64,000 nucleotides of DNA from assembly GCA_937891845.1 (NCBI GenBank), contig CALATP010000026.1, positions 26,429 to 90,428 of the forward strand. Direction: 5' to 3'. Positions 1 through 64,000 of the stretch are shown piece by piece. The position numbers and the translations under genes are program-made. Position 1 is the stretch's first letter. Each line of letters starts with the position of its first letter. The notes beneath the pieces are model-generated. The model was not told where the DNA came from and searched no databases. It was given only the letters and a program-made list of their open reading frames with translations. This DNA comes from an uncultured Porphyromonadaceae bacterium (GTDB lineage: Bacteria; Bacteroidota; Bacteroidia; Bacteroidales; Barnesiellaceae_A).

Positions 1-57
1 AAGTGAAATCCTATAAATAAAAGAAATACTGTTTTTTTTGCATAAAATTCTTTCATA

Positions 58-984
58 ATGAAAACAGAGAAGATGCATATTGATATTATTGGAGCAGCTC
101 AGTCTTTGGGTTGTGGACGTGATGGTGTTCAATATGGCCCAGATTACTTGCGTAATAAGGGGCTAATTTCTAAATTACAGCAGTATGATTTATCGATTGC
201 AGATTTAGGAAATATATATAATGATTGTTCAATAATTTGTTCAACAAATGAAAAACTCAAAAATTATGAACAAATTGCCGATTTTAATGAGAGGTTGGCC
301 TCTGTTGTCTCTAACTCTGTTGAATGTGGTCATTTCCCATTAGTTCTAGGTGGTGATCATTCGTTAGGTATAGGGAGTGTTTCCGGTGTATCTAATGCAT
401 TAGGCGCTGAGAATTTATGTTTGATATGGGTTGATGCCCATACAGATATCAATATCGAAACGACAACTCCTACAGGCAATATACACGGAATGAGTATTGC
501 GTCCTTGCTTGGATATGGTTGTGATGAATTAGCTCGTATTTGTGGTAAAACTCCCAAAATATTACCTCAAAATATAATTTATGTTGCTTCTCGCGATATT
601 GACGAAGGTGAGGCCGAGATAATAAGTAATAATAATATTGCGGTTGTTCATATGAACGATATTGAAAGTAATGGTATCGATGTAGCTGTGGATAATTTGC
701 AAGAAATTATAAAAAAAATAACAGCTCCCCATATTTACTTGAGTATTGACATTGATGTACTTGATCCACAATATGCACCAGGAACTGGAGTCCCTGTACC
801 TAATGGTATCAATAAAGAGCAAGTTCTGAAATTTATAGATGCTATCGTCTGTTCAGGAAGAGTCGTTGGAGTTGAATTAGTTGAAGTAAATCCATTATTG
901 GATAATCAGAATAATTCAACTTCAAAAATAGCAATAGACATCATTGATTATGTGATAGATAATGTTGTAAAGAATTTATCTTGA
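58..984 (+). CDS. arginase/agmatinase/formiminoglutamase-family ureohydrolase
   Basis: 308-aa ORF. Arginase-fold metal-binding motifs are visible (GGDHSLGIG, WVDAHTDIN, SIDIDVLDP). Low GC and co-oriented with the polysaccharide genes. Confidence 0.8.
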   Translation: MKTEKMHIDIIGAAQSLGCGRDGVQYGPDYLRNKGLISKLQQYDLSIADLGNIYNDCSIICSTNEKLKNYEQIADFNERLASVVSNSVECGHFPLVLGGDHSLGIGSVSGVSNALGAENLCLIWVDAHTDINIETTTPTGNIHGMSIASLLGYGCDELARICGKTPKILPQNIIYVASRDIDEGEAEIISNNNIAVVHMNDIESNGIDVAVDNLQEIIKKITAPHIYLSIDIDVLDPQYAPGTGVPVPNGINKEQVLKFIDAIVCSGRVVGVELVEVNPLLDNQNNSTSKIAIDIIDYVIDNVVKNLS

Positions 985-1044
985 ATTGTGATGCGTTAGC
1001 AATATTAATCTAACAGTGTGATTTCAGACTTTGAATGTTATTTT

Positions 1045-2262
1045 ATGAATAGATATCTCAATAATTGTACTTTATATATGTTCCTTTGGGGATTATACTA
1101 TCTTCAAGGTACACTATACGCTACAGGAAGTATAGTATCGCAGGGAATTTTGGCTATACTATTGTGTTCGTCTCTCTTTTATTGTTATAAGGTAAATGTA
1201 ACATATAAATTGCCTACTTTTTTCAAGGCTCTTAATGCATTTTTAATTATGGCTACTATATATGGAGTCATTTTAATGCTAAGTCCTACACAAATATATT
1301 TATTTAATATATTGAGCAATCCAATCTCTAAAATGACGTTCCTAAAGTCTATATATATATCGTTACTACCGATATATGTCTTTTATTATTTTGGCAAAAC
1401 AAATAAATTGAATGGAGACATAATTCGCCTATTTACAATATTTTGGTTAGTAGTGGTTATTTTCTCCTTTGTGAGGCATTTTAGAACGATTGAGACATTA
1501 ATGTTAGATAATGGTTATACTGAAGATGTTGAAATTACCAATAATATTGCATACGAATTTCTCGCATTATTCCCTTTGCTTTTCTTTTGGAATCGTAGAC
1601 CATTAGTACAATATGCATTAATTTTTGTGCTTATAGCCTTTATCTTTTCTGGAATGAAACGCGGTGCTATATTTATAGGGGTAATATGTTTTATCTGGTT
1701 CTTGTTTAGAGTTTTTAAATCTTCTAAAGGGAAAAAACGAATAGGAATAGTTTTGATGTCTATAATTATTTTGTCTGTTAGTATAAATTATGTAATAAAT
1801 ATGTATGAAACGAGTCTGTATTTCCAGTTGCGTATAGAACAGACTTTGGATGGAAACTCTAGCGGTAGGGATACTATATTTTCAACTTTGTGGAATCACT
1901 ATAAAGAAGAACTTTCTTTAATGAAATTTTTATTTGGTAATGGCGCCTATTATACTGTTGCCGTTGCCGGAATTTTTGCCCATAATGATTGGTTAGAATT
2001 GCTTATAAATCAAGGCTTATTGGGTGCCAGCATATATGCATCAATGTATTTATCATTGATATATACATTATTTCGTATAAAGAAAAATGAATTTGTATTT
2101 AGTATACTTATGATGGTTGTAATAATTATGTTCGCATCATCTTTATTTTCAATGTTGTATGGAAGTTTAGGCTTGCCACTCTCTGTCGCATTAGGCTATT
2201 GTTTGGTTCAAGAAAATAAGAAATCCAATATGACCGCATATAATAACAATATAACACAATAA
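1045..2262 (+). CDS. O-antigen/capsule repeat-unit polymerase (Wzy / O-antigen ligase-like membrane protein)
   Basis: Polytopic hydrophobic protein of about 405 aa with a late AHNDWLELLINQGLLG-type loop typical of the Wzy_C family. Lies in a glycosyltransferase locus. The ORF opens at GTG 1018; ATG 1045 was chosen as the start. Confidence 0.65.
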   Translation: MNRYLNNCTLYMFLWGLYYLQGTLYATGSIVSQGILAILLCSSLFYCYKVNVTYKLPTFFKALNAFLIMATIYGVILMLSPTQIYLFNILSNPISKMTFLKSIYISLLPIYVFYYFGKTNKLNGDIIRLFTIFWLVVVIFSFVRHFRTIETLMLDNGYTEDVEITNNIAYEFLALFPLLFFWNRRPLVQYALIFVLIAFIFSGMKRGAIFIGVICFIWFLFRVFKSSKGKKRIGIVLMSIIILSVSINYVINMYETSLYFQLRIEQTLDGNSSGRDTIFSTLWNHYKEELSLMKFLFGNGAYYTVAVAGIFAHNDWLELLINQGLLGASIYASMYLSLIYTLFRIKKNEFVFSILMMVVIIMFASSLFSMLYGSLGLPLSVALGYCLVQENKKSNMTAYNNNITQ

Positions 2263-2360
2263 TAAACGTCATTGTATAGTGAAAATAGAAAAATAGCCAT
2301 TCCACTGTGCATCTGTTTAAGAGTAAGCCAACGTTGTTAAAGAAGATATATTTAGTCGAA

Positions 2361-3533
2361 ATGGAGTATAGAAATAACAAAATGGTTGTCATTGCCGACA
2401 ACTATCCTTCTTTGGGTAGGCCTGTAAATGTTTTTGTACAACAATTTGTTGAGCAGATTGTTGATATGGGAATTGATGTAAGTGTTATTGCACCACAAAG
2501 TGTCACGAATTCTTTTATAAGAGGTAATAAACTAAGAGAAAAAATGGCTGTAGTTATTACTTCTCAAGGCAACAGATACAATGTTTTCCGCCCTTATACT
2601 TTTACTACTGGAAATAAGATAAAAATACTGGATAAGATATTTAACTTTTTCCTTCGAAAGTCGCTCGCTAATATTATAAAGCGCATAAATCCCAATGTTA
2701 TTTATGGGCATTTCTGGCAATCGGCTCACAATGCCTATCAGATTGCAAAAAAATGTAATATCCCGATATTTGTTGCTTCTGGAGAGTCTTCAATAAGAAT
2801 AGATTGCAGTGATAAAAAGGGTATCAAAGAATTTGCTGATTATGTGGCTGGTGTGATATGTGTATCTACAAAAAATAAAAACGAAAGCGTTGCACTAGGA
2901 TTGACTATTCCCGAGAAATGTATTGTTATTCCTAATGCTATAGACCCAAGTAAATTTTATAAAAAGGATAAAATACAAGTTCGAGAGCATTTAGGTATTG
3001 CTAAAGATGATTTTGTAATTGCTTTTGTAGGTAGTTTTATAGAACGCAAAGGTTCGAATCGAGTGGCGGCTGCTATAAAACAGTTGAATAATCCTGCCAT
3101 AAAATCTATATTTATTGGTAAACCGATGTCTAATGATAACCGATTTATTCCAGAATGCGATGGTATTTTGTTTAGAGGAACCTTGGAGCATAACAAGATT
3201 GCAGATTATCTCAATGCTGCTGATGTTTTTGTATTACCAACATTGCACGAAGGATGTTGTAATGCTATCGTTGAAGCTATGGCTTGTGGACTGCCAATAA
3301 TATCTTCTGATAGAGACTTTAATTATGATATACTAAATAGTAATAATTCTATACTCGTAGATCCCAATAATATAGACTGTATATGTCAAGCTATTGAAAA
3401 GTTATATAATGACAAAAAGCTAAGAGATAAAATGTCAAGAATAGCTTTAGAAACAGCATTTAATCTAAATATTGGAAATAGAGCCTCATTGATAATAGAA
3501 TTTATACAATCAAAAATTGCAAATAGATTATAA
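2361..3533 (+). CDS. glycosyltransferase family 4 (GT-B)
   Basis: C-terminal EGCCNAIVEAMACGLPIISS motif (the E-x7-E region of GT4). Start is ambiguous (GTG 2307, ATG 2361 or ATG 2382). Confidence 0.8.
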   Translation: MEYRNNKMVVIADNYPSLGRPVNVFVQQFVEQIVDMGIDVSVIAPQSVTNSFIRGNKLREKMAVVITSQGNRYNVFRPYTFTTGNKIKILDKIFNFFLRKSLANIIKRINPNVIYGHFWQSAHNAYQIAKKCNIPIFVASGESSIRIDCSDKKGIKEFADYVAGVICVSTKNKNESVALGLTIPEKCIVIPNAIDPSKFYKKDKIQVREHLGIAKDDFVIAFVGSFIERKGSNRVAAAIKQLNNPAIKSIFIGKPMSNDNRFIPECDGILFRGTLEHNKIADYLNAADVFVLPTLHEGCCNAIVEAMACGLPIISSDRDFNYDILNSNNSILVDPNNIDCICQAIEKLYNDKKLRDKMSRIALETAFNLNIGNRASLIIEFIQSKIANRL

Positions 3534-3544
3534 AAATAAGCAAT

Positions 3545-4642
3545 ATGAATCTTTGCATCATATATAATTTCGCAGCACATTACCGTCAAGGCATCTTTAA
3601 ACTGATGGACAATACATTCGATTGTGTGTGGTATTTTGGGAAAACCAATCAAGACATTAAGAAAATGGATTATTCTATTTTTAAAGGTGCTATAACGGAA
3701 TTAGATACTAAAAGATTTGGCGGTTTAACTTTCCAACAAGGGGTACTATCGTTACTTGGCAAGTATGACCGATTCCTGATGTTGGGCGATTCACGTAGTG
3801 TTAGTACTTGGCTATTCCTCATTTGTTCCAAGTTCATGCCCCGTAAGAAAGTTTATTTGTGGAGTCACGGTTTTTATGGGAAGGAATCGTGGTTAGAAGA
3901 TCTGGTGAAAAAAGCGATATTTAAACTTGCCGATGGCATTTTCTTATATAACAACTATGCCCGAGATATGATGTTGAAAAAAGGTTTCAATGTCTCAAAA
4001 CTTTTTGTTATTCATAATTCCCTCAATTATGATGAACAATTAAGTATTAGAAAAAACATTATACCGTCAAATATCTATCGTGAGCATTTCAGAAACAATA
4101 ATCCCATTCTTATTTTTATAGGTCGTCTTACCAAAGTGAAAAAATTGGATTTGTTACTTGATGCTGTAAAGCTATTGAGTAAACAAGGTAAGAACTATAA
4201 TGTTGTTTTTGTGGGTGACGGAGTCGAGCGACAATCATTAGAAAAGAAAACCAAAGAATTAGCTCTGGAAAATAGTGTGTGGTTCTATGGAGCTTGTTAC
4301 GATGAAAAAACCAATGCCGAACTGATATACAATGCAGACCTTTGTGTAGCTCCCGGAAACGTGGGACTTACGGCTATGCACACGATGGTGTTTGGTACCC
4401 CAGTGTTGACACACAATGACTTTAAATGGCAGATGCCCGAATTTGAGGCTATTATCCCTAACAAAACAGGTGATTTCTTTCTGCGCGACAATGTTGATGA
4501 CCTTGCTGCGAAAATTAAATATTGGTTTGATGTAGTTGGTAGCGACAGAGATGCTGTTAGAAAAGCTTGTTTTGATGAAATAGATACTTCTTGGAATCCA
4601 CAGTTCCAATTAGAGGTTTTAATGAACGGTATGCATTTATAA
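3545..4642 (+). CDS. glycosyltransferase (GT4-like)
   Basis: 365-aa ORF with a GT-B C-terminal half (FIGRLTKVKKLDLLLDA, GLTAMHTMVFGTPVLT). Tightly packed within the operon. Confidence 0.7.
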   Translation: MNLCIIYNFAAHYRQGIFKLMDNTFDCVWYFGKTNQDIKKMDYSIFKGAITELDTKRFGGLTFQQGVLSLLGKYDRFLMLGDSRSVSTWLFLICSKFMPRKKVYLWSHGFYGKESWLEDLVKKAIFKLADGIFLYNNYARDMMLKKGFNVSKLFVIHNSLNYDEQLSIRKNIIPSNIYREHFRNNNPILIFIGRLTKVKKLDLLLDAVKLLSKQGKNYNVVFVGDGVERQSLEKKTKELALENSVWFYGACYDEKTNAELIYNADLCVAPGNVGLTAMHTMVFGTPVLTHNDFKWQMPEFEAIIPNKTGDFFLRDNVDDLAAKIKYWFDVVGSDRDAVRKACFDEIDTSWNPQFQLEVLMNGMHL

Positions 4643-4651
4643 TATTACACG

Positions 4652-5302
4652 ATGAATCATTTTATTAAAGGTTGGTTTAAAAATTTGCGAAATAAAAAAA
4701 TATCAAACATCGCTTTTATATCTTCTACGAATATTTTAAGTTCCAAGGCTCGTATATGTCGTTGGGTAAAGATTAAGCATTCGCAAGTAGGTGATTATTC
4801 TTATATAGGACCAAGTTGTGATATTACACATACAACAATTGGGCGTTTCTGTTCAATTGCCGATAATTGTCGTATATGTACACCATCTCATACATTGAGT
4901 CTAATTTCTTCATCCCCAATTTTTACGTTACGCAATAATGGGACTGGTACGACGTGGGTTGCTAATAACGTAGGGCATAAAGAGATGCAACCGGTATGTA
5001 TAGGTAATGATGTTTGGATAGGCTCTCGTGTTATTATAAAAGATGGAATTACCATTGGCGATGGTGCGGTTATTGGTGCAGGTGCTGTAGTTACGAAAGA
5101 TGTACCACCTTATGCTATTGTAGGTGGAGTGCCTGCTAAGGTAATAAAATATCGTTTTGAGCATTCAATCATTGATAAACTTCTTGAAATAAAATGGTGG
5201 AGTGCCGATGATCAGAAATTAAGAAATAATATAAAATTCTTTCAAACCGAGAATATTACAATGGATAATCTGAAAAAATTAGAAAATATAATAAATACCT
5301 AA
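4652..5302 (+). CDS. hexapeptide-repeat sugar O-acetyltransferase (CatB/Vat-like)
   Basis: Left-handed beta-helix repeats ([49 protein letters not shown]). Confidence 0.8.
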
Positions 5303-5308
5303 CATATA

Positions 5309-6355
5309 ATGTCCATATTCAAAGACAAAGTCCTGTTAATTACAGGCGGTACAGGTAGTTTTGGAAACGCCGTACTCAATCGCTTTTTGCGTACAGATAT
5401 TAAAGAAATCAGAGTATTCTCACGCGATGAGAAAAAACAAGACGATATGCGTCACGATTTTCAGGCCCGTATGCCTGAGGTGGCTCATAAAATCAAATTT
5501 TTTATCGGTGACGTGCGCGACTTACAGTCTTGTCGCAATGCAATGCCGGGAGTCGATTATATCTTCCACGCAGCAGCACTCAAGCAAGTACCCTCTTGCG
5601 AGTTCTTCCCTATGGAGGCCGTGAAGACCAATGTGATAGGTACCGACAACATCCTTACCGCGGCTATCGAGCATAAGGTAAAATCAGTTATCTGCCTCTC
5701 TACCGACAAGGCTGCCTATCCCATCAATGCTATGGGTATTACCAAGGCTATTGAAGAAAAGATTGCTGTTGCTAAGTCTCGATATTCGGGTGATACAAAA
5801 ATATGTTGCACACGCTATGGCAATGTGATGTGTTCGCGTGGCTCGGTTATTCCTTTGTGGATTGATCAAATCCGCAATGGTAACCCCATCACACTGACCG
5901 AGCCCTCAATGACACGTTTCATTATGTCGCTTGAGGAAGCGGTCGATCTTGTCCTTTTTGCTTTCGAACACGGACAAAATGGCGATATCCTTGTGCAGAA
6001 AGCTCCTGCTTGTACTATTCAAACACAAGCCGAAGCCGTATGCGAACTCTTCGGTGGAAAGAAAGAAGATATCAAGGTAATCGGTATTCGTCACGGTGAA
6101 AAGATGTACGAAACACTTCTTACCAACGAAGAGTGTGCCAAGGCCGAAGATATGGGCGATTTCTATCGTGTACCGGCCGATAATCGAGGTCTCAATTACG
6201 ACAAATTCTTTAAAGAAGGTGAAGCCGAGCGTAATTTACTTACCGAGTTCAACTCCAATAACACTCGTATGCTTACTGTTGAAGAGACCAAAGCCAAGAT
6301 TGCGGCTCTTACTTATATCCAAAATGAACTCTCCGGAGTGGGTAATTTAGTGTAA
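5309..6355 (+). CDS. fnlA: UDP-N-acetylglucosamine 4,6-dehydratase/5-epimerase (FnlA/CapE/WbjB type)
   Basis: N-terminus KVLLITGGTGSFGNAVLNRFL and overall CapE-like sequence. Followed by CapF- and CapG-type genes. Confidence 0.85.
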   Translation: MSIFKDKVLLITGGTGSFGNAVLNRFLRTDIKEIRVFSRDEKKQDDMRHDFQARMPEVAHKIKFFIGDVRDLQSCRNAMPGVDYIFHAAALKQVPSCEFFPMEAVKTNVIGTDNILTAAIEHKVKSVICLSTDKAAYPINAMGITKAIEEKIAVAKSRYSGDTKICCTRYGNVMCSRGSVIPLWIDQIRNGNPITLTEPSMTRFIMSLEEAVDLVLFAFEHGQNGDILVQKAPACTIQTQAEAVCELFGGKKEDIKVIGIRHGEKMYETLLTNEECAKAEDMGDFYRVPADNRGLNYDKFFKEGEAERNLLTEFNSNNTRMLTVEETKAKIAALTYIQNELSGVGNLV

Positions 6356-6359
6356 ATAT

Positions 6360-7562
6360 ATGAAAATTCTCGTTACAGGTGCCCATGGTTTTGTTGGTCG
6401 CAACCTTGTGGCACAACTCAACAATATAAAAGATGGCAAGGCCAAGTTCTATGGAGATATAGTTATCGACGATGTTTTCGAATACGATATTGATTCAACA
6501 CTAGACGAGCTGGATAAATATTGTAGCAAAGCCGATTTCGTATTCAACCTGGCAGGTGTTAATCGTCCGCAGAATCCTGAGGAATTTATGCAAGGCAATT
6601 TTGGCTTTGCATCCACGTTGCTCGACACATTGCGTCGACACAATAACACCTGTCCGGTAATGCTCAGCTCATCTATTCAAGCCACCCTGGCAGGCCGTTT
6701 CGGAACAAGCGAGTATGGCAAGAGCAAGAAAGCCGGAGAGGAACTTTTCTTCGATTATGCCAAGGCTACAGGAGCACGTGTGTTGGTATACCGTTTCCCC
6801 AATTTATTCGGGAAATGGTGCCGTCCTAACTATAACTCGGCTGTCGCCACATTCTGCAACAATATAGCCAATGATCTCCCCATTACAGTCAATGATCCAA
6901 CAACCGAGCTAGAGCTACTTTATATCGACGATCTTGTTGATGAAATGATAGCTACATTGCGTGGTGAAGAACATCATTGCGAGTTTGAGGGAGTAGAAAC
7001 AATCCTTACCTCTCAAGGTAGATATTGTGCAGTACCTGTAACGCATAAAGTAACCTTGGGCGAAATTGTCAATCTGCTTGAAGAATTCCGCGCCCAACCA
7101 CAGTCGCTTACAATCCCCAATATTCCGGATGGCTCCTTTGCCAAGAAACTATATTCAACCTATCTTTCATATTTGCCCAAGGAAAAAGTGGCATTCCCAT
7201 TGAAGATGAACATTGATGACCGTGGCAGTTTCACCGAGTTATTACGTACTCGCAACAACGGTCAAGTGAGTATCAATATTTCTAAGCCCGGCATTACAAA
7301 AGGGCAGCATTGGCACAATACAAAGTGGGAATTCTTTATGGTTGTAGCAGGGCACGGACTCATACAGATGCGTCGTGTAGATAGTGAAGAAATACTCAAT
7401 TTTGAAGTTTCTGGTGATAAAATTGAGGCTGTTCATATGTTACCCGGATATACTCACAATATCATAAACCTATCCGACACCGATGACCTTGTTACCGTAA
7501 TGTGGTGTAACGAATGTTTCGATCCCAATCGCCCTGATACATATTTCTTACCTGTAGAATAG
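6360..7562 (+). CDS. fnlB: bifunctional reductase/epimerase of the UDP-L-FucNAc pathway (FnlB/CapF type; SDR domain plus C-terminal cupin)
   Basis: MKILVTGAHGFVGRNL Rossmann N-terminus plus a C-terminal cupin-like region (GITKGQHWHNTKWEFFMVVAG). Located between the fnlA-like and fnlC-like genes. Confidence 0.8.
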   Translation: MKILVTGAHGFVGRNLVAQLNNIKDGKAKFYGDIVIDDVFEYDIDSTLDELDKYCSKADFVFNLAGVNRPQNPEEFMQGNFGFASTLLDTLRRHNNTCPVMLSSSIQATLAGRFGTSEYGKSKKAGEELFFDYAKATGARVLVYRFPNLFGKWCRPNYNSAVATFCNNIANDLPITVNDPTTELELLYIDDLVDEMIATLRGEEHHCEFEGVETILTSQGRYCAVPVTHKVTLGEIVNLLEEFRAQPQSLTIPNIPDGSFAKKLYSTYLSYLPKEKVAFPLKMNIDDRGSFTELLRTRNNGQVSINISKPGITKGQHWHNTKWEFFMVVAGHGLIQMRRVDSEEILNFEVSGDKIEAVHMLPGYTHNIINLSDTDDLVTVMWCNECFDPNRPDTYFLPVE

Positions 7563-7574
7563 AACTAATAATAT

Positions 7575-8756
7575 ATGGAACTAAAACTCGACTACTCAAC
7601 CGTAAATTTCAAAAACGACGGTCGTCTCAAGCTCCTTATTATAGTAGGAACTCGACCCGAAATTATACGTCTTGCGGCAGTAATAAATAAGTGTCGCAAA
7701 TACTTCGATACAATATTAGCTCACACCGGGCAAAACTATGATTACAATCTCAATGGTATCTTCTTCCGAGACTTAAAACTCGAAACTCCTGAAGTATATA
7801 TGGATGCCGTCGGTGATGACCTCGGTGCTACTATGGGCAACATTATCAATGCATCATACAAGTTAATGGTGCAATGTAAACCCGATGCAGTTCTCGTATT
7901 AGGCGACACAAATAGTTGCCTATCTGTTATCGGTGCCAAGCGCCTTCACATCCCCATCTTCCATATGGAAGCAGGTAACCGTTGTTTCGACGAATGCCTC
8001 CCCGAAGAAACCAATCGTCGCATAGTTGATATAATCTCAGACGTCAACCTATGTTACTCCGAGCACGCACGACGTTATCTCAATGCATCGGGAGTGGCCA
8101 AAGAACGTACTTATGTAACAGGCTCGCCTATGGCCGAGGTACTACACGAAAACCTTGCCGACATCGAAGCAAGCGATATACACGCTCGTTTAGGACTTGA
8201 GAAAGGTCGTTACATACTCCTTTCTGCACACCGCGAAGAGAATATCGACACCGAGCGTAACTTCACAAGCCTCTTTACAGCTATCAACCGTATGGCCGAG
8301 AAGTACGATATGCCCATACTCTACTCGTGCCACCCTCGCAGTCGCAACCGTCTTGCTGCAAGCGGTTTCAAGCTCGACCCTCGTGTTATCCAACACGAGC
8401 CTCTTGGTTTTCACGACTACAATTGTTTGCAGATGAATGCCTTTGCAGTAGTGAGCGATAGCGGAACTCTTCCCGAAGAAAGCTCATTCTTTACATCAGT
8501 CGGACATTCATTCCCCGCAGTGTGCATACGCACCAGCACCGAACGCCCCGAAGCACTTGACAAAGGATGTTTCATCCTTGCCGGTATTGACGAGCACTCG
8601 TTACTTCAAGCGGTAGATACCGCCGTAGAGATGGTACGTAACAATGATAACGGTATACCCGTACCCAACTATACCGATGAAAACGTATCAACCAAAGTTG
8701 TCAAACTCATCCAATCCTACACCGGAGTAGTAAACAAAATGGTGTGGAGAAAATAA
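7575..8756 (+). CDS. fnlC: UDP-N-acetylglucosamine 2-epimerase, non-hydrolysing (FnlC/CapG type)
   Basis: IVGTRPEIIRLA, LGDTNS and HMEAGNRCFD motifs of the Epimerase_2 family. Confidence 0.85.
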   Translation: MELKLDYSTVNFKNDGRLKLLIIVGTRPEIIRLAAVINKCRKYFDTILAHTGQNYDYNLNGIFFRDLKLETPEVYMDAVGDDLGATMGNIINASYKLMVQCKPDAVLVLGDTNSCLSVIGAKRLHIPIFHMEAGNRCFDECLPEETNRRIVDIISDVNLCYSEHARRYLNASGVAKERTYVTGSPMAEVLHENLADIEASDIHARLGLEKGRYILLSAHREENIDTERNFTSLFTAINRMAEKYDMPILYSCHPRSRNRLAASGFKLDPRVIQHEPLGFHDYNCLQMNAFAVVSDSGTLPEESSFFTSVGHSFPAVCIRTSTERPEALDKGCFILAGIDEHSLLQAVDTAVEMVRNNDNGIPVPNYTDENVSTKVVKLIQSYTGVVNKMVWRK

Positions 8757-8766
8757 GAGATAAGAA

Positions 8767-9987
8767 ATGAATGTGCTGTTTTTGACAATGTCGCCCGGTA
8801 TGGCCAATATCGAGACTAGTGGTATTTATACCGATTTGATGCGCAAATTTCGAGACGAAGGACACATCTTGTATATTGTATACCCCAACGAAAGGCGATT
8901 GGGTATACCAACGCAAGTACGCACGCAAGGGAGTGTACATATATTAGGTGTAAAAACCTTAAACGTTACCAAAACCAATGTTATCGAAAAGGGCATAGGA
9001 CAATTGTCGTTAGAAGTATTATTTATGAATGCGCTGAAAAAATATTTTGGTGATGTAAAATTTGATATAATACTCTACTCAACGCCCCCTATAACCTTTA
9101 CGAAGGTAATACAATATGCAAAGAAACAAAATCCTCTAGCAATGACCTATCTATTGCTTAAGGACATATTCCCTCAGAATGCTGTAGATGTAGGAATGAT
9201 GACCAAGACGGGTATAAAAGGATTGTTGTATAAATTTTTCCGTGCTAAAGAAGAAAAGTTATACAAAATTTCCGATTACATAGGTTGTATGAGCCCGGCC
9301 AATGTGCAATATGTATTAAAGCACAACCCCTATGTAAATCCTGCAATAGTAGAAGTCGCACCTAATAGCTATAATATTCCTAGTGTTAAAATAGAAAAAA
9401 CGGTGTCGGATGCAGCTGAAATAAGAGCAAAATACAATTTACCGGTGGACAAACCCATATTTTTGTATGGAGGTAATATGGGCCGACCTCAAGGTATACC
9501 ATTCCTTATTGAATGTATGAAAGCTGTAAAAGATCGCACCGACTGCCATTTTCTTATCGTTGGTGACGGTACCGAATATCATAAAATAGAGGCATTCATA
9601 AAAGAATATGCGCCCAAGGCTGTGTCGCTTTTCAAGAGTTTGCCCAAAGCCGATTATGATATGTTGGCAAGTGTATGCGATGTAGGACTTATTTTTCTAG
9701 ATTATAGATTTACAATACCTAACTATCCAAGCCGGTTGTTGCCATACTTAATGGAGAAAAAACCTATAATCGCTGTTACCGATCCCAATTGTGATACAGG
9801 AACAATAGCCGAAAAAAATGGATATGGATTCTATTGCCCGAGCAATTCGGTAGGAGCTTTTGTCGATGTTATTGATAAGATGCTTCAATCTGATATTTGC
9901 ACTATGGGAGAGAACGGATACCAATTCTATCTCGATAACTATACCACCAATCATACATATAATACAATAATGAAGCATTTAAATTAA
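8767..9987 (+). CDS. glycosyltransferase family 4, WbuB-like (probable L-FucNAc transferase by position)
   Basis: 406-aa GT-B protein immediately after the fnlABC-type genes, which is the usual WbuB position. Confidence 0.7.
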   Translation: MNVLFLTMSPGMANIETSGIYTDLMRKFRDEGHILYIVYPNERRLGIPTQVRTQGSVHILGVKTLNVTKTNVIEKGIGQLSLEVLFMNALKKYFGDVKFDIILYSTPPITFTKVIQYAKKQNPLAMTYLLLKDIFPQNAVDVGMMTKTGIKGLLYKFFRAKEEKLYKISDYIGCMSPANVQYVLKHNPYVNPAIVEVAPNSYNIPSVKIEKTVSDAAEIRAKYNLPVDKPIFLYGGNMGRPQGIPFLIECMKAVKDRTDCHFLIVGDGTEYHKIEAFIKEYAPKAVSLFKSLPKADYDMLASVCDVGLIFLDYRFTIPNYPSRLLPYLMEKKPIIAVTDPNCDTGTIAEKNGYGFYCPSNSVGAFVDVIDKMLQSDICTMGENGYQFYLDNYTTNHTYNTIMKHLN

Positions 9988-9994
9988 GAACATT

Positions 9995-10627
9995 ATGTAC
10001 AAACATTTTTTTAAACGCTTTTTTGATTTCTGGATAGCTCTGATTGCTTTATTAATCATTTGGCCTATCCTACTGTTAATTACCATTTGGTTGCACTTTG
10101 CCAATAAAGGAGCTGGCGCGTTTTTTGTTCAAGAGCGTCCCGGTAAAGATGGTAAAATATTCAAGCTATTAAAGTTCAAATCTATGACTGATGAACGTGA
10201 TGCCGATGGAAATCTGTTGCCCGATGCGCAGCGTATAACAAAAATTGGTATATTTGTACGTTCAACATCCATAGACGAACTACCGCAACTGCTCAACGTA
10301 CTTAAAGGTGATATGTCTTTCATTGGCCCAAGACCTTTACTTCCTGAATATTTACCATTATATTCACCCGAGCAAGCTCGTCGTCATGAAGTGCGTCCTG
10401 GCATAACCGGTTGGGCACAAGTTAATGGTCGTAATTTTTTGCCATTTAGTAAAAGATTTGAATTGGATGTGTGGTATGTTGATAATTTAAATTGTCTAAT
10501 AGATTTAAAAATAATCCTATTGTCAATTAAGAATGTTTTTTTGAAAAAAGATGTTGCAAATGTAAGTGTAGAAAAAACTAATTCTGACGATTTGGGTTTT
10601 GTTAAATATATAAATAAAAAGAAATGA
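9995..10627 (+). CDS. undecaprenyl-phosphate sugar-phosphate transferase (small PglC/WcfS-type initiating transferase)
   Basis: 210 aa with one N-terminal membrane helix. Carries the Bac_transf motifs KFKSM, DELPQLLNVLKGDMSFIGPRP and RPGITGWAQVNGR. Confidence 0.85.
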   Translation: MYKHFFKRFFDFWIALIALLIIWPILLLITIWLHFANKGAGAFFVQERPGKDGKIFKLLKFKSMTDERDADGNLLPDAQRITKIGIFVRSTSIDELPQLLNVLKGDMSFIGPRPLLPEYLPLYSPEQARRHEVRPGITGWAQVNGRNFLPFSKRFELDVWYVDNLNCLIDLKIILLSIKNVFLKKDVANVSVEKTNSDDLGFVKYINKKK

Positions 10628-11256
10628 AGCATTTAATTATTATTGGAGCCGGTGGCATGGGTCGTTCTATTTGTTCTATTGCTAAAGGTTGTATTGGTTA
10701 TGATATAGACTTCTCTTTGAAAGGATTTATTGATGACGATTCATTAGCGTTAGAAGATTTTGAAAATTATCCGCCTTATTTAGGAAGTATTAAAGACTAT
10801 GTAATTCAGCCTAATGACGTATTTATTTGTTCAATTGGTAATACTCATACAAAACGTACTGTGTGTGAATACTTAAAAACAAAAGGTGCAAAATTTTATA
10901 CTCTCATTCATAAACTTGCTGTTATAAGGCAAAATGCCAAAATAGGAGAAGGTTCTTTAGTTGCAGAATATGCTTCTGTTGGTGTTGATGCCATTGTTGG
11001 AGAAAACTCATTGGTACAATCTTTTGCAACAGTAGCTCACGATTGTCGAATTGGCGACTATGTGCGAATAGATACGCATTGTACTTGTGTGGGAGGTGTA
11101 ATTGTAGAAGATAATGCAATGATTCATACCGGTGCAATCATTAGTCACAATGTTGTTGTTGGTAAAGATGCTCATGTCGGAGCTGGAAGTTTTGTAATAA
11201 AGAAAGTAAAAGCGGGAACAACTGTTTTTGGTAGCCCTGCTAGATATTTAAAATAA
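10624..11256 (+). CDS. NeuD/PglD-family amino-sugar N-acyltransferase (hexapeptide)
   Basis: LIIIGAGGMGRS Rossmann-like N-domain plus a left-handed beta-helix C-domain. 4-nt overlap with the upstream transferase. Confidence 0.8.
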   Translation: MKHLIIIGAGGMGRSICSIAKGCIGYDIDFSLKGFIDDDSLALEDFENYPPYLGSIKDYVIQPNDVFICSIGNTHTKRTVCEYLKTKGAKFYTLIHKLAVIRQNAKIGEGSLVAEYASVGVDAIVGENSLVQSFATVAHDCRIGDYVRIDTHCTCVGGVIVEDNAMIHTGAIISHNVVVGKDAHVGAGSFVIKKVKAGTTVFGSPARYLK

Positions 11257-11263
11257 AATTAAT

Positions 11264-12199
11264 ATGAAGGCTTTTATATTTCCTGGACAAGGTTGCCAGA
11301 AACAAGGAATGGGAAAAGAATTATATGATAATTTCCCGTTAGCAAAAGAATTGTTTGAGCAGGCAAATGAATACTTCGGTAGAAGAATTTCGGATGTGAT
11401 GTTTTATGGTGATGAAAATGAATTAATGGAAACTATAAACACGCAACCTGCAGTGTTTTTATACGAGGTTATTTTGGCTTCTGTTCAGAAAGAAGTTAAT
11501 CCGGATGTCGTTGCTGGGCATTCTTTAGGAGAGTTTGCTGCTTTGGTTGTTAGTGGTGCTATTAATTTTGAGGATGGACTAAATCTTGTTCTTAACCGCG
11601 CAGTGATAGGACAAAAAGCCTGTGAAAAGCATAAAACAAGTATGGGTGCTGTCATTGGGCTGTCAGATGAATATGTTGCTCGCAGAATAAAAGAAATTTG
11701 GGATGAAACTGGTGAGCCAATTTATTTCGCAAATTATAATGGTCCAGGTCAAGTTGTAATATCCGGATCTAAAAAAGGAGTTAGATTAGCTTGTAAAGCT
11801 TTTATGAAAGAAGGTGCAAAGAAGGCTGTCCCTCTATTAATTGGTGGTAGTTTTCATACACCTTATATGAATGAAGCTCGCGAGGAATTAGGTGTTATTA
11901 TTAAAAATACTGAGTTTAAAACACCTCGTATCCCAATTTATCAATGTGTAGATGCAAAACCTCATACCAATCCTGAGAAAATTAAAGAAAATTTGATACA
12001 ACATATTACCCATCCTGTTTTGTGGACAGATATGACACTTAATATGCAAAGGGATGGAGTAAATGAATTTTATGAAGTTGGTACAGATGATACTTTGCAA
12101 AAGATAGTAGCTCGTATGTGTCCAGAAAAAATAGTAACTTCAATATGGAATATTCCAACCTATAATAATATTAATCCATTAAAAAACAATTCGCTATGA
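11264..12199 (+). CDS. ACP S-malonyltransferase (FabD-like)
   Basis: FPGQGCQKQGMG N-terminus and the GHSLGEFAAL active-site motif. Confidence 0.85.
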   Translation: MKAFIFPGQGCQKQGMGKELYDNFPLAKELFEQANEYFGRRISDVMFYGDENELMETINTQPAVFLYEVILASVQKEVNPDVVAGHSLGEFAALVVSGAINFEDGLNLVLNRAVIGQKACEKHKTSMGAVIGLSDEYVARRIKEIWDETGEPIYFANYNGPGQVVISGSKKGVRLACKAFMKEGAKKAVPLLIGGSFHTPYMNEAREELGVIIKNTEFKTPRIPIYQCVDAKPHTNPEKIKENLIQHITHPVLWTDMTLNMQRDGVNEFYEVGTDDTLQKIVARMCPEKIVTSIWNIPTYNNINPLKNNSL

Positions 12200-12423
12200 C
12201 ATTAGATGATTTTGTACAATTGGTGGCGGAACAATTTGATGATACACCGGCAGAGCAATTTACTGCTGACACAAATTTCCGCTCTTTAGAAGAATGGGGT
12301 TCATTAGTTGCTTTATCTATTATTTCAATGGTAGATGAAGAATTTGAAAAACGTGTTACAGGGGCCGAATTAAAATCTTGTGATACTATAGAGCAACTTT
12401 TTCAACTAATAGAATCTAAGTAA
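12196..12423 (+). CDS. acyl carrier protein
   Basis: 75-aa acidic helical protein with a candidate phosphopantetheine serine (EEWGSLVALSII). 4-nt overlap with the fabD-like gene. Confidence 0.7.
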   Translation: MTLDDFVQLVAEQFDDTPAEQFTADTNFRSLEEWGSLVALSIISMVDEEFEKRVTGAELKSCDTIEQLFQLIESK

Positions 12424-12571
12424 ACCAATTTAGTGTGTCAAAATTATAGTTGTATTTAGTCATATGACTCCAATCTATTAATAGCTTTATATATTTTTGT
12501 TAGTAGTAGTAAATAGGATTTCGAAAGACTAAATATATATAATTTTGATACACCTTTTTATTAATATTATT

Positions 12572-13642
12572 ATGGCATATATAAATATTAAAAATGTAAA
12601 AATTCGAGGAATGGCAGCGTGTGTTCCCGAAAGAGTTGAGGAGAATAGAGATTATCCATTATTGTCAAAGGAAGAAATAGAAAAATATATTTCTGCTACA
12701 GGCGTTGAGCGTCGCCATTGTGCTGTCCACGATGGAAGTATTTGTACTTCTGATTTATGTATGAAAGCTGCAGAGAAGCTTATTGAAGAGTTGAAATGGG
12801 ATAAGTCTGAAATTGATTTGCTCATCTTTGTTTCGCATACAACAGATTATAAACTTCCGGCAACTGCAATTGTACTCCAGGATAAAATGGGGTTATCGAA
12901 AAAATGTTTAGCATTTGATATAACGTTAGGATGTTCTGGATATATGGTAGGAATGGGTGTCATTGGCAATATGATGTCTTCGGGTACTTTTAGAAAAGCC
13001 TTACTGATGGTAGGAAATACGCAATCTGAGTATGCCAGTTTTGAAGATAGAAGTATGTATTTGTTGTTAGGTGATGCTGGCACGGTATCTGCGTTAGAAT
13101 ATAATCCTAACGAGTATGATGAAATGGACTTTTGTTATATGAGTGATGGTAACGGTCGTAATTTTGTAATACTTCCAGACGGAGGATCGCGTAATCCTGT
13201 TAATGAAAAGTCTTTTATTATGGAAGATTGTGGAGATGGTATTAGACGCTCTCGTTTGCACGAAAAGATGGAAGGTGTTGAAGTCTTTTCATATGCGATG
13301 TCAAATGTTCCCAAATGCTATAAAGAGCTTTTAGAGAGAACAAATCTTCTACCGGAAAATATAGATTATTACCTATTGCATCAAGCAAACAAATTCCTGT
13401 GTGAAAAATTGCGTAAGAAGTTGAATGCTCCTATAGAGAAAGTTCCATATAATATTTCAGAGTTTGGTAATACAAGTGGTGCTACCATCCCTCTGTTAAT
13501 GGTCACTAACTTGGGTAAAGAAATGGGAACGAAACCATTAGAGTTGGCTATGGCTACAATAGGAGTGGGTTTTTCATTGGCGACGGGTCGTATTAAATTA
13601 TCTCAAGGCGATTTTGTTTGTCCTCCATTATTAACATTATAA
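12572..13642 (+). CDS. 3-oxoacyl-ACP synthase III (FabH-like KAS III)
   Basis: Candidate Cys/His/Asn triad contexts (LGCSGYMVG, LLHQANKF, GNTSGATIP). ATG 12572 preferred over the TTG at 12545. Confidence 0.85.
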   Translation: MAYINIKNVKIRGMAACVPERVEENRDYPLLSKEEIEKYISATGVERRHCAVHDGSICTSDLCMKAAEKLIEELKWDKSEIDLLIFVSHTTDYKLPATAIVLQDKMGLSKKCLAFDITLGCSGYMVGMGVIGNMMSSGTFRKALLMVGNTQSEYASFEDRSMYLLLGDAGTVSALEYNPNEYDEMDFCYMSDGNGRNFVILPDGGSRNPVNEKSFIMEDCGDGIRRSRLHEKMEGVEVFSYAMSNVPKCYKELLERTNLLPENIDYYLLHQANKFLCEKLRKKLNAPIEKVPYNISEFGNTSGATIPLLMVTNLGKEMGTKPLELAMATIGVGFSLATGRIKLSQGDFVCPPLLTL

Positions 13643-13653
13643 AATTTAAGAAG

Positions 13654-14397
13654 ATGTATAATCCTTTTTCATTAGAAGGTAAAACAATTTTGGTTACTGG
13701 CGCATCTTCCGGATTAGGGAAAGGTATTGCTATTGATTGTTCTAAAATGGGTGCTAATGTCTATATTACTGCTCGAAATGAGGAACGATTAAAAGAAACA
13801 CTTGCTTTGATGGATGGTGTAGAAAATAGACATATAATTGCTGATATGTCTACTGAAAAAGATATTGATTTAATTGTTGATTCTTTACCAATAGTTGATG
13901 GTGTTGTATTATGTGCTGGAATTATTAAAACGATGCCTGTGAAAAATATTACAGATAGTGCTGTTCAAGAGATATTTGATGTTAATATAATGTCGAATAT
14001 AAAGCTTTTAAGTCGTTTGCTAAAAAAGAAAAAATTATCGAGGGGGGCATCTGTAGTTTTTATTTCATCTGTATCAACGTTTAATGTTAAAGTTGGTAAT
14101 TCTTTATATTCTGGAACGAAAGGAGCTGTTAACTCGTTTGCTAAAGCGATGGCGTTAGAAGTTGCGAAACAAAATATGAGAGTAAATTGTATTCAGCCTG
14201 GTTTTGTACCATCAAAGATATTGGATAATAGTGGTATTGAGTCTGATGATATTTTAAATTGGTATAAAGAGCGCCATCCGCTTGGTTTTGGTACACCATC
14301 AGATATAGCTAATGGTTGTATATATCTTTTGTCTGATGCGTCTCGGTGGGTTACTGGTAGTATATTTACCATTGATGGTGGTTATACTTTGCAATAA
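13654..14397 (+). CDS. SDR-family oxidoreductase (FabG-like 3-oxoacyl reductase)
   Basis: TGASSGLGKG cofactor motif and the YSGTKGAV (YxxxK) catalytic motif. Confidence 0.85.
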   Translation: MYNPFSLEGKTILVTGASSGLGKGIAIDCSKMGANVYITARNEERLKETLALMDGVENRHIIADMSTEKDIDLIVDSLPIVDGVVLCAGIIKTMPVKNITDSAVQEIFDVNIMSNIKLLSRLLKKKKLSRGASVVFISSVSTFNVKVGNSLYSGTKGAVNSFAKAMALEVAKQNMRVNCIQPGFVPSKILDNSGIESDDILNWYKERHPLGFGTPSDIANGCIYLLSDASRWVTGSIFTIDGGYTLQ

Positions 14398-15035
14398 TGA
14401 AAGTTGAAAGAATCATAAATTCACCTCTCCCATCAAATGCATACGTTATTTGGAATGAGAGTAATCGTCAGTGTATCATAATAGACCCAGGAACACCTCA
14501 CCCATATAAAATAATAGATTTATGTGATAAATTTAATTTAAAACCTGAGGCTATTATATTGACTCATTTTCATTTTGATCATGTTTGGGGGGCTAATTGT
14601 TTAAGAGAAAAATATGACTGCTCAATAATTTGTTCTCAAAGGTGTGCAGAAAAACTAATGATACCACAAAACTATTTTAATTTATTATATTTTAATGATG
14701 AATCTATGTTTTCCATTGAGAATATAGATGTAATTATAAATGATAATATTGAGATGGATATTGCCGGTATTATGCTTAAATTTCTTATGACACCAGGACA
14801 TACAGATTGTTCATTATGCATTTGTATTGATAATATGATTTTTACAGGAGATACTATTATGAATGGTTATAAGCCTATAATAAAGGCTAAACATGGTGGT
14901 AGTAAAGAAGACTTTAGTAATACTTTGAAAGAATTTTTTATGAGCCAAGATTTAAATAGTATAATATACCCGGGACATGATGATTGTTTTGTATTGTCTG
15001 AAGTGAAAAGTTTTTATGAAATATATATAAAATAA
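14397..15035 (+). CDS. MBL-fold metallo-hydrolase
   Basis: HFHFDHVWG (HxHxDH) plus downstream TPGHT and GHDD. Start overlaps the stop of the SDR gene. Confidence 0.8.
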   Translation: MKVERIINSPLPSNAYVIWNESNRQCIIIDPGTPHPYKIIDLCDKFNLKPEAIILTHFHFDHVWGANCLREKYDCSIICSQRCAEKLMIPQNYFNLLYFNDESMFSIENIDVIINDNIEMDIAGIMLKFLMTPGHTDCSLCICIDNMIFTGDTIMNGYKPIIKAKHGGSKEDFSNTLKEFFMSQDLNSIIYPGHDDCFVLSEVKSFYEIYIK

Positions 15036-15041
15036 AGCTTT

Positions 15042-16286
15042 ATGCAAAATCGCATCTATCTCTGCCTTGCGCATATGAGTGGCAATGAGCAGAAGTTTAT
15101 ACAAGAGGCCTTTGATACCAATTGGGTTGTGCCTCTAGGTCCTAATGTTAATGGTTTTGAGGCCGATCTTGAGGCCTTTGTCGGTCAAGACAAGAAGGTT
15201 GTTGCTCTTTCGGCCGGTACAGCGGCTGTGCATCTTGCGCTTATTGCGTGCGGGGTAGGACAGGGCGATGAGGTTATATGTCAGTCATTTACCTTCTGTG
15301 CTTCGGCCAATCCTATTACCTATCTCGGTGCAACTCCGGTTTTTGTCGATTCCGAGCGTGACACCTGGAACATCGATCCCGTTTTGCTCGAAGAGGCTAT
15401 TGTAGACCGCATCGCCAAGACAGGACGTAAGCCCAAAGCCATCATACCCGTCTATCTTTACGGTATGCCCGCCAAGATTGATGAGATTATGGCCATAGCC
15501 AACAAGTACGACATTCCTGTCATTGAGGATGCCGCCGAAGGCTTTGGTTCGCGCTACAAAGGACAAGTTTGTGGCACATTTGGTAAGTATGGCATCTTAT
15601 CGTTCAATGGCAACAAGATGATTACCACATCAGGTGGTGGAGCAATGATATGTCCCGACGATGCTGCCAAACGCGAAATTATGTTCTTTGCCACACAAGC
15701 TCGCGAGGCATATCCCTACTATCAGCACGAGCACATTGGGTACAATTATCGTATGAGTAACATTTGTGCCGGTATTGGTCGCGGACAGATGACTGTGGCC
15801 GACGAACACATCGAGCATCATCGTCACGTATGTAATCTATACAAGGAGTTGCTGGCCGATGTCGAGGGCATCACACTACACGAAAATCCGTCACCCGACT
15901 TCGATAGTAACTATTGGCTCAACACCATTTTGTTGCATCCTGCATTGCGTGTCAAAGGTCAGGAAAATGCATATAAGGCTGCTATACAAGGTGCAGTAGG
16001 TGGAGCTGCCGGTGTCACACACGAAGCATCTTCGCTACACACCGATTGCGAACCCAATGCCAACGTTGAGGCTATGCGTATTGCTCTCGATGCAGCCGGT
16101 ATCGAGGCACGCCCTTTATGGAAACCAATGCACCGTCAACCGGTTTTTGCCACTGCACCGGCCTATGTGAATGGTGTGAGCGAAGACCTTTTTGCCCAAG
16201 GTCTCTGTTTGCCCAGTGGCCCCTGCGTTACCGACGACGATGTTCGTTACGTCGTAGAGCAAATCAAGGCAAATATCGTTCGATAA
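15042..16286 (+). CDS. DegT/DnrJ/EryC1/StrS-family PLP-dependent sugar aminotransferase
   Basis: N-terminal MSGNEQKFIQEAFDTNWV and FNGNKMITTSGGG (catalytic Lys). Clearly higher GC than the genes upstream. Confidence 0.85.
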   Translation: MQNRIYLCLAHMSGNEQKFIQEAFDTNWVVPLGPNVNGFEADLEAFVGQDKKVVALSAGTAAVHLALIACGVGQGDEVICQSFTFCASANPITYLGATPVFVDSERDTWNIDPVLLEEAIVDRIAKTGRKPKAIIPVYLYGMPAKIDEIMAIANKYDIPVIEDAAEGFGSRYKGQVCGTFGKYGILSFNGNKMITTSGGGAMICPDDAAKREIMFFATQAREAYPYYQHEHIGYNYRMSNICAGIGRGQMTVADEHIEHHRHVCNLYKELLADVEGITLHENPSPDFDSNYWLNTILLHPALRVKGQENAYKAAIQGAVGGAAGVTHEASSLHTDCEPNANVEAMRIALDAAGIEARPLWKPMHRQPVFATAPAYVNGVSEDLFAQGLCLPSGPCVTDDDVRYVVEQIKANIVR

Positions 16287-16311
16287 GTTTTTATTTCTGA
16301 ATAGTTATTGT

Positions 16312-16348
16312 GAGGCTGAGTCAAAATGATAAATTTTGGCGCAGCCTC
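16312..16348 (+). terminator. hairpin downstream of the polysaccharide operon
   Basis: gaggctgagtcaaaat / attttggcgcagcctc nearly continuous stem (one mismatch, one wobble) with a 5-nt loop. Sits 26 nt after the stop at 16286 and is followed by tcttatt. Confidence 0.5.
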
Positions 16349-16692
16349 TCTTATTATGTAAAAAAATACTTAATACAAAGTTTGGATATTAAGGCCAAAG
16401 AAGTGCAACGTTGCGCCGGTCTGTGTCATAACATCAATAACAACGAAATATTTTGCCAATTGTCATTCACAGCTGTTTTTAATATTACGATAATTCACAA
16501 TCACAATGCTCACTCCCAGCAATACACAATAGTCTAAATATCACAAAGAGTCAGCGCATATCACATTTTATACATCATCCCATTTCTTAATTTAAGTTAC
16601 CGATTGGCCAAAAACTTTTTACTTCGTTTCGTTATCCGCAAAACTCTCTGTATCTTTACACTCGATTTCAGAAAAAGACCTTTTTTATCATT

Positions 16693-17247
16693 ATGACACC
16701 CATATATAACGAAGAGATTGTCATCGAGAAACTGCAAAATCCGCGCACTGCACGTGAGGCTTTCGGACAGGTTGTCGAGCATTATGGCGAGCGCATTTAT
16801 TGGCAGATTCGTAAGATGGTTGTTTCGCACGAAGATGCCGATGACCTCTTACAGAACACCTTCCTCAAAGCCTGGAACAGCATCGAATTCTTTCGCGGCG
16901 AGGCTCGTCTATCTACTTGGCTCTACCGTATTGCTGTCAACGAGACCATCACTTTCCTCAATCGCGAGCGGCAACGCAACAACATATCCATCGATAGCGA
17001 CGACAGTTTTCTGCTCAACAACATCGAGGCCGACGAGTGGTTCGATGGTGACGACTTGCAACTACGCTTGCAACGTGCTATTGCGCTATTGCCTGAGAAA
17101 CAACGACTTGTATTCAATATGCGATACTTCGATGAGATGAAATACGAGCAAATTTCCGAAATTCTTGGCACATCGGTAGGAGCGCTTAAAGCATCATACC
17201 ATCACGCGGCCAAAAAAATTGAAGAATATTTGTTATCTCACGATTAA
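16693..17247 (+). CDS. RNA polymerase ECF-type sigma-70 factor
   Basis: Region 2 (DADDLLQNTFLKAW, STWLYRIAVN) and region 4 (LPEKQRLVFNMRYFDEMKYEQISEILGTSVGALKASYHHA). Confidence 0.9.
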   Translation: MTPIYNEEIVIEKLQNPRTAREAFGQVVEHYGERIYWQIRKMVVSHEDADDLLQNTFLKAWNSIEFFRGEARLSTWLYRIAVNETITFLNRERQRNNISIDSDDSFLLNNIEADEWFDGDDLQLRLQRAIALLPEKQRLVFNMRYFDEMKYEQISEILGTSVGALKASYHHAAKKIEEYLLSHD

Positions 17248-17294
17248 ACCATTTATACATTTTGGTGTCAAAGCAATGTAAATACACTCAAAAG

Positions 17295-17657
17295 ATGAAA
17301 AAGAAGGAAGATATACTACAACAAATAGGCGGCAAATCGGGATTTAAAGTTCCCGATGGTTACTTCGAGCAGCTATCTTCGCGCATTACCGAGCAGTTGC
17401 CCGAGCGCGAAATTCCCGAACCCGAGGTTATTACCACTTGGCAACGTTTGCGCCCATATATCTATATGGCCGCTATGTTTGCCGGTATATGGCTTATGGT
17501 ACAAGTTTTTGTAGCTCCTCACGTTCAGCCCGAACAGGCTCTCACTGCCGATGCTCAGGAGGCCACAACCGAGATGGATGAAGAGTTAGAAGACTATCTC
17601 ATCTATTCGATGGACGAGTACACAATCTTCGAGACGCTTTATGCCGATAGCGAATAA
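17295..17657 (+). CDS. putative anti-sigma factor / single-pass membrane protein
   Basis: About 120 aa with one central hydrophobic helix (YIYMAAMFAGIWLMVQVFV). Immediately downstream of the ECF sigma gene. The function is assigned from position only. Confidence 0.45.
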   Translation: MKKKEDILQQIGGKSGFKVPDGYFEQLSSRITEQLPEREIPEPEVITTWQRLRPYIYMAAMFAGIWLMVQVFVAPHVQPEQALTADAQEATTEMDEELEDYLIYSMDEYTIFETLYADSE

Positions 17658-17681
17658 CAAACAAAATAATACAATAGCATT

Positions 17682-18140
17682 ATGAAAAAATACATAGCAC
17701 TTATCATTTTCTCCATCGCATTGCTCACTCCCATTACCTCGATGGCACAACGTGGCGATGATCGTTCTGCGGCACGTCATCAACGTTGGGAACAATTCCG
17801 ACAAGAAAAGCACGAGTTCTATGCTCGTATGTTGGAGCTTACCGACGAGCAAGCCGCTCAATTCTTCCCACTTTTCGACGAGATGGAGAAGAAGAAGTTT
17901 GAAGCTGCTCGTGAAGTTCGTCGCGAAGCTCGCACCATTTCCGAGAGTGAAAACGTTACCGACGAGCAGTACAAAGCAGCTGCCGACCGTGCCGCCGCTC
18001 TTGCCGCGCGTGAATTGGCTATCGAGAAAGAGTATTACGCCAAGTTCTGCCAGATACTCACCCCTCGCCAGCAGTTCCTATACCACCGCTGTGACCACGA
18101 GTTCCAAAAACATCTCATCAATAAGAAAAAAGGTAAATAA
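17682..18140 (+). CDS. periplasmic LTxxQ-motif (Spy/CpxP-like) protein
   Basis: Signal peptide (ALLTPITSMAQ), helical charged protein with two LTxxQ motifs (LTDEQ, LTPRQ). Confidence 0.6.
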   Translation: MKKYIALIIFSIALLTPITSMAQRGDDRSAARHQRWEQFRQEKHEFYARMLELTDEQAAQFFPLFDEMEKKKFEAAREVRREARTISESENVTDEQYKAAADRAAALAARELAIEKEYYAKFCQILTPRQQFLYHRCDHEFQKHLINKKKGK

Positions 18141-18163
18141 TTACAATCCTAGTCGATTGTCCG

Positions 18164-18197
18164 CGCGGGAGCAACTCTGTCAAGAGTTACTCCCGCG
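18164..18197 (+). terminator. intrinsic terminator-like hairpin
   Basis: cgcgggagcaactct-gtca-agagttactcccgcg (15-bp stem, one mismatch) followed by ttt. Sits 24 nt after the stop at 18140. Confidence 0.6.
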
Positions 18198-18361
18198 TTT
18201 GATATAATCATTTCAATAAAAATACACGTCAACAAATTGTGACCGATTTTACTCCGAAGTATATGGGTAATCTCCACACAAAAAGGCCGTTGCATTGCAA
18301 CAGCCCCTATGCCATTATATTACGTCAAGACGAATATTGCTTCACTATCAATATTACACTC

Positions 18362-18907
18362 TTACTCCTCGGGTCGCACAAAGAACGTAAAGTTCACGCT
18401 GCCATACACCCGATGTTCGGCAAACCATCGATGGCTCGTAAAGTCATTGTTGCGCGAATGCTCAAGTACAAACAAGCCACCCGGGCGCAACAAGCAGTTC
18501 TCATCAAGCACTCGTTGTGGTATACTCTCCAATTGAGGCAAGTCGTAGGGTGGGTCGGCAAAGATAAAGTCATATTGCTCGCCACACGATGCCACAAACT
18601 TCAACACATCTCCTCGCACAATGTTGAGGTTATCATCCCCCAGCATCTTCTGCACCTTAGAGATGAAATTATATTGTGTGGGATGTTTCTCTACGCACAC
18701 CACACGTGGGCACCCGCGTGACAACAGTTCAAAACTTATTGCACCCGTTCCCGCAAACAAGTCCAAGGCATTGGTCTCCTCAAAGTCCAAGCGATTTTCC
18801 AATACATTAAACAAGTTCTCTCTGGCAAAATCGGTCGTAGGTCGTGCCTTTATATTGTTCGGCACATCAAATCTGCGACGGCCATATTTCCCTCTTATAA
18901 TTCGCAT
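18362..18907 (-). CDS. rsmD: 16S rRNA (guanine966-N2)-methyltransferase
   Basis: RIIRGKYGRRR, RPTTDFARENLFN, DLFAGTGAISFE and FADPPY motifs. Confidence 0.85.
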   Translation of the reverse strand: MRIIRGKYGRRRFDVPNNIKARPTTDFARENLFNVLENRLDFEETNALDLFAGTGAISFELLSRGCPRVVCVEKHPTQYNFISKVQKMLGDDNLNIVRGDVLKFVASCGEQYDFIFADPPYDLPQLESIPQRVLDENCLLRPGGLFVLEHSRNNDFTSHRWFAEHRVYGSVNFTFFVRPEE

Positions 18908-19707
18908 AACGATAAAGCTGTTAAGTCAAACGGTATTTGCATCGCGCTACTGCCCAGTACGTGACAGTTCGACGGAAAAATCACAGGAACAACCGTGAGT
19001 ATATAGTTACGCAGTATCGTCGACAGCTCCTTGCGCAACTCTCCATCACCTGCTATATGCACCTCGTCGGCACGTTGATCCAGGCTCAATTGTTTCCACA
19101 CATTCAGCACGTGGTAAGCCACATCATTGGCCGTACGGTAGGCATAGCTGTTGGCCAGCAACAACCCTTCTCGGCTGTAGCATACAACATCTGCACTGCC
19201 ATTATACAAGTGTACATACACTTTGCGCTGATTGCCCATACGACTCTTTCGGTAGAAGTATTCGCACAAAGCCGACAATGGATGCAGTAGAGTAGGGCGG
19301 TCAAAGGTTCTATACACAAAGCGTACCAACTCCTCATTGGCACCCGACAGCATCACAGCTCCCGTATATGGCATTCTGCACTCAACAATGGTCTCATTGC
19401 TTTCGGCATACACACTTTTGTAGTACACACTGTTATCATCGCTGGTGGCCACCTCGCTAGGCACCAGAAGATGATGTTTCGATGGTAAAACCACGTACAC
19501 TCGGCGGAACGATTGCAATAGCACAGCTCGCTCATATACAACCTCCTCGACAGCGCGCGACAGCGAGTCGGTATAGTGCAATGCTATACGTTCGCTCACC
19601 ATCGAGTCATCCTCGGCCGGATGGTAGTACACATAAGTCAACTCATTGTCCGTTATGCGCAACATCAGCACATATTGGCTCGTATCTATTGTTTCACTGC
19701 GTTCCAT
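18895..19707 (-). CDS. DUF3822-family protein
   Basis: 270-aa ORF overlapping the rsmD start by 13 nt. I recall this pairing as common in Bacteroidota, but the family assignment is from memory. Confidence 0.5.
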   Translation of the reverse strand: MERSETIDTSQYVLMLRITDNELTYVYYHPAEDDSMVSERIALHYTDSLSRAVEEVVYERAVLLQSFRRVYVVLPSKHHLLVPSEVATSDDNSVYYKSVYAESNETIVECRMPYTGAVMLSGANEELVRFVYRTFDRPTLLHPLSALCEYFYRKSRMGNQRKVYVHLYNGSADVVCYSREGLLLANSYAYRTANDVAYHVLNVWKQLSLDQRADEVHIAGDGELRKELSTILRNYILTVVPVIFPSNCHVLGSSAMQIPFDLTALSLCEL

Positions 19708-19925
19708 ATTGCAAAGATAATGAAAGGCCGGTGAAGAACAAAATCAACTTACCCCGATTTTTCTCTCATACAACAACACATCGTTTTTCTTTCCCCATAC
19801 GACTTATTCTCATTCCCTGCGCCACCCTTTTTCAATATCCTTACACGCTATTTTTTCCCGACAATCCATTCACAACTCATATCTTTTATCTACTTTTGCA
19901 AGTATATAATATATCCGACGATTTT

Positions 19926-21365
19926 ATGCTCTACGATGCACTGGCAGCACAAGCCATCCGACACTTACCCTATACCCCCAACGAGCAGCAGAGTGAGTTG
20001 CTCACACGACTTTCTCGTTTTGTACTCAATGGTCGTGACACCGAGTTGTTTCTTCTCACAGGCTATGCCGGTACGGGTAAGACCTCTTTGGTTGGCGCAT
20101 TAGTCAAGGCACTCGACGAGCTCAAGTTCAAGACCGTCTTGCTGGCTCCTACCGGCCGGGCTGCTAAGGTTTTCTCGCGCTACGCATCGCATCCGGCATT
20201 CACCATCCATCGCAAGATATATCGCCAACAACGATACTCGCCCGATATGAGCGGATTTCTTGCCGGTAACAACACCCATCGCGACACACTCTTTATCGTC
20301 GATGAGGCATCAATGATAGCCAATACACCCGGCGATGCGGGGCTATATGGTTCGGGGCGACTGCTCGACGACCTCATCGAGTATGTCTATGGCGGTGACA
20401 ATTGCCGATTATTGTTGTTAGGCGACAATGCTCAGTTACCCCCCGTAGGGCAACCATTCAGCCCGGCTCTCTCTCCCGAGCTGCTTCGGGCGCAAGGTAT
20501 GGATGTTACGGCTTTCGAGCTCAATCTTGTTGCTCGACAAGATACCGACAGTGGTATTCTGTTCAATGCCACACGCCTGCGACATATTATGGCGCAATGC
20601 ACCGACGCGGTTATGCCACCACCTCAATTGCGGTTCGATGCTTTCCCCGATGTTATCAACCTCAGTGGCGAATACCTTGTTGAGACCATATCCGACTCTT
20701 ACGACTCGGTAGGACTCGACGACACCATTATTATTACCCGCTCCAACAAGCGAGCCGGTATCTTCAATCAAGGCATCCGCAATCAGATTTTATATCGCGA
20801 GGAGTTGCTGACAGCAGGCGATATGCTGCTTGTTGCCAAGAATAACTATTATTGGGGAAAGGAATATAAAGAAGTCGATTTCATTGCCAATGGCGATATA
20901 GCGCGTGTCGTGCGCGTGCGCAAGACCTATCAGATGTACGGTTTTAACTTTGCCGATGTCCAATTACAATTCCCCGATCTCGATGTCGAACTCGAAGCTC
21001 GCATCCTGATCGACACGCTCACTAGTGATGCACCCGCTCTCTCGCGTGAGCAGAACGAGCAGCTATACACTGCCATCCTTGCCGATTATGCACACATTTC
21101 TACACAACGCGAGAGGTTGCAACGTCTCAAGGCCGACCCTTGGTTCAATGCGTTGCAAGTCAAGTATGCCTATGGTGTAACTTGTCACAAGGCTCAAGGA
21201 GGACAGTGGAAGCACGCCTACATCGATATGGGATATATCGACCCAACGACACTCTCCATCGACTTCTATCGTTGGCTATACACTGCCATTACACGTGCCA
21301 CTGAGCGCGTATATTTCATCAATACAGCCCCTCATTTCATCGAAGGGGCAACAGAAAATGACTAG
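19926..21365 (+). CDS. RecD/TraA-like superfamily-1 DNA helicase (AAA_30 plus UvrD_C_2 type)
   Basis: Walker A LTGYAGTGKTS, Walker B LFIVDEASM, and C-terminal YAYGVTCHKAQGGQW. ATG 19926 was chosen because the longer ORF overlaps the opposite-strand gene. Confidence 0.8.
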   Translation: MLYDALAAQAIRHLPYTPNEQQSELLTRLSRFVLNGRDTELFLLTGYAGTGKTSLVGALVKALDELKFKTVLLAPTGRAAKVFSRYASHPAFTIHRKIYRQQRYSPDMSGFLAGNNTHRDTLFIVDEASMIANTPGDAGLYGSGRLLDDLIEYVYGGDNCRLLLLGDNAQLPPVGQPFSPALSPELLRAQGMDVTAFELNLVARQDTDSGILFNATRLRHIMAQCTDAVMPPPQLRFDAFPDVINLSGEYLVETISDSYDSVGLDDTIIITRSNKRAGIFNQGIRNQILYREELLTAGDMLLVAKNNYYWGKEYKEVDFIANGDIARVVRVRKTYQMYGFNFADVQLQFPDLDVELEARILIDTLTSDAPALSREQNEQLYTAILADYAHISTQRERLQRLKADPWFNALQVKYAYGVTCHKAQGGQWKHAYIDMGYIDPTTLSIDFYRWLYTAITRATERVYFINTAPHFIEGATEND

Positions 21366-21382
21366 CTGAATGTGATTGATAA

Positions 21383-22576
21383 TTAGAACGCTTCCGACAT
21401 CCCAAACACAATACCGCTCGTGCCTTTACCAAATCCGTAGTCTACCCGCACATTTACATTGTGTTTGAACTCAAATCGCAAACCTATACCATAGTTGATG
21501 AGTAAGTCATCTCCTTTCAGTTCCTTGAACGACGGGAATACAGTGCCACAGCCCACCCAAGCCACAGCTCCCAAGCGTTTATATACTCTTTGGCGCAATT
21601 CTATCTGACCACTCATTATGTTATTGTCTATATAACGGCCGGCGTAGTAGCCTCGCATTCGCGCGCCTCCCGCTCCCAGCTCGGCTCGCAACGGCCACGG
21701 CACATCTGTACCGTTATACTGCCCATACAGGTCTAGTGCCATTACCGAGCCTTTCCACAAGCGTTGGTAATAATTGGCTGTCAGGGTAGTAGAGAATATA
21801 TTCTGTCCGCTTGTTCCCAATGGACGTGGATAATAAACCTCTTTCAGCATTATATAAAATCCTCGTTGCGGATTGGGTATAAAATCGCGTGTATCATACA
21901 CTATAGATGCACCTATTCCGGTAAAGAAATACGACGTCTCTTGTCCTTGCAGGTACGATAAGTTGTCTATTTTCGATAAGAATGTGTACCGTAAATTTAG
22001 GGCGGCTCCTATATGAAAGTGTGGCGTTATCTTATATACATAGTCACTCTCTAGTTTCAGGTGACGGCGTGTATATTTGCTCTTTTCGTTTATGGCGCAA
22101 GCATCATACGAGATACCCCAAAAGTCCAATGGCTTGTTTTGGAAGGCAAGGTCATAAGTCAGTCGCGCCCGGTCGCGCTTGAAAAGGTGATTTCCCTTGA
22201 AGATAAAACTATATTGTCCTGTCAGAGATATGTTGGCAAATATCTGTGCATCGGATGGCGACATCAACGAATCGGTGCGATCCGTTCTATACAATCCTGT
22301 CACCATTCCTCCTATTCCGAAACTCGCCTCTCGTGAATATGAGGGAAGGATGGCAAAACTTATATCCAGCGGTTTTTCAAACGTTTTATCCTTATGACCG
22401 CCTATCAACTGCTTGATAAACTTTTGGAAGATGTTATCTTTCTTTACCGTGATACTGTCTGTGACTATACTGTCGCTCAAAGCCGAGGTCGGCTCTGTGA
22501 TAACCATACCGTAGCCGGGGCAGTATGCAATTACAGTCAATATAAGAAATATTATTATAAGTAGTTGTCGCTTCAT
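21383..22576 (-). CDS. Omp85/BamA-TamA-family outer-membrane beta-barrel protein
   Basis: Signal peptide, alternating beta-strand pattern, and a C-terminal aromatic end (GIVFGMSEAF). Confidence 0.65.
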   Translation of the reverse strand: MKRQLLIIIFLILTVIAYCPGYGMVITEPTSALSDSIVTDSITVKKDNIFQKFIKQLIGGHKDKTFEKPLDISFAILPSYSREASFGIGGMVTGLYRTDRTDSLMSPSDAQIFANISLTGQYSFIFKGNHLFKRDRARLTYDLAFQNKPLDFWGISYDACAINEKSKYTRRHLKLESDYVYKITPHFHIGAALNLRYTFLSKIDNLSYLQGQETSYFFTGIGASIVYDTRDFIPNPQRGFYIMLKEVYYPRPLGTSGQNIFSTTLTANYYQRLWKGSVMALDLYGQYNGTDVPWPLRAELGAGGARMRGYYAGRYIDNNIMSGQIELRQRVYKRLGAVAWVGCGTVFPSFKELKGDDLLINYGIGLRFEFKHNVNVRVDYGFGKGTSGIVFGMSEAF

Positions 22577-22828
22577 TCCACGTTCCTATTATCCTATTGA
22601 GATTTTACAATCTGTTATAAAACGTCATTTCTATTATTATATTGTGTTGCCGGACTATTTTGATTACCCGTTTTGCAACTTTTGTGTGATTTTTAAACAT
22701 ATTTTATAGTATTAATTCTATTCCCTATGCACCTTTGCTATATTACTTTACAGCTATTATCATATCATTAATACCCGCTTGAGATGATTGCGACTCATTC
22801 ATAAGTTGTAAATCCCAATTATTTTCTT

Positions 22829-22836
22829 TATATTTG
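22829..22836 (+). promoter_or_regulatory. Bacteroidota -7 promoter box (TATATTTG)
   Basis: Exact match to the TAnnTTTG consensus, 238 nt upstream of the portal-like ATG. No plus-strand gene lies upstream. Confidence 0.45.
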
Positions 22837-22923
22837 CACAATAAAATTTGATGTTATGTAAGGGAACATTGTTCCCGCAAAGATATTCCCCTCCCTAATT
22901 TATGGGAACACTCTCAATGAGTG

Positions 22924-22968
22924 GACAGTGCCGATCCTCTGTGAAGACCGTCGGCATTGTTTTTTTTA
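22924..22968 (+). terminator. intrinsic terminator inside the portal-gene leader
   Basis: gacagtgccgat / gtcggcattgtt stem (12 bp including 2 G-U) with a 14-nt loop, running into T7-8 (tttttttt). Plus-strand orientation only. Confidence 0.6.
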
Positions 22969-23073
22969 TATGACTGTTGATACATACGTTTGCCGCTTCT
23001 CGTTTCTCTCTATCGCACAATTGTGTTATATATCGATGTTTATTTTGCAGCGGTAAACCATTAAAATTCTATT

Positions 23074-24993
23074 ATGAAATCCAATGACTTTATGAAGCCT
23101 CACTATCAAGCCTTGCTGCAGTCCGACCGTAGCAATGCCGATGTGGCGGGCACCTTTATGCAACAAGATAATGAATTGCTCAACAAGGCACACGATGCGT
23201 GGAATGCTATGGCAACTTATAGGCAATGTCGCACACGCAATCGCAATTATACCTACGGAAAACAGTGGGTCGATCCCATCTCACTTGCCGATGGTCGCGT
23301 GCTTTCGGAGGAACAATATCTTCGCGAACAAGGCAAAGTGCCGCTCAAAAACAACCTCATCCGGCAGCTTGTCAAGAGTGTAATAGGACAGTTTAGAAGT
23401 GCCCAGACCGAGCCGGTGTGTATCTCTCGCGAACGCAAAGAACAATCATTGGGCGAAATTATGAGTGTCGTTATGCAATATGCCTATCAGCACAATCGGC
23501 TCTATGAACTCGACAGCCGCTCGCTCGAAGAGTTTCTCATTTCTGGTTCTTGTTTCCATAAGATTGGCTACGGAAATCGTCGCGGAAAAACCGATGTGTG
23601 GATAGATGCCGTACAACCTTCTCGTATCTTCTTCAACACGATGGAAGATTGTCGCCTGTGGGATTGCAATCTCATTGGCGAGTTGCACGATATGACTCTC
23701 AATGACGTTATAGCACGTTTTGCCGGTGGTAGCCCGCAGAAGGCTCGACACCTCCGACAAATATTTGGAGATGCAACCGATGTCAGTCATTACAACTCTA
23801 TCGACACTGCTTCGGCTCAACGTTTTGATTCAATTAACTTTTTTGTACCCGACAATTCTCACCATTGTCGCGTTATTGAGCTATGGACACTCGATAGTCG
23901 TGAGATGTTGCGTTGTCACGATACTATGTCGGGACAATTCTACAAAGTTGATGTTGCACTCGCACACGACGTAGAAAAAGAAAACCAACGTCGTAGGGAT
24001 GAAGCTGCATCGCGAGGTATCGAGGCCGCTCAAGTGCCCATTATCGAGACCGAATGGTTTCTGGAGAACTATTGGTACTACCGTTTCTTCTCTCCATTGG
24101 GACATATTCTTGATGAAGGCGAGTCGCCCTATTGGCACGGTGAACATCCTTATTCGTTGCGCCTTTACCCTATGATCGATAGTGAAATTCACTCCTTTGT
24201 CGAAGATGTCATTGACCAACAACGATATGTCAATCGACTCATTACTATGATCGACTTCATTATGGGTAGCAGTGCCAAGGGTGTACTATTATTCCCCGAA
24301 GACCAAATACCCGATGGAATGTCTCTCGATGATATCGCTACGGAGTGGACTCGTTGCAATGGTGTGATTCTCTTCCGGCCCAAGCCCGGTTGTGCTATGC
24401 CTCAGCAGATTGCTGTAAATGCAACTAATGTAGGTGCTTACGAACTATTATCCTTGCAGATGCGACTGCTCGAAGATATTTCGGGGGTACACAGTGCCAT
24501 ACAAGGCAAGGCTGTACCTTCGGGAACGGCATCTTCCCTATATGCTCAGCAAGTGCAATATTCGGCTGTCAATTTGCTCGACCTTTTTGAGTCCTTCAAG
24601 GCTTTTCGTGAGGAACGTGACACAAAGTTGATGAAAACTATTCAGCAATTCTACGACGAGAACCGTTACAAACTTATTGCCGGTGATGATAACTTCGATA
24701 CCGATAGTATCACACCCGAGAGAGTACGAAATGCCGAGTTCGATATTGTTATTGCCGAGTCGGCGTCTGCCCCTGCTTTCCGTCAGATGTCTAATGATTT
24801 TCTTTTGGAACTTTTCCGTTCTGGCCACATTTCGTTGCAAGCGCTACTCGAAACAGGCACTTTCCCTTTTGCCGACAAACTTTTACAATATGTCAACTCC
24901 GAGCAACAGCAACAAATGCAAATGATGGCTGCTCTCTCGCAGCAACAAGCTCCCGGTTCTTCATCACCGACAGCTCAACCTGCACAACTTTAA
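23074..24993 (+). CDS. phage portal (head-tail connector)-like protein
   Basis: 639 aa. N-terminal RNRNYTYGKQW-type motif, then a long alpha/beta core and a Gln-rich C-terminal tail (SEQQQQMQMMAALSQQQ). Overall resemblance to podovirus-type portals, judged by eye only. Confidence 0.6.
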   Translation: MKSNDFMKPHYQALLQSDRSNADVAGTFMQQDNELLNKAHDAWNAMATYRQCRTRNRNYTYGKQWVDPISLADGRVLSEEQYLREQGKVPLKNNLIRQLVKSVIGQFRSAQTEPVCISRERKEQSLGEIMSVVMQYAYQHNRLYELDSRSLEEFLISGSCFHKIGYGNRRGKTDVWIDAVQPSRIFFNTMEDCRLWDCNLIGELHDMTLNDVIARFAGGSPQKARHLRQIFGDATDVSHYNSIDTASAQRFDSINFFVPDNSHHCRVIELWTLDSREMLRCHDTMSGQFYKVDVALAHDVEKENQRRRDEAASRGIEAAQVPIIETEWFLENYWYYRFFSPLGHILDEGESPYWHGEHPYSLRLYPMIDSEIHSFVEDVIDQQRYVNRLITMIDFIMGSSAKGVLLFPEDQIPDGMSLDDIATEWTRCNGVILFRPKPGCAMPQQIAVNATNVGAYELLSLQMRLLEDISGVHSAIQGKAVPSGTASSLYAQQVQYSAVNLLDLFESFKAFREERDTKLMKTIQQFYDENRYKLIAGDDNFDTDSITPERVRNAEFDIVIAESASAPAFRQMSNDFLLELFRSGHISLQALLETGTFPFADKLLQYVNSEQQQQMQMMAALSQQQAPGSSSPTAQPAQL

Positions 24994-25025
24994 TATTTAC
25001 ACCGATGATGGGGCGGTTTTTCAAG

Positions 25026-25059
25026 AGGCTGTATCAAAATGAAAATTATGGTACAGCCT
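25026..25059 (+). terminator. intrinsic terminator after the portal-like gene
   Basis: aggctgta / tacagcct stem (extendable with one wobble) followed by ttttctggttt. Sits 33 nt after the stop. Confidence 0.55.
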
Positions 25060-25223
25060 TTTCTGGTTTCTATGGCTTGACATAATTCAGGGCGTGTGTG
25101 CATTACGGCATCCTGCACTTTTCTGCTATATACGTTGCTCTTTACCATTATGCATCTTTCTCAATATATAATGTCAATATCTTAAATATTTACAAAACGT
25201 TACTCTCTCTCAAAAAAATAAAC

Positions 25224-25231
25224 TAAATTTG
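25224..25231 (+). promoter_or_regulatory. -7 promoter box (TAAATTTG)
   Basis: TAnnTTTG match 32 nt upstream of ATG 25263. Confidence 0.4.
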
Positions 25232-25262
25232 TTCCCTAATATTTAATATATTACATTACAAT

Positions 25263-26129
25263 ATGAAAAAGATTATCATCTCGCTATCACTTCTTTTCAC
25301 AGTGATATTTACTTCGCAGGCCATCAACCCCGACAGTGTACGTTATAAACATCAATCTACCGATACAGCGCGTATCACAGAGGTTCTCAATGCCACTCGC
25401 AATGCGCAATTGCAATCTCCTGCCGATCGTATTACATTTATTGCCGGTCAATTCTTGGGCACTCCCTATGTTGCTGCTACACTCGAAGGCGAACCCGAGA
25501 TGCTCACTGTCAATACATCCGAGTTTGATTGCACAACATTTGTCGAGACCGTTATTGCTTTGGCTCTCACTGCGGATGTCGATTCGACTACATATCTCGA
25601 TTTTATCGACAACCTTGCCGCTTTGCGTTATCGCAACGGAGTGGTGGACGGATATGCATCACGCCTGCACTATGTGACCGACTGGATAGCTTGTAATTCC
25701 GAACGTAATATCTTTACCGAAATTACCAATCAAAATCCTCGTGTGGCTCACAAAAAAATCTCGTTGAATTATATGTCAAAGCACCGTCGTAGCTATCCCG
25801 CTTTGGCTTCCAACAACGAGGCTTATAATGCCATTCTCGATGTTGAGAAACCTTTCCTCAATTATAATATGCCCTACATCCCTAAGGCCGCTGTGGGGAC
25901 ACCGCAATGTAGCAAATGGCTCAAAAATGGTGATATCGTTTTTATTACCACATCTTTACAAGGTCTCGATGTAACGCATATGGGTATCATCGTATTTCAA
26001 CGAGGTATGCCATACCTCTTGCACGCATCATCAAAGGGCAAGCAAGTTATCGTCGATCCGCAACCCCTTAGCAACTATTTGCAGTCCAACAGCAATGCTA
26101 TCGGCATTCGTGTCGTAAGGCTCAACTGA
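25263..26129 (+). CDS. DUF1460 / N-acetylmuramoyl-L-alanine amidase-like secreted protein
   Basis: Signal peptide, then FIAGQFLGTPYVAATLEG...EFDCTTFVETVIALAL and a THMGIIV region typical of DUF1460. Confidence 0.6.
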   Translation: MKKIIISLSLLFTVIFTSQAINPDSVRYKHQSTDTARITEVLNATRNAQLQSPADRITFIAGQFLGTPYVAATLEGEPEMLTVNTSEFDCTTFVETVIALALTADVDSTTYLDFIDNLAALRYRNGVVDGYASRLHYVTDWIACNSERNIFTEITNQNPRVAHKKISLNYMSKHRRSYPALASNNEAYNAILDVEKPFLNYNMPYIPKAAVGTPQCSKWLKNGDIVFITTSLQGLDVTHMGIIVFQRGMPYLLHASSKGKQVIVDPQPLSNYLQSNSNAIGIRVVRLN

Positions 26130-26224
26130 TTTTGATTTATTCACCTATCGAAAACTTCCCGCAACATATCGTTGTTCTATCTGCGTAGAACACACTTTTA
26201 TGTACATTAAATTTTATATATAAT

Positions 26225-27589
26225 ATGTATTCCGATTTGCTTCGTCGCCAACGACTCTTTTATCTCGAACACATCACACGTGAGATTCCTTATCGTCTCA
26301 CGGCTCTCGACCGTTTGCGTGAGGGTATCATCGATCACGAAAAGGAGTTGACCGAAGCACTGCATAGCGACTTGGGTAAATCGGATTTCGAGAGCTACAC
26401 AACCGAGATAGGCATAATTCTCAGCGAAATAACCTATATGCAGCGCAATTTGCAACGATGGGCTGCTCAACGCTCGGTCTTTACCCCCATATCGCTCTTT
26501 GGTTCGCGCAGTAAGATTCATTATGAGCCACGAGGCGTGGTTCTCATCATTGCGCCTTGGAACTACCCGTTACAGCTGGCTTTTGCTCCGCTTATCGGTG
26601 CTATTGCCGCCGGAAACTGTGCCGTTGTCAAGCCCTCTTCTCAGTCGCCGCATACAGCCGCTGTAATGAAAAAGATTATTGACGAATGTTTTGAGGATGA
26701 GTATATTGCGCTTGTCGAACCCGTCGAAAAATCCTCTGATGAATTGCTCAAGTTGCAGTGGGATTACATTTTCTTTACCGGCGGTTCTACCCACGGTCGC
26801 AATGTGATGCAAGCCGCTGCCAAATATCTCACACCCGTTACGCTCGAATTGGGTGGTAAGAGTCCCTGCATTGTCGACCAAGATGCCGACCTACGCATCG
26901 CTGCTCAACGCATTGTGTGGGGTAAATTGATTAATTGCGGACAGACTTGCGTAGCTCCGGATTATCTCTTTGTCCACTCCGACGTGCGCGACCTACTCAT
27001 AGAGTTGATGAAAGAAGAGATTACCGCGCAATATGGTAGCAACCCGCTTCTCAGCCCCGACTACCCCCGTATTGTCAACACCAAGCACTTCGACCGATTG
27101 GTTGCTATGCTCACCGACGGTAATATTATCTATGGCGGGCAATATGACGCATCACAACGTTATATTGCTCCTACACTCATATACAACATTTCGCAAGACT
27201 CGCGCTTGTTGTCCGACGAAATTTTCGGCCCCATACTTCCTATCATCCCATTCAGCGATATAGACGATTGTGTCGAGCATATCAACAATCATCCTACACC
27301 GTTAGCACTATATTATTTCACCGGTAGTAAGAAAAAAGCGCAATATATCATCAATCATACTCAATCGGGTGGGGTATGTATCAACGATACCATCATACAC
27401 GTTGCCAATGCTCACCTGCCTTTTGGTGGTGTGGGAGCTAGCGGTATGGGACAATATCACGGCCGATATAGTTTTGAAACTTTCAGTCACGCCAAGGCGG
27501 TTGTTTCTACAACCACCAAGCTATACCTCGACATCAAGTTGGCTCCTTTTGGTAACAAACTCAAATGGGTCAAAAAACTACTCAAATAG
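26225..27589 (+). CDS. aldehyde dehydrogenase (class 3-like)
   Basis: ELGGKSPCIV and GQTCVAPDY (catalytic Cys) motifs. 454 aa. Confidence 0.9.
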   Translation: MYSDLLRRQRLFYLEHITREIPYRLTALDRLREGIIDHEKELTEALHSDLGKSDFESYTTEIGIILSEITYMQRNLQRWAAQRSVFTPISLFGSRSKIHYEPRGVVLIIAPWNYPLQLAFAPLIGAIAAGNCAVVKPSSQSPHTAAVMKKIIDECFEDEYIALVEPVEKSSDELLKLQWDYIFFTGGSTHGRNVMQAAAKYLTPVTLELGGKSPCIVDQDADLRIAAQRIVWGKLINCGQTCVAPDYLFVHSDVRDLLIELMKEEITAQYGSNPLLSPDYPRIVNTKHFDRLVAMLTDGNIIYGGQYDASQRYIAPTLIYNISQDSRLLSDEIFGPILPIIPFSDIDDCVEHINNHPTPLALYYFTGSKKKAQYIINHTQSGGVCINDTIIHVANAHLPFGGVGASGMGQYHGRYSFETFSHAKAVVSTTTKLYLDIKLAPFGNKLKWVKKLLK

Positions 27590-27652
27590 AAACAGCATAC
27601 ATCCCCGAGTGCCAAACTTTTTTCTTATCTTTGTTCCCTTAATTGTATTATA

Positions 27653-29992
27653 GTGGAACAAGAACTTCTCAAACATCTCAATACCGCACAGCGTGAGGCT
27701 GTGACATACACCGAGGGACCTCAGCTTGTCATTGCTGGTGCCGGTTCGGGAAAGACTCGTGTACTCACATACAAGATTGCATATCTGCTCTCTTTGGGTT
27801 ACGAGCCGTGGCGCATTCTTGCTCTCACTTTTACCATTAAGGCTGCCAATGAAATGAAAGAGCGTATTGCCGCACTGGTTGGTAAAGAAACGGCTTCTAG
27901 GTTGTGGATGGGTACTTTCCACTCTATCTTCTCTCGCATCTTGCACGCCAATGCCGACCGCATTGGATTTCGACACGATTTCACTATTTACGACACGGCC
28001 GATTCGCGTTCTCTCATCAAAACTATCATCAAGGAGATGCAACTCGACGACAAGATATACAAGCCGGCCACTGTGCAGAGCATTATTTCCAATGCCAAGA
28101 ATGCACTCATCACCCCCGGTGCCTATGCCGCCAATGCCGAGTTGCGCGATATGGATTATAAGCAGAAACGTCCGCTCGTGTACAACATTTATCGCACCTA
28201 TTGGGAGCGTTGTTTTCGTGCCGGTGCGATGGACTTCGACGACCTTCTGTTATACACCAATATTCTCTTTCGCGATCACCCCGACGTGGCACAGAAGTAT
28301 CGCGACCTATTTCGCTTTGTCCTTGTCGATGAGTACCAAGATACAAACTTCTCACAGCATCTCATTGTCAATCAGCTGTGCAGTCAGCACGGCCGGCTTT
28401 GTGTCGTAGGCGATGATGCTCAGAGTATATACTCTTTTCGCGGTGCCAATATTGGCAACATACTCAATCTCAAGAATGAATACAAAGGACTTCGCATCGA
28501 CAAGTTGGAGCAGAACTATCGCTCTACACAGAACATCGTCGATGCAGCCAACAGCCTCATAAAGAAAAATACCGAACAGATACCCAAGCGCGTATTCTCC
28601 GAGAAAGAGCGTGGCAGTAAAATTACGATATACTCATCATACAGCGACTTTGAAGAGGGTGCGCTCGTAGCCAATCGCATCAAGGAGATGCACCTGCTCA
28701 ATAGTCATCCTTACAACGACTTTGCCATCCTGTATCGCACCAATGCACAGTCGCGTGTTCTTGAGGAAGCTCTACGCAAGCGCAATATGCCTTATCGCAT
28801 CTATGGCGGGCTCTCTTTCTATCAACGCAAAGAAATCAAAGATGCCGTTGCATACTTCCGTCTCACCATAAACTCCGACGATGAAGAAGCTCTCAAGCGT
28901 GTCATCAACTATCCGGCACGCGGCATTGGAGAAACTACCGTTGGCAAGCTGTTGGCTTGTGCCCACACACACGACACCGGGGTGGGTAAGGTATTGAGTG
29001 ACCCCATTCAATACAACTTGCAAGTCAATGCCGGCACTCGTGCCAAGTTGTTGGCTTTCAATGAGCTGATACAGAGTTTTACTGCCGAGTCTCAGCGTCT
29101 GACCATTACCGAGTTGGTCGAGATGATTATCCGTCGGTCGGGTATCATCAGCGATATATATTCCGACTCAACACCCGAGAATATTGCACGTCAAGAAAAC
29201 ATTCAAGAGCTGCTCAATGCTGTACAAGAATTCTTTACTATGCGACAAGAAGCCGGTGATGAAAACTGCTCATTGGCCGATTTCCTTGCCGAGATTTCTC
29301 TCCTTACCGACCAAGATAAGGGCGATGAATTGCAGCAAGACAAAGTAACGCTTATGACTATTCACTCCGCCAAAGGATTGGAATTTCGTAACGTATTCAT
29401 CACCGGTTTGGAAGAGGATCTTTTCCCTTCTGCTATGTGCGTCGAGAGTCTGCAACAGATTGAGGAAGAGCGCAGGTTGCTATATGTTGCTATTACTCGC
29501 GCTCAAGAAAATTGTCTCCTCACGTATGCCCAGACTCGTTTTCGCAACGGAAAGACCAATACCTGTCGCCCCAGTCGTTTTATCAAGGATCTTGACACGA
29601 GGTATGTTACTCTTCCCGACAATGCCGCGCAAGCATCTGCCTCGACATCATCACATTTCGATGCTCCGTGGACGGTCAGATTTCATAACACCGACACTTT
29701 CGATACAAAACCTCGTCGTGAATTTAAAGACCCTCAAAAAACATCACAGCTCAAGCCCCTTGCCGGTTCGCGTCGTGTCGTGAGCAGTAACGCACCATCC
29801 TCTATGCGCGATAATGTTCAATCTCCGGCCGGCACTCTGCGACCCGGTACACGCATCCGTCACGACCGCTTTGGGTTTGGTACGATACAATCTATCGAAG
29901 GGGTAGGTGATAATTGCAAGATCGGAGTCGAATTTGACAACGTCGGTCACAAACAATTACTACTCAAATTTGCTAAGTTTACTATTGTCTAG
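27653..29992 (+). CDS. uvrD: UvrD/PcrA/Rep-family ATP-dependent DNA helicase
   Basis: LNTAQREAV, AGAGSGKTRVLT, VLVDEYQDTN, NYRST, IHSAKGLEF and RRLLYVAITRA motifs. GTG start. Confidence 0.9.
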   Translation: MEQELLKHLNTAQREAVTYTEGPQLVIAGAGSGKTRVLTYKIAYLLSLGYEPWRILALTFTIKAANEMKERIAALVGKETASRLWMGTFHSIFSRILHANADRIGFRHDFTIYDTADSRSLIKTIIKEMQLDDKIYKPATVQSIISNAKNALITPGAYAANAELRDMDYKQKRPLVYNIYRTYWERCFRAGAMDFDDLLLYTNILFRDHPDVAQKYRDLFRFVLVDEYQDTNFSQHLIVNQLCSQHGRLCVVGDDAQSIYSFRGANIGNILNLKNEYKGLRIDKLEQNYRSTQNIVDAANSLIKKNTEQIPKRVFSEKERGSKITIYSSYSDFEEGALVANRIKEMHLLNSHPYNDFAILYRTNAQSRVLEEALRKRNMPYRIYGGLSFYQRKEIKDAVAYFRLTINSDDEEALKRVINYPARGIGETTVGKLLACAHTHDTGVGKVLSDPIQYNLQVNAGTRAKLLAFNELIQSFTAESQRLTITELVEMIIRRSGIISDIYSDSTPENIARQENIQELLNAVQEFFTMRQEAGDENCSLADFLAEISLLTDQDKGDELQQDKVTLMTIHSAKGLEFRNVFITGLEEDLFPSAMCVESLQQIEEERRLLYVAITRAQENCLLTYAQTRFRNGKTNTCRPSRFIKDLDTRYVTLPDNAAQASASTSSHFDAPWTVRFHNTDTFDTKPRREFKDPQKTSQLKPLAGSRRVVSSNAPSSMRDNVQSPAGTLRPGTRIRHDRFGFGTIQSIEGVGDNCKIGVEFDNVGHKQLLLKFAKFTIV

Positions 29993-30017
29993 ACATCAAA
30001 TACAACTACAATATATT

Positions 30018-31151
30018 ATGTTGCAACAAGTTCCATCACCCTGTTATGTTCTCGAAGAGGCTCTCTTGCGTCGCAACTTGGCTCTCATCAAGTCGGTCAA
30101 AGAGCGTGCCGGAGTCGAAATAATTATGGCGTTCAAGGCATTTGCCTTGTGGGAAGCATTCCCCATTGTTCGCCAATATATTCCCACCTCTACGGCTAGT
30201 TCTATACACGAGGCGCGTTTGGCTTTCGAGGAGTTGGGCTGTTTGGCTCACACATACTCTCCTGCCTACACCGACGCAACTTTCGACGATATATTGCGTT
30301 ACAGCAGCCATATAACCTTCAATTCGCTTTCGCAATTCAATCACTTTGCCGAGCGTGTGGCTGCATACGACCGACACATTTCGTGTGGCCTGCGCATCAA
30401 TCCCGAGTTCTCCGATGTTGAGACCGACCTTTACAACCCTTGTGCGCCCGGCTCTCGTCTGGGTGTCATTGCCGACCAATTACCTCCCACGTTGCCCGAC
30501 GGTATCGAAGGTCTGCACTTTCACACACTGTGCGAATCCTCTTCCTACGACCTGCAACGCACGCTCGCTGTCGTTGAAGAACGATTTGAACCTTGGCTCA
30601 AACAGGTCAAGTGGCTCAATATGGGTGGCGGGCATCTTATGACTCGCAAGGACTACGATGTGGAGCATCTTATTTCCACTCTCATCGAGTTCCGCAACCG
30701 TCATCCTCACCTCAAGATTATTATGGAACCCGGTAGTGCTTTTGCTTGGCAGACAGGCACTCTTGTCACTACCGTTGTCGATATTGTCGAGAATCACGGC
30801 ATTCGCACCGCTATACTCGATGCCTCTTTTGCCTGCCATATGCCCGATTGTCTCGAAATGCCATACAAGCCTGCCATTCGTGGCGCAAAAGAGCGAGATG
30901 AGTTACCCTACAACTACCGTATGGGTGGTAATTCGTGTCTCAGTGGCGATTTTGTAGGCGACTGGTCTTTCGATCACGAACTGCAAGTAGGAGAGCGCAT
31001 CATCTTCGAAGATATGATTCACTATACCATTGTCAAGACCACAATGTTCAATGGTGTGCCACACCCCTCTATTGCCTGTATCCATAGCGATGGCTCGTTA
31101 GAGGTGTGGAAACAATTCACATATTCCGATTATCGCAATAGAATGGGGTAG
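30018..31151 (+). CDS. nspC: carboxynorspermidine decarboxylase
   Basis: PSPCYVLEEALLRRNL N-terminus, GLRINPEFS and NMGGGH motifs. ATG 30018 avoids overlap with the helicase gene. Confidence 0.85.
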   Translation: MLQQVPSPCYVLEEALLRRNLALIKSVKERAGVEIIMAFKAFALWEAFPIVRQYIPTSTASSIHEARLAFEELGCLAHTYSPAYTDATFDDILRYSSHITFNSLSQFNHFAERVAAYDRHISCGLRINPEFSDVETDLYNPCAPGSRLGVIADQLPPTLPDGIEGLHFHTLCESSSYDLQRTLAVVEERFEPWLKQVKWLNMGGGHLMTRKDYDVEHLISTLIEFRNRHPHLKIIMEPGSAFAWQTGTLVTTVVDIVENHGIRTAILDASFACHMPDCLEMPYKPAIRGAKERDELPYNYRMGGNSCLSGDFVGDWSFDHELQVGERIIFEDMIHYTIVKTTMFNGVPHPSIACIHSDGSLEVWKQFTYSDYRNRMG

Positions 31152-31174
31152 TCGATACATAACTAGAAACATCG

Positions 31175-31214
31175 CAAGGGGCTATGCTCAATTTTTATTG
31201 AGCATAGCCCCTTG
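31175..31214 (+). terminator. intrinsic terminator (perfect 18-bp stem, tttt loop)
   Basis: caaggggctatgctcaat-tttt-attgagcatagccccttg, 24 nt after the nspC stop. Confidence 0.7.
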
Positions 31215-31431
31215 GGTTTGTCAGTGATGACATAACTACTCGTAACTTCTAAATCATAATACACAGCCTTGCATTTGTAATATCCCGATATAAACAATCC
31301 AATCAAATTTATTTTGTTGTTTTTGCTCTATTTCTGGCACATTTTTGTAGTAAAAGAATGAAAATATTTTAAAAAAATGGCATATATTATGTTTATGCTG
31401 TTATTTTATGGAAATTTTATTTAAATTTGCA

Positions 31432-31439
31432 CTATGTGT
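31432..31439 (+). promoter_or_regulatory. -7 promoter box (TAAATTTG) for the efflux operon
   Basis: TAnnTTTG match in an AT-rich spacer, 83 nt upstream of ATG 31522. Confidence 0.4.
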
Positions 31440-31521
31440 GTAGATTGTCGTTAACACGTCAACAATACAACAATTTATTAAACTAAACCGAATTAAAAAA
31501 TTTATAAATTTATTATTGATA

Positions 31522-32925
31522 ATGAAAAAGTTAGCCGCTTCTTTATGTCTGATGTTTGTCGCATTCTCTGCTTTGGCGCAATCGTCTCCCGATAAGTATC
31601 TGGCGCAACCTATGCCCCAACAATGGATGGCCGACTCTCTGATGACCAACCTATCGCCGGCCGACGATATGTGGTGGAATGCCTTTGGTGACACCTGTCT
31701 CACTGCTCTTATTGAGCAAGCTGTTGCCGACAACCACAATCTTATGGCTGCCGCTCAACGTGTTCAAGTTGCCAAGTCTATGTATAATAGCGCGTTGGCC
31801 GGATATTCTCCTATTATTGCACTCAATGGAGCTTGGGTCAACGACCAATCTAGTGGCAATCTCGCCTCTCAATCTACCGACCCTTCGTTGGTGCGATACC
31901 TCGAAGCCGGTATTTCTTTCAATTGGGAAATAGACCTCTTTGGTAAGATATATTTCCGAGCCAAAGAAGGCAAAGAACAATACAATGCTACTCGCGAAGA
32001 ATACAATGCGGTGATGATTTCGCTTTGCGCTCAACTCGCCTCGCAATACATCACATTGCGCACTTATCAAGCACAGATGTCGGTTGCACTCACACATATT
32101 GTTTCGCAACAAGCCATCCTCGATATTACCGAGGCACGATTTGAAACCGGTTTGGCTTCGGCTCTCGATGTGGCTCAAGCCAAGACTGTTTACTTCAACA
32201 CGCGGGCTTCTATTCCCGCATTACAGGCTGCCATCGACAACCAAATCAATGTGATAGCTGTACTTCTTGGCAAGTATCCTGCCGATATTTATCAACGTTT
32301 GTCCGCTCCGGCTCCGCAAGTCGAGTATTTACAATTGGTCAGCGTTGGTATTCCTTACGACCTGTTGCGTCGTCGTCCCGACTTGCGACAAGCCGAGTAC
32401 AACATCGCTGCTCAAGCTGCGGCTGTGGGCATTGCTATCACCGATTTTCTCCCTTCTCTATCGCTCAATGGTAGTGTCGGATTGGCTTCGCACGACCCCG
32501 CGCGTTTCTTCGACAATAGCAGTCTTACATTCAATATCACCCCCACATTCAAGTGGACTCTTTTCAACGGTACTCAGCGTTTCCAAGCTCGCAATGCTGC
32601 CAAAGCTCAAATGCAAGCTGCTGTCGATACCTACAACAATACTGTTCTATTGGCGGTGCAAGAGGTTGAGAGTGCTATGTCTTCTTACAAGAACACTGTT
32701 AAGCAACTCGTTTTCTTGAGAGAACTGGTCAATCAAGGACAGACTACGCTCGACCTCTCTATCGAGCTTTATAAGAATGGTCTCATCGATTTCCAAACCG
32801 TCCTCGATGCTCAACGTCAGATGCTATCGTATCAAAACACGCTAGAGTCTACCCGTGGCTCTTCTGCTATTGCTCTTGTCAATCTTTACCAAGCACTAGG
32901 TGGTGGTTGGAATAATGCCGAATAA
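31522..32925 (+). CDS. efflux transporter outer-membrane factor (TolC/NodT family)
   Basis: Signal peptide, two OEP repeats, C-terminal LYQALGGGW. Confidence 0.9.
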   Translation: MKKLAASLCLMFVAFSALAQSSPDKYLAQPMPQQWMADSLMTNLSPADDMWWNAFGDTCLTALIEQAVADNHNLMAAAQRVQVAKSMYNSALAGYSPIIALNGAWVNDQSSGNLASQSTDPSLVRYLEAGISFNWEIDLFGKIYFRAKEGKEQYNATREEYNAVMISLCAQLASQYITLRTYQAQMSVALTHIVSQQAILDITEARFETGLASALDVAQAKTVYFNTRASIPALQAAIDNQINVIAVLLGKYPADIYQRLSAPAPQVEYLQLVSVGIPYDLLRRRPDLRQAEYNIAAQAAAVGIAITDFLPSLSLNGSVGLASHDPARFFDNSSLTFNITPTFKWTLFNGTQRFQARNAAKAQMQAAVDTYNNTVLLAVQEVESAMSSYKNTVKQLVFLRELVNQGQTTLDLSIELYKNGLIDFQTVLDAQRQMLSYQNTLESTRGSSAIALVNLYQALGGGWNNAE

Positions 32926-32947
32926 TAATCCTATAAAATATACAATT

Positions 32948-34057
32948 ATGAACATTCGTAATGTTGTGGCGGTATTCATCACCGCACTCCTTTTCTTAAG
33001 TTGTCAAAATAAAGATACTGCCGGAGATACTGCCTCGGTTGCACCGTCTATTTCGGTCGCTCAGGCGCTCGAAGACTCTGTAACTCTTTTCGCTTCATAT
33101 CCCGGATATCTCGAAGCTGCCGATTATGTCGATCTCGTTGCTCGTGTCAGTGGCTATCAAGAGGCCTCTAGATATGTCGCCGGTGGTCGTGTCAGCAAGG
33201 GCGATACGCTTTTCATTATCGAGCCGGCTCAATATATCGATGCTGTTGCTCAAGCCGAGGCCGCTCTCGCTACTGCTCAAGCCGAGTTTTACTATGCCGA
33301 GAACAACTTCAAGCGTATGAAAGATGTGCAGAATAGCAACGCTATCAGCGAGATTGACCTCATTCGTGCCGAGGCGGCATACTATCAGTCCGAGGCGGCC
33401 ATCAAAACTGCCGAGGCTGCATTGCAATCGGCTCGCACTCAACTCAGCTACTGCTATGTTGTAGCTCCATTCTCCGGTCGTCCCACTTCTTCTACTTATG
33501 GCAATGGCGACTATTTGCGTGCCGGTGAGAAGTTGGCTACACTCTATCGTGATAACAAAATGTTTGCCTATTTCAGCATCGATGATGCTCAATATATGAG
33601 ACTTATCCAAAATCTTAAAAACGACCGAACCAAACTTGCCGCCGACGATGTTCGTCTCACTTTCAGCGAGCCTCTTCCGCACGATTATATCGGTCACATC
33701 GATTATGTAGCTCCCAATCTCGACCTCAACACCGGTACTTTGCGTATTCGTGTGCTCGTCGACAACCCTTATGGCGAGCTCAAGCACGGTATGTTCACAA
33801 CTGTACATATGCCTTACTCGCGTCGCGAGAAAGCTATTATGGTACGTGATGCTTCTATTGGTACCGACCAAGTAGGTAAGTATATCTTCGTCGTTAATGA
33901 CTCTAATCGTGTCGAGATGCGACACATCGAGATTGGCGAGGCTTATCAAGACTCTATGCGCATTGTCACTTCAGGACTCCAACCTGGTGAGATGTACGTA
34001 ACTCGTGCATTGCAAAAGGTACGCGAGGGTATGACCATCAACCCCGTTGTAGAATAA
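32948..34057 (+). CDS. efflux RND periplasmic adaptor (membrane fusion protein)
   Basis: Lipoprotein-like N-terminus (FLSC), a coiled-coil hairpin (AEAALATAQAEF...AEAALQSARTQLSY) and beta-barrel domains. Confidence 0.9.
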   Translation: MNIRNVVAVFITALLFLSCQNKDTAGDTASVAPSISVAQALEDSVTLFASYPGYLEAADYVDLVARVSGYQEASRYVAGGRVSKGDTLFIIEPAQYIDAVAQAEAALATAQAEFYYAENNFKRMKDVQNSNAISEIDLIRAEAAYYQSEAAIKTAEAALQSARTQLSYCYVVAPFSGRPTSSTYGNGDYLRAGEKLATLYRDNKMFAYFSIDDAQYMRLIQNLKNDRTKLAADDVRLTFSEPLPHDYIGHIDYVAPNLDLNTGTLRIRVLVDNPYGELKHGMFTTVHMPYSRREKAIMVRDASIGTDQVGKYIFVVNDSNRVEMRHIEIGEAYQDSMRIVTSGLQPGEMYVTRALQKVREGMTINPVVE

Positions 34058-34091
34058 TGTTTTTACCTAACTTCGACTAATAGATAAACTT

Positions 34092-37000
34092 ATGTTATCG
34101 AAATTTTTTGTTAAGCATCCCATATTTGCCACCGTATTAGCGTTGGTTATGGTACTGGCCGGTGGTATCACGATGTTTACCCTGCCCATTGCACAGTACC
34201 CCGAGATTACGCCTCCTACTGTACAAGTTACGGCGATTTATCCCGGTGCCGATGCCGAGACTATTGCCGAAACGGTGGGTGTACCCATTGAGCAACAAGT
34301 CAATGGTGTTGAAGGTATGATATATATGAGTTCTGTGTCTTCTTCTACCGGACAGTACAACCTTACCATTACTTTTGAGGTCGGTACCGACATCGATATG
34401 GCTACGGTTTTGGTGCAGAATCGTGTCAGTACAGCACAAAACTCACTCCCGCAAGCCGTTATCGAGCAGGGTATTACTACGCAAAAGCAATCTACTAGTA
34501 TCGTGCTTTTCGTTGCTTTGCGTTCTGACAAGCCCGAGTATGATGGCCTTTATCTCTCTAACTATGCCAAGCTCAAAGTGACCGACGAGTTATCACGTCT
34601 TCCTGGCGTGGGTAGTGTTTCGGTTTTTGGTGCCGACGAGTACAGTATGCGTGTTTGGCTCAAGCCCGACGTGATGCAGATGCGCGGTATTACCGCTGCC
34701 GAGGTTTACAATGCCATTGCAGCACAAAACGTCGTGTCGCCCGCCGGTAGTGTGGGTCAACAACCTGTTTCTATGCCCGAGGCTTTCCAATTTACACTCA
34801 AAACGGAGGGTATGATGAACGATGTTTCGCAATTTGGCGACATCATTCTGCGTTCCGATGGTAAGGGCGGTTATTTGCGCCTCAAAGATGTGGCCGATAT
34901 TGAGTTGGGTAGTGCCGCTTATAATATCAACTCTAAACTCAATGGTGAAGAAACAGCGGCTATCGGTATCTATCAGCTACCGGGTTCTAATGCGCTCGAT
35001 GTTGCTAGCAACGTTCGCGAAAAGATGGACGAGCTCAAGCAATACTTCCCCGACGGAGTCGACTATGAAGTCGTCTTGGATACTACCGAGTTTGTTACCG
35101 CATCTATCGAGGAGGTACTCATCACATTTGTCGAAACAACACTTATTGTGATGCTCGTTATCCTTCTCTTCTTGCAGAACTTCCGTGCCGTTATCATTCC
35201 TTCGCTCACCATTCCTGTTTCGCTTGTAGCCACTTTTGCCGTTATGCAAGTGATGGGATTTTCTATCAACACGCTCACTCTCTTCGGTCTTGTATTGGCT
35301 ATTGCCATTGTAGTAGATGATGCTATTGTGGTGGTTGAGAATGCCACACGTCTGCTCGACACAGGGCAGTACACACGTCAGGAAGCTGTTATCAAGGCAA
35401 TGGACGAGATTACCGGGCCTGTTATCGGTGTGGTTTTGGTGCTTTTGTCTGTATTTGTTCCCACAGCCTTTATCAGTGGTATTACCGGTGTGTTATACAA
35501 GCAATTTGCCCTCACTATTGCCGTTGCCACAATCTTTAGTGGTCTCAATTCGCTCACCCTCACACCCGCTTTGTGTGCTTTGTTCTTGCAACCCACTCGC
35601 GAGACCAAGTTCTTTATTTATCGTGGATTTAACAAGGCTTTCGATGTGACTCTATCGGGATATGTTGCACTTATTACCAATATGATCAAGAAACCGGTCA
35701 TTGCAATGATTATTTTTGCCGCTTTGGCCGTTGCCGGTTTTTATGGTTATATGAAGTGGCCTACATCATTCATTCCGGCCGAAGATTTGGGCTATCTCAT
35801 CACTTCGGTTCAGTTGCCCAATGCATCATCGCTCGACCGTACTGAAGATGTTACCGAACGATTGCAAAAGACTATCTCGCAATATCCCGAGGTGGAGAAT
35901 GTTCTCGTTATCAACGGTTTCTCTTCTCTGTTTGGTTCACAGTCGTCCAACTTGGCAACCTTCTTTGTCGTTCTCAAGCACTGGCACGAGCGACCCGGTG
36001 AAGAACACAGTTCCGACGCTGTCGTAGCCCGCATCAACCGCGATGCCGCGGTCATCGAAGATGCCATTATATTTGCCGTTAATCCGCCTTCTATTCAAGG
36101 TCTTGGTACAACAGGTGGTCTCGAATGGCAACTCGAAGACATCAACAACCAAGGGGTTACAGGTATCGAGTCGGCATTGCGAACAATGCAGGCTAATATC
36201 AAAGACTATCCCGCTTTGGCATCTCTTACATCTTTCTTCGAGGGTGCCACTCCTCAATATTTCATACAGTTCGACCGTAGCAAAGTTGAACTGATGGGTG
36301 TCAATATAAGTGATGTATTCAAGGCTCTGGCCTTCCAGATGGGTGCTAGTTATGTCAATGACTTTACCGACTTTGGTCGCGTATATCAAGTGAAAATCAG
36401 TGCCGAGGCGCAAGCTCGTGCCAACATCGATGATGTTCTCAAACTCACCGTTAAGAACAAGAATGGTGAGATGGTTCCCTTTGCTGCCTTTACCAATGTC
36501 AAGTCGGTTATGGGTCAAAACTTGGTTACTCGTTACAATATGTACCCATCGGCCTCTATTACTTGTATTCCTGCTGCCGGTGCTAGCTCGGCGCAAGGTA
36601 TTGCACAGACCGAAGAAATGGTACAAAGCACGCTCGGTAAGAACTATGCACTCAGTTGGACGGGTATGGCTCAGCAAGAAAAAGAGTCGGGCTCTTCCGT
36701 AACAATCGTTTTTGCCCTGGCTATCATTCTCGTTATCTTTGTGTTGGCTGCGCAATACGAAAGTTGGACCGATCCTATTGCCGTAATTTTATCATTGCCT
36801 ACTGCACTGCTCGGTACAGTGGCCGGATGTTGGATTATGGGCGAGTCGGTGAGTATCTATACACAGATTGGTGTTATCCTGCTCATTGCACTCTCGGCCA
36901 AGAATGCCATCCTCATTGTCGAGTTTGCTCGCGACTACCGCAAGGAGGGTATTCCCATCAAAAAAGCCGCTATCGATGCCGGTCGTTTGCGCTTGAGACC

Positions 37001-37250
37001 CATTCTTATGACATCTTTGGCATTCATCATTGGTGTATTACCCTTGCTCTTTGCATCGGGTGCCGGTGCTGCTAGCCGTATCTCGCTAGGTGCTGCTGTG
37101 GTATTCGGTATGCTTGCCAATACTCTGTTGGGTACACTTTTCATCCCCAACTTCTGGGTGATGATGCAATCGTTCCAAGAGAAATATCTGGCCGGTATCT
37201 TCTCCGAGGATAAAGAAAAGAAAAATAAGAAGAAAGAAATTCAAGAATAA
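34092..37250 (+). CDS. RND efflux permease (AcrB/HAE1 family)
   Basis: 1052 aa, 12-TM architecture. Starts [13 protein letters not shown] and contains [11 protein letters not shown]. Confidence 0.95.
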
Positions 37251-37307
37251 CAACAACCTGTTTCGGCTAGTCGTTAAGGCCGGGCGATAGGGGAGATATA
37301 TTCCGTT

Positions 37308-37340
37308 AGAGACCACATCCATTGTCGGGGTGTGGTCTCT
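37308..37340 (+). terminator. intrinsic terminator after the RND operon
   Basis: agagaccaca / tgtggtctct 10-bp stem with a 13-nt loop, followed by ttctgttg. Confidence 0.6.
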
Positions 37341-37548
37341 TTCTGTTGTACAACAATCCTTCTACAACACAAGTAGCAAGCTATTACATCACACACTCCG
37401 CTACATACTGCTTTTCCACCGGTCAATGCATCGTCTGGGCACCACCTCTTTTCATTCATCGAGTTGTTGAGGAATGTTGCGGAATTTATTCCTTCACGTC
37501 ACTCTTTATTTCAATTTTCAGCCTATTGCATTTACCAATTTCTTTAGC

Positions 37549-37556
37549 TAACTTTG
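37549..37556 (+). promoter_or_regulatory. -7 promoter box (TAACTTTG) upstream of rfbA
   Basis: TAnnTTTG match 147 nt upstream of ATG 37703. Confidence 0.35.
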
Positions 37557-37702
37557 TAACCTATAATACACCAACGCTCCTCGATATATGACACCGAGGA
37601 ACGCGAAGCGCGCCCTGATCTATCCTGCGCGTGGGTAAAGGCGCTGATACACTGTGTGTTATAATAATTTGTTGTTGCATATTATTTAGTCCCCGAATAT
37701 CT

Positions 37703-38611
37703 ATGAAAGGCATTGTATTGGCCGGTGGTAGTGGTACACGTTTATATCCTATTACCAAAGGGGTAAGTAAGCAATTACTACCCATTTACGACAAACCTAT
37801 GGTATATTATCCCATATCGGCACTGATGTTGGCCGGTATTCGCGACATACTCATCATTTCCACACCCGACGATTTGCCTGCATTCCGCCGTCTTTTGGGG
37901 GATGGTAGTGATTACGGTGTACACTTTGAGTATGCCGAGCAGCCATCGCCCGATGGCTTGGCTCAAGCCTTCATCATTGGCGAAGAGTTTATCGGTGACG
38001 ATGCCGCTTGTTTGGTGCTTGGCGATAATATCTTTCACGGTGCCGGTTTTTCTCAACTCTTGCAACAAGCTGTCGTAGATGCCGAACAGAACAACAAGGC
38101 TACTGTCTTTGGTTATTGGGTCGATGACCCCGAGAGATACGGTGTCGCCGAGTTCGATGCACAAGGTAATTGTTTGTCTATCGAGGAGAAGCCCCAAAAT
38201 CCCAAGTCCAATTATGCAGTCGTAGGCCTATATTTCTATCCCAACAGGGTGGTCGACATTGCCAAGAATATCAAGCCTTCTGCACGTGGTGAGTTGGAAA
38301 TTACTTCTGTCAATCAGCAATTTCTAGCCGATGCACAGCTCAAAGTACAAACACTCGGACGTGGTTTTGCTTGGCTCGATACTGGTACACACGACTCTTT
38401 GGCCGAGGCTTCCATATTTGTTGAGGTTATTGAGAAACGTCAGGGTCTCAAAATAGCCTGTCTCGAAGGTATTGCCTACCGTCGTGGATGGATTGACAAA
38501 GAAAAGATGACACGATTGGCACAACCTATGCTCAAGAACCAATACGGACAATACTTGCTCAAGGTTATAAACGAGGTTGAGCACAACTCTATTCACCCCG
38601 ATTGCGGTTAG
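37703..38611 (+). CDS. rfbA: glucose-1-phosphate thymidylyltransferase
   Basis: [18 protein letters not shown], and YDKPMVYYP. Confidence 0.95.
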
Positions 38612-38642
38612 CATCTACTCACACGTTAATAGTACTTTTATA

Positions 38643-39197
38643 ATGGAAGTAATAAAAACCTCAATAGAAGGGCTGTTCATCATCGAGCCTCGCATCTTTG
38701 CCGACGACCGAGGTTATTTCTTCGAGTCCTTTTCGCAGCGAGAGTTCGACGAGAAAGTTGCCCCCATACGTTTTGTTCAAGACAACGAGTCCAAGTCGGT
38801 ATTTGGTGTTGTTCGTGGGTTGCATTTTCAACGGCCTCCCTATGCACAAAGCAAGCTTGTCAGGGTCATAAAGGGTAGGGTGCTTGATGTGGCTGTCGAC
38901 ATTCGTCGTGACTCGCCCACTTATGGCAAGCACGTTGCCGTAGAGTTGTCCGAGGAAAATCACCGCCAATTCTTCATCCCTCAAGGATTTGCTCACGGTT
39001 TTGCTGTCCTCAGCAACGAAGCGATTTTTCAGTATAAATGCGATAATTTCTATGCTCCCGAAAGCGAAGGTGCCATCGCTTGGAACGACCCTCAATTGGG
39101 CATCGATTGGAAAATTCCTGCCGATAAAATTATCCTTTCGCACAAAGACCGGCTCAACCCACCATTCACTCTGTTATCCGACAATCCGTCTTTCTAG
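38643..39197 (+). CDS. rfbC: dTDP-4-dehydrorhamnose 3,5-epimerase
   Basis: IEGLFIIEPRIFADDRGYFFESF, RGLHFQ, and KLVRV. Confidence 0.95.
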   Translation: MEVIKTSIEGLFIIEPRIFADDRGYFFESFSQREFDEKVAPIRFVQDNESKSVFGVVRGLHFQRPPYAQSKLVRVIKGRVLDVAVDIRRDSPTYGKHVAVELSEENHRQFFIPQGFAHGFAVLSNEAIFQYKCDNFYAPESEGAIAWNDPQLGIDWKIPADKIILSHKDRLNPPFTLLSDNPSF

Positions 39198-39228
39198 TAT
39201 CTTCATTCTGTAATTATATCTTTACGTT

Positions 39229-40095
39229 GTGAATATCCTTATTACAGGTGCCAACGGACAACTAGGCACCTCTTTGCAGCAAATTCCCGCTCCCGAGGGC
39301 GACAAATACATATACACCGATGTCGAGCAGCTCGACATCACTTGTCGTGACAAAGTATTTGATTGTGTCATTGGCAACAAAATCGATGTTATCATCAACT
39401 GTGCCGCCTATACCAACGTCGACCGTGCCGAAGACGAGCCGCAGCTTGCCAATCTCATTAACAATATTGCGGTCGAAAATTTGGCTTTGGCTTCAGCCAA
39501 GGCCTCGGCCACACTCATCCACATCTCTACCGACTACGTCTTTGGTGGCAACACTCACAATACTCCTTGCAACGAGTTGGTCGATGTTCATCCCACGAGC
39601 GTATACGGGGCTACCAAGTTGGCCGGTGAGCAAGCCATTCTTCGTTCCGGCTGTCAACACATCATCATCCGCACCGCGTGGTTATACAGCCCTTATGGCA
39701 AGAACTTCCTCAAAACAATGCTCAACCTCACAGCCGAGAGAGAGCAAGTATCTGTCGTGTTCGACCAAGTTGGCACACCCACATACGCCGCTCATTTGGC
39801 CGCGGCCATACGTTACATAGTCGATACGCGACAACTTCACAAAACAGGCCTTTATCATTACAGCAATCAAGGTGTATGCTCGTGGTACGATTTTGCTCAC
39901 GCTATCGCTTCATTGGCCGGTCACACACAATGCAAGGTCAATCCCTGTTACAGCTCTCAATTCCCCTCAAAGGTGGTAAGACCTGCTTATTCTGTTTTAG
40001 ACAAAACTAAGATTACAAATACTTTCGGCATTGACATACCTCACTGGTTCGATGCCCTCAAAGAGTGTATGTTACAGATACAATCTCAGTGCTAA
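39229..40095 (+). CDS. rfbD: dTDP-4-dehydrorhamnose reductase
   Basis: ILITGANGQLG, STDYVF, YGATKLAGE. GTG start. Confidence 0.9.
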   Translation: MNILITGANGQLGTSLQQIPAPEGDKYIYTDVEQLDITCRDKVFDCVIGNKIDVIINCAAYTNVDRAEDEPQLANLINNIAVENLALASAKASATLIHISTDYVFGGNTHNTPCNELVDVHPTSVYGATKLAGEQAILRSGCQHIIIRTAWLYSPYGKNFLKTMLNLTAEREQVSVVFDQVGTPTYAAHLAAAIRYIVDTRQLHKTGLYHYSNQGVCSWYDFAHAIASLAGHTQCKVNPCYSSQFPSKVVRPAYSVLDKTKITNTFGIDIPHWFDALKECMLQIQSQC

Positions 40096-40116
40096 CCCTT
40101 TCAACTTTCTCTTACA

Positions 40117-41178
40117 ATGAATATTCTCATTACCGGTGGTGCCGGGTTTATAGGTAGTCACGTTGTACGACTCTTTGTCAACCGTTACCCGCATTACAAC
40201 ATCATAAATCTCGACAAGCTCACTTACGCTGGCAACCTTGCCAATTTATCCGATGTCGAAGGTAAACTGGGTTATAGATTTCATCGTGTCGATATTTGCG
40301 ACTATGACGAGGTATATTCCATCATTGCACACTACCACATCGATGGCATCATACATTTGGCTGCCGAGAGCCACGTCGATCGTTCCATTCGCGACCCATT
40401 TGCCTTTGCACGCACCAATGTGTTAGGAACACTCACGCTATTGCAAGCTGCACGAGCCTATTGGGAGTCTTTGCCCGAGCGTTACGAGGGTAAGCGTTTT
40501 TATCACATCTCTACCGATGAGGTATACGGTGCCTTGCAGTTCGATGACACCCTTTTTACCGAGGATACTCGTTACAACCCTCACAGCCCATATTCGGCTA
40601 GTAAGGCCGCCAGCGATCACTTTGTTCGTGCCTATCACGACACGTATGGTATGCCCACAATTGTTACCAACTGTTCCAATAATTATGGCCCATACCAATT
40701 CCCTGAGAAACTGATACCTCTCTTTATCAACAATATTCGTCATCGCAAGCCGCTGCCTGTATACGGAAAGGGCGAGAATGTGCGCGATTGGTTGTATGTC
40801 GAAGACCACGCTCGTGCCATTGACACGATTTTCCACAACGGTCGCATCAACGAGACATACAATATTGGTGGCTTCAACGAGTGGCGCAACATCGACCTCA
40901 TCAAAGTACTCATTGCCACTGTCGATCGACAATTGGGCAATCCCGATGGATACTCTCTCGACCTCATTACATACGTTACCGACCGCCCGGGACACGACCT
41001 GCGGTATGCTATCGACTCCTCCAAGTTGAAAAACGAGTTGGGTTGGGAGCCTTCTTTACAATTTGAAGAAGGCATCGACCGCACAGTCGCGTGGTATCTC
41101 AACAACCAACAATGGCTCGACAACGTTACCTCCGGCGATTATATGAAATATTATGATCAGATGTACAACAATCGATAA
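40117..41178 (+). CDS. rfbB: dTDP-glucose 4,6-dehydratase
   Basis: ILITGGAGFIGSH, ISTDEVYG, YSASKAASDH. Confidence 0.95.
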   Translation: MNILITGGAGFIGSHVVRLFVNRYPHYNIINLDKLTYAGNLANLSDVEGKLGYRFHRVDICDYDEVYSIIAHYHIDGIIHLAAESHVDRSIRDPFAFARTNVLGTLTLLQAARAYWESLPERYEGKRFYHISTDEVYGALQFDDTLFTEDTRYNPHSPYSASKAASDHFVRAYHDTYGMPTIVTNCSNNYGPYQFPEKLIPLFINNIRHRKPLPVYGKGENVRDWLYVEDHARAIDTIFHNGRINETYNIGGFNEWRNIDLIKVLIATVDRQLGNPDGYSLDLITYVTDRPGHDLRYAIDSSKLKNELGWEPSLQFEEGIDRTVAWYLNNQQWLDNVTSGDYMKYYDQMYNNR

Positions 41179-41190
41179 TTGACATTATCA

Positions 41191-41928
41191 ATGTTCTATT
41201 TCCTGTCTCGCATATTCGCTTGGGTTGCCGAACCGTTGGCCTATATTTTCATCTGTTTTATATTGGCAGTTTTCTTGCCGGCCAAGTTCAAGCGTACAAA
41301 GCTATTTTTGGCTATTATTGCCATTGCTATGTCGCTCATATTCTCCAACCCTATGCTATACACGTATGCCGAGCGTAGTTGGTGTCCCACCGATATGAGT
41401 CAGTCCGACACGACACACTACGATTACGGTGTCGTATTGGGTGGTTTTGGTCATTACGACAACAATACTGGCAATATCGACTATCATCGTGCCATCGACA
41501 GGCTATTTACGGCTGTGCGATATTACCGACAAGGACGCATCGATTATATCTTGCTTACGGGCGACGGTCTCACTACCGATAGTGCTACATTCTATCGCGA
41601 GATGCAGCAACTATTTGCCATCCCTCCGCAAGCCCTCATTCGCGAGCCTTTGGCTCGTTCTACTCGCGAGAATGCTCAATATACCGCCCGATTGTTGCAA
41701 CAACACAACGATGCTCGCATAGCGGTCTTTACGTCTGCTATACATATGCCTCGTACACAACTTACATTCAGTCAAGAAGGTGTGTCGGCTACATACATCC
41801 CTTGCGATTTTCGTTCGCGTAGCAACAACTTTTTTGCTATGTGGTTCCCTTCTCCCAAGGTGTTGGCCGACTGGGGCGATCTCATACACGAGTGGGTGGG
41901 TTGTGTCGTTTATCGATTGTTTCACTGA
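41191..41928 (+). CDS. YdcF/ElyC-family (DUF218) membrane-associated protein
   Basis: N-terminal TM helices, then a DUF218-like core (VVLGG...ILLTGDG...STRENA). TTG 41179 is an alternative start. Confidence 0.65.
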   Translation: MFYFLSRIFAWVAEPLAYIFICFILAVFLPAKFKRTKLFLAIIAIAMSLIFSNPMLYTYAERSWCPTDMSQSDTTHYDYGVVLGGFGHYDNNTGNIDYHRAIDRLFTAVRYYRQGRIDYILLTGDGLTTDSATFYREMQQLFAIPPQALIREPLARSTRENAQYTARLLQQHNDARIAVFTSAIHMPRTQLTFSQEGVSATYIPCDFRSRSNNFFAMWFPSPKVLADWGDLIHEWVGCVVYRLFH

Positions 41929-42006
41929 GTTTTTATGCCGTTCGATAATTATTAATAAACCGATTATAAATCTGTACTTCCTGTAAGTACCCTATAAATA
42001 TTCATT

Positions 42007-43056
42007 ATGAAAACACAAAATCACCTTGTAATAATGGCCGGTGGCATTGGCAGCCGTTTTTGGCCGATGAGTACTCCCGAGTGTCCCAAACAATTTATCG
42101 ATGTGATGGGCTGTGGTCGTTCTCTCATTCAGCTCACTGTCGACCGCTTTCGTGGCATCTGTGACCCCGACCACGTGTGGGTTGTTACCTCTCAACAGTA
42201 TGTTGCTATTGTCAAAGAGCAGCTCCCCGATGTCCCTGCCGATAATATTTTGGCCGAGCCGTGCCGTCGCAACACAGCTCCTTGTATTGCCTACGTCGCT
42301 TGGAAAATACAACAACGCTTTCCCGATGCCAACATCGTCGTTACGCCTAGCGATGCACTGGTGCTAGACACTGACGAGTTCCGTCGTGTCATCTCTCAAG
42401 CACTCGATTTTACTACACAAGCCGGTCGCATCGTTACAATTGGTATCAAACCATCACGACCCGAGACAGGTTACGGTTACATTGCCGCAGGCAATGCCAT
42501 TGCCGATAGCGAGATTTGCAAGGTCGAGCAATTCAAGGAAAAACCCAATCTCGATACGGCAAAGTCTTATTTGGCTGCTGGTAACTACTTCTGGAATGCC
42601 GGTATTTTTGTGTGGAATGTCGACACTGTGGTCAATGCTATACGTAATTATCAGCCCGATTTGGCCGAGATTTTCGATAACATTGCTCCGGCAATGTACT
42701 CCGATGACGAGGCTGCAGTTATTGCCAACCTTTTCCCCACTTGTCCCAACATATCCATCGACTATGCTGTGATGGAAAAATCACCCGATATATATGTTCA
42801 TCCTGCCGACTTCGGCTGGAGCGACTTGGGTACGTGGGGTTCTTTGCACACTCACTTGGCGCACGATGAGCAAGGCAATGCCACTGTGGGCAACGTTAGT
42901 CTGTTCGATAGTACCAATTGTATCGTTCACGTGCCTCAAAATCGTCGTGTCGTTGTGCAAGGTCTGGATGGATATATTGTTGCCGAGAAAGACAACACCT
43001 TGCTTATCTGTCGTTTGGCCGATGAGCAACGCATCAAAGACTTTTCTGCCGAGTAA
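42007..43056 (+). CDS. manC: mannose-1-phosphate guanylyltransferase
   Basis: IMAGGIGSRFWPMS, GYGYI, NYFWNAGIFVW. Confidence 0.9.
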   Translation: MKTQNHLVIMAGGIGSRFWPMSTPECPKQFIDVMGCGRSLIQLTVDRFRGICDPDHVWVVTSQQYVAIVKEQLPDVPADNILAEPCRRNTAPCIAYVAWKIQQRFPDANIVVTPSDALVLDTDEFRRVISQALDFTTQAGRIVTIGIKPSRPETGYGYIAAGNAIADSEICKVEQFKEKPNLDTAKSYLAAGNYFWNAGIFVWNVDTVVNAIRNYQPDLAEIFDNIAPAMYSDDEAAVIANLFPTCPNISIDYAVMEKSPDIYVHPADFGWSDLGTWGSLHTHLAHDEQGNATVGNVSLFDSTNCIVHVPQNRRVVVQGLDGYIVAEKDNTLLICRLADEQRIKDFSAE

Positions 43057-43120
43057 TCTCCGATTTCTCCCTTTTATATTCAATCGGTAATATTGTATAA
43101 CCTTCGTAATAAGCCTCTCT

Positions 43121-44086
43121 ATGCGCATACTCATCACCGGCATACACGGTTTTGTTGCTTCGCATCTCATTAAGGTTTTATGGCAACGACACGTTATTTA
43201 CGGTTTGTCTACTTCATTACAACCTATCAAGTTTGTCGAGCGTATATACCTTTGGGACGAGATACAACAACTCCCGCAGGTCGATGTCGTGATACACTTG
43301 GCTGCCATAGCTCACGATGTCAACAATAATGCCCGTGCAGGACTCTATAAAGAGGTCAATCACACACTCACTTGTCGCATTTACGATTGGTTTGAAAAGT
43401 CGACTGCTACTAAGTTTATCTTCTTCTCTTCTGTCAAGGCTGTTGTCGATGCCCCCGGAGATGATGTTGTGACCGAAGAAACAATTCCTTCTCCTGTTGG
43501 CAACTACGGTAAGACCAAGCGTGAGGCCGAAGAATATCTGATTAGCAAGTCGCATATGTTAGATACTCCCGTTGCTGTACAGTCATCCGATAAGTTGGTA
43601 TACATACTGCGCCCATCTATGATATATGGCGAGGGCAATAAAGGTAATCTCAATTTGCTATACAACATTGTTCGTCGAGGCATTCCCTATCCGTTGGGTG
43701 CATTTTCCAACAATCGCACATTTACAGCCATCGAGAATGTTACCTTTGTCGTCGACCAACTTATTTCCCATTTTATACCCTCCGGTATATATAATGTATG
43801 CGACGACGATAGCATTTCTACCAACCGTTTGGTCGAGATTATGTGTCAAGTGTTGAGAAAGAAACCGTGTATATTATATTGGGACAAGGAGAGAGTGAGG
43901 TGCTTGGCTCGTTGGGGTGGTTGGCTTCATTTGCCACTCAATCCCAATCGACTCAGTAAACTCACCGAGAACTATCGCGTGAGCAACAAAAAAATTTTGC
44001 AAGCATTGGAAATTGACTCTATGCCTGTTTCGGTATTCGAGGCGATGGCAAGAACCATACAAAGTTTTGAAAACAATAACAAATAG
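43121..44086 (+). CDS. NAD-dependent epimerase/dehydratase-family protein
   Basis: [14 protein letters not shown] Rossmann motif and YGKTKREAE (YxxxK). Substrate unknown. Confidence 0.75.
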
Positions 44087-44091
44087 ATGAT

Positions 44092-45165
44092 ATGAAGAAA
44101 GCTCTTATTACAGGAATTACAGGACAAGACGGATCGTTTTTGGCCGAATTCTTGTTGGAAAAAGGTTACGAAGTACACGGACTTTTACGACGTAGCTCCT
44201 CTTTCAATACGGCTCGCATCGAGCATCTTTACCTCGATGAGTGGGTAAGAGATATGAAAAAACAACGTCTCATCAATCTTCATTATGCCGATATGACCGA
44301 CTCTTCGTCGCTCATTCGTGTCATACAAATGATTAAGCCCGACGAAATATATAACCTCGCTGCTCAAAGCCACGTGAAGGTGAGTTTTGATGTGCCCGAG
44401 TACACCGCAGAGGTCGATGCTGTCGGTACACTGAGGTTGCTCGAAGCTGTGCGTATTCTTGGCCTCGAACATAAGTGCCGCTTATATCAAGCATCTACAA
44501 GCGAACTGTTTGGTAAGGTTCAAGAAGTACCTCAAAAGGAGACTACGCCTTTCTATCCCCGCTCTCCCTATGGCGTGGCTAAGCAGTATGGCTTTTGGAT
44601 TACAAAGAACTATCGTGAAGCCTATGGTATGTTTGCTGTCAACGGTATTCTATTCAATCACGAGAGTGAGCGACGTGGTGAAAATTTTGTTACTCGTAAG
44701 ATTACTTTGGCGGCTGCTCGCATTGCGCAAGGTTATCAAGACAAGCTATATTTGGGAAATCTCAACTCCCTGCGCGACTGGGGATATGCGCGTGATTATG
44801 TCGAGTGTATGTGGCTTATGTTGCAACACGAGACTCCCGAGGACTTTGTCATTGCTACCGGCGAGTATCATACCGTTCGTGAATTTTGCGCTTTGGCCTT
44901 TAAGCACGTAGGTATTGAACTGCGTTGGGAAGGCGATGGCGTCGACGAAAAAGGTATTGATTGTGCTACCGGAAAGGTTCTAGTCGAGGTTGATCCCCGT
45001 TTCTTCCGTCCCACCGAGGTCGAGCAATTATTGGGCGATCCTACCAAAGCCAAGACTTTGCTAGGTTGGAATCCCTGCAAAACTCCCTTTGAAGAGTTGG
45101 TGCGCATTATGGTGATGCACGATATGAAGTTTGTCAAGAAATTGCATAATAAAGACAACTGCTGA
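44092..45165 (+). CDS. gmd: GDP-mannose 4,6-dehydratase
   Basis: [41 protein letters not shown]. Confidence 0.95.
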
Positions 45166-45166
45166 A

Positions 45167-46246
45167 ATGGATAAAAATGCCAAAATTTACGTTGCCGGGC
45201 ATCGTGGACTTGTTGGTTCGGCTATTTGGAACAATCTGTTGAGCAAGGGATATACCAACCTCGTTGGTCGCACTCACTCCGAGCTCGATTTGCTCGATGC
45301 GGTCGCAGTTCGTAACTTCTTCGATGAACAGCTACCCGAATATGTTATTCTGGCCGCTGCTCACGTCGGTGGCATTATGGCCAATAATACATACCGTGCC
45401 GACTTTATTTACGAAAACCTTCAGATTCAACAGAATGTGATAGGGGAGAGTTTCCGTCACAATGTCAAGAAACTGCTTTTTCTGGGCAGTACCTGCATAT
45501 ATCCCCGCGAAGCTCCCCAACCTATGAGCGAAGATACACTGCTCACATCGCCACTGGAATATACCAACGAGCCCTATGCCATTGCCAAGATTGCAGGTCT
45601 CAAACTTTGCGAAAGTTTCAACATCCAGTATGGTACCAACTATATTGCAGTGATGCCCACCAACCTCTATGGCCCGCGTGACAATTTTCATCTCGAAAAC
45701 AGTCACGTCTTGCCGGCAATGATTCGTAAAATTCATCTCGGACAACAACTCTTTGCCGGCAATTGGGATGCCGTTCGTGCCGACCTCAATCTGCGTCCTG
45801 TCGAGCAAGTTGACGGCTCAGCTTCGCAAGACGATATTATACGCATCCTAGCCAAGTATGGCATCACTTCTTCAGCTGTCACTCTATGGGGGACAGGCAC
45901 TCCGGTGCGTGAATTCCTTTGGAGTGAAGAGATGGCCGATGCGTCAGTTTTTGTGTTGGAAAATGTCAACTTCTCCGACACCTATTCTCCTCTACAACGC
46001 GAGGTTCGCAACTGTCATATCAATATCGGTACCGGCAAGGAAATCTCTATTCGTGATGTTGCCAACCTCATTGTCAGCACAATAGGTTATCAAGGCGAGT
46101 TACGTTTCGATGCATCGAAACCCGATGGTACAATGCGCAAGCTCACCGATGTATCCAAGTTGCACCGACTGGGATGGCATCACTCTATCGAAATTGAAGA
46201 TGGTGTAGAGCGACTGTATAAGTGGTATTTACAAGGCGAAATATAA
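45167..46246 (+). CDS. fcl: GDP-L-fucose synthase
   Basis: IYVAGHRGLVGSA, LFLGSTCIYP, YAIAKIAG. Confidence 0.95.
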   Translation: MDKNAKIYVAGHRGLVGSAIWNNLLSKGYTNLVGRTHSELDLLDAVAVRNFFDEQLPEYVILAAAHVGGIMANNTYRADFIYENLQIQQNVIGESFRHNVKKLLFLGSTCIYPREAPQPMSEDTLLTSPLEYTNEPYAIAKIAGLKLCESFNIQYGTNYIAVMPTNLYGPRDNFHLENSHVLPAMIRKIHLGQQLFAGNWDAVRADLNLRPVEQVDGSASQDDIIRILAKYGITSSAVTLWGTGTPVREFLWSEEMADASVFVLENVNFSDTYSPLQREVRNCHINIGTGKEISIRDVANLIVSTIGYQGELRFDASKPDGTMRKLTDVSKLHRLGWHHSIEIEDGVERLYKWYLQGEI

Positions 46247-47166
46247 TATCCTACTTTCTAGGCAATCTTTTTATTAACACACAAAATCATCAAACTTTGG
46301 CCTACATTACACTACTTCGCCCGCAACAATGGTGCAAAAACCTCTTCATCTTTTTGCCCATATTTTTTGCTCAAGCCATTACCGATTACAATCGTTTGTT
46401 GGCTTGTGTGATAGCGTTTGTCGCTATGTGTATGATTAGTAGCAGTATATACATTCTCAATGATATCTGCGATCGCGATTACGACCGACTGCATCCGGTC
46501 AAGTCGCAACGACCCATCGCATCAGGACGTGTTTCGTTACCCGGTGCGTGGTGTATGTATACCTTCTTGTTGATTTTGGCTGTTGCACTTGTCGCCGCTT
46601 TTATTCCCAAGCAGTCTCTCATTGTCACGTTCTTGATATATTGGGTACTCAATCACGCTTACTCGTTATGGCTCAAGCATATAGCACTGCTCGACGTAAT
46701 GATTGTTGCGATAGGTTTTGTCTTGCGCATTCTGGTTGGAGCTTTTGCCGCCGATGTCACTCCCTCTCATTGGATTATCATTATGACCTACCTGTTGGCG
46801 CTATTTTTGGTTCTTGCCAAGCGACGTGATGATGTTATCAAATACGAGCAATCGCAGACCTCTCTACGACGCAATGTGCAGTATTACAACCGAGCTTTTC
46901 TCGACAACGCCATTACATTGGTTGCTGCTGTCACACTTGTCAGTTACATAATGTACACAGTCGATGATGCAATCATTGAACGATTTGATTGTCATTATGT
47001 TTATGCCACTGCCATATTTGTTTTGGCCGGATTACTCCGCTATCTCCAACTCACCATCGTTGAAGAAAACAGCGGTAGCCCCACTAAAATCATCATTCGC
47101 GATCGCTTTATGCGACTTTGTGTCATCGGGTGGATTTTACTCTTTGCATTCATTATATATGGATAA
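46222..47166 (+). CDS. UbiA-family prenyltransferase, decaprenyl-phosphate phosphoribosyltransferase-like
   Basis: Polytopic membrane protein with the NDICDRDYDRLHPVKSQRPIASG motif. Start is uncertain (GTG 46222 overlaps fcl; an in-frame TTG lies near 46294). Confidence 0.7.
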   Translation: MVFTRRNIISYFLGNLFINTQNHQTLAYITLLRPQQWCKNLFIFLPIFFAQAITDYNRLLACVIAFVAMCMISSSIYILNDICDRDYDRLHPVKSQRPIASGRVSLPGAWCMYTFLLILAVALVAAFIPKQSLIVTFLIYWVLNHAYSLWLKHIALLDVMIVAIGFVLRILVGAFAADVTPSHWIIIMTYLLALFLVLAKRRDDVIKYEQSQTSLRRNVQYYNRAFLDNAITLVAAVTLVSYIMYTVDDAIIERFDCHYVYATAIFVLAGLLRYLQLTIVEENSGSPTKIIIRDRFMRLCVIGWILLFAFIIYG

Positions 47167-47788
47167 ACCCACACTTGCACTTTTCGACTTCGACGGGACT
47201 CTCACACTTTCCGACACACTCCCGCTCTTTATGCGGCACGCTACCGGATGGGGAGGAATGTTATGTTCTATGCTGTCGGTCTTGCCGGCGATGTCTATTC
47301 TGGCTTGCAACGGTTGGAAGTCGATAGGTAATATCAGTGCCGGAGCAACCAAAGAAAAACTCCTGCATCGTTGTTTCAAGGGCAAGGCGCTGCAAGAGGT
47401 CGAGCCTATATGTACATCCTTTGCATCCACAATCGATACCGTCGTTGCACGTTCGGTATACGACTCTATGTTGAGTCACATCGAGCAAGGACACACCGTA
47501 GTCATTGTGTCGGCAAGTGTCGACAAGTGGATATTACCGTGGGCTTCACAGCTGGGAGTAAGCGAAGTGATAGCCACACAACTACAAGTTGTCGACGACA
47601 AGTACACTGGCCGATTTATGGGTAAAAACTGCAACGGCGAAGAAAAAGTACGTCGCATTGCCGAGCGATACTCTCCACACGATTATCACATCATTGCCTA
47701 CGGTAATAGCAGTGGTGACTATCCAATGTTCGATTTTGCTCACCAAGCATTCCTTTGTAACAAAGGGAACATCACACAATACAAGTAA
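47159..47788 (+). CDS. HAD-IB-family phosphatase
   Basis: LFDFDGTLT motif I, VVIVSAS, GNSSGD. ATG overlaps the stop of the UbiA-like gene. Confidence 0.75.
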   Translation: MDKPTLALFDFDGTLTLSDTLPLFMRHATGWGGMLCSMLSVLPAMSILACNGWKSIGNISAGATKEKLLHRCFKGKALQEVEPICTSFASTIDTVVARSVYDSMLSHIEQGHTVVIVSASVDKWILPWASQLGVSEVIATQLQVVDDKYTGRFMGKNCNGEEKVRRIAERYSPHDYHIIAYGNSSGDYPMFDFAHQAFLCNKGNITQYK

Positions 47789-47790
47789 TT

Positions 47791-48774
47791 ATGCAAGCAC
47801 AACTATATCTCCCCATACTTATACTCACACTCTTCATCATCGAAGAGTGCTACTTCCTCATTGCGCATAAGTTCAACATCAATGATCGTATCACACAACG
47901 CGGGTCAAACAACAACATCATAATCTGTGGTGGAGGTATTATATTTTGGATTGCAACGCTATTCTATTACCTCGCTAATGTCGAGACATTGGCTGCGAAT
48001 AGTTACTTTTTCATTGCCCTTACACTCATCAGTGCAGTAAGTTTCATCGACGATATTAAAGAAGTACGATATATATACAGGCTTGTTGTTCAGTTTATTG
48101 CGGTAGCATTGCTCTTCTTGCAGTGGCAACTTCCCGACATTATCCAATGGTGGTATATACTTCCGCTGTTCATCGTGGCAGTAGGTATTATCAATGCATA
48201 CAACTTTATGGACGGTGTAAACGGTATGACAGCAGCCTATTCAATACAGCTGCTTGTTACACTCTCATACATCAATCAGTTCAGGCTCGATACACCCTTT
48301 ATTGACCCCACACTGCTACACACCATAACCTTTGCAGTACTCGTCTTTGCATTTTACAACTTCCGCACCAATGCACGATGCCTTGCCGGTGATGTAGGTT
48401 CCATATCCATTGCCTTCATCATACTATACCTATTGGGTACACTCATCATCACGACAGGCAACTTTGCCTACATTGCGTTACTCTTGGTATATGGCATCGA
48501 TACAGTACTCACCATCATACACCGACTTATACTGCGCGAAAACATATCACAACCACATCGCAAGCACATATATCAAATACTCGCCAACGAGCTGCATTGG
48601 AAGCATCTCGCAGTAGCGACACTCTACGCATCCATTCAGCTGCTCATCACAGTAGGGCTGCTCACCATACCCGCGCAATACACGTACATATACCTTGCGG
48701 CAACAACCATCATCCTATCAGCTGCCTACATCTTCTTCATCCGCAAGTACTTCCACCTGCACACACAACGCTAG
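47791..48774 (+). CDS. MraY/WecA-family polyprenyl-phosphate sugar-1-phosphate transferase (GT4 membrane family)
   Basis: About 10-TM protein with the NAYNFMDGVNGM motif. Starts 3 nt after the HAD gene stop. Confidence 0.8.
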   Translation: MQAQLYLPILILTLFIIEECYFLIAHKFNINDRITQRGSNNNIIICGGGIIFWIATLFYYLANVETLAANSYFFIALTLISAVSFIDDIKEVRYIYRLVVQFIAVALLFLQWQLPDIIQWWYILPLFIVAVGIINAYNFMDGVNGMTAAYSIQLLVTLSYINQFRLDTPFIDPTLLHTITFAVLVFAFYNFRTNARCLAGDVGSISIAFIILYLLGTLIITTGNFAYIALLLVYGIDTVLTIIHRLILRENISQPHRKHIYQILANELHWKHLAVATLYASIQLLITVGLLTIPAQYTYIYLAATTIILSAAYIFFIRKYFHLHTQR

Positions 48775-48997
48775 TCCATCATTAATCATTAGTTATCTTC
48801 ATCTTCCCTCTATATCCACCGGGTATTGAGGGGTGTTTTGTCACATCCATTCCTCTCATAGTGGCAATTCAAGTTCCCATTTCATTTCCTTTTTTACTAT
48901 ATATTCCCTTTATTAACTATATTCTCTTATATCGTTGATAATCAATAAAAAATCCAATCGCAATAGATATATTTAATTATTTCGTAACTTTGAAAAA

Positions 48998-49260
48998 GTT
49001 ATATTTATTCCATTAGTTTCTGGCAAAGGATAAATCATAATTATAGCAACTGATTTTATAAACCCCATTGGGGCATAATCCAATGTTGATGAGTTGGGTA
49101 TGCGTGAGATGCAACTAGTGTTAAATAAAATTACGTTGATTGAGAAAGTTTAAGAAGGCATACTATGATGTAACACTGCACGCGCTGATAACAGAAGAGT
49201 CGTGTCATATACACTCAAAGGGCTAGCCCCGGCTGTATTGGTCTAGCCCTTTGATGTTTT
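48998..49260 (+). ncRNA. candidate orphan non-coding transcript (class unknown)
   Basis: TAACTTTG -7 box at 48985-48992 and a plus-oriented hairpin plus T-tract at 49215-49260. The roughly 260 nt between them contains no ORF of 60 codons or more. Confidence 0.25.
49215..49254 (+). terminator. intrinsic terminator-like hairpin
   Basis: tcaaagggctag / ctagccctttga 12-bp perfect stem with a 16-nt loop, followed by tgttttcaattt on the plus strand. It could also stop the convergent minus-strand gene. Confidence 0.55.
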
Positions 49261-49334
49261 CAATTTAAGATTTTATTGTGGATTTTTGTCCACATTACCT
49301 ATTTTTGAGATAGACTAATAGTTTTACTATCGGT

Positions 49335-49706
49335 TTACTCAAATATAAGTTGGCCTTTGATGTCGCCTTTGATGTTGTTGATAACCATTGTGATGGCGCG
49401 TTTCGAGGCTTCTTCTTCACACTCTTCTACTTCTATGTATAGCTTGGCAAGGAAGGCTTTGCTCTCGATGCAATAAAGATTATCGGCCACTCGGGTAGCA
49501 TTTACTTCATAACTGCGAGCGCGTACTTGTGCGGGCAATAGAGTCATCTTCACACCGCATACCTTGTTGTCACTGGTTACCACACGCCACGTCGATGGGG
49601 TGTTTTCTCTTGCATCGTGATATACACCGATGATGTTGTAGGCTGTTTGGGCATTCACTGCAAAGCATCCTAGGAGGAGTGTTGCAATAATAAGTAATTT
49701 TTTCAT
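49335..49706 (-). CDS. small secreted hypothetical protein
   Basis: 123 aa with a signal peptide (MKKLLIIATLLLGCFAVNAQ). No recognisable motif. Confidence 0.55.
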   Translation of the reverse strand: MKKLLIIATLLLGCFAVNAQTAYNIIGVYHDARENTPSTWRVVTSDNKVCGVKMTLLPAQVRARSYEVNATRVADNLYCIESKAFLAKLYIEVEECEEEASKRAITMVINNIKGDIKGQLIFE

Positions 49707-49802
49707 CTCTCTAATATTTGCTATTTGTTATTGATTTCTAGTGTGTTATGATTTGTGTTTCTCTCGGCTTGTCACTGTGGGGTGTGCTTGTAGCATTTTT
49801 TT

Positions 49803-50549
49803 CTATCGCTTTATTTTTATCTCATCCAGCGAGGTATCTCCACAAAGAGTGTTGAGGTCGACATCACCTTTTATGCCGTTGATGCGTCCGCGGCAGCTGT
49901 ATTGCCATATTGTGAGCGGATGTTTGTCGTGCAGGCGAGGGGTGAGTTTCAATTTGAATATCCCATATCTTGCTATCCACAGGTTGTTATTATTGAGTGT
50001 TCCTTTGAAAACGTCGTTGTAGAAACCTTGATGGGTGTAAATGATGGGAACTACGTTCCAATTGCGACTAATGATTTCGACAAACTTCTGCACGCTGTCG
50101 CGTATTTGTTTGTTGGTCATTTTGGACTTTTCTTCCACATCTATTACCGGTATGAGGTCTTGTGTAGAACGATTTACAACACTCATAAAGTTGCGATATT
50201 GTTTCTCTACCGGTATGTTGGGGTGGAAGTAGTGGTAGCTGCCTATGGGAATGCCAGCGGCTCGGGCTTGCATCACGTTGCGTTGGTACAAGGGGTCGTG
50301 ATAACTTTCTCCCTCGGTAGCCTTGATGTAAGCATACTTTACATTACCCTCTTGAGCTATGGCAATCCAGTCAATGTCACCTTGATGATGCGAAATGTCT
50401 ATGCCTTGTTTTTCCCAGTTGCCACAATCGCCTATGTTGTCACCCCGCAAGAAAAATATCACAGTGACAGCCACAAGTATAGCGATGGCAATAAATGCTA
50501 TCGTGTAGATGTGAGTCTGCTTCTTTTTATTTTTCTTTCTTTTTTTCAT
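49803..50549 (-). CDS. glycoside hydrolase family 25 lysozyme (muramidase) with N-terminal membrane anchor
   Basis: GIDISHHQGDIDW...YAYIKATEG...GSYHYF GH25 motifs. Lys-rich N-terminus plus one TM helix. ATG 50582 is an alternative start. Confidence 0.8.
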   Translation of the reverse strand: MKKRKKNKKKQTHIYTIAFIAIAILVAVTVIFFLRGDNIGDCGNWEKQGIDISHHQGDIDWIAIAQEGNVKYAYIKATEGESYHDPLYQRNVMQARAAGIPIGSYHYFHPNIPVEKQYRNFMSVVNRSTQDLIPVIDVEEKSKMTNKQIRDSVQKFVEIISRNWNVVPIIYTHQGFYNDVFKGTLNNNNLWIARYGIFKLKLTPRLHDKHPLTIWQYSCRGRINGIKGDVDLNTLCGDTSLDEIKIKR

Positions 50550-50618
50550 TGTTATATAGGGTTGTGACTGAGCAGAAGGCAATGTAGTGGTGTCGGCTGT
50601 CGTAATTCTATACAGCCT

Positions 50619-51047
50619 TTACGAGCAGAGGTTGTCTATCGTAATGGTGCGCGAGTTGTCATCGTTGACAGTGATGCGCACCGCAACGGTGTCGTCAGGC
50701 AGTAGCGAGTCGATATTCTCGGGCCATTCTATAAAGCACACATTACCACTATCAAAGTAGTCTTGACAGCCCATATCCAGAGCCTCGACAATCTTGTTGA
50801 TGCGATAACAGTCAAAGTGATATATCGTGTCGCCTTGTCCGGTCATATACTCGTTGACAATGGCAAATGTAGGGCTGTTGATGACATCTTCTACGCCCAA
50901 TTCTTCACACACAGCCTTGATGAAAGTTGTCTTTCCGGCTCCCATATTGCCATAAAAAGCAAAGATGGTATTATTGCCGATGATATCGATAAACTCTCGG
51001 GCTGCTTGTTGTATGTGGTCGATATTTTTTATTTCTATGGTGTGCAT
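50619..51047 (-). CDS. tsaE: tRNA t6A37 biosynthesis ATPase TsaE
   Basis: [16 protein letters not shown]-loop, [16 protein letters not shown]. Confidence 0.9.
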
Positions 51048-52594
51048 TATTTCTTGGGTGTGAGGGTTACAAGCGGTATCATCATTTCTTCAAGCGAGAT
51101 ACCACCGTGCTGGAATGTGTTTTTATAATAGCCTACATAATAATTATAGTTATTGGGGTAGGCAAAGAAGTCACGATTGGTGGCAAACACGTATGTAGAG
51201 CTGATATTGGGCGAGGGTAGGCCGTAGAGTTTGGGATTTTTTATCTCATACACCTGCTTGGTGTTGTAACTGAGCGATTTGCCTACTTTATATCGCAAGT
51301 TGGTGTTGGTGTTGCGATCGCCTATCACTTTGATGGGGTTATCTACGTGTACCGTACCGTGGTCGGTTGTGAGAATGACTTTATAACCGCTATCGGCTAT
51401 TTTCTTGAATAGGTCGATGGCCGACGAGTGGCGGAACCACGACTCGGTAAGGGAACGATAAGCCGCCTCGGTCGATGCCAATTCGCGTATCATCTTCGAC
51501 TCGGTGCGTGCGTGCGAGAGCATATCAATAAAGTTGAGTATGCACACGTTGAGGGGTTTCTCGGTGAGTCGCCCGAAGTTTTGCAGCATTCGTTCACCGT
51601 ACGCATTTTCGTTTATTTTGTTGTATGTAAACTCATATCTCTTGCGGTAACGATCGAGCTGAGTCTGTATCAAAGGTTCTTCGTTGAGGTTTTTTCCCTC
51701 TTCTTCATCTTCATCTACCCACAAGTTGGGAAACATTTCGGCTATCTTATTGGGCATTAAGCCCGAGAAGATAGCATTGCGGGCATATTGGGTTGCTGTG
51801 GGCAGAATACTGCAATATAACTCTTCCTCGGCAGTGAAGTAGTTGCTGATAATAGGCTGTATGATGCGCCATTGGTCCAGACGGAAATTATCAATGAGGA
51901 TAAAAAAGAGTTTCTCACCATTGTCGAGCATTGGGAATACACGCTTTTTGAAAATCTCGTGACTCATAAGCGGGTGTTGCTCGGTCGTAATCCACTCCTC
52001 ATAGTTTTTCTTGACAAACTTGGTAAAAGCCGCGTTGGCTTCTATCTTTTGCATCCTCAGCAATTCGTCCATATTGGTTGTCTCGGCGTGGGTTATTTCC
52101 ATATCCCAGAATACCAACTTGCGGTATACTTCATTCCAATCTTCCCACGATGCCGAGTCGTTGATGAGCATACCGATACGGTTGAATTCCTGCTGATAGT
52201 TGCTGGTTGTCTCGTCCGAGATGATTTCGCGACTATGCAGATTTTTCTTTATCGAAAGAAATATCTGATTGGGGTTGACCGGTTTGATGAGATAATCGGC
52301 TATTTTGTTACCGATAGCTTGGTTCATAATATCTTCTTCCTCGCTTTTGGTAATCATAATTACCGGTATCTCGGGTCGAGTCTCCTTGATGCGACTGAGG
52401 GTTTCCAATCCGCTCAGTCCGGGCATATTCTCGTCGAGGATAATAAGGTCAAAGAGTTGCGTCTCGCACAGCTCGAGGGCATCCAATCCACTCGAAACAG
52501 TCGTGAGGTCATATCCTTTCTGTGTGAGAAAAAGGATGTGCGGCTTGAGTAGGTCTATCTCGTCGTCAGCCCACAATATCGTCGGTCTCTTCAT
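51047..52594 (-). CDS. porX: response regulator with PglZ (alkaline-phosphatase-like) output domain, PorX-like
   Basis: Receiver domain ([11 protein letters not shown]...[12 protein letters not shown]...IMITKS) followed by a PglZ-type domain ([14 protein letters not shown]). ATG 52594 overlaps the upstream gene by 29 nt. Confidence 0.75.
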
Positions 52595-55370
52595 CGTTGT
52601 CGGGGTTGTAGTAGTTATTAAAAAATTCAAAGTACTCTTCCAATGTATGGCCTTGCAAAAGCAGGTCGTAGTTGGTTGTACTTATCATCACCGGACGTAC
52701 TCCGTCGGGGATGACAAAGTCGGTTTCATTTGTCATAACCGAGCGGTAGTGTATTAGTTCGTCAAAGTTATTAAAACCTTTGACAACAAGAATAGATATT
52801 TCGTTAAATGTGTTTATCTCCAAGTCAAAATCTTTGACAAGGAAGTGCGAGAAGTTCATACGAGCTACCTCAAAGAGGAGTTGATTGCTCGACACTTCAC
52901 GGTTGTTGAAAACAAACAAGAAGTAGTGTTCGCTCTCGGGTTGATGTGTAAATTGCTTGGTACTGTCGGCTACTGCTGTCGAGTCGTTTCCGAGTCGTGT
53001 ACTCCATATCATACCACGAGCGTTACCGCTACCTTCAATGGTGCGACCTTGTGTAAGGCCTTTAAGGATGTTGCCGGCATAGTCGCTTACATCGGCTTGC
53101 GGATAGCGTTCGAGCAACAGTTGAACGCCTTCTTTAAATTTATCGTAATTCTTGTCACCGATATATGCCATCGCATCGAGGAATAGGAATTTGTGCATAA
53201 TATCGGCCAATGGGTATTCTTGTTGTACGTATGTTACATTGTTGTGTACAGTGCTGTTGTCGTTGGCCAAATATGCTGCGTATGTAGCACGGTATATCGA
53301 GTCTTGTTTGGCACCTGCCGAACGTCTTTTTTCGATATACAATGGGTCTTTGAGTGCAACGGCATATTCACTGTCGCCAAAGTCGGTGAGAATGCGCGTG
53401 CGGTATGTCTCGGCTTTGTGCAGTTCATTGCTACGCATATACATCAGGTAGCGGTTGTAGTGCATTTCGAGCATATAAGGGTTGTTGGGAAATCGTTGTT
53501 CCAGCTCGCTGAATGTGGCCTCGGCAGCCTCGTAATCTTCCAAGTCGTTCTTGAGTATCAGACCCATATTGAACAGACCCTCGGCAATTATTTCATTCGA
53601 TACCGCCAACTCGTCGGGAGTGAGAGGTATCTGTTTGAGATAGTATTCTATCTTGTGAGGATCTTCGGCATTGGCCAGTGCAAGGCTGTCTTGAGGAGTG
53701 GTTTCGCCATCGCCATCACCCATAGCTGTAGATGTGCTATCGGCTGTTGCATCGGTTGCTGACTGTTCTCCGAAGTCGCTCGATGAGAAGCCCGATTTGT
53801 TGCGTCGTCGCCAATCGTCTTCCAATTTTCGAGAGCCCCATTTTTTCTGGAACTCCGATTTACCGGCATTTATAAGTGTCTGATTATAAAAATACCACGA
53901 ACCGTCACCTGCCATAGTTCCTACTGTGGGTTGGTTGGCACTTCCTTGCATACCGGGTTGTGCCATACCCTCTTGTTGAGCCAAATATTCTTCGCGATCG
54001 CGAGCCTCGGCTTCTTTCTTTTCTTGTTCGATGAGGTCATCAATAATCTTCTGTATAGCGGCTGTACGTTCTTCTTCGCTCATTGCTGCCAATACTTGCA
54101 AGCTGTCTTGTAACTCGACATTCTCGGCATAAACTACCAGCTTGTCCAATACGGCCGAGCGGCGGGTAAGTAACTTGTAGTTGGGGTAGTCCTCTTTGAG
54201 TAGAGGGATAGCCTCGGAGTAGCAGGGTTGAGCATCGACATACTCTCGACGACCAAAGTACAATTCGCCCAATGTGATTTGACATACTGCTTTTTCGATG
54301 CCGTTGCGAGTGCTTTCCGATACGGCTTTGCGGTAGTTGTCCATTGCATTGAGGGTATCTTGTCGCGATAGATATAGGTTGCCTATTGCGTAGTATATCT
54401 GATCCAAATAGTCTTTGTTGGCACCTCTTGTAGTCATACGTCGCAAGGATTTTACTTCTTTCTCGATATCGCTACCCATAAAGACCTCGCTCATCTTGAT
54501 GCGTGCATTGAACTGTGTGCGATAGGTCGGATTCATATTTATCACACGCTTGTAAGCGTCGTATGCTTTTTGAGGCTCGTTGTTGAGAGCATAAAGCTGA
54601 CCTAACAAGAATGTAAGTCGGGCGCGTTGTGCTTTGCGAGGCTCTTTCTTGATGGCTTGTTCGAGGTAGGGTATGGCTTTGGTGGGTTGTCCGCTGTTGA
54701 TGAGGTAGTCGGCATTGACCCAAGCAAAATCTCCCGCTAACTCGGGTGGAAGACTGTCGTTGTTGAGCTTGTATATGATGTCTTCGGCTTCATATATCCA
54801 ATCGAGTGCTGTGTAACTGCGAGCTTGCCATAGACGTGCTTCGGCTACAATTTTAGGCAACCACGTAAAGTGTTGTGAGATGTAAGAGAATGTCGATGCA
54901 GCTGCCAAGAAATCACCTTTGTTGTATTGAGCTTTACCCATCAGCATCCACACGTTGTGCATAAAAGGGTTGTACTCTTCGCGTTTGAGAAAGGCTTTGT
55001 ATTCGGGGTTACGACTCTTTCCGGGCTTGCGTTTGGGGCGAGCCTTGATACTGTGTGACTGTATAGCCTTTTGGCATTTCTCTATTGTGATGTCGAAAGA
55101 ACCTTGAGGTTGAGGGTCTTTGGGGTCGTTGTAGGCCTGAGCCGGTGACATATATAGCAGGTCGGTGTAGTTGTCTTCGTATTTTTCCTCTTGCAACTTG
55201 AGCTGCTCCAAATAGTTCTGCTCGGCATTGAAATAGATGTTATATCGGGTGGTGAGCGATTGATAAAATCTAGTCCAACCTGTATTTTTGGAGGTAGAAC
55301 AAGCCGATAGCAGTATTACGGATAGTAACACAGCTACGCTACAATATTTCGATTTTATTCTCATTCTCAT
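52566..55370 (-). CDS. TPR-repeat lipoprotein, possibly PorW/SprE-like type IX secretion component
   Basis: Lipobox (LLSACS), N-terminal TRYNIYFNAEQ-type segment, many TPR-like repeats, 934 aa. The PorW assignment is from remembered N-terminal similarity only. Confidence 0.5.
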   Translation of the reverse strand: MRMRIKSKYCSVAVLLSVILLSACSTSKNTGWTRFYQSLTTRYNIYFNAEQNYLEQLKLQEEKYEDNYTDLLYMSPAQAYNDPKDPQPQGSFDITIEKCQKAIQSHSIKARPKRKPGKSRNPEYKAFLKREEYNPFMHNVWMLMGKAQYNKGDFLAAASTFSYISQHFTWLPKIVAEARLWQARSYTALDWIYEAEDIIYKLNNDSLPPELAGDFAWVNADYLINSGQPTKAIPYLEQAIKKEPRKAQRARLTFLLGQLYALNNEPQKAYDAYKRVINMNPTYRTQFNARIKMSEVFMGSDIEKEVKSLRRMTTRGANKDYLDQIYYAIGNLYLSRQDTLNAMDNYRKAVSESTRNGIEKAVCQITLGELYFGRREYVDAQPCYSEAIPLLKEDYPNYKLLTRRSAVLDKLVVYAENVELQDSLQVLAAMSEEERTAAIQKIIDDLIEQEKKEAEARDREEYLAQQEGMAQPGMQGSANQPTVGTMAGDGSWYFYNQTLINAGKSEFQKKWGSRKLEDDWRRRNKSGFSSSDFGEQSATDATADSTSTAMGDGDGETTPQDSLALANAEDPHKIEYYLKQIPLTPDELAVSNEIIAEGLFNMGLILKNDLEDYEAAEATFSELEQRFPNNPYMLEMHYNRYLMYMRSNELHKAETYRTRILTDFGDSEYAVALKDPLYIEKRRSAGAKQDSIYRATYAAYLANDNSTVHNNVTYVQQEYPLADIMHKFLFLDAMAYIGDKNYDKFKEGVQLLLERYPQADVSDYAGNILKGLTQGRTIEGSGNARGMIWSTRLGNDSTAVADSTKQFTHQPESEHYFLFVFNNREVSSNQLLFEVARMNFSHFLVKDFDLEINTFNEISILVVKGFNNFDELIHYRSVMTNETDFVIPDGVRPVMISTTNYDLLLQGHTLEEYFEFFNNYYNPDNDEETDDIVG

Positions 55371-55398
55371 CTTTACCTATAACGTATTATTGTGTGGT

Positions 55399-56223
55399 TT
55401 ATTGTGTAATGTCGGATGTGTGTGGTTGTAGCATACTTTTGATACAATGAGCTATAACATATATTACTGCCAGAGTCACAACGATACCGGCTCCGGTTGG
55501 GATGGCTATCATTGTAGAGATGATGAGTCCTGTAAGCGATGCAAGCAGGCATATCGCTCCCGAAAGCAGTATGAGGTTGCTGAATTTATGAGTAAAATTC
55601 TCGGCAATGATTTGGGGGAGCGTGAGAACCGATATGAGCAACATAATGCCTATAAGTTGGATAGAGAGTACAATGGCAAGTGCAATGAGTAGTGTCATAC
55701 AGGTGTTTATGGTGTCTACCTTGATACCTCGAGTGCGAGCGAAGTCACCATCGAATGCGGCATATAGTATGGGCTTGTAGAAGATAATGAAGAAAAGTAA
55801 GGCCGGGAAGGTAAAAGCAGCAAACGTAATGAGGTCGGTGTGGGTAATGGTAAGAATGTTGCCAAAAAGGAATTCGGTGAGCCCGGGTGTATATCCGGGG
55901 GTGAGGTAAATAAAGATGATACCTATGGCCATACCCAGAGCCCAAAAAACGGCAATTGCCGAGTCGGGTCGGATGTTTCCTCGGTGCGAGAGATGCTCTA
56001 TGCCAAGAGCCGAGAGGATGGCAAAGATTGCAGCTGACAGGGTGGGCGATATACCTGCGAAGTATCCAATGCCCAGTCCACCAAATGACGCGTGAGTGAT
56101 GCCACCGGCGATGAAAGTCATACGTCGAGTAACGATGTATGTGCCGATAAATGCTGTCACAATTGACATAAGCAAGATGGCTATGAGTGCATTTTGGAAA
56201 AATGTGTATTGCAGTATATCCAT
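55399..56223 (-). CDS. metal (Zn/Mn) ABC transporter permease, ABC-3 family
   Basis: 274 aa, about 8 TM helices, typical ZnuB/TroC-like sequence (TFIAGGITHASFGGLGIG). Confidence 0.85.
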   Translation of the reverse strand: MDILQYTFFQNALIAILLMSIVTAFIGTYIVTRRMTFIAGGITHASFGGLGIGYFAGISPTLSAAIFAILSALGIEHLSHRGNIRPDSAIAVFWALGMAIGIIFIYLTPGYTPGLTEFLFGNILTITHTDLITFAAFTFPALLFFIIFYKPILYAAFDGDFARTRGIKVDTINTCMTLLIALAIVLSIQLIGIMLLISVLTLPQIIAENFTHKFSNLILLSGAICLLASLTGLIISTMIAIPTGAGIVVTLAVIYVIAHCIKSMLQPHTSDITQ

Positions 56224-56254
56224 TGGGTTGTGTAGGGGTAGTTAATATATTGTA

Positions 56255-56677
56255 TCAGTTGATATTACGTCTTTCGCCAACGATGAGTATAACTTCGTCT
56301 TTCAAATCGTCGGGTAACTCGATGCCGCGAAGTTGCAGGCTGCGCACCCATCCGGCTACCTCGTGGCTTCGCATCGTGTAGAGTATATCGCGAAACGTAG
56401 CGCACTGTTCGGGAGTGTAGTTGTCGGAGGGGGTTCCTTTCCACTTGTCCAGTTCTTCATCGTCGTAGTATTCTATATCTTGACTTACAGCGGCCAATAG
56501 GCTGTCGCGTTCACATACTTCGTGTTGTCCGCAGCACTCCTCGGGGATGTCGGGAGCCGGAGGCTCGGGAGGAAGTCCCAACTTCAAGGCACGTTGTGTC
56601 TTGTATTGATGCAAAGCGTATGTAATGCTACCTGTCAGTATCAGTATGGCTATGATTATTATCACAACAGTTGTCAT
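56255..56677 (-). CDS. membrane-anchored hypothetical protein
   Basis: 140 aa with an N-terminal TM helix, then a CC-x4-C segment and an acidic domain. 4-nt overlap with aroA. Confidence 0.5.
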   Translation of the reverse strand: MTTVVIIIIAILILTGSITYALHQYKTQRALKLGLPPEPPAPDIPEECCGQHEVCERDSLLAAVSQDIEYYDDEELDKWKGTPSDNYTPEQCATFRDILYTMRSHEVAGWVRSLQLRGIELPDDLKDEVILIVGERRNIN

Positions 56678-57918
56678 AGTTTTATCTCCTTTCCGTTGTT
56701 GTCGGTGATATTAAAACCTGCCATTGCCAGATGTTGCCAAAACTCGGGGTATGACTTCTCAACGACCGATGGATGCAGGATGCATATCTCCTTGTGGGTG
56801 ATGGCTGCCGGCGCGAAGGTCATTGCAATGCGATGGTCGTTGCACGTGTCGATAACGATGGGATGTGTGATGTCGCACATATCACCACTCCATCTGATAG
56901 AGCCGTTGTGCGGTTGTGTGAGGATGTATCCCAACTTGCGTGCTTGTTGAATGGTGTCGGTAATGCGGTCGGTCTCTTTGATGCGCAGGTTGTGCAAGCC
57001 TTCGAAGCAGAAGTGTTGCCCTTTGAGCAGGCAACCTACTATAAGGGGTTGCGCCAAGTCGGGGCAGTGTGATAGATTGAGTAACCACTCTTGTTGGGTA
57101 ATAGAGTGTTGGCAAGGTGCAATGCGAGTGCCGTTGGTGCCGGGCTGTGTGGTTACACCCAATTTTTCGAAATATCGTGCTGCAATGGCATCACCTTGTA
57201 TGCCGGTTGTGGTGAGTTGATTGAGGTCGAATGATTGTTGCGACAACAGTGTTATCAGATACCAAAATGCCGCAGCCGACCAGTCACGCTCGATGTGGGG
57301 TGTGGTGTAACGATAGGATGAAGGTGGAATGCTTATTGTGTTGTCTTTTTGTATGACATTGATGCCATATTGTTGCATCAATGCCAAAGTCATATCGATG
57401 TATGGTCTTGATGTTATGTGACCTTGCAGTGTGAGCTGTACTCCTTGTGTTGTGTAGGGAGCTATGAGCAGTATGGCCGAAATAAATTGAGAGCTGATAT
57501 GAGCCGGAATGGTGACAGCTCCCCCCTTAAGGGTGTTGCCATTGATGCGTAACGGAGGAAATCCTTCTTGTCCTATGTATGCAATGTCGGCTCCTATATC
57601 ACGTAGTGCATCGACGAGCGGAGCAATGGGTCGTTGCAGCATACGAGGCGATCCTGTGAGGATGCGTGAGCCCGGTTGTGTGGCAAAATAGGCTGTGAGA
57701 AATCGCATTGCAGTGCCGGCATTGTCGATGTTGATGGTGGTGTTGTCGGTAGCCAGAGCCTCTAGCATAACAGATGTGTCGTCGCAATGAGCCAATCCTT
57801 CGGGCGGATACACCGATTGAGCGAGTGCGTTGATGATGAGCACTCGATTGCTTATACTCTTAGACCGAGGGAGGTCGATAGAGCAGTTGTGTAATGTGGG
57901 AGCTGTAATGCGATACAT
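56674..57918 (-). CDS. aroA: 3-phosphoshikimate 1-carboxyvinyltransferase (EPSP synthase)
   Basis: KSISNRVLI, NAGTAMRFL, MLQRPIAPLVDALRDIGA. Confidence 0.9.
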   Translation of the reverse strand: MYRITAPTLHNCSIDLPRSKSISNRVLIINALAQSVYPPEGLAHCDDTSVMLEALATDNTTINIDNAGTAMRFLTAYFATQPGSRILTGSPRMLQRPIAPLVDALRDIGADIAYIGQEGFPPLRINGNTLKGGAVTIPAHISSQFISAILLIAPYTTQGVQLTLQGHITSRPYIDMTLALMQQYGINVIQKDNTISIPPSSYRYTTPHIERDWSAAAFWYLITLLSQQSFDLNQLTTTGIQGDAIAARYFEKLGVTTQPGTNGTRIAPCQHSITQQEWLLNLSHCPDLAQPLIVGCLLKGQHFCFEGLHNLRIKETDRITDTIQQARKLGYILTQPHNGSIRWSGDMCDITHPIVIDTCNDHRIAMTFAPAAITHKEICILHPSVVEKSYPEFWQHLAMAGFNITDNNGKEIKL

Positions 57919-57948
57919 CTATGTAGTGAGTAGCAATGAATGGTAGCT

Positions 57949-58299
57949 TTATTGGTTTTCGGAGCGACGTGTACCCAACAGTTCCATAACATCGGCTACA
58001 ATCTCGGTGCGTTGGTGTGTAACACCGGCTTGGTCGTTCCATTGGTTGGTACGTAGCTTGCCTTCGATATACAATTGAGTGCCTTTGCGTACGTATTTTT
58101 CGGCAATCTCGGCCAATCCACGCCACAGAACGATGTAGTGCCATTCGGTACGGTCGGGAACTTGAGTGCCATTGGCAGCGGTGTATCCACGCTCGGTAGT
58201 AGCCATTCGTAGGCGAGCTACACATACACCTTTTTCGAGGTATCTAATTTCGGGGTCGGCTCCTACGTGACCAACCAAGATTACTTTGTTTACAGACAT
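57949..58299 (-). CDS. ssb: single-stranded DNA-binding protein (short form)
   Basis: VNKVILVGHVGADPEIRY OB-fold start, and W...HYIVLWRGLAEIAEKYVRKGTQLYIEGKLRTNQW. 116 aa, with no acidic C-terminal tip. TACCTTTG -7 box on the minus strand at 58324-58331. Confidence 0.85.
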   Translation of the reverse strand: MSVNKVILVGHVGADPEIRYLEKGVCVARLRMATTERGYTAANGTQVPDRTEWHYIVLWRGLAEIAEKYVRKGTQLYIEGKLRTNQWNDQAGVTHQRTEIVADVMELLGTRRSENQ

Positions 58300-58449
58300 A
58301 ATAATATAGTATGAAATGAAAAACAAAGGTAGTGATTATGTGTTTAACTCGCAATGATTTTTTTGATTTTTAGCGTGTGTTGCAATTCAAGATTTGGGCA
58401 GTAAACAGTATCATTTTTTCATAATGGTTGGAGCTGTGGATCGTTGTGT

Positions 58450-60429
58450 CTAGAACGAGGCTTCGTTGATGATATTGTTGTGTCGTGTGTATGTGATAAC
58501 GGCGGTAGGTTCTTGTTGTGCAACGTATAGTCCGATGCATCGAGTAATGAGTATGTCGTCGTGTTCGCCTTCTTGTGCGCCATAACTGCCGTTGGGCTTG
58601 CGTTCAAACACGTCAAACTCGTGACAAGCCATCTCGTCGTGTTCGATGTAGTTGTTGTTGCGCAGAGCATTTATCATCGTATTGATGATGATGTTCTTGG
58701 TGTTGCGATTCATATGAAACCCCCATCTTGTCGGTGCCGAGAGTGCTATTTCGTCGCCGGTCATCTGTCGGGCATATAGATTGTTGTAGTGTCGTGCAAT
58801 GGTGTCGAGGATGTAGAACGGACGTGCATCGTCGTGCTCGGTCTCGAGTGTATTACTTTCGATGACCAACAGAGCTTTGTTGTAGAATGTTGCTATCTGA
58901 GCAGCTTTCCACGCCAAAAGGTCGTGGTCGATGTGTCCGCGCCATTGGGCTACCAGCTCTATTGTGTTGTCGATGTTGAGTCGAGAACGGTCAAATACGG
59001 CGATGACCGAAAAATCGGCTTTGCTTGAGCGTCCGCCAATGTCTACGGCAACGATGTATTGGTTGCGAATGATACGTGACGGTTGAGGCATTTGCCATAT
59101 TTTTAGGAGTCCTGTCGATTCTTGTCGGAAGTCGATGCCTGATAGTGCTTTATGTCCGGTTATGTCGTTGGCTACGAGCTCGCCCACAGCGATGGGAGTA
59201 GAACAGTTGTCGCGCAGTCGTTGTATGGCAATCGGGTCGAAAACTCGTTCGAGAGAATGAGCAAAGGCTTCGGTCTCGTCGGATGGATATTCGGCCATCA
59301 TATCGGCATGGTGGGAGTATTCTCGTAGTTTGGCACGATACCACGCAATGGCTTCGAGAGTAGCCCCCATCTGCCATAGCCACTTTTCGTATCGGTTGAG
59401 AGAAGAAGCAAATGCGTGATAGTCGTCGATGGGTTGGCTATACATCTCTATTTCGTACCAGGGAACAAAAATAGCAGTTTTGTCGCTCTCGTTGCGCTTG
59501 GCTCTGAGGTACTCGCGATGGAAGTAACCACCAGTTCCATTGGCAGTGCTTTCTATTACAACGATAGAGTGCGGCAATAGTGCAATACTGCCGTAAATGG
59601 ATCGGATGAGACTCTCGGGCGTATGAGCCGGAGTGTTGCTCCAGAATGCAGCCTCACTGAGGTGTGCCATTGCGATGTCGTTGCCACGAATGGCTTCGGG
59701 CGACTCGGCCGAGCATATTGTGACTTTGCAATTGCGTTGAGCTATCAATGAGGTGTTGGAAGAGCGTTCAAATGGTTGAAAATGTGGTGTGTCCGGTGCG
59801 CCAATGAGCCACGCCGGATAGTTGCTGAGTAGCTTTGTGTACATACCCTTGATGTTGGCAGCAGCATCTTTGAGGTGGGCGCAGATGATGCTGTTCCAGT
59901 TGTGTAGGTGAACGAGTTGTATCCAGGCCATATACACTTGAGTGAGTGTAGAACCACCCCATTGTCTGGCCTTGAGCATAATGATGCGTATGGGCTTGTG
60001 TGCGCAACGTTGCGTTTCGAGCAACTCGAGGTATCGTCGTTGAGGCCGGTTGAGGATGAAAGGAACGTCGTCTTGTCCCATTTTGTCTTTGATCTTGACA
60101 AACATAGCAGCCCAAAACTCAAAGTCGTGTAGAATACGCTCTTTTATCCATAATGACCAGATGTCGCTGCGCAGTCGCCTTGAAGGGCGTTTTTTGAGAT
60201 GTCGAGAAATAAAAGTGTCGATGCTGCCGGCTTCGACCAAAAGCCTAACCCAATTGCAGCTGTCGAGCATAGTATGTGGAATGTATTGCTCGGTGATGGG
60301 AGCATCGGAAAGAGTAACAAGAGTGCGTTGCGCACCACACCCTTCGCCCGTAGCGGGGTTGTAGGTGTGGTGAGAGGCACTTTTGCGACGATTGTTCTCG
60401 GAAATAATGTCGTTGATGTCTTGTAGCAT
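58450..60429 (-). CDS. terL: phage terminase large subunit-like protein
   Basis: ATPase motifs LKARQWGGST (Walker A-like), IAMAHLSEAAFW (Walker B position) and VIESTANG (motif III). C-terminal RNase H-like nuclease signature (VAVDIGGRS...DFSVIAV, EGEHDDILITR). Confidence 0.7.
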   Translation of the reverse strand: MLQDINDIISENNRRKSASHHTYNPATGEGCGAQRTLVTLSDAPITEQYIPHTMLDSCNWVRLLVEAGSIDTFISRHLKKRPSRRLRSDIWSLWIKERILHDFEFWAAMFVKIKDKMGQDDVPFILNRPQRRYLELLETQRCAHKPIRIIMLKARQWGGSTLTQVYMAWIQLVHLHNWNSIICAHLKDAAANIKGMYTKLLSNYPAWLIGAPDTPHFQPFERSSNTSLIAQRNCKVTICSAESPEAIRGNDIAMAHLSEAAFWSNTPAHTPESLIRSIYGSIALLPHSIVVIESTANGTGGYFHREYLRAKRNESDKTAIFVPWYEIEMYSQPIDDYHAFASSLNRYEKWLWQMGATLEAIAWYRAKLREYSHHADMMAEYPSDETEAFAHSLERVFDPIAIQRLRDNCSTPIAVGELVANDITGHKALSGIDFRQESTGLLKIWQMPQPSRIIRNQYIVAVDIGGRSSKADFSVIAVFDRSRLNIDNTIELVAQWRGHIDHDLLAWKAAQIATFYNKALLVIESNTLETEHDDARPFYILDTIARHYNNLYARQMTGDEIALSAPTRWGFHMNRNTKNIIINTMINALRNNNYIEHDEMACHEFDVFERKPNGSYGAQEGEHDDILITRCIGLYVAQQEPTAVITYTRHNNIINEASF

Positions 60430-60435
60430 ACGTGA

Positions 60436-60687
60436 TTAGAGTTTTTTGAGTTGTTTTTCGATCTCGGCAATGCGATTGAGTGTATCGCTGAAAGCATCTT
60501 GTTTGTTGCCGTTGGGAGCCATCAGTGCTGCCATATCCTTGCGAATAATCTCAATGCACTTGATGAGTACTGTTTCGTTGGTTGTTTCGCGCAAAACGTC
60601 GAGCAGACGGTCGTAACAGATGTGAATGGCTTCGTTCTGCTTGGCGAGTAGTGACGCGATGTCGTTCAAATTGAAAATTTCTGTCAT
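60436..60687 (-). CDS. small helical hypothetical protein (in the position of a small terminase subunit)
   Basis: 83 aa from ATG 60687. Its stop lies 6 nt before the terL start. No motif, so the suggestion rests on position only. Confidence 0.4.
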   Translation of the reverse strand: MTEIFNLNDIASLLAKQNEAIHICYDRLLDVLRETTNETVLIKCIEIIRKDMAALMAPNGNKQDAFSDTLNRIAEIEKQLKKL

Positions 60688-60743
60688 AAATATTAAAAAT
60701 TTAAAGTGTTGAAATGTGCGATACCTTTTATCGCATCGAGATG

Positions 60744-60751
60744 CAAAGTTA
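60744..60751 (-). promoter_or_regulatory. -7 promoter box (TAACTTTG on the minus strand) for the terminase operon
   Basis: The reverse complement of caaagtta matches TAnnTTTG, 57 nt upstream of ATG 60687. Confidence 0.4.
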
Positions 60752-60757
60752 GAGCGC

Positions 60758-60769
60758 GATATTTGCACA
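60758..60769 (+). promoter_or_regulatory. near-consensus -7 box (GATATTTG) for the divergent plus-strand genes
   Basis: One mismatch to TAnnTTTG. Shares the 11-mer ATATTTGCACA with the portal promoter at 22830-22840. Sits 40 nt upstream of ATG 60806. Confidence 0.3.
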
Positions 60770-60805
60770 GCGATGCTATAAAATGACTAACAAAAAATTT
60801 TTTTT

Positions 60806-61351
60806 ATGCTTAATGAAATGTTTAATTGGGCGTATGATTACGCCTTTAAGAGTTACTCAAACAAGAAAAAGAGAGACTCGTATAACGAGTTGTATAACAA
60901 ACAGCTACAACATTACAACACTCGTCTGGGTGCAGCTACATCGTTGTTCAATCACGCCTATTATCGTAACTATCTTGATACTCCCAATGCCCGTAATATG
61001 CTGAAACGGGTGCGAGAGCAACTCTCGGAGCAAACACGCAAGTTGCGTAATGCCGGTGTCGTAACCGGTGCTACAAGTGAAGCGATAGCAGCACAACAAA
61101 AGAATAATAATAAGTTGATAGATAATGTGATAGGAACACTTGCCAATGCCGATGCTGCTCGAAAAGATCGCGCGTTGGAGAATTATGCCAATGAGCGAAG
61201 TCGCTTGTCCGATTATTTGTTTCAGGCCGATATAAATCGTTATGGCAAGTTGTATGAGTTGGAGCAGGAGGAGCTGATGGATAATGCAAAATTCTGGAAA
61301 CCTATTGCTTCAATGTTTTCGCAAAGAATAGAAGATTTGATCAATAAATAG
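60806..61351 (+). CDS. coiled-coil hypothetical protein (phage-associated by context)
   Basis: 181 aa, Asn/Lys/Arg-rich helical sequence. First gene of the plus-strand unit divergent from terL. Confidence 0.5.
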   Translation: MLNEMFNWAYDYAFKSYSNKKKRDSYNELYNKQLQHYNTRLGAATSLFNHAYYRNYLDTPNARNMLKRVREQLSEQTRKLRNAGVVTGATSEAIAAQQKNNNKLIDNVIGTLANADAARKDRALENYANERSRLSDYLFQADINRYGKLYELEQEELMDNAKFWKPIASMFSQRIEDLINK

Positions 61352-61353
61352 AA

Positions 61354-61677
61354 ATGATGAGTGAGAGAAATTGTAAAGCCGGCTCGATGCAAGGCGTGGG
61401 CGAGGCAGGTGCAACCGGTGTTGCAGAAAGAGAGTGTGGGGTGGCCGGCAATGATGTGCTGAATGAGTTGCAAGAGATGTGCCGATGTGTGAGTCGCGGA
61501 AGAAGATGTGGCATGCACAACGGTGTGTCAGCCTTGTTGCGCTCGTGGTATATGCCACGTGATGTGTATGATGTCGAGTGTTACAAGCGACGTTTCTATG
61601 TGTTACGTGGGTTGCAAGCTATATTAAGTGAGATATTGAACAAACAAAAAAAAGGTGGAAATGAAACAGAACATTGA
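61354..61677 (+). CDS. small Cys-rich hypothetical protein
   Basis: 107 aa with 7 Cys. Starts 3 nt after the previous stop and overlaps the next gene by 23 nt. Confidence 0.4.
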   Translation: MMSERNCKAGSMQGVGEAGATGVAERECGVAGNDVLNELQEMCRCVSRGRRCGMHNGVSALLRSWYMPRDVYDVECYKRRFYVLRGLQAILSEILNKQKKGGNETEH

Positions 61678-63910
61678 AGATAGAGATTACGAAGAGAATA
61701 ATCTGTTGGAATATTTGCCTCGACATATGTGGGGAGGAGATGTAAAAAAGGTTATTGAAGAAAATGACCTGTATAGAGGCAATCCCAATGCTCTTACGAC
61801 TTTGGAATATCGTAGTCCGATATATAGACCCGAAGAGCGTACGATGCCGAGTTATGTGATGAGATTTTTGTTGGAAAAGTCACAGAGGACAGCAACGGAT
61901 TTTGGTGCAAATTTGATGAGAAGATTGATGCAATATCAAAATTCGACATCGCATTTGCAAGAAGATGAGTCGTATTTAGAACCTTTGAGTCACTCGTTGA
62001 GATTTCCTCATCGACGAGACGATATGCCACCGATGGCAATGCCCGAGACGGGAACTGTGAGTGTGGGTGCGCCGGGTAATGATGGCAAACCGGTGAGCAG
62101 TGCGACTCCATCGAGTGCCGGGGGTGTAGAATCGGGTGCCACAGAAACTTCTCCTACGTACAATCATAAAACAACAGATGGCGAAGAGAATGTCGTGAAA
62201 CGATTTGATGAAGGTGTGCAGACCGCCTTCAATCAGATAGAGTTGTCGTGGGACTATCTGATGAAGAATGTAGAGAAGTTTTTTACCAAAGATCCGGCGA
62301 AACGGCAAAGTCTGGACTACAAATTGTACGAGATAGGGCAAAAGTATGCCGCCATACCCAAGACACTGGGAGCAGCGACAGTGGGAAACATAGGTACTAA
62401 TATAGTGGCAGGAGCATTGCCCGTAGCTATAGCCGGAGTGGTGGGAGGTACGTCGGGAGCTGCCGTTGCCGGAGGTGCAATGGCTGTTACCGATATAGCC
62501 AATACTATAGCAAGTGCCAATTTGGAAATGGATGGTTATGAGAGCGCAACGGGTGAGAAGTTGTCGGGTGCTACACGTTCGGCGTATGTTATATCGTCGG
62601 TTGCGTCGGGACTGATTATGGATGCAATTATGGTATTACCTTTTATGAAAAAACTCACTCCGTCCTTGCGTAAAGACGTGAACAAGCAGTTGCAACAAGC
62701 CATTTTCAATAATCCTGTTTCACAGCGGGAGTTTAATGTGATGACCCAGCAAGTGTTGCGCAATGAGTTGCCCTATTGGAATAAGGTACTGATGGGAAAT
62801 GCATTGGAGTCGGGTGTAGGCGGAGGCTTGTCGGCCGGATTGCAAGAGGCGAGTCGCAGTATCTATACACGTGAGGCACCTGAATTGTCGCAAATAGTCA
62901 CTTCAACATTGACCGGAGTGGCAGTGGGTGCAACGCAAGGTACGTTGGGTACGGCAGTGAAACGATATAATTTGTCGCAAGAGCGCGCCGGTAGTGACGA
63001 AACCTTCTATGTGAGCAACCAATTCCGAAAGTCGAGTACAGGGCAGGAGATAGCCGAGTTGCGACCTACTGCGATAGAGCAGTCGGACAGCGGAGAGACT
63101 TATGTAAAGGGTCATATTGTCAATCCCGGCGGTGATATTGAAGCCGAGCAGGTATTTCCGATAGAGAATGTTTCGGTGGGGTCGTATCGAGGTGCGCAAG
63201 AGTCGGGTGCTACTAATGTGACTTGGAAAGACTTGTATAAGATACCGGATGAGCGCATAAAGATGTATAATGACAAGTGGAATGAAGCTCGTATCAAGTA
63301 TGATGATGAAGCCAGACGTGAGGAGGCCTATGCCGCGCAGAGTGATATTGTGCAGGGTATAGCGCAAGAGATGGGTATTCCTGTGACTGTGTATGCCAAA
63401 CTGGAAGACTTGCCAAAGGAATTGCAGAATAATCCGGAGGTGATAAATTCGTATGCAGTGACTGTGGAAGATGATGAAATCTTGTTGGTATTAGATCAAT
63501 GTCAGGGCTTGACCGCCGACAATATAGCAGCCGTTCTTCGTCACGAGGCAATAGGTCACTATGGTTTGCCCAAATTGTATGCCGACAATGCCGATTATAA
63601 TAAAGTAATCTATGACTTGGGAAAGAAGATTCTCAAATCGAAGAAACCTACTATGGTGTTTGATGATAATAATGCGGCCAGACGCCAGCATATTATGGAG
63701 GTGGTGGAGGAGTATATATCGCGTAATGCCGAGCCGCGACCGTATAATGCGGCCCACTTGCAACACAATCCATATGACTTGGTATATGATATGTTGGTGC
63801 GCAGTGACAAGAACTTGTTGAATATGACTATGAATGAGAAGCGTAAGAGAGCCAGGATGGCCGGTAAGCCAATGCCTCGTCTTTTGGGTAACAGTCCGTA
63901 TTTTGATTGA
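61655..63910 (+). CDS. large phage-associated protein (internal/minor-head or polyvalent-type; function unknown)
   Basis: 751 aa. Gly/Ala-rich hydrophobic tract (GAATVGNIGTNIVAGALPVAIAGVVGGTSGAAVAGGAMAV), HEAIGH segment, charged C-terminus. Confidence 0.5.
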   Translation: MEMKQNIEDRDYEENNLLEYLPRHMWGGDVKKVIEENDLYRGNPNALTTLEYRSPIYRPEERTMPSYVMRFLLEKSQRTATDFGANLMRRLMQYQNSTSHLQEDESYLEPLSHSLRFPHRRDDMPPMAMPETGTVSVGAPGNDGKPVSSATPSSAGGVESGATETSPTYNHKTTDGEENVVKRFDEGVQTAFNQIELSWDYLMKNVEKFFTKDPAKRQSLDYKLYEIGQKYAAIPKTLGAATVGNIGTNIVAGALPVAIAGVVGGTSGAAVAGGAMAVTDIANTIASANLEMDGYESATGEKLSGATRSAYVISSVASGLIMDAIMVLPFMKKLTPSLRKDVNKQLQQAIFNNPVSQREFNVMTQQVLRNELPYWNKVLMGNALESGVGGGLSAGLQEASRSIYTREAPELSQIVTSTLTGVAVGATQGTLGTAVKRYNLSQERAGSDETFYVSNQFRKSSTGQEIAELRPTAIEQSDSGETYVKGHIVNPGGDIEAEQVFPIENVSVGSYRGAQESGATNVTWKDLYKIPDERIKMYNDKWNEARIKYDDEARREEAYAAQSDIVQGIAQEMGIPVTVYAKLEDLPKELQNNPEVINSYAVTVEDDEILLVLDQCQGLTADNIAAVLRHEAIGHYGLPKLYADNADYNKVIYDLGKKILKSKKPTMVFDDNNAARRQHIMEVVEEYISRNAEPRPYNAAHLQHNPYDLVYDMLVRSDKNLLNMTMNEKRKRARMAGKPMPRLLGNSPYFD

Positions 63911-64000
63911 CCGTCGGGTTGTACAGCTGTGTGACTGACGGTAGATAGTTCGTAACAGGAGGGCGGGGCAGAGTAGTGCTTTATATTTTACTTATTATGC

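Follow-up and report, generated by a model that had tools for sequence, protein, structure and literature searches.

A large terminase with Ser at the Walker-B Asp position in a Bacteroidales bacterium: probable part of a dispersed, host-owned GTA-like system

Introduction

A large terminase (TerL) combines an ASCE P-loop ATPase with an RNase-H-like nuclease. In T4 gp17 (PDB 3CPE, 3EZK and 2O0H), the Terminase_6-type reference, the nuclease triad consists of D401, E458 and D542, and the ATPase has its P-loop Lys in a GKT sequence and an Asp-Glu pair in Walker B. Departures from the canonical ATPase motifs are on record: lambda gpA has an N-terminal P-loop Lys in a deviant Walker A (K-XXXX-GY-S), and Sf6 gp2 has an Asp-to-Glu deviation in Walker B (PMC13595956). 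In reviews, the Walker-B Asp is otherwise treated as conserved, with Sf6 as the sole exception, and no mention of Ser or Thr at this position was found in the TerL reviews consulted, PMC13595956 included.

The phages closest to the locus described here are BKO1-TP3, BS-TP4 and BF1-TP2 (PQ571269, PQ571277 and PQ571263), temperate Bacteroides phages reported in Gut Microbes in 2025 (PMC12694917). Each keeps its genes in one genome of 64-68 kb, and BKO1-TP3 carries an integrase, a repressor, replication genes and a DGR. Two other kinds of described system are relevant. GTAs (RcGTA, CcGTA, BaGTA, VSH-1 and FpGTA) are host-owned, vertically inherited sets of phage-derived head, packaging and lysis genes that are under purifying selection, co-regulated, located at several loci and devoid of replication and integration genes; GTA-like elements are known mainly from Alphaproteobacteria and a few other lineages, with a gut example in Faecalibacterium (PMC12946183). 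Capsid-forming PICIs and phage satellites are also host-resident, with their own capsid, portal and terminase and without tail fibres, and, as contiguous islands with an integrase, they can excise and package themselves.

The locus lies in a window of 64,000 nucleotides (the whole stretch of DNA analysed) from an uncultured Porphyromonadaceae bacterium, whose genome is a 67-contig draft, 94.5% complete. A first-pass annotation of the window had noted a TerL-like gene abutting core genes, with Ser at the apparent Walker-B Asp position, which implied an unusual, possibly crippled ATPase and a recent insertion. We consider it likely that this TerL is part of a host-owned, co-regulated and phage-derived GTA-like particle system, which is dispersed over at least six loci and has the active centre that is standard for its clade.

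Results

Identity and fold of the TerL

Searches of TerL, the 83-aa protein encoded upstream of it and the products of the divergent operon (p181, p107 and p751) against Pfam, NCBIfam and PADLOC returned nothing useful. TerL matched phrog_2 at 6.5e-24, and its 42-sequence profile matched T4 gp17 at 3.5e-8. With Foldseek, the AF2 model (pLDDT 80.4) retrieved T4 gp17 at 4e-24 as well as the TerLs of T7, HK97, D6E, Sf6 and P74-26, and matched the nuclease domain of RB49 gp17 with a TMt of 0.78. Both defining domains are recognized by AF2, Foldseek and phrog_2. On these matches and the predicted fold, the ORF is a genuine large terminase, and it is the sole strong TerL of the genome. It shares 43-44% identity over 96-97% of its length with the TerLs of BKO1-TP3, BS-TP4 and BF1-TP2. 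The BKO1-TP3 protein, gp51, is the only TerL-like gene product annotated or found in that phage; the phage TerL of this type is mis-annotated as a 'tail spike protein'. By analogy with isolated phages whose only TerL is a homologue, the TerL described here would carry out ATP-driven DNA packaging.

Table 1. Positions in the window of the TerL gene, its motifs, its neighbours and associated promoters.
Feature	Position	Strand	Basis or remark
TerL-like large terminase, 659 aa	58450..60429	-	N-terminal ASCE ATPase and C-terminal RNase-H-like nuclease
Deviant Walker A, K153-A-R-Q-W-G-G-S-T161	59947..59973	-	Profile alignment of kaRQwGGST to lsRQlGKTT
Walker-B strand, D251-I-A-M-A-H256-L-S258-E259	59653..59679	-	phmmer and profile alignment to gp17
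Coupling (C) motif, E293-S294-T295	59545..59553	-	Profile-aligned to gp17 T285-T286-T287
Nuclease acidic residues D463, E524, D624/D625	58555..59043	-	Invariant in 42-sequence alignment
83-aa helical protein in TerS position, first gene of TerL operon	60436..60687	-	ORF call
Housekeeping ssb with its own -7 box	57949..58331	-	Pfam SSB at 1.8e-31; right-hand host flank of the module on the minus strand
Three-gene operon p181-p107-p751 (181, 107 and 751 aa)	60806..63910	+	Divergent from TerL operon
TerL operon promoter, TATAGCA-N26-TTTG, -7 box TAACTTTG	60744..60780	-	Pattern scan; same architecture in G013 and G005
p181-p107-p751 promoter, TATCGCA-N26-TTTG	60729..60765	+	Pattern scan
Portal promoter, TATCGCA-N26-TTTG	23011..23047	+	Pattern scan
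Lone P22-type portal gene	23074..24993	+	Pfam P22_portal at 2.2e-38; PHROG portal at 4e-74

The active centre

TerL and T4 gp17 share a common fold, the RQxG core of the P-loop, the catalytic Glu, the S/T-T coupling motif and the HDD of the nuclease. They differ in that gp17 has K166, D255 and T285 where TerL has G159 (with K153 upstream), S258 and E293. The segment LKARQWGGST (residues 152-161) does not follow the canonical Walker A form G/A-XXXX-GK-T/S: Gly stands at the position of the P-loop Lys, and the Lys, K153, is found at the N-terminal end of the loop, the same idea as in lambda gpA. Of the 120 close homologues, 118 retain K153, R155 and Q156, and so do most cluster representatives.

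In the segment AMAHLSEAAFW, S258 (codon AGT, 59656-59658) is followed by E259. The phmmer alignment of AMAHLSEAAF places this pair on Asp255-Glu256 of gp17, and the 42-sequence profile, which aligns the ATPase domain of TerL (residues 80-324) with residues 96-315 of gp17, yields the identical register. The earlier by-eye reading, Ser for the Walker-B Asp with the Glu kept, is therefore confirmed by both alignments: relative to the form hhhhD plus catalytic Glu, Ser occupies the Asp position and the Glu is present. In the AF2 model, whose pLDDT is only 44-79 around residues 241-270, a strand spans residues 252-257 and stops immediately before S258. A canonical Asp-Glu was sought elsewhere in the ATPase domain and none was found; the invariant D251 is at the beginning of the strand, remote from its active end. 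As AGT is two base changes away from an Asp codon, a single base error cannot account for the Ser.

The coupling motif, which has the form S/T-x-T after strand 4, is present within IESTANG, with E293 in place of its first Thr, at the tip of the strand next to that of Walker B. ESTA hardly varies among the cluster representatives and does not vary at all in distant cultured phages. E293 is a candidate for a relocated Mg-binding carboxylate, which together with the Ser hydroxyl and a bound water could take over the coordination of Mg2+. The acidic residues of the nuclease, in VAVD463IGG, E524 and EHD624D625, are intact as the first-pass annotation had read them; the HDD of TerL aligns with the HDD of gp17 that holds D542, while the equivalents of D401 and E458 are assigned by position only. 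TerL is very probably catalytically active.

A clade of TerLs without the Walker-B Asp

S258, E259 and H256 are invariant in the 120 closest homologues (120/120), and the His at -2 is nearly invariant. The comparison was widened to the best 150 cluster representatives at 50% identity, 143 of which have an alignment across the motif. Among these 143, the Asp position is occupied by Ser in 115, Thr in 27, Cys in one and Asp in none, and the pair reads Ser-Glu in 114 and Thr-Glu in 27. Cultured phages with the same motifs include Bacteroides phage BKO1-TP3, Pseudomonas phage F116, Vibrio phages and a 933W-like coliphage. In BKO1-TP3 gp51, the motifs read KARQWGGST, VHLSEVG and ESTANG, and LKARQxGxST, LHxSE and ESTAxG occur in all of F116, Vibrio D60 and douglas 12A4, PhiR5_2 and ctuNt529.

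Because Ser/Thr-Glu is held throughout the clade, cultured propagating phages included, S258 is, on these alignments, not a defect but the normal state of the whole TerL family, and the notion of a crippled ATPase is not upheld. For the same reason, a strict Walker-B motif is in practice not needed for TerL membership. The alignments delineate a clade of headful terminases in which a phosphate-binding Lys of the K153 type, Ser or Thr for the Asp, and an E293-type Glu constitute the standard active centre. Where Sf6 gp2 still has an acidic side chain in place of the Asp, the members of this clade have a hydroxyl-bearing one. The covariation of the three residues is weak statistical evidence, since it represents essentially one evolutionary event. 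No biochemistry on any TerL of the Ser/Thr clade was found in the literature. The members of the clade range from BKO1-TP3-type temperate Bacteroides phages to Pseudomonas F116, Vibrio podophages and 933W-like coliphages; F116 is a transducing phage, and the Bacteroides phages of the clade are abundant in the gut.

The absence of the Walker-B Asp and of the Walker-A Lys from their canonical places, the lack of a Pfam match for TerL and the small number of phage genes at its locus could be taken as signs of a decaying prophage, in which TerL would be a relic with an ATPase killed by the loss of the Mg-binding Asp, and the scattered phage genes would be unrelated leftovers. This explanation is hardly credible. 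Propagating phages carry the same motifs (PMC12694917), the catalytic and nuclease residues are invariant, 14/14 species have intact ORFs, with dS saturated and a dN/dS of about 0.03-0.12, and a promoter with conserved position is common to six loci. Prophage decay is already contradicted by this motif, selection and promoter evidence.

The TerL module and its neighbours

TerL, the 83-aa protein, p181, p107 and p751 are encoded by a five-gene module between ssb and the gene for thiamine pyrophosphokinase (TPK). The start of ssb is at 58299, which leaves a gap of 150 nt to the TerL ORF, and its -7 box is TACCTTTG at 58331-58324 on the minus strand; ORFs and sequence bear out both observations of the first-pass annotation. 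The stretch from TerL to ssb showed no intrinsic terminator. The annotation had also described a sharp left edge without attachment site, tRNA or integrase, and scans found none of these: no tRNA is present between window position 55572 and the end of the contig, no convincing direct repeats flank the module within 57071-65071, and the module has no integrase. An integrated prophage was considered and rejected: the five genes lie between core genes without tRNA, att repeat or integrase, and other phage-derived genes are at other loci.

The edge is sharp because the gene belongs to an old, vertically inherited and host-fixed module, so that the implied recent insertion does not hold. The ssb-TPK site is used by the same five genes in 3/5 congeners (G013, G005 and G002), in all of which ssb is syntenic; in two more distant congeners the module is at other sites, and in Coprobacter fastidiosus the same module is found between secA and His-kinase genes.

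The 83-aa ORF stops 6 nt upstream of the TerL ATG, and in Coprobacter, as in the congeners examined, an orthologue lies upstream of TerL. The TerS position that had been assigned to it thus stands, but no similarity was found to the proteins at the same position in related phages (BKO1 gp49 and a 128-aa prophage protein). The protein has no family match, and homology search returned close homologues only; it is possibly TerS.

The p181-p107-p751 operon is conserved alongside TerL in Coprobacter as well as in the congeners examined. In position and homology it matches an operon of prophage G002:C32 that encodes a T7_gp14-like protein and an LPD14 polyvalent-protein domain, and it has a weak match to BKO1 gp55. 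p751 contains a Gly/Ala hydrophobic tract and a HEAIGH motif. These similarities suggest that p181, p107 and p751 are probably internal virion or ejection proteins.

The dispersed gene set

The portal gene is located 33 kb from TerL, and its product is 46% identical to BKO1 gp54 and has orthologues of ~70% identity in 5/5 congeners. Genes for the scaffold, the capsid and p210 are on contig C28, the gene for a podovirus tail nozzle is on contig C23 and a holin-endolysin-spanin cassette is on contig C38, each of these loci, like that of the portal, being surrounded by housekeeping genes. The AF2 model of the nozzle (pLDDT 89.4) matches the tails of SU10, crAss001, T7 gp12 and P22 gp10 in Foldseek. 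p210 is possibly an adaptor; it had no match among PDB sequences. The particle parts identified are the capsid, scaffold, portal, TerL, nozzle and holin-endolysin-spanin; a tail fibre or receptor-binding protein was not found in the dispersed set. BKO1-TP3 has homologous portal, capsid, scaffold and nozzle-type (gp34) proteins. While the genes of BKO1-TP3, BS-TP4 and BF1-TP2 are each held in one phage genome, those described here are distributed over at least six chromosomal loci, and the integrase, repressor, replication and DGR functions of BKO1-TP3 are missing from them.

The dispersed loci are all intact in 5/5 congeners examined. In one congener (G011) they are hundreds of kb apart on a 1.29-Mb contig, and four further lineages of the order likewise have the genes at separate places. 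All species of the family (14/14) possess TerL, with intact ORFs. The dN/dS values, the 83-aa protein included, range from 0.02 to 0.15 at saturated dS (>1.2 everywhere), and for the closest pair they are 0.035 for TerL, 0.073 for the portal, 0.048 for the capsid, 0.029 for the scaffold and 0.023 for the 83-aa protein. Evolution is fast in p181 and p751, where identity is 30-46% and dN/dS reaches 0.4, which indicates looser selection on both. By these comparisons, the dispersed set is host-fixed, vertically inherited and under purifying selection.

The shared promoter

The element TAT[C/A]GCA-N26-TTTG is found upstream of all six transcription units of the set. Scanning with variable spacing was too noisy, and the useful pattern was the one with a fixed N26. 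In the window this pattern has three matches, compared with 0.17 expected by chance. Ten exact TATCGCA-N26-TTTG sites occur in the genome, five of which precede units of the set. The exact sites on contigs C22, C49 and C61 are located within housekeeping genes or antisense to them and appear to be fortuitous, and two on C30, in long ORF-poor regions, gave no Rfam match and no ORF. The position of the promoter is conserved in the congeners at each locus, the lysis cassette included; the portal sites of G011 and G012 escaped the scan pattern. The promoter has a non-standard upstream element.

Discussion

In the GTA-like system that we favour for this bacterium, TerL stands outside any prophage, in a module inherited vertically at a fixed chromosomal site. 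When a factor that reads the shared promoter becomes active, the cell would build procapsids, and TerL docked on the portal would cut DNA and pump it by the headful mechanism; a short tail would then be added and the lysis cassette would free the particles. Particle formation, DNA packaging and DNA transfer by the set are predictions. In its phage-derived head, packaging and lysis genes, host ownership, vertical inheritance, purifying selection, several loci and absence of replication and integration genes, the set is like the GTAs, and, to judge from the shared promoter, it may be co-regulated as they are. Its podovirus-like tail resembles the one reported for FpGTA of Faecalibacterium (PMC12946183). 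It differs from the GTAs in its phylum and in a far greater degree of dispersal, the portal, the nozzle and TerL all having separate loci.

An alternative is that these host-owned head, packaging and lysis genes are turned on only upon infection or induction of a BKO1-TP3-type phage, whose late activator would read the promoter; the set would then either steal the tail fibres of that phage for the spread of host DNA, in the manner of capsid-forming PICIs, or sabotage its packaging. Related phages and prophages coexist in the genus (G002:C32 and G142:C12), no tail-fibre gene or regulator was detected in the set, and the non-standard promoter element could suit a phage-encoded activator. We nevertheless regard such dependence as unlikely: searches of the analogous late promoters of BKO1-TP3 and prophage G002:C32 did not reveal the element, all 14 species retain the set and most of them show no second TerL copy, and the set has its own nozzle and lysis genes. 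Unlike the contiguous PICIs and satellites, it is also not packageable as a unit, and because its genes are dispersed they are unable to mobilise themselves as an island.

A domesticated particle could also serve a purpose other than DNA transfer, such as delivering proteins or killing by means of its ejection and polyvalent-type proteins, or releasing DNA upon lysis for use in biofilms or as a nutrient, with TerL kept only because heads must fill to mature. The pairing of TerL with ejection and polyvalent-like proteins, one with an HExxH motif, and the inclusion of the lysis cassette in the regulon fit this possibility, which we judge quite unlikely, as no toxin domain was detected in p751 and the strong constraint on the nuclease residues of TerL and on the portal fits a central role of DNA packaging.

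Beyond the favoured GTA-like system of this bacterium, a broader proposal, to which we give somewhat less than an even chance, is that an ancient GTA of podovirus origin belongs to several lineages of Bacteroidales, among them apparently Barnesiellaceae and Coprobacter relatives. Its genes would be scattered singly and united only by a dedicated promoter, TATCGCA-N26-TTTG, and its motor would represent a third natural ASCE layout, in which the Lys has moved, Ser or Thr replaces the Walker-B Asp, and a Glu comes from the coupling motif.

Implications

The TerL clade described here is large, common and devoid of the Asp that reviews treat as conserved, and its coupled rewiring at three positions offers a direct and cheap mutational test of Mg2+ coordination in such motors. 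For annotation, these results caution that lone phage hallmark genes among core genes are not to be dismissed as debris, and the promoter motif provides a handle for finding the remaining members of such sets. Coprobacter fastidiosus, which has NCBI genome records, carries the set, and the question is thus open to standard methods. No report of a GTA in Bacteroidales was found in the literature. Bacteroidales exchange genes at high rates, and the set described here is a candidate GTA-like system for them.

Terminase Identity and the Walker-B Position

A Pfam search with the large-terminase-like protein (TerL) gives no match; the PHROG large-terminase family phrog_2 matches TerL at 6.5e-24, and in a phmmer search of PDB sequences the match is T4 gp17, the reference TerL, with SPEAIRGNDIAMAHLSEAAFW of TerL paired with a gp17 segment. 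A profile built from 42 family members aligns the ATPase domain (TerL 80-324, gp17 96-315, E 3.5e-8) in the same register as phmmer, pairing kaRQwGGST with lsRQlGKTT, such that gp17 K166 corresponds to TerL G159, S258-E259 with gp17 D255-E256, and E293-S294-T295 with gp17 T285-T286-T287. The AlphaFold model of TerL (pLDDT 80.4) has a strand at 147-153 that ends in K153, a helix from 159, a strand at 252-257 immediately before S258 and a strand at 289-295. Foldseek places T4 gp17 at the top (4e-24), followed by the terminases of T7, PhiV-1, HK97, D6E, Sf6 and P74-26, and the RB49 nuclease domain is also hit (TMt 0.78). D463, E524 and D624/D625 of the nuclease are invariant in the family alignment, and the TerL HDD pairs with the gp17 HDD, which holds D542. 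The first-pass annotation had by eye placed Ser at the Walker-B Asp position with the Glu kept, and had read the nuclease acidic residues as intact; both readings are borne out by these alignments, and the TerL peptides and gene spacings that it quoted are all found in the sequence. The S258 codon is two substitutions from GAY, and a single base-calling error therefore cannot account for Ser.

The 120 closest TerL homologues (52-100% identity) all carry M-A-H-[LCM]-S-E-[VA]-A-F. Of the top 150 cluster representatives at 50% identity, 143 have alignments that span the Walker-B motif, with Ser-Glu in 114, Thr-Glu in 27, Ser-Asp in one and Cys-Leu in one; Asp is found at the Ser position in none of the 143, and His precedes it at -2 in 140. 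By tblastn against cultured phage genomes, the family is present at 43-44% identity in BKO1-TP3, BS-TP4 and BF1-TP2, which are isolated temperate Bacteroides phages (PMC12694917). BKO1-TP3 gp51 carries KARQWGGST, VHLSEVG and ESTANG, and no other terminase-like gene is annotated or was detected in that complete 65-kb genome. More distant members (Pseudomonas F116, the Vibrio phages D60 and douglas 12A4, the 933W-like coliphage PhiR5_2 and one environmental podovirus) all have ILKARQxGxST, LHxSE and ESTAxG. The question of whether orthologues share the Ser is thus answered in the affirmative, with Thr or Cys as the substitutes, and the ATPase defect that the Ser had implied is not borne out, since the trait is clade-wide and includes isolated phages: Ser at this position is an ordinary clade trait and no lesion. 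In GenBank, gp51 (PQ571269.1 37872-39986) is mislabelled "tail spike protein", as are its BS-TP4 and BF1-TP2 counterparts, and gp50, directly upstream of gp51 and labelled "glycoside hydrolase", is a rhomboid-like membrane protein.

Compared with gp17, the whole clade differs in three places: the Lys sits at the N-terminal end of the P-loop instead, Ser/Thr replaces Asp, and a Glu stands where the coupling motif of gp17 has its first Thr. In the ASCE ATPase fold, strand 4 is flanked by strands 1 and 3, which puts its tip next to the P-loop as well as Walker B; from this position, we infer that E293 is a candidate to supply the missing Walker-B carboxylate. A 2026 review gives as known deviations the N-terminal-Lys P-loop of lambda and the Asp-to-Glu change of Sf6 and does not mention a hydroxyl residue there (PMC13595956), while a second terminase review treats the Walker-B motif as conserved. 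Ser/Thr at the Walker-B Asp is thus ordinary in this clade, yet absent from two terminase reviews.

A Five-Gene Module Among Core Genes

TerL ends 150 nt from the ssb ATG (58299), which TACCTTTG at 58331-58324 precedes. The contig extends 6.5 kb past the window, and thiamine pyrophosphokinase (TPK), pnuC, tatD and ispA follow p751, so the phage-like stretch is limited to five genes, of which the 83-aa gene and TerL share one strand and p181, p107 and p751 (181, 107 and 751 aa) occupy the opposite one. No tRNA, integrase or convincing flanking direct repeat is found around the module, in agreement with the first-pass annotation. The recent insertion that it implied does not hold, however, because three other congeneric species have all five genes at this site, flanked by ssb and TPK, with TerL ~75% identical and the flanking core genes 51-91% identical, and TerL is present in all 14 species of the family in the genome collection. 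Two more distant species have the module at other sites, as does Coprobacter fastidiosus, where secA and His-kinase genes flank it. Across the order, 17 of 251 sampled genomes have TerL, with six lineages positive in both sampled genomes; in five of these TerL-positive genomes, the orthologues of TerL, portal and capsid (58-66% identity) are likewise separated. Although dS is saturated (>1.2) in every species pair, all genes are open.

Because ssb adjoins the module in only part of the genus, it is probably a host gene outside the set; it is short (window 57949-58299, 116 aa) and without an acidic C-terminal tail. Window positions 1-16300, unrelated to the TerL finding, have low GC (0.32-0.43) and co-oriented genes and resemble a surface-polysaccharide locus.

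Features of the module and of the dispersed gene set (dN/dS from the closest species pair)
Feature	Location	Strand	dN/dS	Remarks
TerL ORF	58450..60429	minus	0.035	659 aa
83-aa ORF	60436..60687		0.023	stop 6 nt upstream of TerL ATG
LKARQWGGST	TerL residues 152-161
NDIAMAHLSEAAFW	TerL			carries S258 (codon AGT) and E259
VIESTANG	TerL			carries E293
VAVD463IGG, EHD624D625	TerL			both present
p181			0.15
Portal	window 23074-24993		0.073	Pfam P22_portal 2e-38; alone between Omp85-family gene and amidase
Scaffold-like gene	contig C28, beside gltX		0.029
Capsid	contig C28, beside gltX		0.048	PHROG major head protein
210-aa gene	contig C28, beside gltX
853-aa gene	contig C23		0.061	nozzle; alone between rpmB and men genes
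Lysis cassette	C38:17995-19128, outside window			fifth exact TATCGCA-N26-TTTG site

Dispersed Head, Portal and Nozzle Genes

When BKO1-TP3 proteins are searched by tblastn against the whole source draft genome, their homologues are found as single copies at separate places. The AlphaFold model of the 853-aa protein (pLDDT 89.4) matches the podovirus tail nozzles of SU10, crAss001 (muzzle), T7 gp12 and P22 gp10. The portal, scaffold, capsid, 210-aa and nozzle genes are intact in all five congeners examined, in one of which a single 1.29-Mb contig holds capsid (at 0.40 Mb), nozzle (0.60 Mb) and TerL (0.78 Mb), with the portal on another contig.

Contiguous prophage versions of the gene set occur in G002:C32 (a congener) and G142:C12, and show the form that the presumed ancestor of the dispersed set had. 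The first (G002:C32:28000-43423) holds paralogues of nozzle, portal, TerL, scaffold, capsid and p181, together with T7 gp14-like and LPD14 polyvalent proteins. The Ser-Glu motif recurs in its TerL, and this prophage serves as an extant model of the presumed ancestor. Because the genes after its p181 homologue give a weak match to the T7 internal-virion protein gp14 and an LPD14 polyvalent-protein domain, the p181-p107-p751 operon is best read as encoding putative internal or ejection proteins.

A Shared Promoter Element and a Lysis Cassette

Upstream of p181, portal, scaffold and nozzle, yTATCGCA is followed after exactly 26 nt by the TTTG of the -7 box; the element lies 56-91 nt from the start codon, a position kept in congeners. 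The promoter of the 83-aa/TerL operon reads TATAGCA-N26-TTTG, and TATMGCA-N26-TTTG has three matches in the window, exactly the three expected promoters, against 0.17 by chance. In two distant species, the core is TATTGCA or TATTACA, and the pattern gave no portal site there. The element was not found at the analogous promoters of BKO1-TP3 and the G002:C32 prophage.

Exact TATCGCA-N26-TTTG occurs at 10 sites in the source genome, four of which belong to the p181, portal, scaffold and nozzle units. The fifth precedes a lysis cassette encoding a holin-like 77-aa protein, a 135-aa endolysin (Peptidase_M15_3, 1.4e-17) and a 149-aa spanin-like lipoprotein with a C-terminal membrane anchor; cassette and promoter are kept in all five congeners examined. 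Three sites lie inside genes, look like chance matches and were rejected as regulon promoters. The remaining two (C30:6453 and C30:10797) are in intergenic regions of ~830-870 nt with few ORFs; downstream of them no ORF of at least 50 aa and no Rfam match is found, and they may mark unannotated RNAs or small genes of the regulon, or be chance matches. At C30 ~10868-10906, the genome shares with four other congeneric species a ~30-nt AT-rich element, TATAATTAATATTATGTTAAATAGGATAT, at 86-100% identity but with unrelated flanks; it is a short conserved or mobile site. At C8 ~9877, TATCGCA-N25-TTTG precedes a 233-aa gene of the rhomboid family; a rhomboid-like gene adjoins TerL in related phages, and the C8 gene could be a further regulon member or chance.

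Discussion

The genomic context of TerL is a more interesting result than the Ser itself. A gut study of capsid-mediated DNA mobilisation, published in 2026, places gene-transfer-agent (GTA)-like elements mainly in Alphaproteobacteria and a few other lineages, presents a Faecalibacterium element as both the first GTA of the gut microbiome and the first whose morphology is podovirus-like, and reports none in Bacteroidales (PMC12946183). Our literature search found no description of a dispersed Bacteroidales particle set.

The gene set described here comprises head, portal, packaging, nozzle, ejection and lysis genes that are dispersed among housekeeping genes, and is without integrase, replication and lysogeny genes. 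It is inherited vertically under purifying selection and appears to be joined by a dedicated promoter. Because of this phage-part content, dispersal, inheritance, selection, promoter and gene absences, we propose that the set fits the definition of a GTA-like viriform better than any alternative. TerL is predicted to be a working-type motor of a known phage clade that is here owned by the host.
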